Source of the DNA: Rhizophagus irregularis
Taxonomy: Eukaryota
Assembly: GCF_026210795.1 (NCBI RefSeq)
Contig: NC_089430.1
Coordinates: 4,836,001 to 4,900,000, forward strand
Reading direction: 5' to 3'
Length of the DNA stretch: 64,000 nucleotides
Below are positions 1 through 64,000 of the stretch, one piece after another. A program made the position numbers and the translations under genes. The notes under the pieces are model-generated. The model saw only the letters and a program-made list of their open reading frames with translations, was not told where the DNA came from and did not search any database. The first letter of the stretch is position 1; the number at the start of each line of letters is the position of its first letter.

Positions 1-196
1 TTAATGGCCGACTGCCGATATTATATCATGTTTATTAATCAATTTATCAGATCATCACATGATAATTATTAGATTAGTGACCGCATGACCTTTATGATTG
101 TAACACAATCAACAAACTTAAAAAACAACATTTCCTTTTAAATTCTTTTAAATTAAAAAAATTTAAAACTTTTTTTCGTTATTTTTAAAAAAAACA

Positions 197-1648
197 ATGT
201 CTCAGCTTCCTGATGATTGCTTGAACGAGATTTTTGAACACTTAGAAGATGACAAATTTACTTTAAATTCATGCATATTAGTTAATCGTTATTGGTGTGA
301 TGCATCTGTGAGAATTTATTGGAGGAATGTTCAGAATTATAGTACTTCGAATTTTAGTACTTTAATTGCTTGCCTTCCAAAAGAATCAAAAGAAATTTTA
401 TATAATAATGGAATTGTTATTTCAACCCCAACTTTAAAATCTCCCATTTTCAATTATGCATCATTTTGTAAAATTCTATCAGTTAATCAAGTTTATAACA
501 AAATTGATAAACTTCTTAAAAATCAACAAAATATTTCACCACAAAATATTAAAAATTATAAACTTATAGTAGCGCAAGAAATATTTCAAATGTTCATGAA
601 AAAAATCTCTTCTTTAAAAAGTTTAACTTTTTATCAATTTCCAAATATGACTTTTAACTTTTATCCTGGAGCAAAAGATTGTTTTAAAAAACTCACAATA
701 TTATGTTGTAGTTCAGCGATTCCAACAGAATTATTTTATCAATTATCTCAAACATGTTATAATATACAATCACTTAATATAGAATTTGATGCAATTATTT
801 CTAATGGAATAGAAGATTTAATTTCTGTTCAAAGAAATTTGAAACTATTTGATATGACACTTTGTCGTGATCTTACATTTGGTGGACCGACAAGTATAAT
901 TTTATCATCATTAATGTCAAAAATTCCTAATACTTTAATTAAATTAAATGTTTATGGAAGAGATAATTATTTTTTATTATCATCTATCGCAAATTTCTCA
1001 AATTTACAAGAACTTAATTTATCATTTGATCATGATGAATATTTTATGAAGTTAGAATATGCCATTTTTCCACAATTAAAAGTTTTAATAATTCCAAAAG
1101 AATATCCAAGAAATGAGTCATTAATAAAATTCTTAGAAATTAATGGGAAAAATTTAAAAGAAATTTATATAAGTGAGGTTACAGGATATAATGATAATTC
1201 ATTAAATTTAGCTATTGCTAAGTTTTGTCCAAATCTTAAAAAACTTTCTGTTGGAATTGAATGTAAAGAATTGGAAACATTAAAAATAATTTTTAATAAT
1301 TGTAAAAATTTAGAAAGTATTAAAATTTGGTGTGGATGGAAATTCTTGAGCGAAAAAGAAGCGTTGGAAACATTTGCGAAATATTCACAAAATATTCATG
1401 AATTGATATTATATCATCAATTTAAAGAACGATTCGAATTACTTCCAGAAGAATTAGAATCTTTTTTTATAAAATGGATAGATCTTAAACCACAAAAATC
1501 ATTTTCATTAGTAGTTGTTAATTACGATGCAAATAGTTTAAATACAAATGATGAAAATATTGAAATAATTAACAAATATATTAAATTAGGCGTTATTAAG
1601 AAATTTAAAGTTACAGATTTCAAGGATAAAGAATATAATATATTTTAG
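197..1648 (+). CDS. F-box / leucine-rich-repeat (RNI-like) protein, 483 aa, single exon
   Basis: N-terminal F-box motif (LPDDCLNEIFEHL...LNSCILVNRYWC) followed by LxxLxL repeats (LKSLTF, LQELNL, LKVLII, CPNLKKL, CKNLESI); long uninterrupted ORF. Confidence 0.85.
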   Translation: MSQLPDDCLNEIFEHLEDDKFTLNSCILVNRYWCDASVRIYWRNVQNYSTSNFSTLIACLPKESKEILYNNGIVISTPTLKSPIFNYASFCKILSVNQVYNKIDKLLKNQQNISPQNIKNYKLIVAQEIFQMFMKKISSLKSLTFYQFPNMTFNFYPGAKDCFKKLTILCCSSAIPTELFYQLSQTCYNIQSLNIEFDAIISNGIEDLISVQRNLKLFDMTLCRDLTFGGPTSIILSSLMSKIPNTLIKLNVYGRDNYFLLSSIANFSNLQELNLSFDHDEYFMKLEYAIFPQLKVLIIPKEYPRNESLIKFLEINGKNLKEIYISEVTGYNDNSLNLAIAKFCPNLKKLSVGIECKELETLKIIFNNCKNLESIKIWCGWKFLSEKEALETFAKYSQNIHELILYHQFKERFELLPEELESFFIKWIDLKPQKSFSLVVVNYDANSLNTNDENIEIINKYIKLGVIKKFKVTDFKDKEYNIF

Positions 1649-2878
1649 TTATTGGGTAGGTGGTTGAAATATTACTGAACTTCGAAGTTTCCTAATTTAG
1701 ATTTTGATCAATAAATTGATTATTTTCGAATAATTAATCTATGTCCAGTACCTAATAATTATGTTACTTTTATGTAGACACTCATGATCATGCTTTTATG
1801 CATCATGGTATTGTGAGAATAAATAAACTCATTAATAAATTATTTTAAACTATATTTTTTTCTCTGTCTCTTTTCTTATACTTATCGTTATATATTCAAA
1901 TAAAATGTCTCAAACGAAACAAAAAATTTAAAAAGTAAAAGAAATAAAGTACTACATGCCTTTAATTCATTTTATTTTATTTTGCGTTTTTTGGCCCTTT
2001 TAACATTATCTATATTTTATATTAGAATAACTTGAAAATGACTACTTTTATATGAAAATTGTAAAAAGTTAAAATACAGTCAATGCAACAAATACTTGGA
2101 TGGGTTTGCTAGAAAAGTTTCGAAATGAACAATTATTACACTTATTTTACTAATTAGTAGAATAAAATTGTTCCGATTATTCTGTCAACTCTGTTAAAGC
2201 TTTTTTTACAGCTATTAACCTCGCAAATATTGATTTGTATAATGACATTTATTTTAACGGTATAAGATAAATAGCAGATGGAAAGATAAAATATCTTTAT
2301 TACCCATTCTGCGCTATACACATTGCCAAACCGCCTTTGCTTATATGTGTGTTTAATAATTCTGCGCTTTCTATATATAAATATGATACTATTTATGAAA
2401 GAGATGACGGGACAATTAAAGATGTAATTATGATTCCATACATTTTGGCTAATTATAGTGTTAATAATGTATAGTACGGCATGATTTTCACAAAAATAAA
2501 AGAGATATGCAAAATGATCCTAAAAAAAAATTTGTAATTCTGGCCAGAATTAAAGCATGATTAATTATAATAGATAATTTTAAAAAAACGAGATGTAAAT
2601 ATTATCAAAATTTATCGTATAAAATAATCATATCACATTATTGATTTGCAAAAAAAAATATATTTAGACATTTAATTAATAAATAATTATTGATATAATT
2701 GATATTTTAACGGTTGTTGATTTTTTTCAATAATATTTAATAGTTATTCGGCACGAAGGGTAAATCAAGTTTGATTGGTTGATCCGGGTTCCGCAGGAGC
2801 CCGAGATCAACTGATCAAACTTGATTCCCAATATAACAAGCTACTTTTAGTTATTCGGTTCGAAGTGCCGAATAAGTG

Positions 2879-3028
2879 ATTTATCCGGTATCCCGTGATT
2901 TGATATTGCCTGATACACGAATTTTTGCCTGATACACGATTTTTTTTGCCTGATACACGAATTTTTCCTGATACACGATTTATTATAACCATTTTTAATT
3001 ATAAAAAATCACGTGATACCGGATAAAT
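2879..3028. repeat. Small inverted-repeat-bounded element with internal direct repeats (MITE-like relic)
   Basis: atttatccggtatc(c)cgtgattt at 2879 pairs with aaatcacg(t)gataccggataaat ending at 3028; four internal copies of cctgatacacga. No TSD found. Confidence 0.4.
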
Positions 3029-4837
3029 ATAATTATCAAAAATTTGAAGAACAGTAAAATTTTACTTTATAAAATTACAAAATTCCTAAAATTTATATTA
3101 AACCTTATATATCTTCCAATTCTTCTATAAATTTTAATTTACTTTCAATGAACAAATCTTCATATTTTTGAATTTCAATATTATATAACTCGAATTCTTT
3201 CACTTCTTTCAATAAAGCCAATAATTCTTTATTACAATAGTTTTTATTTTTATTAACTAATTCACTGTTAATTGCATTAATAATAGTTAATAATAGCAAA
3301 ATATTTGATTTTTTCTTTCATAATATGTTCTTTATATAGGATAAAATGATATTTTGAGCTTCCTTATTATTACCTGCCCCCGTACAATCCGATATTAAGA
3401 AAAAAAATCTGTAAAGGTAGTAAAAAAAATTATGAATCTGTCTAGTGGTTAGGAGAATCTATTTAGACGATATTTACTACAAGTATTTTTTTAAAAAAAT
3501 ACAATACTTTACTATGGTTGAAAAAAATTCGGCGATGTTTAGATTACCCTCCTTGCATAAATAATTGAATTGTGTAACAAAAACGCGTGATGTGTCTGCA
3601 CCTGATCTAAATAGATGGTTAATAAATTTTGATTGGAAGATGTAAAAATAATTGTAAATGTGTTTTAATACGATGTAATCGATGTATGTATGTTTTAAAT
3701 AAATTATAATGCAAAATCTTTATAATGCTAATGAAAAAAAAAAGTTTATTTTCTTTTTAATCATCATTTTCGGCCATTCCTAGTATCCTCTTGAGATGAT
3801 GCAATCAGACGCAGCAGATCGCATTGCTAAAGTTATCCTTTTATTTTTCCTTTAAATACCTTTTCTTACTGGTAGTTCTTATAGACTAAATTTTTTTTAA
3901 AAAAATATTTTTTTATTCTTTCAGTTTTTTTTTAACCCGAAAAATTTTTTTTATTTCTTATTTCAATTTTTTTTGTCTAATACTAAAAAATTTTTTTTTA
4001 ATTCTTTTTTATTTTCAGTTTTTTATTTCAATACTAAAAAATAAACTTTTCAATTAATTATTATTATTTTTTTTTTGCTTCAAACCAAAAATTAAATTTT
4101 TCTTTAATCAATTTTTTTTTTCGGGTTTTTTAGTTCCAAAATAAATTTTTTTTAATCAATTATTTTTTTTTATTTTTGGTTTTTAGTTTAATAATCAAAT
4201 ACCAAAAAAATTTTTTTTTTAAATCATTTTTTTTATTTTGGATTGAGTTCAATAATTGGTTTTTTTTTATTTTTTTTTACTTTTCACTTATTGTTGAATT
4301 AGATTTTTATTATACATTTTGTTGAATAATGCCTTTTCAGTTTTTTGCTATTATTTTTTTTTATTGTTCATTCATTATTGTAATTTTTTTTAATTATAAA
4401 TTATAAATCAGGTATGTTTCGTATATTACGTATCAATTTTTCTTATAAATATAATGATAAGCTTTTGTTAATGCTGCAATCAAATGACCTTTTCAGGAAA
4501 TATTGTTAAGGTGCCTAAACGAACATAAAAAGTTTATATAAAGTAAGATAAGCCTAAAGGAAAAGGCCATAGGTATAAATTTTTTAGCTACAGCTAGTTA
4601 TTTTTAAATAAGTCAGAATCAAAATTGGACATTGACTTTTCGAAATTGACATAAAATTTGCTTTTTATAAGGTTATTGTCCGAAGCGTAAGCGTAGGACA
4701 CTCTCCAAACCATGCGTGTGTTGTCTGTCTGCACACGTGTATGACCAATAAAATCTTAGGATCAGGTGTAACCTTAGATTTGTTTATGTGTATAACACTT
4801 GTTGTTTATGTCCCCTGATTTAAAATATCTTTTTAAA

Positions 4838-6529
4838 TACCAATACGCCTCAACAAACCAGTGACGAAAGTAGCGGCAGTTTATTATTTTATAGCTTTGT
4901 TCCTAATAAAATGGGCAGGAGCACATACACAATGTATGATAGAAACATTACTTTTTCGTCAAAGAACTGCTGCGGTACAATATGAACAAATCAAAATGCA
5001 GAACGCAGAAATTTTGGAAAATTTCGAGGAGTTGAAAAAAAATATGGCAGAAACTAGTCTGACAAACGGTTTAGTGATACAAGACTTAGAAAATACAATC
5101 AGGAATTTAGAAGCAGACGTCACAGCAAAAGAACGAATAATATTGGAGAAAAGTGAGGCTAACAATATGTTATGGGAAAAAATAAAAGCGCTAGAAACAA
5201 AAGAGGAAAATTTAACGAGTCAAGCGACGAATATGGAAATAGATAACAAGACGCAGAAAAAGAAAAAACGCCCAACAAAAAGAGAAAAAAGGCGCGATCA
5301 ATTGCTAAAACTGGAACGATCACCGACATGGTGATCGACATAGGAGATAAAGATAAAGATCATTTGGAAAAACATTTTGCCGAAAAGTCACGTGATATTA
5401 CGTTTTACGACATACCTGCGTATTGGAGTGATGACGAGATTTTAGGATTATTAAACGCAAATGTGGGAGTAGTTGAATTTATTAGTTTTAAACGTTGTCA
5501 TAAGTATAAGACAGTTAGGACGACGCTGCGCTTCAGCAAAGCTTACGAAAAGATATACAAAGAGGGCGGCGTGAACGTGTCATTAACAAGAAACAACGAC
5601 AGAACATATTACATCAGGATGTTTGATTCACATTTACTATATAGAAAATTTAAGGAAAAGTTCCGTTGGCAAGCGATTAAAAGACTAGAAGACGACGTGC
5701 AGAACGATGATATATTGGTTATAAAAGATATGGTGAAAGCTTTTCACGCTTTCTTTGGAAAAATTATTAGAGTAAAAGGAAACGATTTATTATTTTATAT
5801 TTTAATAAGGTAACAGATTTAATGTCGGCAATTAATAAATCGATAGAGAAGTTCAATACAGAAAGTGGATTATGGATCAAGAAAGAAAATGATTACATCA
5901 ACGAAAAAGGTGAATTACAAGAAGTCGATAGAAGATATACCTACAAGAAAAACGTCTCAAGATCAAATGGTTTTCGTGGAGAGTGGGATCAACAAGGTTT
6001 TTCACATGTATATCCCGCTCGTTCTAGAAGACACAATCAAACGTATTAATATAAATGAGGTAGCGAAGATGTGGATAAAAAACTCCGAAATTGAAAAAAA
6101 ATAGTAAAAATATAAAAATATTAAAAATAGATAAATTTAAAAGAAAAGGTAACGTATGAGACAAGTAGTGGTGATAAATTTTTTTTTTTTATATAGATTT
6201 TTTTTAGCATCATAATAGTTTAGCAATAATATTTTGGCCGTTGTTAGTAAACGACGCAACAATGTAACTAGTCGTTTTTAAATAGCAATAGCCGTTACAA
6301 AGTATAATAGTTTAGTCTAATACATAGTTATAGTGATTTAGTGTTGAATTTCTTTGGTTACGCTTATCCTCGCCTTGGTTAGATAATCCAATGGCTTTGG
6401 TATGGAGAGGCTCATTGTCAGTAGACTTTGAGTTTCAATGTATAAATGTTACAATTTATTATGTATTATGATGCGTTATATTTACTAATAAAATGACTAA
6501 AATACGTTTACCAAAAAAAAAAAAAAAAA
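4838..6529 (+). mobile_element. Non-autonomous non-LTR retro-insertion (ORF1-only), poly(A) tail, 16-bp TSD
   Basis: TSD aaaatatctttttaaa at 4822-4837 and 6530-6545; A-run 6513-6533; AATAAA at 6487-6492; CpG-richer than flanks; no reverse-transcriptase motifs seen. Confidence 0.85.
4936..6049 (+). pseudogene. LINE ORF1-like protein (coiled coil + basic patch + RRM-like region) split by two frameshifts
   Basis: ORFs 4861-5334, 5328-5813 and 5822-6049 join into one ~370-aa frame if one A is added in the A-runs near 5290 and 5781. Heptad-like coiled coil, KKKKRPTKREK, then RDITFYDIPAYWSDDEILGLL (RRM-like). Confidence 0.6.
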
Positions 6530-7952
6530 AAAATATCTTTTTAAAAAAAATTTTTACGCCATTTAATTTATAGTTTAATTTTTATGAGCATGTGATTTAT
6601 GACACTTCGGACGCATCAACGGTTACCGTTTCCTAGTATATACTATACTTTAAAATACACTTATTACTTAATTGGTTTTAACCAAAAATATCTACTTTAA
6701 AGAGATAATATTATAATATTTAATAACGAAATAATATTAATAGAAAATAGTTAAAAAATTCCTGAAAATGTAAAATACGATGGAAAAGATTAAGATGGGG
6801 ATCTTACGGAAAAGAAGTAACTATATATCAACCTCGATATAATTTTTAATCTAAAAGAATTCAACATGATTTATGATTTAAATTTTTTTTAAATTCGCAA
6901 TCATTAATTCCAGATGATGCTGATGATGTTGATTTTAATAAATAATAATCAAACATAGTACTTAACTTCCGAGGAGTTATCGCCGACCATGTGGTAACAA
7001 AATTTTTTTTTAAAAAAAAATGGATTACTCGTTGCGTTTCATTATCTGAGGTATTCTGTTCGTTTTCCTATTGGAAGCAGTGAGATAGCAAACTGAGTTA
7101 ACAGGTAGGTCAGCAGGTAGGTTTGCGTCCCTGGTTAGCAAATACTAGATTACCTTTTGTGCGTGCGAGTGAGCGAGCGAATGAGCGGATAATAACGGCC
7201 ATTTAAAATTAAAAAAAAAAGATTTCTCTATAATAAGCTGGAAAATGGAAATATTAACGGTGGATACACTTTGGGCGTAAAAGCATTTGTCAAAATGTAA
7301 TTAAATAAACAATTCTTATTTATTAGTTACAATCATGCATATAATGAAATTCGTATACATTTTTTTATATGGCCTGATTAGATAGGCTAATAAATCATAT
7401 AAAATCTGAAAATTATATCCTGCCATTATTTAACATGAATTTGCTATAAAATAATTTTAAAAGATTTCAAATTTTACCAAATTTTTAGAATCCTTACACG
7501 TTTTGTATTTGTTTAAAATATTAATAATTTATTTAGACAATAAAAATAAATAAATAAATATATAATTTAGATAACTGATCAATAAAATTTAAAACCCTAT
7601 TTAACGTAATTCTCACTAACTATAAAAAAAAAATTTCCCTTCTATTAGTGAAGTGAAACAAAAAAAAATACTCTATTTCAAAATATTTAACATTACTGTT
7701 TAAAAAAAACAACGTTAAACAGAGTTTTAAATTGTAATGATTTAATAAAAAAAAACAGTTTTCAAAAAAAAGTAATATCTATATATACTAATGATACAAA
7801 TTATTTACATTAGTATTTGTAATATTTGTAACTAACAACTAAAATTAGTTTATGATCTTTGTTCAAAACCTTTTCTGTGCTTATTAAATTCGATATTTTG
7901 AACCTAAAAAATAACAATACAGTATATTGAATATGAATAATAATAAGCAATA

Positions 7953-10900
7953 TTAATTATTAATCGTATTAATATTCAATTGAGACACATCAATATGTAA
8001 AGATTCTATTTAATAAGTAAAAATTTATTAGTATCTTTAAAACTAATTTACGTTTTAAATAATGAAATTATTAAACGGTACCTGAAAATTCCTTGCTAAT
8101 TATATTATCATTTTGATCATAATAACCGTCGGAATTTTTTGGTTCTGGAAGTTTATCAGGATTAAGTAGTTTACTTGTGTAAGTAGCTTCTGAATGTGTA
8201 TTATATGATATTCCTAAATTATTTGAAGTTATATCGCTATTTGGTGAATTATTGTTGATTTCATCTGCTTCCTTAATTTGTGCTTGTAATTCTATTGTTT
8301 GCTTATCATTTGGTTCATATTGCCATCTAAGTAAAATTTTGTATATGTCTTCTGCTATTGGTCGGTTTAACGGATTGGAATCTAAGCATCTTTTAATTAA
8401 GTGCACAATTAATTGTGGTACTTTAATGTTAAACATTGGTCTAAGTCCTTTACAAATTTTGATTCTTAAAATAATATCATGGCTTAAATCATGATATGGT
8501 GGCAATCCAGAAATTACTTCATACATTATTATGCCAAAACTATAAATATCAGCAGCCTTGGAATAATTTTCTCCTCTTAAAATTTCAGGAGCTACATAAG
8601 GTAAAACACCATATGTCTCATTTTTCGTATTTTCTGATGTATAAAAATTTGCAGGCTTACATAATCCCATATCAGTTATGGCCGTTTTATTTTTAAACTT
8701 TAATATATTTCCAATATGTAAATCTTGATGAATTAATCCCTTTTCATGAATACATTTAAGTCCAATAATAGTATAATGTAAATATTTAAACATTTCAATC
8801 CAATTAAGCCTATTATATCCTTTATCTAAATAATTTCGTAAACTTCCATCTTCTGCATATTCTAGGACAATTATATAATTTTTCGTTTTTGGATCCTGAG
8901 TTATTCCATAGAATCTGACAATTGCATTATTATCCATTTTCACTTTATTATGCTGCATGATCTATGATGTAAATACAAAATATATTAATAAAACCAATAA
9001 TCTAGGTATTATGACCAAAAATAATAAATAAATTAATCAAATTATACCTCATTCATAAATCCTAATGTAACATTTTTTGAATTGTCTAAACTTTTCAGAG
9101 CTACAAATATATCTTTATTATATCTTTTCCAATTTTGGTTACTATCATCATCCCAATCAGTTAGATAACCACCAATCCAATTTGCTCTATACACTTTGCC
9201 AAACCCACCTTTTGCAATATATATAATATCATAAAAACTATCATAAGGTATCCATTCTAAAGCATTTGTAAGTAGTTCAATTTTATTATGTATTGATAGC
9301 TGACTGTCTTGAATAAATATATCAATATTATCATTACCACTAGTCCAATTTTCAAAATTTTGTTGAAAATGCATTGCATAACATGTATAATTACATTTTT
9401 CACATATAGTATTATTCAAAACTATCATATAACTTTTTGTTTCTGGATCTTGAGTTATTCCAAAAGGTGTATTGACCTACAAATACAAATATATTAGTAG
9501 AAATTAAAAGCTTCAAAATTTTATTAGTATTTAATTTATTATATATACCTTATCCATAATAAATTTTATTCTAATATTTTTTAAATTACTTAAACTTTTC
9601 AAGATTACACCTTTACTTCCATATCTTTTCCAATTTTTATTTTCATTATCCCAATACTCTAATGTTCCATCAATCCAATTTGCTTTATGCACTTTGCCAA
9701 ACTTATTTATTGTAATATCACACAGTCTATCATAAGGTATCCATTCTAATGCATTTGATATTTCGCTATCTTTATGAGCTGATAACTGAGTATCTTGAAT
9801 AAATTTATCAATATCATTATTACCACTAGTCCAATCTATGAATTTATGTTGAAAGTGTATTGTGTTACATATACTATTACACTCTTTACATTTATTATTC
9901 AAAACCATCATATAATTTTTTGATTCTGGATCTTGAGTTATTCCATAAAATTCATATTCTATTTTAATCTACAAAATGTATTAAATAATACTTAATAAAA
10001 ATTATAATATTTATATTTTACTAAATAAGTTTACCATACCTTGTTTGTAAATTCTATTGTAATATTTTCTGAATTATTTAAACTCTTTAAATTCACAAAT
10101 ATATAACGACCTTCTCTTTCCCAATCTTGATTTTTACTATTCCAATTAGTTATATATCCATCAATCCAATTTGCTCTATACACTTTGCTAAATTCATCAT
10201 CTGCAATATATTTAATATTATATAATCTATCATAAGGTATCCATTCTAACACTTCTTTTACATCTTTATGAGATGATAGTTGAGTATTTTGAATAAGTTT
10301 ATCAACATCATTACTACCACTAGTCCAATCTATGAATTTATACTGAAAGTATATTGTATTACATATACTATTACACTTTTTACAATTATAATTCAAAACC
10401 ATAATGTAATCTTTTGTTTCTGGATCTTGAGTTATTTCAAAAGGTATATTGATCTACAAGTACAAATATATTAGTAAAATTAAAAACTTCAAAATCTTAT
10501 TGGTATTTAATTTATTATACCTCATTTGTAAATTTTATTGTAATATTTTTTGAATTACATAGACTTTTCAGAATTACATCTCCACTTTCACATCTCATCC
10601 AATTTTGATTTGTATTATTCAATTTGTATATTTCTCCATCAATCCAATTTGCTTTATATACTTTACTAAACTTATTTTTTGAAATATCATTCAATCTATC
10701 ATAAGGCATCTGTTCTAATGCATGTTCTTCCAAGTTATAAGTATGTTCTGATAACTCAGTATCTTGAATAAATTTATCAATATCATCATTATCACTAGCC
10801 CAATTTTCAAAATTTTGTTGAAAATGTATTGAATTGCATAGTGCATTACACTTTTTACATTTATTATTCAAAACCATCATATAATTTTTTGTTTCTGGAT

Positions 10901-13900
10901 CTCGAGTTATTCCATAAAATTCATATTCTATTTTAATCTACAAAATGTATTAAATAATACTTAGTAAATTAAAATATTTAAAAATTTTGCTATATAAGTT
11001 TACCATACCTTATTCATAAATTTTATTGTCATATTTTTTGAATTATTTAAACTCTTCAAATTCACAAACATATTACAACCTTCTCTTTTCCAATTTTGAT
11101 ATTTATAATCCCAACCACTTATATTTCCATCAATCCAATTTGATCTATACATTTTGCAAAATTCAACATCTGCAATATATTCAATATTATATAGTCTATC
11201 ATAAGGTATCCATTCTAACATTTCTTTTAAATCTTTATGAGCTGATAACTGAGTATTTTGAATAAATTTATCAATATCATTATTACCACTAGTCCAATCT
11301 ATGAATTTATGTTGAAAGTATATTGCATTACACATTTTACTATCATTACACTTTTCACATTTATTATTCAAAATCATTAAATAACTTTTCGTTTCTGGAT
11401 CTTGAGTTATTCCATAAATTTCATATTTTATTTTAATCTATAAATGCAATAATACTTAGTAGAATTAAAATATTCAAATTTTGCTAAATAAATTTATCAT
11501 ACCTTGTTTGTAAATTCTATTGTAATATTTTCTGAATTATTTAAACTCTTTAAATTCACAAACATATTATGACCTTTTCTTTTCCAATCTTGATTTTTAC
11601 TATTCCAATTAGTTATATATCCATCAATCCAATTTGCTCTATACACTTTGCCAACTTCATCACCTGCAATACTATATTTAATATTATATAATCTATCATA
11701 AGGTATCCATTCTAATACTTCTTTTAAATCATTATGAGATAATAACTGAGTATTTTGAATAAATTTATCAATATCATCATTACCACTAGCCCAATTTATG
11801 AATTTATGTTGAAAGTATATTGTTTTACATATACTATTATTACACTCTTTACATTTATTATTGAAAACCATTACATATTTTTTTGTTTCTGGATCTTGAG
11901 TTATTCCATAAATTTCATATTTTATTTTAATCTACAAAATGTATTAAATACTTAATAAAAATTATAATATTTAAAATTTTACTAAATAAGTTTATCATAC
12001 CTTGTTTGTAAATTCTATTGTAATATTTTCTGAATTATTTAAACTCTTTAAATTCACAAACATATTATGACCTTCTCTTTTCCAATCTTGATATTCAATA
12101 TTCCGATAACTAAAAATATTATATTCCCGATCATCTATATCACTTATTATATATCCATCAATCCAATTTGCTCTATACACTTTGCCAAATTCATCTTCTG
12201 CAATATATTTAATATTATATAATCTATCATAAGGTATCCATTCTAACACTTCTTTTACATCTTTATGAGATGATAGTTGAGTATTTTGAATAAATTTATC
12301 AACATCATTATTACCACTAGTCCAATCTATGAATTTATATTGAAAGTGTATTGTATTACATATACCATTGCACTTTTTACAATTATAATCCAAAACCTTA
12401 ATATAACTTTTTGTTTCTGGATCTTGAGTTATTCCAAAAGGTATATTGACCTATAAATACAAATATGTTAATAGAAATTAAAAACTTCAAAATTTTATTG
12501 GTATTAAATTTATTAATTATTATACCTCATTTGTAAATTCTATTGCAATGTTTTTTAAATTACTTAAACGTTTCAGAATTACACTTTTAATTCCATATCT
12601 TTTCCAATTTTTATTTTCATAATCCCAACTCTCTATTTTTCCATCAATCCAAATTGCTTTATGCACTTTACCAAACTTATCTTTTGCAAAATACTCCAGT
12701 TTATCATAAGGTATCCATTCTAATGCATTTGATATTTCACTGTCTTTATGAGATGATAACTGAGTATCTTGAATAAATTTATCAATATCATTATTACCAC
12801 TAGTCCAATCTATGAATTTATGTTGAAAGTATATTGTATTACACATTTTACTATTACACTTTTCACATTTATTATTCAAAATCATTAAATAATTTTTCGT
12901 TTCTGGATCTTGGGTTATTCCATAAAATTCATATTCTATTTTAATCTATAAATGTAATAATACTTAGTAGAAATTAAAATAATCAGAATTTTGCTAAATA
13001 AATTTATCATACCTTGTTTGTAAATTCTATTGTAATATTTTCTGAATTATTTAAACTCTTTAAATTCACAAACATATTATGACCTTTTCTTTTCCAATCT
13101 TGATTTTTACTATTCCAATTAGTTATATATCCATCAATCCAATTTGCTCTATACACTTTGGCAAATTCATCATCTGCAATATATTTAATATTATATAATC
13201 TATCATAAGGTATCCATTCTAACACTTCTTTTAAATCTTTATGAGATGATATCTGAATATCTTGAATAAATTCATCAATATCATCATTACCACTGGTCCA
13301 ATTTTCAAAATTTTGTTGAAAATATATTGAATTGCATATTTTATTACACTTTTTACATTTTTCGCATTCATTTTTCAAAACTATCATATAATTATCTGTT
13401 TCTGGATCTTGAGTTATTCCAAAAGGTATATTGACCTATAAATACAAATATATTAGTAGAAATTAAAAAATTTCAAAATTTTATTGGTATTAAATTTATT
13501 ATACCTCATTTGTAAATTTTGTTCTAATATTTTTTAAATTACTTGAACTTTTTAGAATTACATCCTTACTTCTATATCTTATCCAATTGTTATTTTTATT
13601 ATCCCAATATTTTATTTCTCCATCGATCCAATTTGCTTTATACACTTTACCAAACTTATTTTTTGCAAAATCATCCAGTCTATCATAAGGTATCCATTCT
13701 AATGCATTTGATATTTCACTATCTTTATGAGCTGATAACTGAGTATCTTGAATAAATTTATCAATATCATTATTACCACTAGTCCAATCTATAAATTTAT
13801 GTTGAAAATGAATTGCATTACATATTTCATTACACGTTTTACATTTATAATTCAAAGCTATCATATAATTTTTTGTTTCTGGATCCTGAGTTATTCCAAG

Positions 13901-14383
13901 AGGTATACTGATCTACAAATACAAATATATTAGTAAAAATTAAAAACAATAAAATTATATTGTATAATATATTTATTATACCTTATTTATGAATCCTGAT
14001 ATAAAATTATTTGAAGTACTTAAACTTTTCAGAACAATAAATGCATTATGACCTCCTCTTTCCCAATTTTTATTTTTATCATCCCAATAACATATATTTC
14101 CATCAATCCAATTTGCTCTATACATTTCACCAAGTTCATCTTTTGCAATATACTTAATATCATATAATCTATCATAAGGTATCCATTCCAATGCTTCTTC
14201 TATATTATCATGAGCTAATAACTGAGTATTTTGAATAAATTTATCAATATTATCATTACTACTAGTCCAATTTTTGAAATTTCGCTGAAAATGTATTGCG
14301 TAACATGTATTATTACATTTTTTACATCTCTCGACATGTGATAACGTAGTTATCTTCTTAATACTTTTAATAAAAGAATCCAT
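7953..14383 (-). CDS. Protein kinase (TKL-like) with 11 tandem N-lobe modules; 13 exons, ~1,860 aa if all exons are included
   Basis: Exons 14383-13982, 13912-13505, 13435-13013, 12945-12526, 12450-12001, 11931-11503, 11437-11009, 10937-10521, 10453-10040, 9968-9549, 9476-9048, 8961-8082, 8005-7953. All introns GT-AG; the first 11 are phase 0 and 65-86 nt; the frame stays open. Motifs KGGFGKVY, VALK, HQDLHIGN, DMG, APE, DIYSFG. The terminal exon is less certain. Confidence 0.85.
9048..14383 (-). repeat. Tandem array of 11 exon+intron units (~490 bp), each encoding CxxC..C..F + WTSGNxDIDKFIQ + LEWIPYD + kinase beta1-alphaC
   Basis: Eleven similar ORFs in the track (9042-14383) with ~490-bp period. 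Confidence 0.95.
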
Positions 14384-16717
14384 CGACTTTTTTTAAGTTA
14401 TTACTCATGAATTCAGGTTTATAGGATATCTAAAGAATATAAAAAAAGCGAATGAATGAAATTTTTTTAAACTTAATAAATATGCGGAATTTTTCGGATG
14501 TACATTAATTAACGAATTATGCAATGATGCATTGTGCGACAAAGTCTTTTTTGTTTACGGATGTCTATCAAACACTTATTAGTTTTAGGAATATTCATTG
14601 TACCACTATGTAGATCACGTCAAACCTATTGTCTCACTATGTAGATCGTGTCTAACCTATTGTCCCAGTCTATGATCTGCCAATAGTCAATAAGCACATA
14701 ATCTTTAATTTTTATATTTATTGGCTGTTATTTATTAAAGTCACTTTAATTGATCAATCAATGAATTTGATTTTGGATAAGGCCGGCAAAAAAAATTTTT
14801 AGATTCTCGTTGTAATGCCGTAATATACAGTACCTAGTGAATTTATTAATTATAGGGCGCAGTATTATATTTAAATTTAGTGTATAAAAATTTAGTATTT
14901 TAAAATAGTGTAACGTTATAAATTTAGCGTCCGAGATGACGTTAAACTAATGATTTATTAAGTCAAGTGATTCAGATGAGTATGTAGATCATGACGTTAA
15001 TGGTGAAATGATTGGTTTCACAATTAAGGAGTTAATTATTTTGTGGAAAATTGTAAAAGTACGAAATAATTTGTGGGAGTTTACAAATATTTTGTGGAAA
15101 TAATATTTGTAGGAATAATTTATTTTAAGATATTACGCAGTATCCACAATTTAAATTATGAACTTGACATGATCGTCACTCCTTTAAATAGAGGTAATAT
15201 TTTGACTTCCCCAAAATAATTCTGAAGTTACGAATTTTGAAAAATATTAGAAAATGGCTGAGTATTATAACTTATACATAATAATAATATTAATTCGATT
15301 CTTTTAGCATTTTTTATATGATGAAAAATTGCCACATTAAATAAATTAATGGGATTAAAGGATACTAATATGGGAAAACTATTTAGGTATTACATCGTGA
15401 CATAAAATTTAAAAATGACCCGGCCAGCCAGCATTTTTTTTTATATATGTAAAATTTTTTCATATGTAAAATTTTTTTACGCACATTGGCCAAAAAACTT
15501 AAAATCACGTGATGAAATTTTTTACTATAAAAAAAAATTTCCATTTTTCGAAAAATTGACCCGGCCGTCACGACAATCTAATTTTTTTTTTTTTGCCCGG
15601 CCTAACAAAGAACTAATTTTGTGAATTCAAATTTGGAAAATAGTTAACACTAACAAATGGTCCAATCGGGATATCTTAAAATTTTGAACTAGTTTTCTTT
15701 AAGACAAGCAATGTTAGTTTTTATAGTAATAAACAATTTTTTACTGTATATTGTGAACATTTATTATTCAAAAATGTTTTTAGCTATTACAGTTTTACAC
15801 ACAAAATTTATAAAAAAAGGTCCTATATTCTATATAACAACGTCCGTCACATCTAAACTACCCTCTGTATAAATAATTTGAATTGTGTAACGCATTGTGT
15901 TTGCGCCTGACCTATAGATTTTTGTTCTCTATTTATTATTATGGTTAAAGTAATTTGATCGGTAATAACATAAATTCCAATCATCTCTATTTTTCACCAA
16001 AATTTAACATGATTGAAGGTCCCAATTCATGTGACTCTTTGGGCAAATTAATCAGGTTGAGGTTGGGTCAGTTAATTATTGATGATCCAAAAGTTAGTTT
16101 TTTAAAATTATATGCGTTTATTCATTGTTTTATTTGTTTTTAAATTTTTTACCTATTTATTTTTAGTAAGATTTTTTTTTGTGGGTATTGCTAAATCTCA
16201 TCACTTAATTCCGGCCAAAAATTAAAAATTGGCCAGAGTTATAAAATGCCGGTTTATAATTTTGGCCAGTGTCACAAAATACTGATCGCAAAATTTTACT
16301 TTAAATAATGAATATGTTAATAAAATTTGATTTGATGTTAACCATGACAAAATTTTGAAATTTTTGTCAAAAAAAAAAAACTTTTAGTAAAGTGAAAAAT
16401 TAAAAAATCAAAACTTTACATTTTTCTCGAAAATTATCTGAAAAAAGCCTTTTTGACCTTAGCGTTAGACAAATCGCTTCTTCTTGTAAATTTACATATA
16501 AAATAACTGTTTAATATGTGTAGTTGATTATTTAATTTAATATTAATCTTATAAAATTCAAAAAATCGGACTGGTGAAAACCGCCAGGTGATGACAATCA
16601 CCACTGCGCTGGTGACTCTCAAGATTTTTTTTATATAACAATAAGAATTTTGAGATTTTTTTTTATGATAGATTGGTATAAAAAAATTATCTGAAATTTT
16701 TTTTTAATAACAATAAA

Positions 16718-16858
16718 ATAAATTTATCAATATTATCATTACCGCTAGTCCAATTTTTGAAGTTTTGTTAAAACATATCGCGTAATATATGCGGTTACAT
16801 TTTCCACATTTCTTAACATGTGACATTTCTTAATACTTTTGATAAAAGAATAATCCAT
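16718..16858 (-). pseudogene. Truncated paralogous copy of kinase exon 1; upstream similarity extends to ~17020
   Basis: Aligns by eye with 14236-14383 (ATG at 16858, ...NWTSGNDNIDKFI); in-frame TAA where the paralog has CAG; breaks off after DKFI. Confidence 0.7.
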
Positions 16859-17135
16859 CAACCTTTTTTAAAAAATTACAATTAATTCTGTATTTAAAGA
16901 TATAAAAAAAAATGACCAAAAAAGATTTATTTTTTAAAACTCGGAAATGTTAATAAATGCTTAATAAATATACAGAATTTTTCGGTACGAATTAATCGAA
17001 TTATGCAATGATGCATTGTGTAACAATAATTTTCAGATGTTGATCAAAATCAATTGTTAATTAGATTTTCGTTTGTGAATCCAAATTTGTTTACTTTTTG
17101 CATCACTTCGCCGCGCAAGTTATTTCATTAGTTAG

Positions 17136-17318
17136 CTAGGACCCCAGAGCTATACATAGAAAGGTCAGGTCCTGGTTATTTGCTCAGAATGAGCAAAAAA
17201 ATCATGTAGACCGCTTCCATTTGTGGCATTTGTGGATAATGCCGACCAGCATTACATGCGTAGAGCTAATAGTAAATGTGTGCCGATTTCCCCGACTTAT
17301 ATATAACTGGGGTCCTAG
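17136..17318. mobile_element. 183-bp MITE
   Basis: Perfect 12-bp TIR ctaggaccccag / ctggggtcctag; flanks ttagttag and ttagttat (7/8 match). Confidence 0.6.
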
Positions 17319-20300
17319 TTAGTTATGCGAATATTAACATAATCATGCATATAACGGTATTTATATAAAACCATACGAAAGTTTTAAAAAGAAATATTAG
17401 TTGTTAATGATATTAACAAATTATTATTAAGTATAATTACGTTATTAGTATTAATTCCTAAAAATAGTCACATTAGATTAATAGCAGATAAAGAAATTAA
17501 AATATTAATCAAGAATTTATAAGAGAAAATGGCGTGAGAAAGGAAATGGATTATAGTAATCATTCCTGTCTCAATTATTTAGCAGCCTGGACCAAAGAAA
17601 ACAATATTAACTTATTTAGAGGACGAAGAATAACAATATAAATTAAATAAAAGAATGATGATGATATAGATAACACATCAATAACGATTTAATACATTGC
17701 TAAACTTGACTATAGTTATGATTTTAAAAAATTTCCTTGATAGTTTCTTTGAATAAAAAAGCATTTGTTGCCAATATTAACTTGGTCAATTGAGATAGAT
17801 GTAATATTTAGTCTAATTTTGCGAAACGGACACACTATAATACTTCAAGTTCGATAATGACGAAATTTTTTAAAACTTTAACGTCAAATCATACTTACTT
17901 TGTTTTTGCAAATTATCCATTAAGATATTTCTTCAAATAGCTTTCTAATAATTTAAATGTCTTTAAGAAGCTTACCATGTTCAAAAAATTGAACCAGTAT
18001 AAATATTAGTTGCACAGCCTGATTATGTACTGCTGTTTATAATAAGAATTAATTTTTGGGTTTAAATAATACTGTGAACTTGCGGAATAAATATTAAATA
18101 ATTTTGTTTCAAAACCAACCTGTAATAATCATACTTTCCATTTTTTTTTAAAAAAAAATTATTTACCTAATGTATCGTGAAAAAAATAGTATATATGTAC
18201 AGTATATATGATACTTTATTATATTAAAAAGTCACAAAAATTTAATGTATTTTTCGAAAATAATTAATCTTATTTTTTTTCAGGTGAGTCATGATATATA
18301 AATACTAGCTGAACAAATTTTGTCGCTATGGTGTAAAGACATTAAAATTCTTATATACACTTTATAATGACTAATGACTTCGGACTATGCGAAAATAAAT
18401 TTAAAATTGTCCCGTTTGTGATAACGTTTCTATATCAATTATTGCAAGATGAGAAAAGTAAATTATAAAAGATTCGAGAAATTCTATCGCAAGTCCTGCA
18501 TGTGATCTTCTTTAGCAAAGTCATGTGATACTGAAGACCGTCTGATGCATGTCGAAAAATTCCTATTACTGTACATAAAATAAACTTTATAATGTACTAT
18601 AATCTGTAAAAACATTAGATCTTCCATATTATTTACTATAAATTATCTCAATCCTTCGTTATCTATATACTTCAAAATGGTCATATAAATCATTATTATG
18701 TGCAATCTACTGTACATATATAATTTTATGGGATGATAAAAAAATGTATTAAGATTTTTTTTCTAAACTATAAATGATACAGACTAGTAGAATAAAAAGA
18801 TTGGTACATTATCAATAAAATAATATATATAAATATATTTTTTCAGCTTGATAAAATTATGTGCACTCATCTGTATATTTGTATATTTACACATCATTCA
18901 AAAAATAAATTCTATCTTTTTATTAGTTACTTAAAAAAATAATGAATTAAAATCTTACTAAAAAAATACAATTGTGGTTTTCAGAAAATTTTTGTAATTC
19001 ATGTACTAATTTAACTTACTATGGTTGAAATATTACGTCTATATAACAAAAAAATTCGACGATGTTTAGATTATTATTGATTGACAATTATTCATATCAG
19101 TCATTTGAATAAAAGTTATTCATGCAAAAAAAAATTACACACAATCTTAATGTGGGATTTGTCATGAAATATAACGTAAATAATATAAATATGTCCCAGT
19201 TTCGGGTCTCTCTTATAATAAAAGCGGCAAGTGAGTAAAGAACGGAAAGTAAGTAAAAAAGAAATAATTTTTTTCAACTTGACTTTTTTTTCGGCTTGGG
19301 ATACTAGAAAGTAAAAAAATTGGTTCAGTTTTTTATATTAACAAACATTAGTTTTTTCTTCTTTTTATTAGGCGTCTCACTGAAGTCTGTTTTCTCTTCT
19401 CTTCTCTTTTCTTTAGGTCTTCTTTTGCTTTTCGACTAAATAATCTTGAACGTTGAATAATTCTTTGATAAGTAACTCTCCAGATGAAACTAATAAACAA
19501 AGAATATCTTCACCTGATAGGTCTTCTCTTTTCTTTAAGTCATCTTTTATTAGGTCCCTTTTTTACATCATGTAGGGTTGGGAGTGTGAGTTGTGTATGG
19601 GTTGGTGGGTATCATCGTTTACCTCTTTTTTTTTTTTCTCTTTCCCTTCTCTCAATGGCGCAATACTTGACTGACCTTACATAAAAGTTCTTTTTCTGGA
19701 ATAAATTGATTTCTATTTACTTAAATTTTTTCGATTTTAAGCCTAGTTCAGTAGTTAAAATCATTTATTTAAGTAAAATATTTTCTCAATCGTTATAATT
19801 TAATTTATGAAAAAAATAATCATAATAAATCTAACATTATTTAAATATTGTATTTATTTAAACGGTTATGTACAAATAGACTTTTATTTTGTTTTATTGT
19901 TACCAAGTAGTAAAGCAAATGATACAAGTTTAGTTATATAAAAAAACGTGTTCTTAATCGAGATTCCTAATAATATAACGGCGACGATAACTATGACTAG
20001 CATCTTCTGTCTTAATTTCAACGACCATAAAATTTTTATCTTGAAAAGAAGATATTTAAAGGATTTTAGATTGAAACTTTTTTTTTTGAAATTCATACCA
20101 CATTTTCATTTCATATTACTTGTATATATAGATAATTTTCTGAAATAGACCCGGTTTAAGAAAATTATACTGTGAGCTTTCTTTCAAGGCAACGTTTAGA
20201 ATGTGATTTAGGAAAAAAATTCTTCAACACCTGCTGGCAATTAGGGTAATAATTGGATATTTCATATTTATTTTTTAACTATTTTATGTTTAATACTTGA

Positions 20301-21314
20301 CTCGTGCATTTGATATTAGACTTTAAATTAAGCTATTTCTTAGTTAATTAAATTAATAAACATCAAATTAAAAATATTTATAATAAAAAAAAAATATATA
20401 TAATAATAAGTAAGATTGAAATTATTATCTGTTATACATTAATTAAAAAGTATGCAATTGTTATGAACATTACACTTAATCGAAGATTTTAATATAACAC
20501 TAATATTCACATTACGCTGGTAATTATAACGAGTTGAATATTTCAGCAAAAAATTATAATTTTATAGTAAAAAGTTTTCAACATTTTAATTTATTAACAA
20601 TTTAGTGATTTTTATTAAAATTTAAAAAATCCAAAGTTGCTACAGAATGCAAAAAATCGAAATTATTTTGATGAAAAAAAAAAGTATTTAAGAGAAATTA
20701 CAAATAGATAAATTTTTGTGAAATTAGTATCAATTAACAAAAGTCATATTAGATACTTCAGTTGACAAACAACTTGTCTTTCTTCATTATTAATTAATTA
20801 ATTGATTAATTGCAGCATTATTTTCAACAATAGAATTTCATATGTACCGTTTGGGTCAAAATTGCAATATTTTTATTTCCAAATTTTGATTTTTTGATTT
20901 TTCGTATGATTATTTGCCTCTATATAAATTACCAGATTTGAATATTAATTACCGAAATTTCTATATTTATAAAAAATGATATCAAATTTATGTAAGCCTT
21001 TTCATAAACAAAAACGTAATTTATATCCCAAATGGTAACTGATTCAAATAATGAAAAATGATTTTCATATTGCATGATACAAAACAACATGTAGATTCTT
21101 CCTTTTTTGAATCAGGCGGCATTATGTAATTTTGGCTCTGATCTTTTGTTACCTAATTATATATTATTCAGGTTTACCTTACGTCCTTACGCAGAGAAAA
21201 TTGACTTCCATTTATATAACCTTGGGCGAAGTTTTTTTTTTTTCCTAATTCAAAATTTATTTTTATTTTTTAAAAAAATTTCTTACATTCTTTTACATAA
21301 AGCAAAAAGCTTCA

Positions 21315-24202
21315 ATGGAATTGAAGTTAATTAATCATGATATTTCTGCTATTAAAAATAATATAAAATGTTTTAAGAGTAGTGATTTATTTATTCATCT
21401 ATCAACACATAGTAAATATGAAGCAATATTTAGAAGAAAATTGGAATGGATTCCTTATAATAAATTTTGTGATGTTAAATATATTGTAGTAGACATGTTT
21501 AAAAAAATGTATAGAGCAAAGTGGATTAATAAAAGAAACAGTGTGTTTCTAAAAAGTTTAGATGATCCAAATAACGTTACACCGGAGTTCGTAACAAGTG
21601 TATGTTTGAATTTATTATTTAATGAAATTTTTTCAAACAATCTTATTTATATTAACGTAATTTATTATTATCATAGATTACAGTACTACATGAAATTTAT
21701 GGAATAACTCAAGTCCCAAAAACAAAAACTTTTATGTTAGTTTTGAATGAAATGTGTGAAAAATGTAATATTATATGTAGTGCGATGCATTATCAACAAA
21801 ATTTTGAAAATTGGACTAGCGGTAATAATGATATTGACAAATATATTCAAAATACGCAGCTATTAGCACATGTTGGTCATAAAAATTCATTGGAATGGAT
21901 ACCTTATGATAGATTCTATGATTTTAAATATGTTGCAGAAGGCAAGTTTGGCAAGACGTATAAAGCAAATTGGACTGATGGAAATATAAGATATTGGTAT
22001 AGTAATAATTGGATAAGAGAAAATCCAAATATGCTTGTATTTCTGAAAAGCTTGAAAAATTTAAAAGATATTACATTGGAACTTAATGAGGTATAATATG
22101 AATTTGTATTATAATATATAATTGAGAACTCAATTTCACTAAATACTAATGTATTGTTTTTGTAGATTACGGTACCTCATAAATTCTATGGAATAACTCA
22201 AGATCCAAAAACAAATACTTATATGGCAGTTTTGAGTGAAACATGCGAAAATTGTGATAGTATATGTAATGCAATACATTTTCAACGAAATTTTGAAAAT
22301 TGGACTAGCGGTAATAAAAATATTGATAAACTTATTCAAGACACCCAGCTATCAGTACATAGTAAATATGCATCAGTAATTAAAAAAATATTAGAATGGG
22401 TACCTTATAATAGACTTTATAATATTAAATATATCTCAGAAAGCAATTATAAAGCAACTTGGATTGATGGATGTATAGATAAATGGGATCATCATAATAA
22501 TAAAACTTGGAAAAGAAAAGAACAGAATTTGATTGTATTTCTGAAAAGTTTAGATAATCCAAATAATATTACGTCAGAATACATAAATGAGGTATATTAA
22601 ATTTATTATTTAATGTATGAAATTTTTTTTTTAATTTTGATTTTTACTATGTTTATATTTGTAGATTTCAAAACATTATGAAGTTTACGGAATAACTCAA
22701 GATCCAGAAACAAAGAATTATATGATGATTTATAATGAAGTATGTGGAAAATGTAAATATATATGTAGTGCAATACATTTTCAACGAAATTTTAAAAATT
22801 GGACTAGTGGTAACATAAATGTTGATAAATTTATTCAAGATATTCAGTTGTCAGTTCATAAAGACACTAATATAAGAAACGTATTAGAATGGATACCTTA
22901 TGATAAATTTAACAATATTAAATACATTGGGAAAGGTGGATTTGCTAATGTGTATAGTGCAGAGTGGGCAATAAATGGTCAACATAATAAATTGGTCGCT
23001 CTAAAAAGTTTAAATAATTCAAAAAATATTACATTAGAATTTATGAATGAGGTATGATTATTTTATTTTATTTATTAAGAATTTCGAAATTTTGCTTTTT
23101 TGTAATATTTATTATATTTATTAATATTTCTTTTATATATATATATAGATTGCTTTACATAACAAAATAGGAAATTCTTTTTCTATTATTGATTTTCATG
23201 GTATAACTCAAGATCCAAAAACAAAAAATTATATGATGGTTTTGGAATATGCAAAGGAAGGAAGTTTACGAAATTATTTAGATAAAAATTATAATGAATT
23301 AAGTTGGGATGATAAATTACTTCATTTATATTATATTTCATCTGGACTTGTATCTATTCATAAAAATGGTTTAGTTCATCGAGATTTTCATATAAGCAAC
23401 ATATTGGTATCCAACTACACAAAAATAACTGATATGGGATTATGTAAACCTGTAAATTATGATGCATCAGAAAATACAAAAAAATGTATATATGGTGTTT
23501 TGCCTTATATTGCTCCTGAGATTTTACAAGGTCAAAGTTATACCAAAGCTGCGGATATTTATAGTTTTGGTATTATTATGTATGAAGTAATTTCTGGGTT
23601 ACCACCATATCATGATGTAAGTCATGATAAAAATTTAGCGATAAAAATTTGTCAAGGGCTTAGACCAAAGTTTAACATTAAGGTACCACAATTAATCGTG
23701 CATTTAATTAAAAAATGCTTAGAAGCAAATCCATTAAATCGACCAACAGCAGATGAAATTGAAAAAATTTTATGTAGTTGGCGTGATAATCGTGTAGTAG
23801 AATTACAAAAACAAATTAAAGAAGCAGAAGAAATGAATAATAAATTACTAGCTGGTGGTATACATTCAACCAATTTAAGAGTATCATATAGGACACATTC
23901 TGAAGCTATTTATACAAGTAGATTACTTAATTTTGATAATCTTCCCAAACCAAAAAATTCTGATTATTATTATGAAAAGAAGGATACTAGTATGAATAGC
24001 ATTGAATCTTCAGGTACTGTGCGTTTAATAAAAAAAAAAAAATATTTAAAACAATTATAATAAATGCTAACTAAAACTTTATTTATTTTAATTAGCGCCA
24101 TTGTCTTTACAAATTGATGTTTCAAAATTGAATATTAACTACAATAATAATCCCGCCAAATCGAAAAATTCTGGTGCTTATTATAAACAAAGGATATTAT
24201 AA
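21315..24202 (+). CDS. Protein kinase (TKL-like) with 4 tandem N-lobe modules (the first is partial)
   Basis: Exons 21315-21599, 21677-22090, 22166-22591, 22665-23051, 23149-24013, 24096-24202, GT-AG, in frame. Motifs GKGGFANVY, VALK, HRDFHISN, DMG, APE. The 3' end is uncertain: a repeated tail exon lies near 24294. Confidence 0.82.
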
Positions 24203-26303
24203 ATAATACGAGACCTTCAGGTATTGATAAAAAATGTTTAAAATAATTACAAAATAAAAAATTTACTGATAAGACATTTTATTTATTAAATAGTGTCATT
24301 ATTACCTTTACAAATTAATGTCTCTTAAATTAAATATTGGTTGGAATGGTAAATTTTAACTTTTATTATATTAACACTTGATATTATTAATTCTTAAATT
24401 CAATAATCTCTTTAATTTAGGTCAAAATAGCAAATTTAAGGATTTAAGGCCAAATATAAGTCTAGGACTAATCATAAATAAGTGATTTCCATTGGTCATA
24501 GAAATTGAAAGAATTTTTAATTTGTTGGATCGAATAATGTGTAAATATTTTTTCGCCATTATAAAATATAATTACGTTTGGAGTTCACTATTCCTAAAAA
24601 CAAAGTGAAAGTGTACGAGAAATATTTTTTAAGACAAAACCATTTAAGAAAGTAAAGAAGGGCGGGAAAAAATAGTGATATTCTAGAAAAAAAACTTTGA
24701 ATAGAAATTACAATATTTCCTTTTTATTCCAGTTTTTAAAATGATAATACCGATAAGAATATGATAGATTATCAAATTTAATATTTATTGATTAAATAAA
24801 TCCACTAAACTTTTAATTATACTAATATAGACTTTATTGCGCACATAATTTGATCCTAATACATAAAAAATTTATGTTAAATGAAAAAAGTTTTTAATAA
24901 TAATATTATACATCTCATGAAAATATCGTTTATTAATTGCAAGAGCGAAATATAAAGTACAGGACGTGTGAAGATTAATGATTCCGGCCGATATCTATAA
25001 AATTGTAGGCCATTCTAGAAGTTGGAGTTAATCGGTCAATCAGTTAAGGTTAATTGGTTTTTGGTCAGTTCCAACCTCTAGGTCATTTTTATACAAATTG
25101 TATTCTTTATCTGTTATTAAATTATACAGTATCAAATTTTAATTTTAATTATTTTCATTTCTAATATTTCTACTAATACACTGCAAAAAAATTTAATAAA
25201 ACGTTCAGTTTATAAAGTTTATAACAACGCTCCATGACTCAGCAACTAACCCTGTAAAAAATTTTATCCGTTATTTCTGTAAAAACTCCATAAAAATGAG
25301 CCTTTCACGGATCCATTCATGGAAATTATAAATAATTCGATAAATCCGTATTAATTCCGGAATATGAGCCTTTTACGGAAAAAAGATGGAATATAAAAAA
25401 CGGATCGACTTTTTTATAGAGTCAGATTTTTAATATGACTGACAATATAATGGCGAAAATAATTCTTCATCATAAATGACATAAATGACTTTGTGATACG
25501 ATTTCATACCTTTTTATCCGAGATTTAATTCATCGATCGAAAAAACTCTATATCTCGAAAGAAAATGACTTTTTAACTAAATTATGTCTTGAAGTGAAAA
25601 TAAAATTCTAGAAAATCAGAGTCATGTTTTATTATTTCATCCCGTACAATTAAGATCATTTCAGCTAAACCCCTGATTCTAGGCAAATTCTATCACACTA
25701 TCATTTGATCATTCCGGGCACTTCTTTTTCCCTACTACAAAAGTGATATATAAACTGATTATCATTTTTAGTCCTTTATACTATTTTAAGTTTTTTAAAT
25801 TACTATCGAATTAAAAAAAATATGCAAAACCTTAACGTTAAATAAAAAAAAAAGATATATATATTTAACATTATTGTAATGACAATTTCCTTTTATTTAA
25901 AGAATTCGAAAGGATAAAATAGTTAAAATTAAATAAAAAGAATATATTTTTTTGGTTAAATAGTATAATTTAAATAATTCACAAATTAAATAGTAATTTT
26001 AGTTTATCTCATCACTTTTTTAGTTCAAAAGTTTAATTAAAAATAACTAAAATCTCAATCAAAATTCAACTACTAAAATTTACTCATTTTCTACGCATCT
26101 AGACCAGAATCATGTAATGCCGCCTGGCATTATCCAAAAAAGGGAGATCTACACGTTACTTGGTTACTCTACGCAAAACTCCGTATTTGTGTATTTCTTG
26201 GGTCTAAACTGGAAATGATTTCTATTTGATCACAAGGTGGTACAATGCAGTTGCATTTTACATAAGGTTTCAGCCATTAAAATTGGTAACCAATTTTTTA
26301 ACA

Positions 26304-29300
26304 ATGTTAAAAGAAACGAAAGAAACCGACCCTAAAGAATCAAATTATTATGTCGATTGGTTAGACAAATCGATTGCAAATGAATACTTCAATTATTATG
26401 AATTTTCGGAATTTAAAAATTTAGAACTTATAGGAAGTGGTTCATATGGAAGTGTCATTCGTGCTAATTGGAAAAATATTGAAAATTTTTTCGCTTTAAA
26501 AACTTTTAAAAATTATGACAATATAATGTTAAAAGAACTTGTTAATGAGGTAATTAATCTCGGCTATCTTCATAAATTTTACAAATTGAAATTAAAATAT
26601 GATTTCTTTTCCAGATAAAATTACAAAAAAGAGTTGATTTTCACGAGAATATTATACGGTTTTATGGCATCACGAAAGTGGAAGCTGGTAAGATTCAAGT
26701 GCTAGCATGTGTTACATTAACGTTTTGGTTTAACACACTCTTTTTTATCTAGAAAAATATTCGTTAGTCTTAGAATACGCCGACAATGGTACACTAAAAA
26801 CTTATTTAAATAATCATTTTAATGGACTTAATTGGATTGATAAATATCAGTTGGCATTTCAACTAGCTAATGCAGTAGAATGTTTACATGATTGTAATAT
26901 TATACATCGTGATCTGGTAATAACAAATTACTAACTTATAATTTGCTATTTTAATTATAATCGTATCGTACTAAGGTTTTCATTTATAATAATAGCATGC
27001 AGATAATATACTTGTACATGGGAAAAAGATAAAGTTAACAGACTTTGGTTTATCAAAAAAAATTTCTGAAGCATCAAGCAAAACATCAAAAATATTTGGT
27101 GTAATACCTTTTATCGATTCAAAAAAATTATATGATCAAGGTTACAAATTAAACAAGAAATCTGATGTATATAGCGTCGGAGTTTTGATGTGGCAAATTT
27201 CAAGTGGCCGTCAACCTTTTTCTGATTATAATTATGATGCAATTTTATCCTTGTCCATAGCAAATGGCAAGCGAGAAGAAATTATTGACGGTACTCCTAA
27301 AGAATATTGTGACTTATTTGCAGGTAATGAATATGATTATAAATATTTTTAATTCATTAATTCATTTATTAATGTGATTTATTTTAACCAGAATGTTGGA
27401 AAGATGATCCAGATGAACGTCCAAATATACAAAATGTCGTTTCTATTCTTTATGAAATAATATTTCCCAAACAAGAAGGTATAACTATTACTGATAATGT
27501 TAATAAAGAAAAAGAAAATAACCAACTGAAAAAATTTGAACCAATTTCTAAATCAATCGAAACCATGGAATTAAATAATGAATTGATATCATATAATGGA
27601 TTAAATATAAGTTGTGAAAATAATTTATCAAGTTCATCAATTCAAACAAATATATCAAAAATTTCATATGGGTCAACATTTGATAAGACTAATAATATAA
27701 TTGTTCAAAAGTTAATTAAGGTTATAAATAGAAAACATGATAAGGAAAGTATTAATTTTCGAGATTTTCAACAATTTATCAATCAACAAGTATTTGAATT
27801 AAATCTAAGTTCAAATAATCTTATTAAATGGCTAACTAAACAAGTAAATCCACAATATAATTATTTACTTGGACTACTTTATTATTATAACATCTGTACA
27901 GAAGAAAATAGTACAAAGCATTGGAATTATTCTTGAAAGCATCTAAAGACAATTATTTGACTGCACAAGTTTATCTTGGAAAATGTTATAATGATGGATA
28001 TGGAATTAAATGTAATAAAAATTTGGCATTTGATTGGTATCGAAAATCTGCGGAGAATGACAGTATAATTGGACAATTTTATTTGGGAAATTGTTATGAA
28101 TTTGGCATTGGAACTGCAAAAGATTTTATAAAATCAGTACATTGGTATAAAAAAGCGGCAAAAAGAGGAAATACAAGTGCAAAACTAAATCTTGCAAACT
28201 GTTATAGATTAGGAAAAGGTGTTGAAAAAGATGAAATTAAAGCGTTCATGTATTATAAAATTTTAGCCAAACAAGAAATTTCAGATGCTCAATGTCAACT
28301 GGGAGATTGTTATTATAATGGGATTGGAACGAAAATAGATGAAATACAAGCTAAATGTTGGTATGAAAAGGCAACAAAAAATGGAAACATTGTTGCAAAA
28401 GATAATCTTTTAAAGTACTATGATAAAAGACAAAAGTTAAAAATAAGTAATATTAAGGAAATTAAATTTCAAAAAAGATTAAGTTTTAAAGGTTTCAAAT
28501 ACTTTATGACTAAATTTACAAAAATTAATCAAGAAAATATATTTAGCATAGTTCAAATAGTGGCAGAAAATAAAAATAAAGGGTTGCCATTTGATTTAAT
28601 TAATCACTATAAAAAAGATAAAGGTGTAAGAAAAGATGGAAGAAAAGCTTTTGAATTCCATAGACTTTTAGCTGAACAAGGATATATAAATGCAAAATTT
28701 CAACTTGGATATTGTTATGATGAAGGAATTGGAATTGATATTAGTAAAGTAAAAGCATTTGAATTATATAAAGTAGCAGCAGAAAAAGGAAATAATGAAG
28801 CACAATATAATTTGAGTATTTTATATGAATTAGGAGAAGGAGTTGATAAAAATGAGGAAAAAGCATTTGAAATAATTAAAAAATTAGCAGAAAAAGGAGA
28901 TCCGGATGCAAATTATAAACTTGCTTACTACTATAATAAAGGAATCGGAACTGAAATTAATAAATCAAAAGCATATGAATCATATAATATAGCAGCTGAA
29001 ACAGGAAACAATGAAGCACGATTTAATTTAGCCATATTATATCAATTTGGAGTTAGTGATGATAAGAAGAAAGCATTTAAATTAATGAAAGATTTAGCGG
29101 AAAAAGATGATGTAAATGCTCAATTCAAACTTGGATATTATTATGATGAAGGAATTGGAACTAAAATTAATAAATCAAAGGCATTTGAATTATATAATAT
29201 AGCAGCTGAAAAGGGGAGCAATGAAGCACGATTTAATTTATTTAATTTAGCCATATTATATCAGCTTGGAGATGGAGTTAATGAAGATAAGAAGAAAGCA

Positions 29301-30542
29301 TTTGAATTAATGAAAGGTTTAGCAAAAAAAGATGATGTAAATGCTCAATTCAAACTTGGATATTATTATAATGAAGGAATTGGTACTGAAATTAATAAAT
29401 CAAAAGCGTTTGAATTATATAGTATAGCAGCTGAAAAAGGCATTAAGGCACAATATAATTTGGCCATTTTATATCAATATGGAGAAGGTATTAATAAAGA
29501 TGAAAAGAAAGCGTTTGAATTAATAGAAAACCTAGCCGCCGAAAATGATTTAGATGCTCAATTACAGCTTGGATATTATTATTATGAAGGAATTGGAACT
29601 GAAATTAATAAATCAAAAGCATTTGAATTGTCTAAAGTAGCAGCAGAAAAAGGAAATACTGATGCACAATTTATTTTAGGTACATTATATCAAATTGGAG
29701 AAGGAGTTGCTAAAAATGAGAAAAAAGCATTTGAATTAATAAAAGATTTAGCTGAAACAGATTATTCAGATGCTCAATTTCAACTTGGATATTATTATAA
29801 CGAAGGAATTGGGATCAAAAGAGATCTTAAAAATTCCTTTTACTGGCACCAAAAAGCAGCAGAAAATGGCAATAAAACCGCACAGTATGATATAGGTGAA
29901 AGCTATGAATTAGGAATTGGGACTGATAAAGATTTAATTAAAGCATTTTATTTTTATGCAAAATCGGCTGAAAATGGAGATATTTGTGCAAAATTTCAAC
30001 TTGGATACTGCTATATAAATGGTATTGGAACGGAAATTAATAAAGTAAAAGGATTTGAATTATATAATGAGGCGGCTGGCACTAATATCCAAATTAACCT
30101 TATTGAAAATGATGAAGAAATAGTAAATGATTTAGACAAAGTTAATTATTAGTATCACAAAGCTGCAGAAAATGACAGTAAACTTGCATTATATAAATTA
30201 GGTGAATTTTATGAAGCGGGCATAGGTGTTTGTAAAAATGAAACACGGGCTTTTGAATTCTATAAGGAATCAGCTGATCAAGGGTATATAGATGCTCAAT
30301 ACAAAGTTGGGTATATTTATAATTATGGAACCCAAATTGATATTGATAAAGAAAAAGCATTTAATCACATTAAGATTGCTGCAAAAGGAGGAAATGTTGA
30401 TGCACAATACAGCCTCGCATCTTTATATGAACAAGGAGTAGGAACTGAAAAAAATACCGAGAATGCCATTTATTGGTACAAGAAAGCCGCAGAAAATGGA
30501 TGCCAGGAAGCTGAAAAAGGTTTAAACTTATTATTAAAATAA
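26304..30542 (+). pseudogene. Kinase + Sel1-like-repeat protein, disrupted by a frameshift (~27917) and a premature TAG (30150-30152)
   Basis: Kinase exons ~26304-26549, 26615-26686, 26753-26915, 26996-27323, then 27392 onward: GSGSYG, FALK, HRDL|HADN, DFG, DVYSVG. Many Sel1 repeats follow (AQFQLGYYYxEGIGT). The frame continues after the TAG (expected TGG in YWYHKAAE) to TAA at 30540-30542. Confidence 0.8.
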
Positions 30543-30759
30543 ATAAATAATCATAAATCCTAAAAAATTTTATCTTTTCGTAAAATTTCGGTTAGTTGCT
30601 TATTATTATTAAAGAAAACACAATAAAAAAAAGATCAATTTTCAATAGATTATTAATAATAACTATGGTTATGTGTCATATTTGTATTGTTCGTTTTACT
30701 ATTTAATATAAAAATTTATGCCATTTTCAAAAATATTTTATTTTTGTTATTATTTTTAT

Positions 30760-33560
30760 TATCAACGTGGACGAAGCCAGTAAATAGGAAATGATAAAAT
30801 AACAACAAAAATTCTCTATGGTGACGTAATGAAACAAGAAATATTATAAAAAAGAAGTCAGACGCGTGACAGTATCGCGGGAAGAAGTAGAAGGATCATG
30901 ACGTGATTGCTTTTTAAAGTAGTGATGGTATCTTTTCTTTTTTTTTAGTGATATTGTGTGAAAGTTCCCAGAGTTTAAACTGGGCGGAACGTTCTGACCA
31001 GGTAGCGCGACCAAGGTCTTGAGTTAAGTTCTGTAGGTAAGTGATGAGTAATAGATCTCGGATAGAACGTTTGCCTATATAATTATAAAATAAACTAGAT
31101 AGTTCTGACGGACCAATATGATGAATAAGAAGTATGCAAGGATGCGTTGCTGGTAAAGAGATTGATATTTAATCGTTTGATGGGAGTGTAAATGGAGGTG
31201 ATGCGTTGATGCGATCAGCGATGTCAAATATGAATCCTGAAGCTTTATCCGTTGAGGTTGAGATCAGAATTTCTTTGTGTTTCAAAAGTATTGTTTTGAT
31301 ATTAGAGTAATGTCAGAGACATAACCCGACATGCATATTGGAATCGGTCAAGGACGCACATTCGACGCTCATTATTTGATGGGTAGAGTTTGGTATAAAA
31401 TATCTGTAGTTGGGTATAAGAAGTTCGACTTTTGATTTTAGAACCTTGTATTCTTGACAGTTTTTCGCTGGTGGAAAAAAAAGAATGTTATGTACAAGTG
31501 AGAAAAAAAACTAAAATTGTACCAATACTTAATATAGAAATTTATTAATCATACCGCGTTTTTTTTTTTGATTTTAAATCTTTATGCATGACTAATATAC
31601 TCACAATGTATAGGGGAGTCCGTTGGGTTATGACTTAACCATAGTTTAGTGTAAGACCAGTCTATTTGCTCGTCGAGTATGTATTGCTCTATGGGTTTAA
31701 GAGATGTTTTGTTTAATAAAGAATTAAAGGTACGTACTTGTATGAGAGTATTACTCCATTGATTTGATAAATCCTAAAGATGAGACATTGAAAATTTAAA
31801 GTTAACTATGATTGGGTCTTTCAAGTTAGATCCGACTGAAGCGATTCTGTCCGCTTCTTCATTAAATTTGCGCTTTGGCCTTTTTAAGGATGAGATGAAT
31901 AGTTCGGTTCTCTATGATCCAAAAAGTGAGGTCCCAAATTAAGTAGTTGTTTTGCTAATTTCAATATATTTTTTGTATTTAACATGTAACTTGTTCTTCT
32001 ACATTTACAGAAATAAAAATGCGTTTATCAATTAAAAAAAAAAGTAGTTGTTTTGTTTAAGTTTCGTCTGGGGCTAAGCGTTTGTGATTTTAATCTTTTT
32101 TCGTAAACGGAGATGCAGTTTGAAGAGTCGGTGAAAATGGTACAGGTACTATTGAATGACAGAGTAATCAAAGATGTCAAAATTCCCGTCGCTTCACTTT
32201 TAGTTTGCGAAGGGAAAAAAACTGTTTATTATTTCGAACTTATTTTACTCGTAATATTCTTTATTATCTCTTCATATTCCTTTTCATCCATTCCTAATTT
32301 TAATTCTGTCCTCACTTCTTTCGTATAATTTTAACCTTTATTTATAATAATATTTTCTCCCATTATTTATTATTCTCATTAACTCTGTAAAAACTTTTCC
32401 TTGTTCTATCGCTTCTTTTATCTGATTATTTATCCAATTTCCATTGGATCCTTTAAAGGAAAGTTTTGGTGTGGAGGATGAGCTTGAATCCAGCCGTAGC
32501 CGCTAGTGCATTGTCTAGTTCCTATCTGTTTAACCGATTCGTCTGTGTAAAAATGGAAATTGTTGTATTTAAAAAAGTTCAACGTGATTCTGATTGATAG
32601 CATCTTTGCAAATTAAGGCTGATCCGATTAGTTGAGTGATGTGATATATAGTTTTGGATATATCGTGATCCGATGAAATTGAAGGAAGTGTATGAAAGGG
32701 AGTTTTGTTATTCAAAAGAAGAAAATTTTCGTATGCTAAATGTTTTAAAGTTTAGTAGCAATAAAGAATTTTGTTTTGATGCTTCGATGTTCAGCTGATT
32801 TGAGAAGGTGAACTTTAAAGAGTAATAGTCCTAAAATGTCGAAATTGTGTGTGATGAAATAGTTGGTTATGTGTGTTTTTTTAGTGTTTAATGGATATTG
32901 ATCGTGATGTAGTCTATATAGTACTCGTATGGAGTGTTATTATTGATTATTTCAATGTTGGTTATGTGTTCTTCGTTAGTTATATGATTTGTTTGTCGAT
33001 TATATTCAGTTTATGATTATTGTGGTTTGTGTAATTTTGTGGCGTTTCTTTCAATTTTTTGTTTGTTCTATGTTATCATGTGTTATGTCACGGGATATTG
33101 TGTTATTATCATTATCGATAACAGATGGATAGTGTGATAATGTTGTTTCTATGTGATCAAGCATTTGTTCATCTTGTTTGTCATAAGCGTCACGTTTTCG
33201 GGGTATAGTAGTACCAGTAAAATCGTTATTCCTTGTAGTTGTGTCCATCATAAAAAAAAAATAAAATAAATAAAATTGTACGATGTATATTAAAAACAAA
33301 AGTTGGGTTTTAAATGAAAGGGGTTTCCATGAAGTAATCAGATGAAATAAAATATTGATATATATATTATATTTATTGCCAGATTCCGAGGACTCTACCT
33401 ACTGAAGAGTATCTGGTGTTACATGATTGTGGGTTCAGCCGTGTTAGAGCCTTAGAGGTATTATCCGATGTAGTTTAGTCGATTTGGGTGAATTAGTTAG
33501 TGTATGATTCAAAGAATTCTTGGAAATTTGAATCTTATGGTTCGGAAACTATTTGGGAGT
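30760..33560 (-). mobile_element. Heavily decayed LINE-like retrotransposon 3' portion (RNase H and Cys/His remnants)
   Basis: Minus-strand remnants FHFYTDES (~32560-32535; RNase H FYTDGS-like), NEEADRIA (~31864-31841) and C...DSNMHVGLC (~31365-31315); many stops; boundaries approximate. Confidence 0.55.
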
Positions 33561-34827
33561 CGCATTTTTTGAAAATTAATGACGCGTTTCCTCATGTTGC
33601 CATTTTCAAAAAAAAAAGAGATCTTGTAATTGTTTTGTAAATAACTCTTATCCATTTGACACTCATGTGACTATACATTAACCACTATAATGACTATAAA
33701 TATGAAGCACGTAATAAAAGCAATCTAGTAATTGTTGAAAACAGAAAGTGTTTGGGCTGAACCGTTTGAGTCATTTGAAAGTACTAATGAAGAATTATTA
33801 GCTAATTGAAATATTCTTTCCTAGTCATACTTAAAAATTAATGTTATATTGTGCCCAGATAAGGATTCTTTAACGTCTAAAAAAAATCTTTCTTCTATTT
33901 TCATAATTTATTATATTCAATTATGAAATTTTTTTCAATGAACCAATGTTTTGCAAGTATTATTAGTTATTATATAAAAGAAATTCATTTAAACTATATT
34001 TGGCTTACCAGTACTAAATTTTAACTGATGCAGTATTTGGAATTTTAGATTCGAATTTGTATTCCTAATTTAATTATTCTTAAGTTTTGATTTTAAGTGA
34101 TATAATTATTGGCAATTATATTTATAAATTCCAATTACTTGTACTAGTATATTTAGGTCATAATATATCTGAACCTCAACTAATTAAAATCCATAAAGGA
34201 CTCATTTTTAAATTGATATGATTTAATTTAGAAATTGTTAAAAAAAATATAAATCTTACTACTGCCCCTCCCTTCTTTCCTTTTCATTTTTAATAAAGAA
34301 ATGAATCATGTGTAAAATCAAATAAACATTAAACATGGTAGAGAGCTTAAAATATTAATAAATAGTAAAATTTTCAGTATTATAATTAGGAGTTATGAAA
34401 ATATTTGATGTTTTGGAAAAAAAAAATATTAAATTAATTTTTAAATTCATCTTGTATTTATTTATATATGTCAATAAAAATAATAGAATTAGTATTAAAT
34501 ACTCTAAAATTGAAAAAGGTCTTAAACTTTCACGATTTCAATCATGTAACATACTAAACCGTTAGATTTAATTTGACATAGAAGGTATTCTTGTCGATTT
34601 TTATTTCATTGTTATAAAAAATTTATATTAATTAATATTCCAATTTTAAGCGTAGAAATGTTATGGATTTTCCCGTTATGCAATTCAAATTATTTCAGAA
34701 GAATTTACTGATATTGTAATATTATAAAATTTATTTATGAAACTTTCCATCATTCTTATAACTAATTATATAAATAACTTACACAGTACGAAATGATTTT
34801 AATGAAAATTTCATATAATCATCTAAG

Positions 34828-35065
34828 TTATTGGTCTATAGTTACAATAAAAGCCCCAATTTCTTCAATTATAAAAGTATTACCTTCTTTGTAAATTATT
34901 TTCATATAACGATTATAAGTATATAAATTTTGAACTTCCATATATAATGAATCCCAACCAAAATTAAAACCGGTACTAATATTATCTAATGTAGCTTTAG
35001 AATTATTTACCACACGACTAATTTCATATTTTCATATCTTCATTATTTTCAAATGAAAAGATTTT
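34828..35065 (-). pseudogene. Probable TLDc-domain C-terminal remnant
   Basis: Frameshifted IFSFENNEDM/NMKISRVVNNSKA...GFNFGWDSLYM...FIIEEIGAF resembles the end of TLDc domains; recognised by eye only. Confidence 0.4.
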
Positions 35066-36890
35066 ATCAGATTGTTGAATTTAATTAAAACTAGACTAAC
35101 TACTTGACCTTTACATTTATTCTTAAATGAATTAATATCAAATCGATAAATAAGGTAATTTACATACTTTCAGTACGAATAAATAAAGGATTTTTTTATC
35201 AATCCAATTGGAAATTATATTCACAAATCACAAGTTACAATTTGAATAACACTATATAATTTAGGTTGATCAACTAAATAATACGTCATGATATTTTCAT
35301 AATGTCGTTAGGAATAAGCCTTAAGAATAACGATACTGTAATCATCGGCATGATTTTATTTTACCGAAAAAAGGCAAAAGGTCGATAAAGTTCATGTGCT
35401 CGAATGCGCGAATAATTTTTTGGTTAAAATTCATGTCAATCAATGACCTATGGCTTCTGAAAACACGCACATAAGCACGATCAACATTTTTCTGATTTTT
35501 GTTTGTTCAAAGACTTCATGACGTCATAATAATATTATTTGATCATATGATATCATTTATCAGAGAAATATTTTTCATATTTTAAACTATTATTAAAGTT
35601 TATTCATACCACCTACATTCATTTAACTTTCAGAATGAGACTGAATTTCCAAGATATTGTGTAAAAAAATAAAAGCACATTAATAAATAAAAATCATGGC
35701 TGATAAGTTGTATATCGAACATATTGGACCTTTAATAAGTTTCTGTTAAGATCGTTTTGCTTAAATAATTTTTTTTTTTTAATGATCATTTAATTTACTT
35801 TTCACCAAGTATTTTTTTAACTGTGGTGTAGTTATTCTGTTATTATATATAATTATGTATAAAGGAAATCAGGAAATCAGAAAATTAAATCAAAAATTAA
35901 ATCAACAATCAAAATTAAGCTCAAAATTTAAACTATTTTTACCGTTTTTGCCAAAATTGTATTACAGGTTAAACACAAAGTTCACAAATATTGCTAATAA
36001 TTTTATTGAAGATATATTGTATTATATATATGCCATTTCAAATCCTCACTATATACTGACAGCATGTTAAACCAATTTTATATATAAAAGCCTTTAGATT
36101 TTCATAAAAATATCGAAATTAGGTTTATTTACTGACTGTTCCTGGTAGGCTGTAGCGACTATATTTATCAGAAAATCTGGCAAATCACATGGATTTTCCA
36201 TGATTTTGTAATACTACACCTTTTGATAACGAATATTTGAATTTACCTTTTATTGTAAAATTATCAATATCGTCATGTTTAAATAAGTCGTGCACTAATT
36301 ACATATAAGGATTATTTACTTATTTAAAGATCCGGATACAATGTGGTCTGGAGATGTATTTGAAAATGGTTTGTTGTATTCACTGTTTACGTTTTAAAAA
36401 CAGATTTCTAAAAATGGCTCCAGTTAAGCCATAGCTGACAGTCGATGATTTGAAGTTAAGGAGAAGTCAAGTTTTTTTAATGGATTCTTTTCTAAATTTT
36501 GATGGACGTCATTCTACAAAATTGGATACAAAGAACATACAATTTTCTCTTTTATTTTATATAACTTAATGCTTAAGTATATAAAAAAAATTTATTAAAA
36601 TCCATGTTTATTGAAAATTAATAATTCGTTATACCAAAAATACTTTCAAAATAAAAATTTCGAAATAATATAATCGTGAAAATAAAGTGGTTGTAAAACT
36701 TATTTCAATTTAACATAATATGATGCTAAATTTTTATCGAATTATCCTATCAATCAATGACATTATAGAATTTTAATTGTACAATAATAAACAAAGAGAT
36801 AATATAATGTTGAGTAAAAGTATATAAAGTTGATTTAACGTAATTTGAATAAATAAAACCAAAGGTATGATAATCAACTAATTTAATAAA

Positions 36891-38260
36891 CTAAATAATC
36901 TTTGATTTGCCTGTAATATAAGAGATAAAATGAGTTAACTATTAAAATTATTTCTTAAAAAATAAATTGAAATATATACGTACCAACATTATCTTTAATT
37001 GTTAATTGAGAAATATCAATTTGTAAAGATTCTATTATTTTAATGAAATAAGATATATTAGTATTTTTCACATTTAATTCATACAAAATTATTACAGTAT
37101 TTACCTGAAAAATTTTCACTAATTATATTATCATTTTGTTCATCATAATAATCATCTGAATTTTTTGGTACTGAAAGATTATTAAAACTAAGTAATCTAC
37201 TTGTATAAACAGCTTTGGAATGTGTTTTGTATGATAAATTAATTAAAGGTATACTGCCAGTTGGTAGATTATTGTTGATTTCTTCTGCTTCCCTAATTTG
37301 TTTTTGTAATGCTGTTAATTCTGTTTCATTATCAATATGTCCAGATTCTAAATCACCGGATTCATAATACCAATGATATAAAACTTTTTCGACTTCATTT
37401 GCCGTAGGTCGATTTAATGGATTTGCATCCAAGCATCTTTTGATTAAATTCACAATTAATTGAGGTACTTTAATATTAATAAATCTTGGTCTAAGTCCTT
37501 GACAAATTTTTATTGCTAAATTTTTGTCATGGCTTACATCATGGTATGGAGGTAATCCAGAAATTACTTCATACATAATTATACCAAAACTATAAATATC
37601 AGCAGCTTTAGTATAATTTTGTCCTCTTAAAACTTCAGGAGCAATATAAGGTAAAACACCATATATACTATTTTTTGTATTTTCCGATGCATTATAATCT
37701 GCAGGTTTACATAATCCCATATCAGTTACTGTAACTTGAGATCCAAAACTAAGTATATTTCCAATATGTAAATCTCGATGAATTAGTTCTTTTTCATGAA
37801 TACTCTTAAGTCCTAGTGTAATATGCCATAAATTTACTAGCTTAGCACTCCAAGTTAATTCATAACGATTTTTATCCAAATAAGTTCTTAAACTTCCATT
37901 CTCTGCATATTCCAAAACCATCATGTAATTTTTTGTTTCTGGGTCATGTGTAATTCCATAAACTTTAGCAACCGAAATTTCTTCATCTCCAATAGTTTTA
38001 CAATGCATTGTTATCTAAATATACATTTAAAAAATCCGTTAGTAAAAATCGCATTTAAAATTAGAAATTAAGTATTACCTCATTAATGTAACGTTTTCTG
38101 AATTATTTAGACTTTCCAGTGCTACAAATGACGTCGTTTCCAATTTTCATTTATGTTATCCCAACCTCCATCAGTCCATTTGCTCTATACACTTTTCCAA
38201 AACCGCCTTTTGCAACATATTCAATATCACATAATTTTATTTTAAGGTATCCACCCTAAT
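36891..38260 (-). pseudogene. Kinase paralog: open C-lobe exon (38014-37105) plus two small tail exons; the N-lobe exon (~38260-38079) is degraded
   Basis: The C-lobe has HRDLHIGN, DMG, APE and DIYSFG with no stops. The upstream exon has WIP-stop, frameshifts around KGGFGKVYRA, and VALE in place of VALK. Confidence 0.75.
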
Positions 38261-40011
38261 ATTTGCTAATAAAGCTGATCAAAATTGATGCTGATCATAT
38301 AACACAAAATTATTTCTCATTTTTATAAATCGAATGATATGATTGATATTACAAAAATATCAAAAAATATCAAAAATGAATTTATTAACAATATTATACA
38401 GTAATAGGCAATTTGTTATCATTTTATTTAATGAAAAATTATAACCAGTCCCAGTCCTAGTCCTCAAATCTTGGATCGAAGACCGTAAAGATTGCCTTTC
38501 TAGGAACGATCTAAATTGGTTTTTAATCGGTTAGTTTTTTTTTATTTTTAGGCCATTTTTACACAACTCGTATACTTTATTAAATTATATCAAACAATTT
38601 AATTATTTTTTAATATATTCAGTTCTTAAAATTCAAAACATATTTGATGTAAAAATAAAGTTTGTGACACATACCCTTCTATTTTGTATTCTTGTGATAC
38701 GATTTATATTTTGTTTTTAGATTTTAATTCAACGATCAAATTAAACTTTTTATCTCGAAAGAAAATATTTTTTTAACTAAACTATATTTTGAAAATTTTT
38801 TAGAAATCCTGAACCACATTTTATTTTCATCATTATATTCCTTACTAATGTACGATCTTATACAGTATAACCTTAGTAATATTATTTCAATTAAAATCCC
38901 AGATTAATATTATATATATTTAAATAACTGTCATTTTGATAAAAGCTTATGGTTTGTTTAAAAATTATTAAAACCTTTTTACATAAAGAGGATTATTCCT
39001 TCATTTTTTATAACCAAAAAATCTCGTATTTTCTTTTTTTTGAGATCTCGAAATTCTATGTTTTCTAAAAAAAAAAAAAGTGTCATATAAACTTTATTAA
39101 AAAAATAATCATCTGTGTCTGTTTTAATACTAGTTTAATAGTGTTTTAATTCCTTAAAAAATGATTTAATTTATTACAATCAAACAAAAATAGAAAACAC
39201 AAATCACAAAACATTTTTATTTAAAAGGATATTTTATAATTATTTATAAAAGAAATGAAAAGTGTAAATTATTAAAGATTGAAAATTTTTTAAATTTTAT
39301 GATTTGAATTTAATCGAGATCTTAATGATTTATTGATTAAATTTTTTAAACCCGTAATAAAGGATAATGGATATTTTTATTGATACTTTAAATCTGCCAG
39401 AAATTTGTCTTTTAACCAATCAAAAAAAATATCATATTTAGTTTATTAAAATATTCTAATAAAAAAAAAAGAAACAAAAATTTATGCAGTAATTTTAAGT
39501 TGTTACTCAATAACGAGTACTAAAGTGCGAATAATGACGAACTCGATAAATGATTGGTTCTGTCACTACACGATTATCTTTTATTACGTGGTCAATAATA
39601 AACTACAATGGCATTATTAACAATGGTTTCCATTCTTTGGTATTATTTGATAAGAAATAAGAAAATTTATTCAAGCAAAATTTGTTAAATGCAATTTAAT
39701 AAAGAATACTATAAAAGAAATAGAAGTATAATCAGAAAATAACAACAACAATAATAATGTGAAATCTAAATAAATAATATATTAATAAAATAAAAAGTAA
39801 TGAACAAAATTTTTGTAAATAAACAAAAAGAATTGTATTTAATTAAAAAAATGTGTCACGAACATTACTATAACTATTATGACATGCAACAACTATGAAT
39901 TATTAAATTTCAAGTATTACACGAATACTACTTATCAAGTACAGAATAATGCGAAATAAAAAAAAAGTGTTAAGCAAAAAATTACGGACAAGAACAAACT
40001 ATTTCTAGATG

Positions 40012-41356
40012 TAGTGTTTCGATCCGGATAAAACCTCAAATATTTTAACGTGGGATTATGATTAAAAAAGGTTACAAATTTCGACTTTGAGTGGACTATA
40101 ATTTCGGCCAGAATTAAAATAATATTATTCCATAAATTTTTATTAATTTTGGTGGCCCAACCTAAATTAACCGAGCCGGTGTAAACGGTCGAATATCAAG
40201 CATGAAAAGATGATAAAATTCAACTACTAAACGTAATTGCCAAATGTTAAGAATGAACAAATTAATTATGAATTGGCGTAGATGGATAAATAATTAGCCG
40301 AAAAGGATAAACATTTAGGAAGAGTAATGGGAATCCCATAATTTTTATGAACTCGAATTTTTAGTGATATATAAACTAAATGATATCTATAATGTTGATA
40401 AACATTTAGGAAGAGTAATGATCTACATGATGTAATATTTATTGAATGATTGACAAAGAACCAATAGAATAATTAGAGTCGATCAATTGCGGCTTAGCAA
40501 TCTTTAACAATAAGAACAATTAGAAAGAATAATTATAAGCCACAAAAGATAGATTATAAGCAAAATACATAAAGCGAATTAAAAGAACATATAAAATAAT
40601 GTCGGAAAGATTAAAGAACATAAAATAATATAAAAGGTAATATAAAAAGATAGTATAAAGATGGAACATAAAAGATAACATATTAAAAAGAACATATATA
40701 AAAAGATAGCATATTAGAAAGATAGTTCAAAGATAATATGTAAAAAGAACATAAAAGATAGTATATAGATAGAATAGAAAGTAGTGTAAATTTGTATAAA
40801 TAGAGAACGGAATTCAAAGTAATTCCACAGTTCTCATCCACAGAACTCAATAAAAATATAAGTTTCATTTAATTATTTGTTAGTGAAGTTTAATATTAAT
40901 TAAAGGTAATAGGTTCGCCCTAAACTTTAATTAATGTTTGCTTAATTAATTTTAATTGAATAAAATGAAGATGAATTAAATATACGTTTTTGAAAAGTAA
41001 TAATTCGTAGCGAGAGCTATCGAAGTTTGAAATTAAAGGTAAAAGTGGATATAATTTGGGGAAAATTTAGAGAAGTTAAATTTTATTTTATATCGTTCGA
41101 CGTTTTATATTACTAACGCTATTTATGTTGTGAACCAAGAATGTTGTTGTTATATGTTATTGTATGTTGTTTGTTAATTATGCTGTTGATTATTTGCTTG
41201 TTCGTTTAATTGTTCGTTCGTTCGATTATTCGTTCGTTTGACCATGAGAATGCCCGTTCGATGTGGCAACTCTGTAAATTTATGACAGAAGGAATTGGGG
41301 GATCTTACCGGTATCCGGATAAAAACTGGATAAAACCGCTACGGATCGAAACTCTA
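40012..41356. mobile_element. Non-autonomous hAT element (1345 bp), TIR related to hAT-B
   Basis: 8-bp TSD tctagatg (40004-40011, 41357-41364); TIR tagtgtttcgatccg / cggatcgaaactcta (14/15); ccggataaaa subterminal motifs. Confidence 0.85.
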
Positions 41357-42072
41357 TCTAGATGTAGTAACAAACGTCTAAAAATAAGCCAAGAAAATTA
41401 GATTCTCTATTCTTTATTATTGTTGTTAACCATTTTTTTCTTTCTTGCACTATTAAATAATTTCATTGCCAAAAAACCAAATTTATTTTTTTTTTTTAAA
41501 ATCCAAAATTAAATTTCCCATGATTACTAGGAAACTTAAGCTTCTATATTAGTAAATTTATTTAAATCGTCAAATTTGAACATTAATCACTAAAAATTTC
41601 TATAAAAGGAATTTTCTATAAAATACTTGGATAAGACTTGCATAAGCAAAATTAATGAATTAATTTCACTTTTTGGCAACTGTAAAAATTTTAATATGAA
41701 TGTAGAGTTACAGCCCATTACCTGTTCAACTTGGGGTTATGGAATAGAAATTTTGCCAAAGTTAACATGTTAACTCTGGTCAGAACTTTAATGCCGCCCA
41801 AATTAAAGTTATATGGATTTTTGCTTGGCCACATATGGCTAACTTGATGGTCGACTTTCTGATCATCAAGTGAGCCATATATGAAATTTTTATTAAATCT
41901 GGCCAAAATTATAATATTCAGCCAGAATTAAGTGGTGTGTTGACGGTCACTACTGATAACCTTTGATAATCTTTTTAAACAATGTCAGTTTTTTTAAATT
42001 TTATAGATATCTTGATCTGTATATTTATCGAGAAAAAGAATTTGATATTTATCCTGAGTATAAACGGGTAAT

Positions 42073-43258
42073 TAAAGCTCTGAACGGTTCCGGTTTGAAC
42101 CGGAAACTGATCCGGAACCGGCAAAAAATTCGGTTCAGTTCTCGGTTCGGTTTTGGACTTGGAACCGTCCGGTTCAGTTCGGTTCTATCCGAAATTAAGA
42201 AAAAATGCGAAAAAATGAATAACGACTATCCAGTGATCGTACAAGGACGAGCCATAGCTCGTTGGAATCCTCTCATCGAGACGCGTCGAATGGTGGTAAA
42301 ATCAAGTCTATAGCATCGATAGATCACGAGATAGCACATGGTGAGTGTTTCTTAAAAAATTTGCATTAGAAAACTATCCAATGATGCTAGAGACATGAAT
42401 TTACCACCATTCGACGCATCTCGACGAGACGAATCTAATGAGCTATAATTCGTCTTTTTACAATTACTGGATAGTCTTGTATTCGTTTTTTCGCATTTTT
42501 TTTAAATTTTCGAACGTCAAAAATTAAAATTCGATACAAGCGATTAAACGCCATCTATTGATCACATAAAGACGAATTTTAGCTCATTGGATTCGTCTCA
42601 CTGAGACGAGTCGAATGGTGGTAAAATCAAGTCACTAGCATCGATAGATCGTTTTCTAATGCGAATTGTTTAAGAAACACTCACCATGGGCTATCTCACG
42701 ATCTATCGATGCTAGAGACTTGATTTTACCACCATTCGACTCGTCTCAGTGAGACGAATCCAATGAGCTAAAATTCGTCTTTATGTGATCAATAGATGGC
42801 GTTTAATCGCTTGTATCGGAATTTTAATTTTTGACGTTCGAAAATTTAAAAAAAAATGCGAAAAAACGAATACACGACTATCCAGTGATTGTAAAAAGAC
42901 GAATTATAGCTCATTAGATTCGTCTCGTCGAGATGCGTCGAATGGTGGTAAATTCATGTCTCTAGCATCAATGGATCGTTTTCTAATGCAAATTTTTTAA
43001 GAAACACTCACCATGTTCTATCTCGTGATCTATCGATGCTAGAGACTTGAATTTACCACCATTCGACGCGTCTCGATGAGAGGATTCCAACGAGCTATGG
43101 CTCGTCCTTGTACGATCACTGGATTGTCATATATTCGTTTTTTCGCATTTTTTCTTAATTTCGGATAGAACTGAACCGAACTGGACGGTTCCATTTCGGT
43201 TTTCGGTTCTACCCAAACCGCAAAAAAACCGAACCGAACCAACCCGTTTGGAGCTTTA
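42073..43258. mobile_element. Non-autonomous hAT element containing a ~1-kb palindrome
   Basis: 8-bp TSD cgggtaat (42065-42072, 43259-43266); TIR taaagctctgaacgg / ccgtttggagcttta; cggtt/aaccg subterminal repeats; inverted arms ~42161-42651 and ~42699-43192. Confidence 0.9.
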
Positions 43259-43470
43259 CGGGTAATACCCAATATGGAGTTGGGTAGTCGGGTAATACTT
43301 TTTTTGATTTGGGTATGACCCAGATCCAGACACCCCAGCCAAATGATCAACATAGTTTCTAAGCTAAGTGGGCGTGCACTACATCATAGCTTATAAACTG
43401 CCCATGGGCCAGATTAGCCCACGAGATCTGATTGGTCCAAACAACTTACCAACATTTAATTACAAATAAG

Positions 43471-45191
43471 TAAGGATGGTGCCGCAAATATGTAATTGCG
43501 GAATAATTGCGATTTACGGTATTGCGGAACATTGCAGATTTTTAAATCTAAAAATCCGCAAATCTGCAAATCCGCAATTATCCGCAATCCCACAAATATT
43601 CCGCAAAAAAAACTTTCTTTTTTTTAATAAAATATAATTACTACTAAAAAAAAAAAATATTTCTATTTATTATTAATAATAAAAGAAATTATTTTACATA
43701 AAAAAAAATTAAAAAAAACGCTGGAACCTATAGTTCTGGCGTTTTAATTAAAAAAAATTTAAAAGAAACCGCCGGAACCTATAGTTCCAGCGTTTTTACA
43801 TAAAAAAAAATTAAAAGAAACCGCCAGAACTTATAGTTCCAGCGTTTTAATTAAAAAAAATTTAAAGAAAACGCCAGAACCTATAGTTCTGGCGTTTTTA
43901 TTAAAAAAAATTTAAAGAAAACGCTGGAACTCATAGTTCCGGCGTTTTTACATAATAAAATTAAAAGAAAACGCCGGAACCTTAGTTCCGGCGTTTTTAT
44001 TAAAAAAATTAAAAAGAAAACGCCAGAACCTTAGTTCCGGCGTTTTTATTAAAAAAAAAATTAAAAGAAAACGCCGGAACCTTAGTTCTGGCGTTTTTAT
44101 TAAAAAAAAATTAAAAGAAAATGCCGGAACCTTAGTTCTGGCATTTTTATTAAAAAAAAACTAAAAGAAAACGCCGGAACCTTAGTTCCGGCGTTTTTAT
44201 ATAAAAAATCAAAAGAAAACGCTGGAACCTATAGTTCCGGCATTTTTACATAAAAAAATTCAAAAGAAAACGCCAGAACCTATAGTTCCGGCGTTTTTAC
44301 ATAAAAAAATTCAAAAGAAAATGCCGGAACCTATAGTTCCGGCGTTTTTACATAAAAAAATTTAAAGAAAACGCCGGAACCTATAGTTCGGCGTTTTTAC
44401 ATAAAAAAATTCAAAGAAAATGCCAGAACCTATAGTTCCGGCGTTTTTACATAAAAAAATTAAAGAAAACGCCAGAACCCATAGTTCTGGCGTTTTTATA
44501 TAAATAAATTAAAAGAAAACGCCGGAACCTTAGTTCCGGCGTTTTTACATAAAAAAATCAAAAGAAAACGCCGGAACCTATAGTTCCGGCGTTTTTATAT
44601 AAAATAATTAAAGAAAACGCCGGAACCTTAGTTCCGGCATTTTTATTAAAAAAAAATTTAAAGAAAACGCCGGAACCTTAGTTCCAGCGTTTTTACATAA
44701 AAAAATCAAAAGAAAACGCCAGAACCTATAGTTCCAACGTTTTTACATAAAAAAAATCAAAAGAAAACGCCGGAACCTATAGTTCCGGCGTTTTTTACAT
44801 AAAAAAATTCAAAAGAAAACGCCGGAACCTATAGTTCCGGCGTTTTTACATAAAAAAAATCAAAAGAAAACGCCGGAACCCATAGTTCCGGCGTTTTATA
44901 TAAATAAATTAAAAGAAAATGCCAGAACCTATAGTTCCGGCATTTTTATATAAAATAATTAAAAGAAAACGCCGGAACCCATAGTTCTGGCGTTTTTATT
45001 AAAAAAAATTAAAAAATATGCCGGAAGCAATAGTTCCAGCATTTTTGTATAAAAAACCTATTAGTTCTGGTGTTTTTTGTATGTAAGAAAATACCAAAAC
45101 TGAATTGCGGAATTACGGGCTACTAACCGCAATTCAACTTCAAAATCCGCAATATTGCGGAATTTGAAAATCATTTGCGGACCCATCCTTA
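43471..45191. mobile_element. Non-autonomous hAT element with an internal minisatellite
   Basis: 8-bp TSD caaataag (43463-43470, 45192-45199); 19-bp TIR taaggatggtgccgcaaat / atttgcggacccatcctta (2 mismatches); ttgcgg/ccgcaa subterminal repeats. Confidence 0.9.
43714..45045. repeat. ~27 copies of a ~50-bp palindromic unit: aaaacgccggaac-cta(ta)-gttccggcgtttt plus an A-rich linker
   Basis: Units counted by eye; linkers are nearly identical, so this is a minisatellite rather than CRISPR. Confidence 0.95.
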
Positions 45192-46241
45192 CAAATAAGG
45201 CAATTTTATAACTTTTGACCGGATATTTACTTATAATATAAACTCATGGTCAAGGATTGCATTAATGTACATTTTGTACCACCTTGTAACTATAAAAAAG
45301 GCAAAAATTTTTCAAGGTTACACATTAATTTGGCCAGAATTAAGATAATTTCGCCCAGCAAAATTTGGCCGGAATTATAAAACGGACATAAATGTCCGTT
45401 TGCAAATTTGGCCAGAATTATAAAAACGGACATAAATTTGGCCAGCATTATGAATGTAAATATTTTAACTAATTATTCAATAATCATAAATAAATAAATT
45501 ATATTTTATTGGCTTTGTCTCATCAAAATATGCTAAATAGTGGTAATTTCATATTTCTATTATCAATAAATAAAAGTTATTAGCATTTATAAATATTTAA
45601 AAATATAAAAAATTATTTCAAAAAAATGTTAATATGATTTTATTATTTATTTATTAATCCTAAAGGTATAAAACTGCTACCATTTAAAATATCTCAAAAA
45701 AACAATCCAACAAGCTATATATATTTTATCTTTCTATTTGTAATTACTTGATTTCAAGCTAAAGCAGTTTAGCTTTTAGCAATTTAATGTAAATATTTAA
45801 TCAGATAACACTAGTCGAAATAAGGCAAATTGGAAATAAGGCAAATCGTCCTTATTTTGGCTAAATTTCGGCTAATAATTAACGATCGTCTGTATATCAG
45901 GTGACATTCGGCATAGCCGATTTCCGATTTCACTAGTCGAAAAAGGCCGGCCTATATTCAATTAAAAATTCGACCATGATCTACGATTAGACATTGGTCG
46001 AATAGTCTAATTAAACGTCATGCATTACGCGTATCAAAGTTTAAAAAAGGATCTTTTTTAAACTTTCCCCTTTCATCCCTTCCTTTCACGCACTTCACTT
46101 CATCCTTACTTTCCCTGTCCTTTCGTCCTTCCCCTCCCTTCCCCTATTGTCCTTTCCTTTCCCTTTCGTCCTTTCCTTGCTTCCCCTTTCTCTCTCCCCC
46201 TTTTCTCACACCTTTCTTCCGCCTTTTTTTCTTGGAAGTAA

Positions 46242-49200
46242 TGTAAGTTTCGTTTCAAAACTTACATATTTTTTTTTAATTTTTTTTTTTAATTTAAGAA
46301 ACGAATTTCTTTTCATTGTTTTTTTTTGTAGGACGCCAGCTTTAACACGAAACTAGACTTTAAGGTAAAAAACGGGAAAGTGAAGTTTTGTTAATTTAAG
46401 AAACAAACTAACGTTTCTTTTCATTATTTTTTTTTTGTAGGACGCATAGGAGGACGCCGGCTTTAACACGAAACTGGACTTTAAGGTAAAAAATAGGGAA
46501 AAGGGAAAGGAGAAGGGGATTTAGAACCAAGATTCTTAAGAATCTTGGTTTTTATTTTTTTTAATATTTCGGAACGGTTACTAACCGTTCCTTTCTTTTT
46601 TATAGGTTTCGGGCAGGCTTCCTGGTTTTGAAGAATGGAAAAGAACCAAAATTCATAAGTAAACGAATCTTGGTTTAATTTTTTTTGTTTTTTTTTTGTA
46701 ATATTAACGAACGGTTACTAATAACCATTTTTTCTTTATTATTTTAGGATCGGGTTGGCTTCCGAATTCCGAAGAACAGAAAGAACTAAGTTTCGTAAGT
46801 ACGAGTATGAAACTTGGTTTATTTTTTATTTTTTTTTTTTCCTATTATATGAATGGTTACTAACCATTCCTTTCTTTTTCTTATAGGTTCGGCTCGCCTG
46901 CCATGAGTTTTCCGAAGAACGGAAAAAAACTAAGATTCTGTACTACAAATCTTAGTTTTTTTTTTCTTTTTTAATATTTGGAACGGTTATTACTAACCGT
47001 TCTTTTTCTTTTATTTTTTATAGGTTCGGTGTCTCAGGAGAGGCTTCCGAGTTCTGAAGAACGAAAAAAAAACCAAGATTCGTAAGTATATACGAATCAT
47101 GGTTTTAATTTTGTTTTTTTTTTAATTTTATTAATGAACAGTTACTAATAACCGTTCTTTCTTTTTTTAGGTTCACGAGTTCTGAAGAATAGAAAAGAAC
47201 TAAGATTCGTAAGTATATACGAATCTTGGTTTTAATTTTTTTGTTTTGTTTAATTTTATTAATGAACGGTTACTAATAACCGTTCTTTTCTTTTTTTAGA
47301 TTCGGATGGGCTTCCGATCTTTGGAAAAAGTGGAACCAAGATTTATAAGTAAGTACAAATCTTGGTTTAATTTTTTTTTATTATTATTATTACGAACGGT
47401 TACTAATAACCGTTCTTTTCTTTTTTTTTAGGATTGGGTGGATTTCCGAATTCCAAACAACGGAAAATTAAGATTCATAAGTAACTACTAATTACGAATC
47501 TTGATTTTTTTTCTTTTTTTTAATATTATTAATGAACGGTTACTAATAACCGTTCTTTTTTTTTTCTTTTCTTTTTTTTTAGAATCGGGTGGATTTCTGA
47601 ATTCCGAAGAACAGAAAATCAAGATTCGTAAGTAACTACTAATTACGAATCTTGATTTTTTTTTCTTTTTTTTTTAATATTATTAATGAACGGTTACTAA
47701 TAACCGTTCTTTTCTTTTTTTTTTAGGATCGGGTGGATTTCCGAATTCCAAAGAATGGAAAATCAAGATTCGTAAGTAACTACTAATTACGAATCTTGAT
47801 TTTTTTTTCTTTTTTTTTAATATTATTAATGAACGGTTACTAATAACCGTTCTTTTCTTTTTAGGATCGGGTGGATTTCCGAATTCTGAAGAACGGAAAA
47901 TCAAGATTCGTAAGTAACTACTAATTACGAATCTTGATTTTTTTTTCTTTTTTTTTTAATATTATGAATGAACGGTTACTAATAACCATTCTTTTCTTTT
48001 TTTTTAGGATCGGGTGGATTTTTGAATTCCGAAGTACAGAAAAGAACCAAGATTTGTAAGTATATACGAATCTTGGTTTTGTTTTTGTTTTTTTTTATTA
48101 TTTGGAACGGTTTACTAACCGTTCCTTTCTTTTATTTTTTAGGTTTCGGGTTGACTTCTGAAGATCAAAAGAAAAGGAACCAAGATTCGTAAGTAAGTAC
48201 GAATCTTGGTTTATTTTTTATTTTTATTTTTTATTATTTTGGAGCGGGTACTAACTGTTCCTTTCTTTTATTTTATAGGTTCGGGTGGGCTTCCAAGTTC
48301 CGGAGAATGGAAAAAGATCAAGATTTGTAGTAGAGCTCCGAATGGGTCAGGTCAGGTCAGGTTAATTGATAAACCTGACCTGAAATTTTTTTTCAGGTCA
48401 GATCAGGTCAGGTTATATCAGGTTGTCTGTTTGACCTGACCTGACCTGAAACCTGAAAAATTTCAGGACTATTTTTATTAAGTATTGAAAAAAAACGGTA
48501 CAAAACGTTTTTTTTTTAATATAACATTATGAAAAAAATGTTTTCGCAACGTTTTTTTCTCGAAATATTGCGATTCAACATTTTTATATTAAAATCATAT
48601 AAAAAAGTGAATCCCAATACTGCAATTCACGTTTTTTATATAGAATTAATATAAAAAAAGTGAGTTGCGGTATTGCGATTCACTTTTTTATATAGATTCT
48701 ATATAAAAAAAGAGAGTTGCGGTATTGCGATTCACTTTTTTATATTGATTTCATATAATAAAAGTGAGTTGCGGTATTGCGATTCACTTTTTTATATAGA
48801 TTCTATATAAAAAAGTGAATCGCAATATCGCAACTCTCTTTTATTATATGAAATCAATATAAAAAAGTGAATCGCAATACCGCAACTCACTTTTTTTATA
48901 TAGAATCTATATAAAAAAGTGAATCGCAATACTGCAACTCACTTTTATTATAAAGTAGAATCAATAGGTTCAGGTCAACAGGTCAATCAGGTCAGGTCAA
49001 TCTTCATACCTGACCTGAATTTTTTTTAAAAATCTCATACCTGACCTGAATTTCAGGTCAGGTCAGGTCAGGTTACCTGAATTTGGCTGACCTGTTCAGA
49101 GCTCTAATTTGTAGGTATATACGAATCTTGGTTAAATTTTTTTTATTAATATTAATGAATGGTTACTAATAACCGTTCTTTTCTTTTTTTATAGGTTTGG

Positions 49201-49317
49201 GTGGATTTCCGACGAATGGATGAACCAAAACCAAGATTCGTAAGTACGAATCATGGTTTATTTTATTATTATTATTTTATTATAATTTTGAATTAGCAAT
49301 ATTTATTTGTAATTTAG
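46242..49317 (+). repeat. Array of ~14 micro-exon/intron units (~130-150 bp) with splice signals in hairpins, preceded by two units of a second type
   Basis: Example: AG|exon 47727-47771 (45 nt)|GTAAGT 47772 ... gaacggtta-CTAA-taaccgttc 47831-47852 ... pyrimidine tract, AG 47863-47864. Confidence 0.85.
48331..49106. mobile_element. hAT MITE (776 bp) nested in the CACTA element
   Basis: 8-bp TSD atttgtag (48323-48330, 49107-49114); TIR tagagctccgaatgggtcag / ctgacctgttcagagctcta; gtcag/ctgac subterminal repeats; internal inverted ~58-bp units. Confidence 0.92.
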
Positions 49318-52300
49318 ATAGATGCTAATAATAATAATATAATTATAAAGTTTTTAAGCATTTAATTAATAAATACATTTAATAAATTTGATAATAAAAA
49401 TTGAAATAAATTCAGAAAAAAATAGTCCGATTTTTGTCCGATTTAAGTTCTGAAGTACATCTGATCACAGGTCAAAAAGTGAAAAATCAGGCACCAATTG
49501 GTGACTGATTGATGCCTGATTTTTCACTTTTCGACCTGTGGATTGACTGTCCAAATTTAGTATGATTTAGTTCTGATTTATGTCCGATTTAAGTTCCGAA
49601 GTACATCTGATTGGCAGTCAATCGAATAACAATCGGAATATATTTTTTTTGTAAAAATCAGACATATTTCAGCTGTAATTCGACCTAAAATAAGATATCT
49701 GATTTTTAGCCGATTTGCCTTATTTCGACTAGTGTAATAGACATTTGTTTTTTTTTTAAATCAGAATACTAGATATTATTGTTTTATTATTTATTTAATA
49801 TATAAAAGTTATATGAACATTGTGTTTTATAAATATTATACAAAAATTTTGTAAAGAAAATTTACAAAAATTTATAATTGATATAATTAATTAATAATTT
49901 AATTTATTATTCTAATTGTTATAAAATAATACATCACATGCTATTTATGAAAGTTTACTTTAATATAATATATATATATTACATTAAGAATATATAAATA
50001 ATTATTTAATTATCCAATTTATTATATACTATTTTTGTAGATAATGTTATATAAATATACTATTTATTTACTATTCGGCATTTAAAAAATGGTTTATTGA
50101 GAAAATATTGACTTTTTGGTTTTTTTATTTTTAAAATTGCCAAAAAATTGGATCTTTCAACTATTAGTATATTAAATATATGTGGAAGTTACATATATAA
50201 ATATACCTAGTATTTAGTAGTAAATTAAATATATGTGAAAGTTACATAAACATATTGGTATTTAATATTTAAAATTATTTTATTAATTAAAATATTTTTT
50301 TTATTATTAGATGCAAATTATTTTAAAAATTGTCAAAAAATTAGATTCTTTAATTATTAGTACATTACATATGCAATTTAGCAATTGAAAAATTATTTTA
50401 TTAATAGGCCATTGATTTTATTTTAGTTTTATTCTTTTTTTTAATTAGATATAATTTATTTTAGAAAATTAAATGATTTGATTCTTTTAATTATTAGTAT
50501 ATTATTATATCTATAGAAGTTGAATAAACATATCTATTTAATGGAATTTAATATTTAAATTATTTTATTAATATAAAACTTAATTTTTGTTTTGTTTTTA
50601 TTTACAGTATTTATTATTTATTTATTTTTTATTAGATACAAATTATTTTAAATATTGTTAGAAATTGGATCAACAAAATCTATCTAATTAAAAAATTTTT
50701 GTCATATTTAGATTACCCTGTATAAATAATTTGAATTGTGTAACATTGAAAGTGTGCGTTCGATCTATTTCGTAATTATCATATCATAATTATATCATAA
50801 TTTAAACTAATACATTTACAGTTAATTAAAATTTTAACTGTATTTTTTTTTTATTCTGGTGAATTAATTACTAACAAAAAAAAGTATAATTTCTCTTATA
50901 CATTTATTTGTTGGTCATTTCCGCTCTCTTAGTTACCATGAACCATTTCTTTAATAATAATTTTTTTCAGTTTTTACCAAAAAACTGAAACTACCTTTTT
51001 AGTCTTTTTTTATTATCATTATTGTTTCTTTTGGTTAACTTAACCAAAATTTTTTTATTCTTATTGGATTTTTTTTCAGGGGATTTTTTTTTAATCAGAA
51101 TTTATCAAAATTTTGGATTTTTTTTTTAACCCAAAAAATAGGCTATTCTTTTTTTTTGGTTTGGGTTAAGACTATAGAACTATATCCTATGGCTTTTTGT
51201 GGGATTTTTTTTAGTTAATGATATTGTTTCTAACTAATAAATTCATTTTTTTTTAGTGAGAATTTTTTTGATTATATAGATATTTTGTAATTAAATCAAT
51301 AAATTTTTTGATAAATCTATATAACTAAAAAACTATATAACTTAAAAAATTTGTCTGACGTTTGGATTAGTCTCTGCATAATAATTTGAATTGTGTAACT
51401 TGAAATCCATGCCATATAATTAAAACCCGTGACATACCTCCGTCTGATCTATTTATCCGTGTACATTCCAATCAACTAATATAATTTCATTTTACCTTCA
51501 AACTGAAAAAAATTTTTTCTTCCTTTCTTCTTTCGGTTTAGTTTTTTTTTCAAACCGAAAATTTGATTTTTCTCATTCTTTTCCCATTTAGGTTTAATTT
51601 TTTTCCCAAACTGAAAATTATTTTTTTTTTCGAATTATTGCAAAATTTTTTTCGATACTTATTTTTTTCAGATTCCTTTTTTTTCAGAAATTTCCCTTTT
51701 TTTTGAACCAATTTCTTTCTTTATCCTTTTTCTTTCCCCCAAATTTATTTTTAATTTTTTTTTTCTTTTAATTTTTTTTTAAAAAATCACGCTGGATAAA
51801 TAGTTTGATTTTCAAATTCATAAAAATCAAAAAAAAAATTGATATTTTTACAATATTTTATAATTAATTAATTGAAGAAATTGTTGATTTAATAATAGAC
51901 TATTATAACCAAATCCATATCCAAAATTCTCTAAATAATCACCAGATTTTTGATTAAAAATTTTAATTCAAATGGTTTAGTTAAATTAATAATTTATCGA
52001 ATAAAATGAGTATCAAAATAATAATAAATGAAATGAACAGATTTCTAATACATTTAAATGTTCAAATATTTTTCCTAAGTTGGTTATAAGTTTAAGATTG
52101 ACGTAATAAAAATAAGAAATAATTAATTAATATACATATTAATATTTGTAGTATTTTCATAATATTTAAGTTTTTTCAATAAAAATTAATTTTTTAGAAG
52201 TATTCTTGATAATTATTTTTTCACAATTCCTAATTAATCCGAATTTCACTCTACGCTCAAACATCAAATCATTAATACATTATTCTAAAAAAAATGTATA

Positions 52301-52900
52301 AGAAATAGCAACACGAAAATAAAAATAATTTATTATTTATATCATTCTAATATTATAAATAGAGCTCCGAATGGGTCAGGTTAGGTCAGGTTTAAGGTTG
52401 CTTGCCGAAACCTGTTTGGCCTAATGCCGAAAGGTGAAACCTCTTATATAGTGCCGAAACGCCGAAACGCCAAAACGCCGAAACCTGTCAAAATTGCGAA
52501 ACTGCCGAAACATGCCGAAACCTCTATAATAGGTTTCTCTGTAGTTTCGGCATAGTTGATCATAAGATTTGCATATAGTTACGCCAAGTTACACCAATTA
52601 ATAATATAATTTAGATGATCAAATAATCTACAAATAAAAGATTAAACTTCAATATTTTACTGTCGTCTTAGTTCTTTTAAGCTTTATCTAGTGTTAGAAT
52701 TTTCATTTCTAACTCCCATATTAATATTATGATATTACACGTTTTTACAGTTTTTTTTTAAGGGGCTTATATTCATTAAAGGAAAATGCGTAACATGCAT
52801 TTAATAAACCCAATTCCGTCATCTCCTTTAACACTGAACTAAAGTTTCTTTTACTTTCTTCCATTTTCTTAATAATAATATTAATAATAAACTGTTTCAA

Positions 52901-55201
52901 ATGACTGATCACATAGAAGATTCACCCATTAAAATGAAAAATAGAGGAGGTCGGCCACCTAATAGCATTTGGGAAGATATTAATAAAGGAGAAGCTGTTG
53001 GTTCTGGCAAATTTGCCGCCTCCTGCAAGTACTGTAAGAATACATGGTCACGCGGTGAAGTTTCAAAGCTCGAAGAGCATCTTTCAAACCATTGTCCAGA
53101 TGCGCCAGCAGCAGTTGTTAGAAGGTATATGACTAAAGTAATAGAACGGCAAGATAAGTCCAAGTCATCCAAAAAAGAAAAATACTCTGAAGGTCAAAGT
53201 AACATGGATGATTACCATGATTCAACAGAGCTTAACGAACAAAGATGTACACGAATTAATCGTGCATTAGTTAAATTTTTTATTGCGTGCGGAATTGCGT
53301 TTAGAGTAGTGGAACATCCCTTTTTCATCAATTTTATAAAAGAGCTTAATGCCGGGTACAATACACCAACAAGGGAAGTATTAGTAAATCAACTACTTGA
53401 ACGTGAATTAGCTCAAGTGAACTTCAAAGTTAATTCTGAGCTTGAAAAGGAAACGAATTTAACGTTAGGTTTGTTAAATTAAATAGGCTATCATACGTCA
53501 TTTTTATTTAATCTTACTTACTATATAATATTAATTTATAATTTAGCCTTTGATGGTTGGACGTCTGGTACACATCGTTCAATTTGGAACTTCATTGTAA
53601 TGACTCCGTCGCGTAAAGAATATCTTTATCAACTTTCTGATTTGTCTGAAAATTCGCACACTGCAGAATATCTAGTTACAGTAATTGAAAAGGTTATAGA
53701 AGGTATTGGAGAAGATCGAATATGTGCTGTAGTTTCCGATAATGCGGCCAATGTTCGTAATGCACGAAAAATTATACATGAGAATCATCCAAAGATTGAG
53801 AATGTGCGATGCGTTGCACATTCTATCAATTTAATTGCATGCGACATCGTCAAGGAGAAGTTTGGGGAACGTTTATTAAAACGTGTTAATATTTTGACAA
53901 CCTTTTTTAGAAGTTCTCATCAGGCTAATGCAAAACTTGCTCAAATAATTAAAGAAAAAGGAATTAGTGGAGGAGGATTAAAATTATATTGCAAGACACG
54001 CTGGACTACTGCTAGTGAATCCGTAAATTCAGTAATAAATTTGGAATCAGCACTAGAAGAAATGGCCAGCGATCACGATAAAGTGCTAACAAATGATAAA
54101 ATAAAACCGATTATTCAATCGAGAAATTTTTTTTCAAATTTACGAGTTCTTGGGTTTGTTCTGGATCCTCTAAGAAAAGCGGTACTTTCATTAGAATCGA
54201 GAAGAGCTACACTTGCAGATTGTTTCCTGAGCTTGGCAAGACTTGCAGCTACATTAAAAAAGTTACCCAAATCATTAAATCCTGCATTCCGAAGTCATTG
54301 TATCAAAGTAATAAATGAAAGATTTGATGAATTCGATGATGATAAGTATATTACTTGTTTTTTTATGGATCCCAGATTTAGAAACGCGCCACTTAAAAAA
54401 TGCGCCCTCATGAGAATTATCAAATGTGCAGCTTCAATCGGGAAAAATTTAGGTTTCGACCGTTACGAAGCTGAAACTTTATGTGATCAAATACAGAAAT
54501 ATATTAATGAGCAAGAGCCATTTGACCTAGATATCGGTTTTGCTAAAGATAATCCTGTGAATTGGTGGAAATATATTAATACCGAACCAGAACCAGATGT
54601 CCTGCCAAGAATTGCAAGTTATCTATTTGCAATATGTCCTAACTCAGCAACTTGCGAACGTGGATTTTCGACTTTAGGATGGCTATTTCATAAACGTCGC
54701 TTAAATCTTAATGTGGATAAACTAGAATCCATGTGCAAATTAATTTTGTATTGGAAATCCAATTCAAAAACTGAACTTGGATTTTATGGAATTGATCAAA
54801 AAAAGAATACTCGTCTTAGTGATGATGAGATCAATATACGTATTGCAGAAGCTTTTGCAGAAGATGACGATGAGGAATATAATGAGGAGCAAGCTTCTAC
54901 TCAGAGATTAACTACAAGCGGCGAAACAATACCCGAAGACAATTGCCGTGTAGTAATCGAAAGTCTATGGATTGATCAATTTGTTAATTTATCGCATGAT
55001 TCAATTACTAGTGAAATCGGCGATATTCCAAGAGATATATTGGATGATTCAGATGAAAATAATGCGGAAGATGATGAAGTTGATGATAGTGGTAATAACA
55101 AGAGACCCGGAGAAGGTGACTATGATTATGATATAGATGATGTATTAGGTATGGATGACGGTGATAATAATGACGATAATTATGATGATAATGAGGAATA
55201 A
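52901..55201 (+). CDS. hAT transposase, intact, 740 aa, 2 exons (52901-53468, 53547-55201)
   Basis: BED zinc finger (W...CKYC...LEEHLSNHC); catalytic motifs LAFDGWT (formed across the intron), VSDNAAN, CVAH, TRW, ATCERGFS; acidic tail. Confidence 0.92.
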
Positions 55202-55377
55202 TAATAATGAGAAATAATTACAATAGTTAATCCAATGAGAATTAATTCTAATATCATGTGATTTAAATAATGATACTATTTAGGAAATAAATGATGTAAT
55301 TATGCAGGGCAAAATATTCACGATCAAAGTCCAGTTAACATATAATTATGCAGGCAATGCAGGCAATTGTAATTTTA

Positions 55378-55532
55378 TATTATATTTTAAAACATTGCAA
55401 TTTAATTAAGGAATAAGGATAAGCATATTATATTTTAAAAATAGTGCAATTTAATTAAGGAATAAGGATAAGCATATTATATTTTAAAAATAGTGCAATT
55501 TAATTAAGGAATAAGGATAAGCATATTATATT
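55378..55532. repeat. Three tandem copies of a ~49-bp AT-rich unit between the transposase and the cargo gene
   Basis: atattatattttaaaaatagtgcaatttaattaaggaataaggataagc repeated three times. Confidence 0.8.
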
Positions 55533-55870
55533 AGAATCAATAAGTTTTAAGGACTTCGTTAATTAAATTTATTACATTAGATCAATAAATTTTAAGAACT
55601 GCGTTACAAAAAAAAATTTAGAACTGCGTTAATTAAATTTATTACATTAGAATCAAAACTGTGTTTATTTTGTTACAAATACTTTAATTATGTAGAATGT
55701 TATTATGTTCATCAGTTCATGTTTTAAACATTATAACGAATTTTAAAATTATTATAAATATTATGAAATTTGAATTTTTTTTTCGCAATTCAAAACCAAA
55801 TTGTATTTTAATTTTCAAATTGTATTTAATTTTCAAATTTCAAGTTACGAAAAAATCATAAAAATAAAAA

Positions 55871-56545
55871 ATGGCAGCATTAGTACCTTTTGTCCCACCG
55901 CCACCACCAGTATTCCAATGGACGATTAACGCAGCTAGGCAATTAATCGCGAAGCGGAGAAACTTACATCAGCAATTTGAAAGAATTGCAAACCGTCATC
56001 ATGTAAATGCATGGACAATAATAGCAAATAGGGTGTTCGTTGCAACGGGATTTGCAGCGACACCCAGGCAATGCCAAACAAAATGGAATGCCCTCAAACG
56101 AGGTTATGAAAACCTCAGTAGGATAATAAATAATAATGATGACGACATTCCTATTATAAGCCCAAATAGTTTCGATAGAGCGTGTTTTGCTGATATGAAC
56201 GATGAATTCTGGTTACAAACCGGTAATTATTATTAATTATTATTTTAAATTAATTTTATTTAGGCAATTCATTCAATTCATTAATATTTTTATTGGATTT
56301 TAGATCTGTTTAGACGAGAGTATCGACGGCAGCATGCTGCGCATGATCGACATCGATATGAATATAGATTGCGAAGGGAAAGAAGAAGGTCGCGATCTAG
56401 GTCTCGATCAAGAAGTAGATCAAAAAGTAGAGATAGAAGACGAGATAGAAGTAGAGATAGAAGACGAGATAGAAGTAGAGATAGAAGACGGGACAGAAGT
56501 AGAGATAGAAGAAGAGGTAGAAGCAGGTCCCCACATAGAAGATAA
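55871..56545 (+). CDS. Myb/SANT (trihelix)-like domain fused to an RS/RD-repeat tail, 197 aa, 2 exons (55871-56222, 56304-56545)
   Basis: WT...LIAKR...WTIIANRV...TPRQCQTKWNALKRGY. An 81-nt GT-AG intron leads in frame into RRSRSRSRSRSRSKSRDRRRDRSRDRRRDRSRDRRRDRSRDRRRGRSRSPHRR*. Confidence 0.8.
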
Positions 56546-57819
56546 AGATATTATTAAATTTTAATTTTTATTATATTTTTAATCGTGTATTTTATTAGTT
56601 TAATATTAAATATTATAAAATAAATATTTACATACAAAAAATCATATTGTCTTTAATCTTTATTCTTATAAATTGTTTAAATGCCGAAACTCTAATTAAA
56701 TCATATAGAAAGTATTGCCGAAACGCCGAAACAGTTTTGGCAAGTTACGGCAGTTTCACGATTTTGATAGGTTTCGCAGTTTCGGCATTTCTTGATGATT
56801 TCGTGAAACTAGTTTCGGCAGTTTCGCGTACGCCATTCTGCCGAAACCCTCTAGTTTCGGCAAGCAACCTTAGTCAGGTTAATTGATAAATCTGACCTGA
56901 AATTTTTTTTCAGGTCAGGTCAGGTCAGGTTATATCAGGTTGTCTGTTTGACCTGACCTGACCTGAAACCTGAAAAATTTCAGGACTATTTTTATTAAAG
57001 TATTGAAAAAAAATGGTACAAAACTTTTTTTTTTAATATAATATTATGAAAAAAAACGTTTTTGCAACGTTTTTTATTAAAATATTGAAAAAAAATATTG
57101 CAAAACGTTTTTTTTAATATAACATTATGAAAAAATGTTTTCGCAACATTATTATTGAAATATCAAAAAAAAACGTTACGAAACATTTTTTAATATAATA
57201 TTATAAAAAAACGTTTTCGCAACATTTTTTCTCGAAATATTGCGATTCAACATTTTTATATTAAAATCATATAAAAAGTGAATCCCAATACTGCAATTCA
57301 CTTTTTTTATATAGAATTAATATAAAAAAAGTGAGTTGCGGTATTGCAATTCACTTTTTTTATATAGAATTAATATAAAAAGTGAATCGCAATATCGCAA
57401 CTCACTTTTATTATATAAAATCAATATAAAAAAGTAAATCGCAATACTGCAACTCACTTTTTTTATATAGAATCAATATAAAAAAGTAAATCGCAATACT
57501 GCAACTCACTTTTATTATATAAAATCAATATAAAAAAGTGAATCGCAATACTGCAACTCACTTTTATTATATAGTAGAATCAATAGTTTCAGGTCAACAG
57601 GTCAATCAGGTCAGGTCAATCTTCATACCTAGTGTTTGGATCCAGATAGAAACCGTCATCCGGATAAAATAAAAAAATTATCCGGTTTTTATCCAGGTTA
57701 TCCGTTTCGGATAAAAATCCGGATATATCTGGATAAAAACCGAAATCCGGATAAATTTATATTAAAATTTTTTTTGTAGATCGGTTTTAACAGATAATTT
57801 TGTGGAACCTAATAAATAA

Positions 57820-58205
57820 ATTTCGTGGTACTTATTTGTGGCTTTTAATTAAATTCGTGGCAATTATTTAATTAATCATAAAAACAATAGCATTTATTAG
57901 TTAAAATCGTGGCATTTATTTAATTAAAATCATGGCATTATTTGATTAAATTGATGGCTTTAATTTGTGGCTTTATTTAAATTAAATTCGTGGCATTTAT
58001 ATGATTAAGTTCATAGCATTTATTTGTTTAAATTCGTGGCATTTATTTGATTAATTATGGCTTTAAATTTGTGCAAGGCTTTATTTAAATTAAATTCATA
58101 GCATTTATGTGATTAAATTCGTGGCATTTATATGATTAAATTCATGGCATTTATATGATTAAATTCGTGGCATTTATGTGATTAAATTTGTGGCATTTAT
58201 TTGAT
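57820..58205. repeat. Degenerate ~22-bp tandem repeat upstream of the hAT-B transposase
   Basis: attaaattcgtggcatttatatg-like unit repeated about 15 times. Confidence 0.75.
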
Positions 58206-59728
58206 TGAAATTTATGCACATTTGTGCCAATTAAAATTTGCAAAATTTTATTAATTAAATTTTGATTTATGAATTATTTATTTTTTATCAAAATTAATCT
58301 AGCTCTAAGCCTTAATTGAAATAAATAAATAGTGCATTTATTTTCCATCTTTCTGGATTTTTTTTTATAATTTCATTTATTGAATAAATAAAATAATTCA
58401 TAAAATTATGGAAAATCAAAATTATATTGTCTTAAGCGAAAATGAAGGTTCTAGTGATGAAATTGCAGAAATTACTCCAATACCATCAAGAAGAGGACGC
58501 CCTGCAAAATCATCTAAAACATTTGGAAAACAAAAAATGGCAAGTACTAGTGAAAAATCAGATCAAGAATCATTAACTGCATTTGAATCAACAAGTCAAA
58601 TATCAAATGATTCAAATCCCTTTAAGCAAACTACTTCAAAAATCAAGCCACAAACAAAAGTAAGTTGGGTATGGGATTATTTTGTTAAAAAGCAAAATGA
58701 AAGTGGAGAAGTACGTGCATATTGTCAGTTTATATTAGAAAATGGGGAAAAATGTTCAAAACACTATAAATATGATGGATCTACAGGAAATCTTAGTTAC
58801 CATGCTATTAAACATGGAATTACACCACCTACAGAAAGTATTACATCTGAAAATAAATCAATGCCAACTCAATCTACTATGTCCAATATTAATGGACAAA
58901 AAGAAAAAGAATTATCTACATTACGATGGATTCTTTTAACAACCCAACCACTTTCTACTGTAACTAATAAGGCCTATATTGAGCATATGCATATTATTGA
59001 TCCAATATTCACAGTTCCTGGAGCAAAAAAAATAAGAATGATGATTGCTCGTAGTTATGGGTATAATAGAGATAAATTAAAGCTACTTTTAAAAACTGCT
59101 CAATCAATATCTTTAACTACTGATTTATGGTCTTCTCGTTCAAAACATGGATATTTGGGTTTAACAGCAACTTGGATCAATAAAGATTTTGAAATAATGG
59201 ATGTTTTGCTTGAAATTTCTTATTTTCCAACCCCACATACTGCACAAGCAATTACTGAAGTAATCAAAAAAGCTATTCAAAAATGGGAAATTGAAAGCCA
59301 GGTTATATCAATAATAGCAGATAATGGAGCTAATATAGTAGCTGCCATTCGAGATTTAGAACCAATTAAAAGACTCTCTTGTGCTGCCCATACCTTACAA
59401 TTGGCAATTAATAAAGGTTTAAAGGTTGTAGAAGATTTGGTATCACGTGTAAAACAATTAATCAATTTTTTTTCCACTCAAAAACAAATTGAAAGACTGA
59501 TTAACGTTCAAAAAGACATTGGTTATAAAGAAACATACCATTTAATACAAGATATATCTACTAGGTAAATTTTTTACATTTAATTAATTACTATTCAATT
59601 AAATTTTAATATTTTATTATTATAATTTTAATTAAAATTTGATGTAATTTTATTTGATTATTTAAGGTGGAACTCTTCTTATTTAGCATGGGATAGGCTT
59701 ATTTTTCTTCAATATGCAGTACTTCAAC

Positions 59729-62424
59729 TAGGGTATGGAAGAGTTCAGGTCCAGGACTTTAGGACTGAGTCTTTGAACTCAGTCTTGGTAAGACCTAGTC
59801 CTAATTTTGGGACTTAATTTGGACGGTCCCAAATCGGTTTTTATAATAAACAATATAAATAAATTTAGAGATTAATTTCGCAGATCTTTACTGCAATTTA
59901 ATAAGTCATGTGAAATATGTAAATCATGACACGTCTCTTACCGTCAAAATTTTCGCGTTTTGCATTTTACTTTACTTCACTCTTCCCATTGTTTTTTCCT
60001 TCCCATTAAATTTTTCAGTAAAAATGTCTTATTCGAATTATGATTTTGAAGATTTTAACAATTTTGATGAATTTGAACCTTTTGAACAAGATGCACCTCC
60101 TATAGAAGATGAAGAAAATGATGATAATGATGACAGTGAAGAAGAAACCTCACCTCAATCTCGCCGAACTTCACCAACATGGAAGTATTTTAACGAACAA
60201 ACAACTCAACATCCAGGATATCCAGTTTGTTGCAAATGTCAATGTGTTTTTGGAAAAAAAACTGGAATTTCAACTTTAAAACGACACTTAGAATCTATAC
60301 ATAAAATAAAGATAGGAAATGTCAAAAATACAGGAAAGAATCAAAGTATTTTGAATTTTAGGCAAACTGATCCTTGGCCTGAAAAAGAAAAAAATGAACG
60401 AGATATTGCAGTAGTAGAGTGGGTAATTGGAGATGCACAACCCTTCCGTTCTGTTGAAAATTTGCGATTTAAAATTATGATCAATAAATTTGATTCTCGA
60501 TATCAAATTCCAGATGAAAAAACAGTAAAAACTTTGGTAGTTGATTATTTTAAAGAAAAACGTAAAAATATACAAGAAGATCTAAATGCAATTCCGGGCA
60601 AATTATCTTTAACAGCCGATATGTGGACTTCAACATGTAATAATGATGCATTTCTTGGCCTGACAATTCATTATGTTGACAATAATTGGAACCTAAAAAA
60701 CTTTTTATTAGATATTATTTCTTTTACTACCCGTCATACTGGAAATAATATAGCAAATGCAATAAAATCAGTTTTAACAGAATTTAATCTACTTGAAAAA
60801 ACTTTGGCTTTAACTACTGATAATGAATCGGCGATGGTAGTTTGTGGAAGAATAATTGCAGAAGAACTTACAAAAGAACTTAATGATCAGTCTTTTCGAC
60901 ATTATAGGTGCTCTGCACATATTTTAAATTTGGCCGCGCAGCAAGGAATTAAAATTATTGATGATGAGGTTGTTAAAATTCGTGAGTTAATGAAAAAAAT
61001 TAAACACTCAACTCTAAGGTGTGATAGATTACGAGAATTGTGTTCAATAGAAAATTTAACATATTACAAACCACAATTAGATGTTGAGACCAGGTGGAAT
61101 AGCACCTATTACATGATTGTAAAATTCCAAAAAATGTTGCGACCTATTGAAATGTTAGCTGCAACAGATCAAGACATTAAAAAATTCGTACCGGACGCGC
61201 AAGGATGGATAAAAATAAATGTAAGTGTTAGCTATTCTTCATTAATAACGATATTAACATTAATTAATAACATAACTAATCCAAAAAATAAACTACATTA
61301 TGACTAATTTACAATATAAATAGGATACACTTACGTTACTGGAACCATTAGAAAAAGCAACAGTATTGCTTTCAGCTTCCTCCTATCCCACCATTTCTGA
61401 TGTAAGGTTTTTGTTTCTTGGAATCCAACAACATCTAAACGATTATATTGGAAAAGAAGAATTTAGTCAAAGTGAAGTAGCATCATCAATACTTCAAAAA
61501 ATTGATCAGTATTGGGAAGTAGTGGATTCATCTACCTTAGCGTCTACGGTACTAGATCCACGCACAAAACTTACTTTGTTTTCTGCTGGAGAAGAATCAA
61601 CAAATGCAATTAATGCAGTAAAAAGGCGTTTTTCTGAATATCATACACCAATGTCTCAACCAGCTGTAATTAATCATGATAATGGTGAAATAGCAAGCAC
61701 TCGTGATTACTTTCATCAATTAAAGAGGAGGCGATTAAATAATAGTACCGCATTAAATATTACAAGACCATCAACTGGAATTTATGAGGAGATTGACCGG
61801 TATCTTGCTTTGCCATGTGATGATAATGTTGCGCCATTGCTATGGTGGCAGGTTCATTTTCGAGAGTTTCCAGCATTAGGTGCAATGGCACGAGACTATT
61901 TATCCATTCAGGCTACTAGTGTTGCGTGTGAGCAAGCATTTTCTGTGGCGAGTAATACTATAACTCGCACAAGAAATAGATTGCAACCAGATACGTCTCG
62001 TGCATTATTGTGTTCAAAAAGTTGGCTTGAAAAAGGAATAGGAAAGAAAAGAAATTAAGAGTAATGGGTAACGTTTAATTGTTTATAGTAATATAATCAC
62101 TGTATATACTTTTATTAATCAAGTTCAGAAAAATTTTTTTCAACTTACAAAATAAAAAATGTGGCTTTGGTGGGAATTATTACAACGCCATTACTTAAAT
62201 GGTTAGCATTTTGATTATCGACGAATTAATAAATTTTTTTTGTAGCTCGTAATAAATAAATTATTTAAGTATTTTTTGTTTAAAATTAACCAATCAATTC
62301 AATCGGGACTAAGTCCTAACTTAAGTCCTAGTTTCGGTCCTTAAACTGGGTCCGGTCTGTCCATGTGCCAGGACCTGTAAGTCTTGGGACTTTAACCGGA
62401 CTGTAACGGACTTTCCATTCCCTA
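59729..62424 (+). mobile_element. hAT-C: compact, apparently autonomous hAT (2696 bp)
   Basis: TSD acttcaac (59721-59728, 62425-62432); TIR tagggtatggaa / ttccattcccta (11/12); ggact/agtcc subterminal repeats. Confidence 0.93.
60024..62058 (+). CDS. hAT transposase, intact, ~643 aa, 2 exons (60024-61220, 61324-62058)
   Basis: BED finger (TWKYF...CCKC...LKRHLESIH), LTADMWT, TTDNES, CSAH, TRWNSTY, ATSVACEQAFS; phase-0 GT-AG intron 61221-61323. Confidence 0.92.
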
Positions 62425-64000
62425 ACTTCAACTAAATATAAATTTGTCATGTTCTCTCAAACCTGAAGAAAAAGCTGATGGTAATAGATTAAAAAAACTT
62501 GTGTTAAAGGATAATGAATGGGAATTATTGGATGAATTATGTAATATATTAGCACCATTTGAAAAAGCTACACGAGATTTTTCTGGAAGTACCTATATAA
62601 CATTAAGTCAAATGTTCCCCATCATTACAAATCTTACAAATTCCTTAAAACCAGTTGATAATTTACATGAGGAATATGAAGAACCTGATGATAATACCAT
62701 TATATCTGATACAGAAGAGAATTTAACTAACCAGTCAACTGGAATAGATTATAATAATATTTCAGAAGTTATAAAAAATGTAAAAAAATATATATATATA
62801 GGCTTTAAAACACTACTGGTCAATGCCAGATGAGTTTGGCATTATGGCAGCACTTTTAGACCCACGATATAAAGATCTTAATTTTATATCTGATGAAAAT
62901 ATAAAAGTAAAAATTCATTCAAGTTTACAGATACAATATGATCAGTTGAAAAGAGAAATGCAACAACAAATTAGTACTCCACCATCACCCACAATTACAC
63001 CAATTTCAACAATTTCAGCTGATACTAGTAGAAGTTCAACTCCCAGTACAAAATCTTTACATGAGTATAGAGAGATGCGTGAAAAATCAATAAGAAAAGT
63101 ATTTCAAACAACAGAAAAATCTACTGCATCATCAACAATAGCTGATGAAATTACTACTTATTTTCTCTTGCCAGTTGTTAGAGAAAATAAAAATCCATTA
63201 AATTGGTGGAAGACTAAAAAAGAAAATTTTCCAATTCTTTCTATTATAGCACAAAAATACTTAGGAATTCCTGCTACTTCTGTAGCTTCTGAGCGACTTT
63301 TTTCTGATGCAGGGAATTACATTACGGCAAAAAGAAGTTTATTGGATCCTAATTTAGTAGGAAAAATGGTATTTTTAAAACGCAACATGCAAACTATGGA
63401 TCATATTAATGTATTTCCACCAGATTTAGAAGTGGAAAATAATGATTTTGTGGAGGATGAGGATGTATTAGAATAATTGATATTAAATTTATTTTTGTTA
63501 GTGTCTTATTTTTATTATGTAAATGTTTTTAAATAAAGTGAATTTTACTTTTATTAAATAAAATGATAAATCTTTTAGTAAGTTATATTTTTTTACTCTT
63601 TTATTGAATAATTCTATTCTAACAGTATAAGATTTATTGTATTATATAAAATAAATTCTAAATCATGATAAAATAATTTTATTAGACAAATAAATCTTTT
63701 TTTATTAATAAATCAATGATACAAATAGAATATTTTACAAATGAAATGAAAATTAAAAGGATAAAATTAAAATCAAAAAAAAATTTTTTTTTATCCGGAT
63801 TCTGGGTCAACCTGGATAATTTTTAACCGGTTTCTTATCCGGGTAAAAACCGCAATTATCTGGATATCCGAAAAAAAAATTATCCGGATATATCTGGTTG
63901 AATCCGGTTACGGATCCAAACACTATTCATACCTGACCTGAATTTTTTTTAAAAATCTCATACCTGACCTGAATTTCAGGTCAGGTCAGGTCAGGTTACC

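What the first reader, a model, noticed from the sequence alone, without database searches (positions are those of the whole stretch)
7953..14383. Kinase with 11 tandem N-lobe modules on symmetric phase-0 exons in front of a single C-lobe
Seen: each ~490-bp unit encodes a Cys cluster, WTSGN/LEWIPYD and kinase strands beta1-beta3 plus alphaC. The start of the next exon adds beta4-beta5 (xGITQDPETKNYMMVL) and then restarts at the Cys cluster instead of continuing into EYA and the C-lobe. All 11 modules are open and all their introns are phase 0. Only the module next to the C-lobe keeps the Gly loop (KGGFGKV). The other ten have DDEF, NKFG or KDELG there but keep the beta3 LK. Divergence is concentrated in the segment between WIDG and VxLK. 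Established: duplicated kinase domains (e.g. JAK pseudokinases, cereal tandem kinases) are normally whole bilobal domains. Inference: these half-kinase repeats have been repurposed as a variable binding or decoy array, as in immune or nonself receptors. Symmetric exons would also allow any subset to be skipped, so a different N-lobe could be joined to the C-lobe.
Basis: partly seen in the sequence, partly recalled or inferred. Interest (0 to 1): 0.85.

Follow-up and report, generated by a model that had tools for sequence, protein, structure and literature searches.

The report
Kinase with stacked half-kinase decoys
A root-symbiotic fungus has a spliced gene in which the front half of a kinase is repeated eleven times, ten copies having lost the ATP-gripping loop while one surface hairpin changes fast; such arrays arose separately in three kinase lineages of these fungi and likely act as bait that switches the single kinase predicted to be active.

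Summary
Confirmed. The minus strand holds one open 13-exon gene (1857 aa): 11 modules (Cys knuckle, helical cap, kinase N-lobe) and one C-lobe. Relatives' modules fold like kinase N-lobes; spliced RNA contigs join modules 8-9, 10-11 and 11 to the C-lobe. It belongs to a Rhizophagus family with 3-11 modules. Inner modules lose the Gly loop (kept in 10 of 531, against 79 of 80 catalytic N-lobes), the beta3 Ala and half of helix C, but conserve knuckle and cap. A codon test finds positive selection only in the beta2-beta3 hairpin. Two more array families (Rhizophagus; Acaulospora) arose from other kinases; one origin is rejected. The lobe-swap idea is not supported: the phase-0 intron is the parent kinase's own, the duplicated unit straddles it, and every skip product would lack the Gly loop. 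Best reading (0.5): a multivalent decoy/sensor array, a many-copy version of the partial kinase duplication of wheat RWT4/WTK3. No ligand or activity is shown. Nine literature searches and three look-ups in this scan's notes found no earlier description.

The parts
13982..14383 (-). Exon 1: ATG, short basic amphipathic helix, module 1 (Cys knuckle, cap, beta1-beta3, first half of helix C)
13505..13912 (-). Exon 2: beta4-beta5 of module 1, core of module 2 (type X: short beta1, helix-C Glu kept)
13013..13435 (-). Exon 3: module 3 (type Y: acidic loop in place of the Gly loop, Lys in place of the helix-C Glu)
13118..13123 (-). In module 3, the two hairpin codons (between the conserved Ile and Trp after WIDG) that the codon model flags as positively selected across modules
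   Evidence: position read
12526..12945 (-). Exon 4: module 4 (type X)
12001..12450 (-). Exon 5: module 5 (type Y) with a 12-residue in-frame insertion in the hairpin
11503..11931 (-). Exon 6: module 6 (type Y); its last 148 nt are identical to those of exon 3
11009..11437 (-). Exon 7: module 7 (type Y)
10521..10937 (-). Exon 8: module 8 (divergent type X); spliced to exon 9 in contigs of runs X17 and X19
10040..10453 (-). Exon 9: module 9 (type Y)
9549..9968 (-). Exon 10: module 10 (type X); spliced to exon 11 in run X17
9048..9476 (-). Exon 11: catalytic N-lobe (Gly loop, A-L-K, helix-C Glu); spliced to exon 12 in runs X17 and X20
8082..8961 (-). Exon 12: rest of helix C, beta4-beta5, hinge, C-lobe (HQD, DMG, APE) and tail; Pfam PF07714 119 bits, PF00069 117 bits
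7953..8005 (-). Exon 13: last 17 residues and stop, after a 76-nt phase-1 intron; joint seen in run X19 (contig with 17 differences on the exon-13 side)
21315..24015 (+). Paralogue B: one degenerate module without Cys knuckle, two full inner modules, catalytic N-lobe and C-lobe, same phase-0 introns; 3' end not modelled
37082..38420 (-). Paralogue C: open C-lobe exon behind an N-lobe broken by stops and frameshifts (likely pseudogene; upstream limit approximate)

Best explanation
The gene encodes ten catalytically stripped kinase N-lobe modules in a row ahead of one complete TKL-type kinase predicted to be active, and the array likely works as a multivalent bait that binds foreign or variable kinase-targeting proteins and thereby likely switches the kinase. 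Shown: the anatomy; splicing of modules 8-9, 10-11 and 11 to the C-lobe; loss of the Gly loop, beta3 Ala and half of helix C in inner modules; equal conservation of knuckle, cap and pre-beta1 Trp motif in inner and catalytic modules; three separate origins of the layout. Predicted: each module folds as an N-lobe whose beta4-beta5 comes from the next exon; three Cys and a His bind zinc. Statistical: positive selection at 2-4 sites of the beta2-beta3 hairpin. Inferred and untested: the hairpin face is the binding surface; the ligand is a nonself protein (endobacterium, virus, mycoparasite, plant or another fungal genotype); binding clusters or unlatches the kinase; unequal crossing-over and gene conversion renew the repertoire.
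For: Gly loop in 79 of 80 catalytic and 10 of 531 inner modules. With one module per protein (80 v 80), mean entropy inner v catalytic is equal for knuckle (1.41 v 1.55), cap (1.01 v 1.07), Trp motif (0.74 v 0.75) and hairpin (1.61 v 1.56), and higher for beta1-Gly-beta2 (1.70 v 0.73) and beta3-helix C (1.61 v 0.63). Models of relatives: pLDDT 80 and 85, pTM 0.66 and 0.65; the modules-only model matches kinase N-lobes in all 50 listed rows of a search of 48,161 chains, best Z 7.0, rmsd 3.2, 82 aligned, and in Foldseek. M2a v M1a: p=7e-4 for the ten modules; beta2-to-helix-C half p=1.3e-4 (17 modules), p=0.013 in this gene alone, p=0.044 in 8 other modules; knuckle-cap half p=0.22; 0 of 20 and 0 of 36 null simulations passed the 5% cut. 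Family II inner modules keep the Gly loop in 0 of 61, the eight most distant arrays in 0 of 33; one clade of inner modules is rejected, p-AU 1.7e-93, 38 rows. The closest kinase P0020 (84% C-lobe, 90% exon 11) has 5 inner modules, not 10. Precedent: the partial kinase duplication of wheat RWT4/WTK3 binds its effector (passages).
Against: No ligand, binding or kinase activity was shown. The hairpin is about as variable in catalytic N-lobes as in inner ones, so its variability is not special to the array. Overall omega among modules is high but below 1 (median 0.73; M0 0.62-0.75), which relaxed constraint also gives. The codon test is my own implementation, on 31-111 codons, without multinucleotide changes; the sub-regions were chosen after the first result; the C-lobe control (p=0.42) had only 4 sequences. 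Structural Z-scores are under 8, and gene A itself was not folded. No NLR partner was seen among the window's long frames. 68 of 80 family C-lobes are RD kinases, whereas immune-receptor kinases are often non-RD (recalled). A paralogue in the window has decayed.
Confidence: 0.5

Rival explanations
1. The modules form an avidity scaffold or spacer for the fungus's own partners: they repeat the outer face of the N-lobe to bind an activator, substrate or another kinase, or fold back to hold the kinase off.
For: Inner modules conserve knuckle, cap and Trp motif as well as catalytic ones; pTM 0.65-0.66 for multi-module models hints at defined packing; 27 of 88 family N-termini fit a loose basic amphipathic pattern that could place the array at a membrane.
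Against: Module number runs from 3 to 11 and differs between sister kinases, a poor ruler; positive selection in the hairpin is not expected for a fixed self partner.
Confidence: 0.22
2. The arrays are tolerated by-products of unequal crossing-over in a repeat-rich, kinase-amplifying genome compartment; selection only keeps the frame open and the modules folded so that the terminal kinase is made.
For: Omega 0.62-0.75; decayed paralogue C and degenerate first module of B; kinases are highly amplified, methylated and near transposons in R. irregularis (PMC8647823, passages); hAT/BED transposons lie in the window. An open frame upstream of a needed kinase explains the lack of stops.
Against: The same features are lost and kept in three independent lineages; family I inner modules are mostly an old lineage shared across species (13 label changes v 62.7 shuffled, 499 modules); localized omega>1; family II-type modules occur moved behind an unrelated kinase in P0125, a database gene model not checked here.
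Confidence: 0.22
3. Exon skipping joins different N-lobes to the one C-lobe and yields kinases or pseudokinases with different properties.
For: All introns are phase 0, so any skip stays in frame, and exon 12 supplies the rest of helix C and beta4-beta5; modules 2, 4 and 8 keep the beta3 Lys and helix-C Glu; one joint in X19 was placed from exon 3 to exon 10.
Against: The intron is ancestral; hybrids lack the Gly loop and beta3 Ala; the only joint to exon 12 is from exon 11; the exon 3-10 joint lies in sequence shared by exons 3, 5, 6, 9 (60 nt) and 4, 8, 10 (32 nt), so it cannot be assigned, and it would only shorten the array.
Confidence: 0.05

Closest known systems
Wheat RWT4/WTK3 tandem kinase with its partial kinase duplication (KDup/PKF) (bioRxiv 10.1101/2024.04.30.591956 and 10.1101/2024.08.30.610185; passages read)
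   Same: A degenerate copy of the front part of the protein's own kinase sits ahead of it, has lost catalytic features and evolves fast (reported dN/dS 0.96); there it binds the effector directly.
   Different: One fragment against up to ten; RWT4 has two whole kinase domains and an NLR partner; the fungal module keeps the beta3 Lys, carries a Cys knuckle and cap, and spans beta1-beta5; different kingdom, independent origin; binding is not shown here.
Cereal tandem kinase Sr62TK with its N-lobe beta-finger (bioRxiv 10.1101/2024.08.30.610287; passages read)
   Same: An extended, variable N-lobe hairpin is the predicted recognition surface.
   Different: There the last two N-lobe strands are extended in a whole kinase; here the hairpin lies between beta2 and beta3 and is repeated on lobes without a C-lobe.
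Expanded tyrosine-kinase-like (PF07714) genes of Rhizophagus irregularis (PMC6123716, PMC8647823; passages with 'kinase' read)
   Same: The catalytic domain is a member; database entries name these proteins only 'kinase-like domain-containing' or by yeast best hits.
   Different: The passages seen mention no N-lobe arrays; Pfam has no model for the module (0 of 11 exons reach a curated cut-off).
JAK pseudokinase-kinase pairs (recalled; JAK2/TYK2 chains are among the fold matches)
   Same: A dead kinase copy lies N-terminal to an active kinase.
   Different: JAK pseudokinases are whole bilobal domains that can bind ATP; these modules have no C-lobe.

Membership tests
Protein kinase, TK/TKL group (catalytic domain, exons 11-12) | Pfam PF07714/PF00069 above cut-off and bilobal kinase fold | tested here: met
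   119 and 117 bits; relative P0119 aligns to ErbB4 at Z 28.3, rmsd 2.7, 276 residues
Protein kinase, TK/TKL group (catalytic domain, exons 11-12) | Catalytic motifs: Gly loop, beta3 Lys, helix-C Glu, catalytic Asp and Asn, DxG, APE | tested here: met
   All present in the sequence; HRD reads HQD
Protein kinase, TK/TKL group (catalytic domain, exons 11-12) | Phosphotransfer activity and Ser/Thr or Tyr specificity | not testable with these tools
   Needs an assay
Kinase N-lobe fold (inner modules) | Five-stranded sheet in beta1-beta5 order with a helix after beta3 | tested here: met
   Modules-only model of relative P0107, pLDDT 84.8; residues 53-153 align to RIP3 15-98, Z 6.8, rmsd 2.5, 76 aligned; all 50 listed rows are kinase chains, best Z 7.0; Z under 8, so it rests on the unanimity of rows and on sequence likeness to module 11
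Tandem kinase proteins (cereal TKPs) | Two or more whole kinase or pseudokinase domains in one chain | tested here: not met
   One C-lobe in gene A and in all 80 family proteins that have one
Tandem kinase proteins (cereal TKPs) | Integrated partial kinase duplication derived from the protein's own kinase | tested here: met
   Inner modules group with the catalytic N-lobes of their own family (SH-aLRT 96-100)
Tandem kinase proteins (cereal TKPs) | Direct binding of a pathogen effector and signalling through an NLR | not testable with these tools
   No ligand known; no whole genome held
Pseudokinase (JAK JH2 type) | Whole bilobal kinase fold without catalysis | tested here: not met
   Inner modules run from beta5 straight into the next Cys knuckle
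Zinc knuckle (three Cys and one His) | Four conserved ligands that meet around a zinc ion | tested here: inconclusive
   CxxC-C-His pattern in 475 of 557 modules that start with Cys; single-domain relatives have four Cys; geometry not seen
Cassette-exon repertoires (Dscam or protocadherin type, recalled) | Alternative choice of one variable exon joined to constant exons | tested here: inconclusive
   Three unambiguous consecutive joints among module exons, none alternative to exon 12, one unassignable; low-depth contigs only

The most novel reading that the evidence does not exclude
Arbuscular mycorrhizal fungi have at least three times turned the kinase N-lobe into a free-standing repeat domain and use arrays of it as a recombining receptor repertoire: each lobe is a bait for a different kinase-targeting foreign protein, with the beta2-beta3 hairpin as the variable site, wired to one active kinase. 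That would be an intracellular immune receptor class of these fungi.
Probability: 0.3. Interest if true: 0.88.

Novelty: new variant of a known kind. Interest (0 to 1): 0.68.

Why it matters
Kinase N-lobes are not usually seen as independent, repeatable domains. Here they occur in arrays of up to ten in well over a hundred database proteins from Rhizophagus and Acaulospora, all unrecognised by Pfam. Why these fungi amplified their kinases and how they tell self from nonself or sense endobacteria, viruses and hosts are open questions. The arrays give a concrete candidate with a located variable surface, and single 140-residue modules can be expressed, folded and used as baits. If the decoy reading holds, the one-copy trick of wheat RWT4 was reached independently and multiplied in fungi.

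Tried and rejected
Assembly artefact: rejected; exons are 71-94% identical in DNA, and intron-spanning contigs without differences occur in runs X8 and X14, but no contig spans the whole array. Dead repeats: rejected. No whole genome is held, so gene number and partners in this isolate are unknown. No RNA holder listed on record; X17, X19 and X20 are treated as RNA because their contigs skip GT-AG introns, X8 as DNA because its contigs read through introns. No assignable joint was seen for exons 1-8 upstream of the 8-9 joint; one search showed 15 of 73 joints, all 6, one of them (9947/11244) also in the DNA run and so a repeat artefact. The 9968/10040 and 9968/13013 joints cannot be assigned. 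Pfam on module exons: nothing at cut-off. PDB by sequence: only E 0.9-1.9, 8 of 10 rows kinases. Atlas: module clusters are unnamed Mucoromycota kinases; no usable hit for knuckle and cap alone; the wide fold search barely tested the knuckle. The complex predictor was not available, so docking of a module on the kinase is untested. The AU test on 107 rows did not finish and was run on 38 rows. No transmembrane segment (highest 19-residue hydropathy 1.09). Literature searches (listings and abstract starts only) showed no description of N-lobe arrays; subscription papers such as the first Rhizophagus genome paper are not in the library, one recalled paper id was not held, and no supplements were read, which may hold domain tables that bear on novelty.
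Full report
Observation. The region is AT-rich, intron-containing DNA of an arbuscular mycorrhizal fungus; all 120 listed best relatives are named Rhizophagus. On the minus strand, 11 exons of 402-450 nt are open, multiples of three and separated by GT-AG phase-0 introns of 65-86 nt. With the C-lobe exon (8961-8082) and a last exon (8005-7953) they make one 1857-aa frame. Exons are 71-94% identical in DNA and 48-85% in protein. They fall into two types, X (2, 4, 8, 10) and Y (3, 5, 6, 7, 9). Evolving a module neutrally along the module tree left all ten free of stops in 0 of 300 runs.

What a module is. Each has a CxxC-C knuckle, a helical cap ending in a conserved His, the Trp motif before beta1, beta1-beta3 with a long hairpin between beta2 and beta3, a short helix C, and beta4-beta5 from the next exon. 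Gene A could not be folded as a spliced chain, so two database relatives were. P0119 (three modules and a C-lobe) gave pLDDT 80.1, pTM 0.66, and its catalytic domain matches TK/TKL kinases (ErbB4 Z 28.3). P0107 (modules only) gave pLDDT 84.8. Its best Foldseek matches are EGFR, JAK3, HER2 and RIPK2 over about 110 columns (5 at E<=0.001). In a search of 48,161 chains all 50 listed rows are kinase chains, best Z 7.0, none at 8. The aligned range runs across the exon boundary to beta5, so the lobe is completed in normal order. Zinc binding is inferred from the CxxC-C-His pattern in 475 of 557 modules.

Family. One module finds 471 longer proteins at E<=1e-10 among 544 candidates. Of the 120 listed plus gene A, 80 have 3-11 modules and a single terminal C-lobe; 41 have no C-lobe and may be partial models. 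The Gly loop is present in 79 of 80 catalytic and 10 of 531 inner modules; the second half of helix C is a gap in over 90% of inner modules; 68 of 80 C-lobes have HRD, 3 HQD as here. With one module per protein, inner and catalytic modules are equally conserved in knuckle, cap, Trp motif and hairpin, and inner ones are relaxed in the parts that face ATP and the C-lobe. P0020 is sister to gene A in the C-lobe tree (100/99), 84% identical in the C-lobe exon and 90% in exon 11, yet has five inner modules; its best match to an inner exon of gene A listed is 67%. Arrays thus turn over faster than their kinases.

Repeated origin. A divergent soil locus (L006) led to a second Rhizophagus family with four-Cys or no knuckles and its own C-lobe clade; 0 of 61 inner and 8 of 11 catalytic modules have the Gly loop. 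A profile search found 3147 clusters at E<=0.001; among 140 new representatives 5 of 349 inner and 27 of 37 catalytic modules have it. Of 20 looked up, 5 are Acaulospora, and one each Ambispora, Racocetra and Diversispora. Acaulospora inner modules group with Acaulospora catalytic lobes (SH-aLRT 100), as those of families I and II do with theirs (97, 96). One clade of inner modules is rejected on a 38-row subsample, p-AU 1.7e-93. Within family I most inner modules form an old lineage, with some exceptions.

Selection. Pairwise omega has a median of 0.73 over 55 module pairs, against 0.32-0.40 for three C-lobe pairs and 0.33 for one catalytic N-lobe pair. My own M1a/M2a code favours a class with omega near 4-5 for the ten inner modules (p=7e-4) and for 18 modules including paralogue B and soil loci (p=3e-9). 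Splitting afterwards, the signal is in the half from beta2 to helix C (17 modules without exon 5, p=1.3e-4; 9 from gene A, p=0.013; 8 others, p=0.044), not in knuckle and cap (p=0.22). It holds on the 31 hairpin codons under two frequency models (15 modules, p=0.003). The flagged sites are the two residues before the hairpin Trp and one or two near its tip; a knuckle site flagged lies beside indels and is not trusted. Null simulations gave at most 3.3 (20 runs) and 5.7 with gene conversion (36 runs), against 17.9 observed. Multinucleotide changes were not modelled, and the hairpin is as variable in catalytic lobes.

Splicing. Contigs of three runs in two studies skip the predicted introns: exon 11-12 in X17 (no differences) and X20, exon 10-11 in X17, exon 8-9 in X17 and X19, exon 12-13 in X19. 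Two further joints at 9968 fall in sequence shared by several exons and cannot be assigned; one of them was placed from exon 3 to exon 10, so shortening of the array by skipping is not excluded. Symmetric exons need no special explanation: single-domain relatives break at the same place in helix C (paralogue C), and module tail, intron and next-exon head travel together (introns 5 and 9 97%, 3 and 6 95% identical). A skip to exon 12 would give a lobe without Gly loop and beta3 Ala in all ten cases.

Mechanism. Shown: a spliced, open, selected array of stripped N-lobes on one intact kinase, evolved three times. Inferred: the array displays many versions of the N-lobe's outer face, the hairpin varies under conflict, and ligand binding switches the kinase. 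I give this 0.5, a scaffold for self partners 0.22, tolerated duplication 0.22 and lobe swapping 0.05.

Comparison. It would work like the partial kinase duplication of wheat RWT4/WTK3, which binds the effector and evolves fast (passages), and recalls the variable N-lobe finger of Sr62TK (passages). It is not a tandem kinase or a JAK-type pseudokinase pair, since there is one C-lobe. The kinase expansion of R. irregularis is known (passages). Nine searches showed no description of the arrays, within a library that lacks most subscription papers. Three look-ups in this scan's notes found no such array on other DNA. Motif names (Gly loop, A-x-K, HRD, non-RD) are from general kinase knowledge.

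Verdict. Real, expressed at least in its distal part, family-wide and apparently undescribed as a repeat domain; the function is a reasoned hypothesis. Interest 0.68.

Noticed in passing
window 21315-24015 (+): Paralogue B with four N-lobe units; the first lacks the Cys knuckle, and its catalytic N-lobe lacks most of the beta2-beta3 hairpin.
   Followed up: partly
window 37082-38420 (-): Paralogue C: open C-lobe exon behind an N-lobe with stops and frameshifts; likely pseudogene.
   Followed up: partly
window 26208-30542 (+): Kinase fragment followed by a long Sel1-repeat region (13 matched stretches, 424 bits), the common Rhizophagus kinase-Sel1 layout.
   Followed up: no
window 197-1648 (+): F-box protein of about 483 aa.
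   Followed up: no
window 52838-63476 (+): Several hAT-type transposase frames with BED fingers, and a Myb/SANT-like frame at 55868-56236.
   Followed up: no
window 42383-48952: Cluster of tandem repeats with periods 327, 50, about 140 and 52; the 50-bp unit (27 copies) contains a short inverted repeat, and the roughly 140-bp unit reads like mini-exons with splice-like ends.
   Followed up: no
window 14383-14350 (-): Basic amphipathic N-terminal helix (highest hydrophobic moment in the protein); 27 of 88 family N-termini fit a loose version, some begin Met-Gly; could be a membrane anchor.
   Followed up: partly
protein P0125: Three family II-type inner modules lie behind an unrelated kinase and before Sel1 repeats, as if moved as a domain; the gene model was not checked.
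   Followed up: partly
proteins P0139, P0140, P0146: Rhizophagus proteins with two or three whole kinase domains in tandem, true fungal tandem kinases.
   Followed up: no
proteins P0124, P0129, P0132, P0136: Family II arrays whose modules appear to have lost the Cys knuckle (seen in the printed P0124 and P0129), so it is dispensable in some arrays.
   Followed up: partly
L006 1-816: Soil locus with two divergent modules about 41% identical to this family, one without Gly loop; its close relatives were not found.
   Followed up: partly

What the first reader, a model, noticed from the sequence alone, without database searches (positions are those of the whole stretch)
46242..49317. CACTA element packed with micro-exon/intron units in which the splice donor and the branch point each sit in a hairpin
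Seen: about 14 tandem units, each reading (T)nAG | ~40-57-nt exon | GTAAGT ... CTAA(T/C) ... pyrimidine tract ... AG, all on the + strand. The donor lies in an inverted repeat (aaaatcaagattcGTAA-loop-ttacgaatcttgatttt, a 17-bp stem at 47759-47803). The branch motif is the loop of a second hairpin (gaacggtta-CTAA-taaccgttc). Two upstream units of unrelated sequence show the same design (atGTAAGttt...aaacttacat at ~46240; aagaaac-aaaCTAAC-gtttctt at ~46398), so the structure is conserved beyond sequence. Several exons are 45 nt and would encode RSGGFPNSEERKIKI repeats, but others break frame. Some donors are GT>AT, consistent with CpG decay. Established: splicing kinetics can route fungal transposon transcripts into RNAi (Cryptococcus SCANR), and introns can protect transcripts from silencing. 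Inference: this is a transposon-borne, highly spliced non-coding or low-complexity RNA, acting as intron camouflage, a splicing-factor sponge or a structure-regulated splicing array. It could also be a source of new introns.
Basis: partly seen in the sequence, partly recalled or inferred. Interest (0 to 1): 0.85.

Follow-up and report, generated by a model that had tools for sequence, protein, structure and literature searches.

The report
Transposon packed with hairpin-gated introns
A gene-less jumping gene, likely from a root-symbiotic fungus, carries 17 short intron-shaped segments in a row whose splice signals stayed conserved while the sequence between them drifted; related copies are transcribed, the RNA that could be mapped largely keeps these introns, and hairpins predicted to bury the splice donors likely act as a brake on splicing.

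Summary
A 3.9-kb transposase-less CACTA element (45809-49734; 22-bp TIR, TAA duplication) holds 16 internal micro-exons (33-58 nt) and 17 donors, with intron anatomy on the + strand only, far above chance. Unpaired splice letters differ at 1 of 60 sites against 70 of 292 in exon bodies, so selection likely acted on the splice signals. Intact donors are predicted to be buried (8.7-13.2 kcal/mol to open); most branch motifs sit exposed in a loop. Poly(A) reads from related copies cover the array about 200-fold more, relative to DNA, than the element's left end, so the family is transcribed. Intron and exon bins are covered alike, the commonest read ends cross unspliced boundaries, and no GT..AG joint was among the 15 of 53 shown. 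'Highly spliced' is therefore unsupported, but splicing is not excluded. The exons show no coding signal (pN/pS 0.92). Covariation cannot separate RNA from DNA causes. Best reading (0.4): a slow-splicing leader inherited from an unseen autonomous element, now decaying (6 of 17 introns damaged). No description was found in the literature searches.

The parts
45809..49734 (.). Non-autonomous CACTA (CMC-EnSpm) element, 3,926 bp (3,142 bp without the nested insertion and its duplication)
   Evidence: 22-bp perfect TIR beginning CACTA, TAA on both flanks; no ORF of 150 aa or more inside
45809..46035 (+). Left TIR and subterminal region, with a second CACTAGTCGAAA at 45931; almost no RNA reads
46036..46242 (+). 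CT-rich tract and first exon; likely region of transcription start
   Evidence: RNA/DNA ratio rises from 0.04 to 3.3 across it; no sharp start found (table 6)
46243..46331 (+). First intron; GTAAGT donor paired with ACTTAC in a hairpin of unrelated sequence; branch motif deleted in this copy
46332..46605 (+). Two A-type units (exons 46332-46364, 46441-46485; GTAAAA donors; branch hairpin at about 46398-46419); the second intron switches to B type and holds a dead B donor hairpin near 46536
46606..48326 (+). B-type exons e2-e14 (38-58 nt; majority length 48) with introns of 84-106 nt, each with a donor hairpin, a T tract, a branch hairpin, a pyrimidine tract and TAG; e8-e11 are a recent block of 45-nt copies
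47759..47803 (+). Example donor hairpin, 17-bp perfect stem; exon end and GTA paired, AGT at the start of the loop
48331..49106 (.). Nested hAT-like miniature element with an 8-bp duplication, splitting the GTAG/GT donor of unit 14; internal 52-bp palindromic repeats
   Evidence: same left end at 52360 ahead of an hAT transposase
49195..49239 (+). Last B-type exon (45 nt)
49240..49410 (+). Last donor, an ordinary AT-rich intron without a branch hairpin (candidate acceptors 49317, 49321, 49350) and four AATAAA; possible 3' end or deletion junction
49420..49734 (.). Right subterminal region (33-bp palindrome 49466-49540, short repeats) and right TIR

Best explanation
This is a transposase-less CACTA element whose interior is a tandem array of intron-shaped units separated by non-coding exons of about 48 nt, transcribed in related copies, and likely the amplified 5' leader of an autonomous partner's transcript, in which donor-burying hairpins would slow splicing and so likely throttle transposase output. 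Shown: the element, the intron anatomy, the excess conservation of unpaired splice letters, family transcription that rises at the CT-rich tract, and abundant intron-containing reads. Predicted: each intact donor (-3..+3) is locked in a 13-19-bp stem with +4..+6 in the loop, while the branch adenosine is mostly displayed in a loop. Inferred: U2/SF1 can engage the branch sites while U1 access is limited, so a full-length spliced RNA, which needs 17 slow events, is rare; selection kept the signals while the array served an autonomous element; this deletion derivative has since been decaying by CpG deamination, slippage and a nested insertion. The autonomous partner was not seen.
For: Intron pattern 10 on + vs 0 on - and 0.15 in shuffles. 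Acceptor TAG plus donor-loop AGT differ at 1 of 60 sites vs 70 of 292 non-CpG exon-body sites, p=1e-5; 4 of 66 with the damaged unit 4 counted, p=6e-4 (e8, e9, e11 dropped as recent copies). Donor loops vary from 2 to 13 nt but start AG in 12 of 12. Donor windows fold at z -5.4 (15 sites) vs +0.2 for 30 pattern-matched sites elsewhere. Ten GTAAGT donors cost 8.7-13.2 kcal/mol to open, four host-gene introns 0.4-6.9. Poly(A) runs X21, X22: 104 and 119 reads per million on 1.24 kb; RNA/DNA 0.08 at the left end vs 15-17 on the array; exon bins 17.0, intron bins 14.9. Top loose ends cross unspliced acceptors (101, 132 reads) and donors (97, 125 reads). Family-majority letters restore the stems and the GT where this copy is damaged (table 3). 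The last intron lacks the branch hairpin, as a deletion junction would. Stems over a 5' splice site or branch point reduce splicing in other systems (PMC2794156, PMC2275289; abstracts).
Against: No autonomous element or transposase remnant was found, so the leader origin is inference only. Splicing itself was not seen: none of the 15 joints shown is GT..AG and 38 were not shown. Spliced reads made of 45-nt diverged pieces may map poorly, so retention may be overstated. Only 16-17 reads per run are 99% alike or more, so the RNA comes from other copies. Both mate orientations are about equal on the array (47-71% +), so the strand is unknown. G.U vs A.C is 15 vs 7, p=0.13, and 6 of the G.U cells are one shared state. 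Neighbouring repeats without splice signals are just as palindromic. The DNA baseline is contig depth, which is no copy number.
Confidence: 0.4

Rival explanations
1. A stand-alone non-coding RNA selected in the non-autonomous family itself: loading many spliceosome parts on the nascent RNA would keep the element open and shielded from silencing, or bind branch-point factors as a sponge.
For: Many-copy family (1,391 contig pieces laid on 1.24 kb) with intact majority signals and poly(A) expression; own promoter-like tract and AATAAA cluster; 15 displayed ACTAA motifs, with an extra one in four donor loops; Gomafu precedent for branch-motif repeats binding SF1 (PMC3116199, abstract).
Against: A cut-and-paste element needs no RNA of its own to move (established knowledge); 6 of 17 introns are damaged in this copy; in Cryptococcus poorly spliced introns trigger RNAi rather than protect (PMC7763443, passage).
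Confidence: 0.25
2. A DNA-level palindromic satellite: one ordinary exon-intron piece gained hairpins by template switching and was amplified; the splice signals are fossils and transcription is incidental.
For: The 50-bp satellite, the 52-bp hAT repeat and a 1.1-kb foldback next door all form strong hairpins; no significant G.U bias; 2 of 4 compensatory changes are double CpG deaminations and the rest could be DNA-level correction; reads mostly unspliced.
Against: Pairing cannot explain why the unpaired letters (TAG, loop AGT, loop CTAA) stay fixed while exon bodies differ at 24% of sites; no branch loop is inverted in the 13 scored; two unit types and one unrelated donor follow the same plan.
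Confidence: 0.2
3. A decayed micro-exon protein gene with 16-residue repeats (phase-1 symmetric exons) captured by or native to the transposon.
For: Majority exon length is 48 nt; 10 of 16 exons are multiples of three, 7 of 13 after collapsing the recent block (p=0.10); one other frame gives pN/pS 0.53, p=0.013 uncorrected.
Confidence: 0.12

Closest known systems
Non-autonomous CACTA / CMC-EnSpm elements (described as abundant and expressed in Rhizophagus irregularis: PMC8647823, PMC11075540, passages)
   Same: CACTA-initiated TIR, 3-bp duplication, expression, CpG-type decay
   Different: Interior is an intron array with no ORF; the words 'intron' and 'splic' do not occur in either paper's main text
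Fungal introner-like elements and Hypoxylaceae sister stwintrons (PMC8469720, passages)
   Same: Repeated, sequence-similar U2 introns with inverted repeats, functional on one strand only
   Different: Those are dispersed single insertions whose two ends pair with each other. Here the units are tandem, the repeat unit is exon plus intron, and the donor stem is half exonic, so splicing would destroy it
Cryptococcus SCANR substrates (seen through the review PMC7763443, passage; the primary paper was not held)
   Same: Transposon RNA with introns predicted to splice poorly, in a fungus group with Argonaute-loaded transposon small RNAs (PMC8647823)
   Different: Signals here are strong in sequence and attenuated by predicted structure; siRNA production not tested
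Structure-attenuated 5' splice site of murine leukemia virus (PMC2794156, abstract)
   Same: A stem-loop restricting U1 access in a mobile element
   Different: One site in a retrovirus, against a 14-fold tandem array in a DNA transposon
Gomafu/MIAT branch-motif repeats (PMC3116199, abstract)
   Same: Many UACUAA(C) motifs in a non-coding RNA
   Different: There they lie in an exon without donors or acceptors; here each is part of a full intron
Schistosoma micro-exon genes; non-coding snoRNA host genes; repeat-bearing first exon of maize Spm (all recalled, not from a call; one search found no paper on the last)
   Same: Short exons in series; intron-rich non-coding host; repeats in a CACTA leader
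   Different: No coding constraint; no Rfam family at gathering score; the Spm repeats are not introns

Membership tests
CACTA / CMC-EnSpm | TIR beginning CACTA | tested here: met
   22-bp perfect TIR
CACTA / CMC-EnSpm | 3-bp target duplication | tested here: met
   TAA on both flanks
CACTA / CMC-EnSpm | Subterminal repeats | tested here: inconclusive
   Short repeats and a second TIR-like word seen in the sequence; not scored
CACTA / CMC-EnSpm (autonomous) | DDE transposase gene | tested here: not met
   No ORF of 150 aa or more; only short ORFs in the 3' part; hence filed as non-autonomous
CACTA / CMC-EnSpm (autonomous) | Partner with the same TIR elsewhere in the genome | not testable with these tools
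   No genome held
U2 spliceosomal introns | GT donor, branch motif, pyrimidine tract, YAG in order on one strand | tested here: met
   11 of 17 undamaged in this copy
U2 spliceosomal introns | Excision from RNA | tested here: inconclusive
   No GT..AG among 15 of 53 joints shown; only the first five introns were laid
Introner / introner-like elements | Dispersed single insertions into host exons | not testable with these tools
   No second copy of the array in the window; genome not held
Introner / introner-like elements | Inverted repeats pairing the two intron ends | tested here: not met
   Folds give two local hairpins, one half exonic
Micro-exon protein genes | Exon lengths in multiples of three | tested here: inconclusive
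   7 of 13 independent exons, p=0.10
Micro-exon protein genes | Open frame under purifying selection | tested here: not met
   pN/pS 0.92, stops in all frames
snoRNA host / mirtron | Known RNA family or end-to-end intron hairpin | tested here: not met
   46 Rfam matches in 47000-49734, all below gathering score; 46242-46999 not scanned
SCANR-type RNAi substrate | siRNAs from spliceosome-stalled transcripts | not testable with these tools
   No small-RNA run was laid

The most novel reading that the evidence does not exclude
A DNA transposon family has evolved a dedicated non-coding array of structure-gated spliceosomal introns (buried donor, displayed branch point, exons near 48 nt in two different sequence types) that loads splicing machinery on its RNA to control its own expression or silencing: a transposon-borne spliceosome-engaging RNA device not described before.
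Probability: 0.25. Interest if true: 0.85.

Novelty: new variant of a known kind. Interest (0 to 1): 0.62.

Why it matters
Splicing is thought to be one way cells tell their own genes from transposons, with opposite outcomes in different organisms. A transposon that has amplified 17 introns without coding anything, kept their signals under apparent selection and wrapped each donor in a stem is a natural, many-copy test of whether introns shield a mobile element or expose it to RNAi. Damaged and intact copies can be compared for splicing, small RNAs and methylation within one genome. It also gives a shape to part of the large unclassified repeat fraction of these fungi (24% of the R. irregularis genome, PMC8647823).

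Tried and rejected
Whole genome: none held. Run search: no RNA holder listed among indexed runs; raw poly(A) runs with the same species label were laid instead. Only 45700-46940 was laid, so the best-preserved units (e8-e13) and the 3' end have no read data. Collection scans gave no family member: metagenomes 8 loci, viral 2, 0 and 0, prokaryotic genomes 1; the first ten match only over 21-39 nt; L011 is a bacterial record and was not examined further. Protein searches with unspliced ORFs: nothing; the search of protein representatives never ran. Rfam: nothing at gathering score. Exon cores as subterminal binding words: 3 of 16 comparisons had p<0.05 by base shuffling (best 0.003), one alignment 15 of 18; treated as a weak lead only. 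Enrichment of AT donors among unspliced reads (71-75% G in RNA vs 98% in contigs) was rejected, because a non-donor CpG shows the same shift (61-70% vs 89%). Earlier findings by sequence, place and four word sets: nothing on this element. Literature searches that found no description of such an array; most subscription journals and all supplements were not seen, so a repeat-library entry could exist.

Full report
Setting. The window is AT-rich and carries tandem kinases, Sel1 repeats, an F-box gene and hAT transposases. The nearest clusters of one kinase are eukaryotic, commonest Mucoromycota. I infer an arbuscular mycorrhizal fungus; the species was not determined and no genome was held.

The element. 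A 22-bp perfect TIR starting CACTA bounds 45809-49734 with TAA on both sides. There is no ORF of 150 aa or more inside. A 776-bp hAT-like element with an 8-bp duplication sits at 48331-49106 and splits one donor. It shares its left end with 52360, ahead of an hAT transposase.

The array is real. After a CT-rich tract come 17 donor positions and 16 acceptors. All 16 acceptors are TAG, 15 have CTAA(C/T) 21-36 nt upstream, and none of 14 checked has an AG between branch motif and acceptor. A full intron pattern occurs 10 times on + and never on -, against 0.15 in 500 shuffles. Fourteen exons are of one type (38-58 nt, majority length 48), two of another (33, 45 nt). Six of 17 introns are damaged in this copy: three GT>AT, one collapsed donor loop, one lost branch motif, one insertion.

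The signals look selected. With three recent near-identical units dropped and unit 4 left out, acceptor TAG and donor-loop AGT differ from the majority at 1 of 60 sites, exon bodies at 70 of 292 non-CpG sites (p=1e-5); counting the damaged unit 4 gives 4 of 66 (p=6e-4). These letters are unpaired in the folds, so palindrome maintenance does not explain them. Donor loops run from 2 to 13 nt yet begin AG in 12 of 12. The exon's stem arm is also more conserved than its body (15 of 120 vs 88 of 310 with gaps counted). Units are related, so these p-values overstate independence, and sites were partly placed by motif.

The two hairpins differ. Fifteen donor windows fold at mean -16.3 kcal/mol (z -5.4) and 14 branch windows at -9.4 (z -4.6), against -4.0 (z +0.2) and -2.4 (z -0.2) for 30 pattern-matched sites elsewhere, most of which are not verified introns. 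Freeing -3..+6 costs 8.7-13.2 kcal/mol at the ten GTAAGT donors, 4.2-7.4 at the three AT donors, 1.0-2.5 at the two A-type donors and 0.4-6.9 at four host-gene introns placed by eye. Freeing the branch heptamer costs 2.0 in nine units, 4.5-6.7 in four and 0 in the A type. So donors are predicted to be buried and branch points mostly displayed. Covariation is thin: four distinct Watson-Crick swaps in 296 pair cells, two of them double CpG deaminations; G.U 15 vs A.C 7, p=0.13. Neighbouring repeats with no splice signals fold as strongly (50-bp satellite -22.4, hAT unit -18.2; foldback), so hairpins alone are unremarkable in this genome.

No coding signal. Seven of 13 independent exons are multiples of three (p=0.10). 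Two unspliced ORFs containing the exon peptide found no protein (weak evidence). The 48-nt majority length leaves a coding ancestry open.

RNA. One lay covered 45700-46940 at 85% likeness. Poly(A) runs X21 and X22 gave 1,147 and 1,317 reads of 11.05 million each, X24 gave 113 of 11.5 million, and contigs of X15 gave 1,391 pieces, so this is a many-copy family. Only 16 and 17 reads were 99% alike or more: the RNA is from other copies. Relative to contig depth, RNA is 0.08 on the subterminal region, rises through the CT-rich tract and reaches 15-17 on the array, which argues against DNA contamination or read-through of whole elements. Five exon-rich bins give 17.0 and seven intron bins 14.9 (three bins not classed: one cut at a repeat, one mixed, the last partial), so there is no exon enrichment. 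The largest loose ends read from intron into exon (101, 132 reads) and from exon into donor (97, 125 reads). None of the 15 joints shown has GT..AG ends; 38 were not shown, and the listing appears ranked by contig depth, so junctions with modest support could be hidden. Spliced reads of short diverged exons may also map poorly, human-like reads are dropped, and mate orientations are near equal on the array, so strand is unknown. Conclusion: the family is transcribed and intron-containing RNA is abundant; splicing is neither shown nor excluded. Family-majority letters restore the GT at 46655 and the stems at 46405, 46727/46730 and 46787/46808/46812, so this copy is a decayed member.

Mechanism. 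A cut-and-paste element gains nothing obvious from its own RNA unless that RNA makes transposase. The simplest way to get selection on 17 non-coding introns behind a promoter is that they were the leader of an autonomous element's transcript, inherited by this deletion derivative; the last intron, with a B-type donor but an ordinary 3' half followed by four AATAAA, would be the junction. Stems over a donor or branch point reduce splicing elsewhere (abstracts of PMC2794156, PMC2275289), so serial buried donors would act as a brake. This origin is inferred and no partner was seen (0.4). Rivals: a stand-alone spliceosome-loading RNA (0.25), a palindromic satellite with fossil signals (0.2), a decayed repeat-protein gene (0.12).

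Comparison. By TIR and duplication it is a non-autonomous CACTA element. It is not an introner-like element by the end-pairing test (PMC8469720, passages), not a micro-exon protein gene by the selection test, and matches no Rfam family at gathering score. It could be a SCANR-type substrate (PMC7763443, passage), which was not testable. Two papers on Rhizophagus transposons list CMC-EnSpm elements as expressed and never mention introns or splicing in their main text (passages); a Cryptococcus preprint on CMC elements showed nothing comparable in the 12 of 17 passages shown. Six searches found no description of such an array; supplements and most subscription journals were not seen.

Verdict. 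Observation confirmed; interpretation partly supported; new variant of a known kind; interest 0.62.

Noticed in passing
window 55871-56545 (+): Two-part gene inside an hAT-bearing region: a 117-aa N-terminal part that looks Myb/SANT-like (recalled, not scanned) and a C-terminal RS/RD-repeat tail like those of SR splicing factors.
   Followed up: partly
window 43692-45056: Satellite of 27 copies of a 50-bp unit, each a 14-bp perfect hairpin, inside a probable miniature element.
   Followed up: partly
window 42060-43260: About 1.1-kb foldback element with nested inverted repeats up to 287 nt at 97%.
   Followed up: no
window 9044-14327 (-): About 10.7 tandem copies of a 494-bp unit next to a kinase ORF, probably a repeated kinase N-terminal segment.
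   Followed up: no
window 52360-64000: Nested hAT elements: three transposase-like regions and relatives of the 48331-49106 insertion at 56873-57630 and 63926-64000.
   Followed up: partly
window 47480-47495 and the same place in the next three units: The donor loop of units 8-11 holds a second branch-like TACTAAT.
   Followed up: no
window 49587-49604 vs 48021-48038: 15 of 18 identity between an exon core and a right subterminal repeat; one of 16 comparisons, weak.
   Followed up: partly
tables 5c and 7, near 46441-46493: Other copies carry more A-type units in tandem, and their A exon appears 3 nt longer than the 45-nt one here, which would make it 48 nt like the B type.
   Followed up: no

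Follow-up and report, generated by a model that had tools for sequence, protein, structure and literature searches.

DNA transposons of the hAT and pogo types, and most MULEs, are usually treated as one-gene elements, and the Myb/SANT protein of PIF/Harbinger elements is a transposition cofactor. Sharing of accessory genes among DNA-transposon superfamilies is already known. In passages of Kojima 2025 (PMC12730594), TET/JBP dioxygenase genes occur across many DNA-transposon superfamilies of rusts, mushrooms and truffles, and portions of a study of red algae (bioRxiv 10.1101/2025.02.11.637652) describe Plavaka accessory genes, PAG1-3, that are shared between Plavaka and Mutator elements. VANC, from the Mutator-like VANDAL elements of Arabidopsis, is presented in excerpts of PMC5735166 as a proven motif-binding anti-silencer that acts on motifs in its own elements. 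About half of the Rhizophagus irregularis genome consists of repeats (in sections of PMC11075540), and its transposons are, according to parts of PMC8647823, methylated and a source of small RNAs, with recently expanded hAT and TcMar families that include many low-methylation copies. What is new here is a Myb-RS cassette with its own conserved motif in AM fungi. We are confident that this gene is a portable cassette under selection, found inside several hAT clades and shared with pogo and MULE.

The window, by which we mean the whole 64,000-nucleotide stretch of AT-rich, fungal DNA that was analysed, contains a 4,480-bp hAT element of clade A (hAT-A; 52393-56872). It is bounded by perfect 19-bp TIRs (52393-52411 on the forward and 56854-56872 on the reverse strand) and by identical 8-bp TSDs (52385-52392 and 56873-56880). 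The TIR occurs twice in the window, against 0.01 occurrences expected by chance; GCCGAAAC-type subterminal repeats follow the left TIR to about 52550 and begin at about 56680 ahead of the right one. The transposase, encoded on the forward strand by 52901-53468 joined to 53547-55201, runs without stops over 740 amino acids and matches DUF659 (E 6e-21), Dimer_Tnp_hAT (E 3e-5) and, slightly short of the curated cut-off, zf-BED (E 8e-4). Its 78-nt GT..AG intron (53469-53546) is skipped in a 3,039-nt contig of run X11. With short TIRs, an 8-bp TSD and a transposase that combines a BED finger, an RNase-H core and a dimerisation domain, the carrier belongs to the hAT superfamily. It is inserted into a non-autonomous element (MITE) of hAT clade B, whose left end occupies 52360-52392 on the forward strand and which resumes at 56881; an uninterrupted paralogue at 48331-49106 of the same window represents the empty site. 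RNA reads and contigs depart from hAT-A exactly at 52392, and reads do likewise at 56873, with other flanks beyond, so copies with hAT-A ends exist at other loci.

Several further features of the window were noted. The spliced transposase contig of run X11 (window 52392-55425) starts 83 nt outside the TIR, which suggests read-through from a flanking promoter at another locus. Over 52360-64000 the elements are nested: the hAT-B-type MITE contains both hAT-A and a second hAT (57630-63925, 8-bp TSD), and the second hAT contains a third (59729-62424, 8-bp TSD). MITE copies at 48331-49106 and 57030-57570 carry internal 52-bp palindromic tandem repeats. By eye, 8071-14392, 21249-24060 and 27912-30542 hold typical AM fungal expanded genes, namely kinases behind many exon-sized repeats and one Sel1-like repeat kinase.

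Downstream of the hAT-A transposase lies a second gene (55871-56222 joined to 56304-56545, forward strand), whose 197-amino-acid product ends in RSRSPHRR. Exon 1 (55871-56222) encodes a trihelix/Myb-SANT domain (W17, W48 and W72) and a conserved C-terminal extension, SPN..D..F...DEFW. An 81-nt, phase-1 GT..AG intron (56223-56303), conserved in position throughout the family, separates it from exon 2 (56304-56545), which encodes a conserved RRxYRRxNAxxDRRRYEYR segment, an RS/RD tail with 21 RS/SR dipeptides in this copy, and the stop. The second and third hATs of the window both lack the Myb gene, so the gene is dispensable.

A contig of run X10, an RNA run by our guess, skips the intron exactly, with 0 differences over 96 nt of exon 1; run X16, which is DNA-like, retains it. 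Raw reads in all four runs show a joint at 56222, and in run X24 the 11 reads with letters shown continue into 56304-56318, their source being a diverged, frameshifted copy (1-nt gap). Read depth at the gene was low (95-173 reads per approximately 11 million), and 55888-56043 (residues ~6-58) was almost without read coverage at 92% identity. The Myb gene is transcribed and spliced, as seen from partial coverage, and part of its expression stems from broken copies. The initial annotation had described an intact two-exon gene downstream of an intact transposase and between perfect TIRs, and the 19-bp TIRs and the 197-amino-acid reading frame bear this out. The junction it predicted, 56222^56304, is present in RNA (the X10 contig, and X24 reads onto 56304), and its RS exon ending in RSRSPHRR agrees with both the exon-2 translation and the RNA join. 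Many public gene models use a later acceptor, giving an acidic tail, or run into the intron, giving a truncated one, and in this way hide the RS domain. We rejected the acidic-tail frame (acceptor 56313) because RNA joins to 56304 and the first AG gives an Arg-rich frame family-wide; the corrected exon 2 frame amounts to an annotation fix for public models of the gene. On the opposite strand, an antisense intron (CT..AC on the forward strand; window 56403-56635) spans the RS exon and the 3' region, and is skipped in reads of three of the four runs and in contigs of run X11. Such spliced antisense transcripts across the gene could feed small-RNA silencing.

Residues 16-91 of the product match PF13837 (Myb_DNA-bind_4) above cut-off, with E 2e-10, and W17, W48 and W72 are invariant in 24 alignment rows. 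The nearest solved domain by sequence is the DNA-binding domain of GT-1 (E 3.5e-5). The predicted model (pLDDT 79, pTM 0.68) consists of a three-helix domain, whose third helix is long, and two additional short helices. Together, the Pfam match, the three tryptophans and the modelled helices confirm the Myb/SANT-like domain of the initial annotation. By shape, the best match was the DNA-binding domain of fission-yeast Sap1 (Foldseek E 0.09); VIA-align gave Z 9.9 for Sap1 (rmsd 4.5, 95 residues aligned), 8.1 for NgTRF and 7.9 for GT-1, and a sequence-profile search at E up to 1 returned no Sap1 match. These scores indicate a Myb-type fold, not a function. The GT-1/Sap1/TRF-type fold makes the N-terminal domain a predicted sequence-specific DNA binder, and its predicted recognition helix, QCxxKWxxLKxGYEN, is found in nearly all of 68 uninterrupted exon-1 models. 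GT-1, Sap1 and NgTRF1 share with it a three-Trp helix-turn-helix with a long third helix, and the C-terminal extension appears in the model to pack as it does in Sap1 and NgTRF1; unlike the present gene, however, these are single-copy host regulators without an RS tail, and identities are 12-26%.

The tail resembles those of SR proteins, U1-70K and transformer in being rich in RS, RD and RSRSP. SR proteins differ in that the folded domain here is a predicted DNA-binding domain, and no RRM was found in Pfam scans of the exons or of one spliced homologue. The only Pfam hint for the tail was Transformer (E 0.92), which is compositional, and the tail may perhaps be merely a basic nuclear or nucleic-acid-binding one. 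PIF/Harbinger elements (Nuwa, in passages of PMC12730594) are likewise DNA transposons in which a gene apart from the transposase encodes a Myb/SANT domain, but their TSD is 3 bp rather than 8 bp, and the present cassette has an RS tail and is not bound to one transposase. By the defining features tested, the gene is neither an SR protein gene nor a Harbinger gene.

Relatives were sought in metagenomes, where 155 pattern matches yielded 96 confirmed relatives. The best 80 of these 96, with the window, made 81 loci (numbered with L), which form 31 clusters at 90% nucleotide identity. In 75 of the 81 loci a phase-1 donor follows the DEFW motif, at the same intron position as in the window. Exon 2 was modelled from the first AG past the donor, ignoring content. 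Of the 75 models, 55 were intact, with a mean exon 2 Arg fraction of 0.44 (minimum 0.26) and 4-27 RS/SR dipeptides each (n = 55); the remaining 20 were broken, cut short where contigs end, or mis-modelled. At 39% identity, a spliced relative retains the RS tail. Pooled over 8 disjoint pairs, some of them near saturation, dN/dS was 0.12 for exon 1, 0.27 for the first 23 codons of exon 2 and 0.37 for the tail, where the alignment is uncertain. The Myb gene is under purifying selection, with dN/dS among homologues below 1 as the initial annotation had anticipated (about 0.12 in exon 1).

The closest named homologues of the gene are R. irregularis proteins at 97-99% identity, which makes this species the most likely source of the window. 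Named matches among close relatives are from Rhizophagus without exception, most relatives being sequences from soil or roots without a species name; in the Atlas, the nearest clusters belong mainly to Mucoromycota. Among the members listed, at least 26 annotated copies, often broken, belong to the gene set of one R. irregularis strain. The family is deep: a threshold of E up to 1e-10 gave 91 representatives, which include some unrelated multi-repeat trihelix proteins, and multi-repeat trihelix proteins are also among the next relatives beyond the family. Scans of genome-contig and viral-contig collections returned no relative, as expected for a fungal gene. In one contig a further Myb copy (L075:1150-1500), broken and from a different subfamily, follows the first in tandem, and P0109 and P0110 represent a subfamily that apparently has an extra in-frame intron within the recognition helix, read through in annotation.

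A transposase, an element-associated ORF or a transposon end lies on the contig in 25 of the 31 clusters. Eighteen of the 31 are hAT-linked: transposase sequence is present on the contig in 13, and an end or subterminal repeats alone in five (L008, L015, L016, L017 and L019). The hAT clades with distinct TIRs are A (that of the window), B and C, and repeats of another occur in L008, which brings the carrier clades to three, probably with a fourth. Relative to the hAT transposase the gene may be tandem, divergent or convergent. Both TIRs enclose it in four loci: the window and L003 (clade A), and L037 and L045 (clade B); a clade C TIR lies 3' of the gene in L019 and L023. The TSD was found in the window only. 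L003 and L037 have both TIRs without a matching TSD, so metagenome contigs may be collapsed or chimeric. It is possible that joins through near-identical cassettes yield false carrier pairings and blur the assignment of ends to transposases, although chimeric joins of this kind presuppose the cassette in both carriers. The hAT-A label of L015 is weak, its strict subterminal-motif count being 0. The same contig holds a Tet_JBP oxygenase ORF (L015:3-1331, E 1.4e-9) upstream of the gene, apparently in AM fungal DNA; we rejected a link between this ORF and the cassette as incidental because hAT-A-like subterminal sequence, judged by eye, intervenes.

Seven further clusters are associated with MULE (the L054 group), pogo (L059), Helitron (L070, L071) and Plavaka-like genes (L072, L077, L078), and two hAT-B clusters contain pogo-linked members (L026, L029, L057). 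Pogo transposases (DDE_1, HTH_Tnp_Tc5) lie directly upstream of the gene in L026 and L029. These two have their 3' region in common with L057, which ends in a TIR-like end and has the same G-rich repeats as the left end of L026; for pogo, L026 and L029 join the transposase to the gene, and a separate contig, L057, joins the gene to the right end. A MULE transposase (PF10551) precedes the gene in L055 and L060, where transposase, gene and right end are present without the left end, and the flanks of L054 and L060 part at a single position on the 3' side of the gene, as they would where an element ends. In the Helitron locus L071 the gene lies between an unnamed ORF and RepHel. That ORF (L071:570-1541, L070:130-1107), upstream of the Myb gene and RepHel, has fungal clusters in the ESM Atlas and only a weak SSB lead (0.79); it may be a single-strand-binding gene of Helitrons. 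None of the carrier contigs yielded a pogo, MULE, Helitron or Plavaka element complete with its two ends, and adjacency to Plavaka-like genes (L072, L077, L078) was not treated as proving carriage. The carriers are three, probably four, hAT clades together with pogo and MULE, with Helitron and Plavaka/CACTA less secure. A fusion annotated in R. irregularis, in which the end of a second subfamily is joined to a DUF4218 protein (E 1e-5, just under cut-off), hints at a further carrier, DUF4218 being presumably CACTA-associated. Six of the 31 clusters, on contigs of 1.0-3.5 kb, are without an assignable carrier (L051, L068, L069, L073/75, L074/76 and L079).

The expectation that the gene would sit consistently inside hAT TIRs was borne out, four loci having both TIRs around it. 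It is not hAT-specific, however, and moves between superfamilies, occurring also with pogo and MULE. Capture in a single copy does not describe a gene with relatives in 31 clusters, and of the findings that would have pointed elsewhere, separate TIRs or TSDs around the gene and a Harbinger transposase were absent and the intron is spliced. A scan of 60 + 12 neighbouring ORFs (the 60 picked from 113 listed) gave no Harbinger-type family. We rejected a PIF/Harbinger Myb gene because the neighbour is a hAT transposase, the TSD is 8 bp and not 3 bp, and the gene lacks TIRs of its own. A cassette with its own TIRs likewise found no support, because the flanking inverted repeats are the carrier's and shared downstream k-mers are coding or low-complexity; a 28-bp AT-rich direct repeat flanks the cassette in L010 only.

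We compared the gene tree (45 rows, 35 labelled and 10 unlabelled, with near-copies and fragments omitted) with carrier labels that had been assigned from flanks before the tree was viewed. The tree implies 11 carrier changes versus a minimum of 7, and AU tests reject a single clade for hAT-A (p 6e-6), hAT-B (8e-55) and pogo (3e-7). The gene tree is discordant with carrier type. The cassettes of L037 (hAT-B) and L026 (pogo) are 93% identical over 953 nt, and those of L058 (hAT-B) and L057 (pogo-type end) 99% identical over 769 nt. In hAT-A elements the gene has for the most part diverged together with the transposase, to identities as low as about 48%, L053 and L054 being the exceptions. The transposases of L053 and L013 are 77% identical and their Myb exons only 59%; the L053 Myb gene groups with MULE and pogo copies, and the L053 and L054 cassettes belong with MULE copies. 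In L080, of the L053 cluster, a decayed piece of a MULE-type 3' end precedes the hAT-A repeats, which suggests capture from a MULE. L009 and L010 have an orphaned promoter at the site where the related element L023 has the gene, and a different cassette across the transposase from it. Separately, a GC-richer non-coding block of about 110 bp downstream of the gene (L060:2678-2859; matches in L027-L034, L047, L057 and L059) is common to MULE-, pogo- and hAT-B-borne cassettes, and could represent either a conserved 3' element or an internal portion of a MULE end.

The upstream region of the cassette, its presumed promoter (55250-55870, forward strand), is shared with relatives in other carriers, with 10-mers found across 28 representative loci. 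It contains two forward-strand copies of a conserved motif, AATTATGCAGG, at 55298-55308, 97 nt past the transposase stop, and at 55344-55354. Among the 19 cluster representatives with at least 600 nt upstream, 16 carry AATTATGCAG upstream of the gene, versus 0.02 expected by shuffling, and the other three have variants of it; outside these upstream regions, its sole occurrence in the loci is in an orphaned promoter copy. In nine tandem loci the motif lies 35-397 nt past the carrier's transposase stop. It is kept down to 47% protein identity, and the end repeats are wholly different between carriers. The motif may equally be an ordinary host transcription-factor site in the cassette promoter. 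Three 49-bp tandem copies in the same region (55385-55532, forward strand) are a local amplification and are not conserved. As binding targets, the initial annotation had suggested the gccgaaac repeats of the hAT or these 49-bp repeats, and neither proposal gained support. The predicted recognition helix is near-invariant across carriers with unrelated end repeats, which argues against a gccgaaac target and for a site on the cassette, and the 49-bp unit is single upstream of the close relative L003 (by eye) and thus not a conserved feature.

These features place the cassette close to, and apart from, the systems described above. As with the TET/JBP genes in the passages of Kojima 2025, one accessory gene occurs within several superfamilies including hAT, its tree is discordant with the carrier, the shared segment has no terminal signature, and escape from silencing is proposed. 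In contrast to that enzyme, the present product is small, has an RS tail and is predicted to bind DNA sequence-specifically; the cassette brings a conserved upstream motif; and its swaps are more recent, at 93-99% nucleotide identity versus at most about 80% in those passages. The lineage here is AM fungi, and the passages of PMC12730594 contain no match for Rhizophagus or Glomero. PAG1-3, in the portions cited, differ in having methylase, SET and oxygenase domains in giant elements, against a 1.3-kb cassette here. Like VANC as excerpted in PMC5735166, the product is a transposon-encoded non-transposase protein with motifs in its own element as the presumed target; VANC proteins and their targets diversify fast within one lineage, whereas the present family has a conserved predicted recognition helix and a conserved candidate site, both of them portable from one superfamily to another. 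The Myb-RS protein gave no VANC-type Pfam match. No account of a Myb-RS cassette in transposons of AM fungi came up in the literature, Repbase and supplementary TE libraries being outside that scope; passages of PMC11075540, PMC8647823, PMC13465315 and PMC13547354 give 0 matches for Myb.

We propose that this spliced, selected cassette encodes a protein that likely recognises a site within the cassette and likely maintains expression of the carrier transposon, a proposal to which we assign an even chance; a mechanism that is both pro-expression and self-targeting falls, in our estimate, a little short of even. The N-terminal Myb/SANT domain would bind DNA sequence-specifically. Its target would lie on the cassette itself, since a trans-acting product most simply stays selected in unrelated carriers if its site travels with the gene, and AATTATGCAGG would be the best candidate. 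The RS tail would bring the protein to the nucleus and recruit splicing or RNA-processing factors, or else maintain active local chromatin, and the transposase mRNA would thereby escape small-RNA and methylation silencing. Poor splicing is known as an RNAi trigger from Cryptococcus. An anti-silencing or splicing-recruitment role, as the initial annotation had suggested, would be plausible. Cassettes would be exchanged when elements insert into one another and parts are deleted, and when homologous cassettes recombine, rather than by way of ends of their own.

The same cis-site logic would serve an autoregulatory repressor, which binds the cassette, represses its own gene and the neighbouring transposase, and so limits damage to the multinucleate host; the position of the motif just beyond the transposase stop in the nine tandem loci and the low transcript levels are consistent with such self-restraint. 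We consider it unlikely, because L003, a non-autonomous element without an intact transposase, keeps an intact gene, because L009 and L010 lost the gene, kept its promoter on one side and hold another cassette on the other, and because repeated capture by new families would fit a benefit to spread better than a brake. The tracking of transposase and Myb identities in hAT-A to about 48%, which speaks for long co-descent, and a Pfam clan shared with the Harbinger/Nuwa Myb-SANT proteins (in passages of PMC12730594) fit instead a cofactor that binds subterminal repeats and the transposase and imports the latter to the nucleus, the Arg-rich tail being a localisation signal. Such a cofactor appears quite unlikely given near-identical cassettes with unrelated transposases and end repeats, and a predicted recognition helix that is almost invariant across carriers; moreover, hAT transposases have their own BED finger, and the other hATs of the window do without the gene.

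A replication factor is suggested by the best structural match of the model, Sap1, which covers the C-terminal extension that GT-1 lacks and is, in parts of PMC6053445, a Myb-extension protein in programmed fork stalling. Bound to the cassette, it could pause forks or alter origin use, and post-replication excision would then bring a gain in copies to cut-and-paste carriers, a benefit independent of superfamily. This is very unlikely: identity is 12% only, without a profile match at E up to 1, a Z below 13 for a helical bundle may mean a common arrangement only, with NgTRF (8.1) and GT-1 (7.9) close behind, and the RS tail would go unexplained. We give a similarly low probability to a host-useful transcription factor merely spread by transposons, with selection on a host function or on nuclear competition in the coenocyte. 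The six clusters without an assignable transposon on short contigs and the depth of the family (91 representatives, unrelated multi-repeat trihelix proteins among them) agree with it, and a host ortholog may exist, but 25 of the 31 clusters are transposon-linked, the at least 26 often broken copies in one strain form the pattern of a transposon family, and selection was measured between copies in different elements. Neutral cargo captured once might account for the 20 of 75 broken or short models, AM fungal repeat regions being heavily nested (in passages of PMC13465315); a dN/dS of 0.12, a conserved intron, a frame kept through many tail indels and a non-coding motif conserved down to 47% protein identity make it extremely improbable.

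If the self-targeting, pro-expression reading is carried further, the 1.3-kb cassette, with its predicted DNA-binding RS protein and its own site, could be a portable anti-silencing plug-in that protects any captor (hAT, pogo, MULE, Helitron or CACTA/Plavaka) from RNAi and methylation via recruited RNA-processing machinery; we offer this as a possibility and regard it as doubtful. That a selected cassette is swapped among unrelated families suggests that they face the same barrier in the host and get past it by the same means. If true, such a plug-in would live as a symbiont of transposons and give fungi an example of counter-silencing with sequence specificity. The small expressible protein and its 11-bp candidate site give a handle on transposon activity in a methylating, AGO-rich symbiont.
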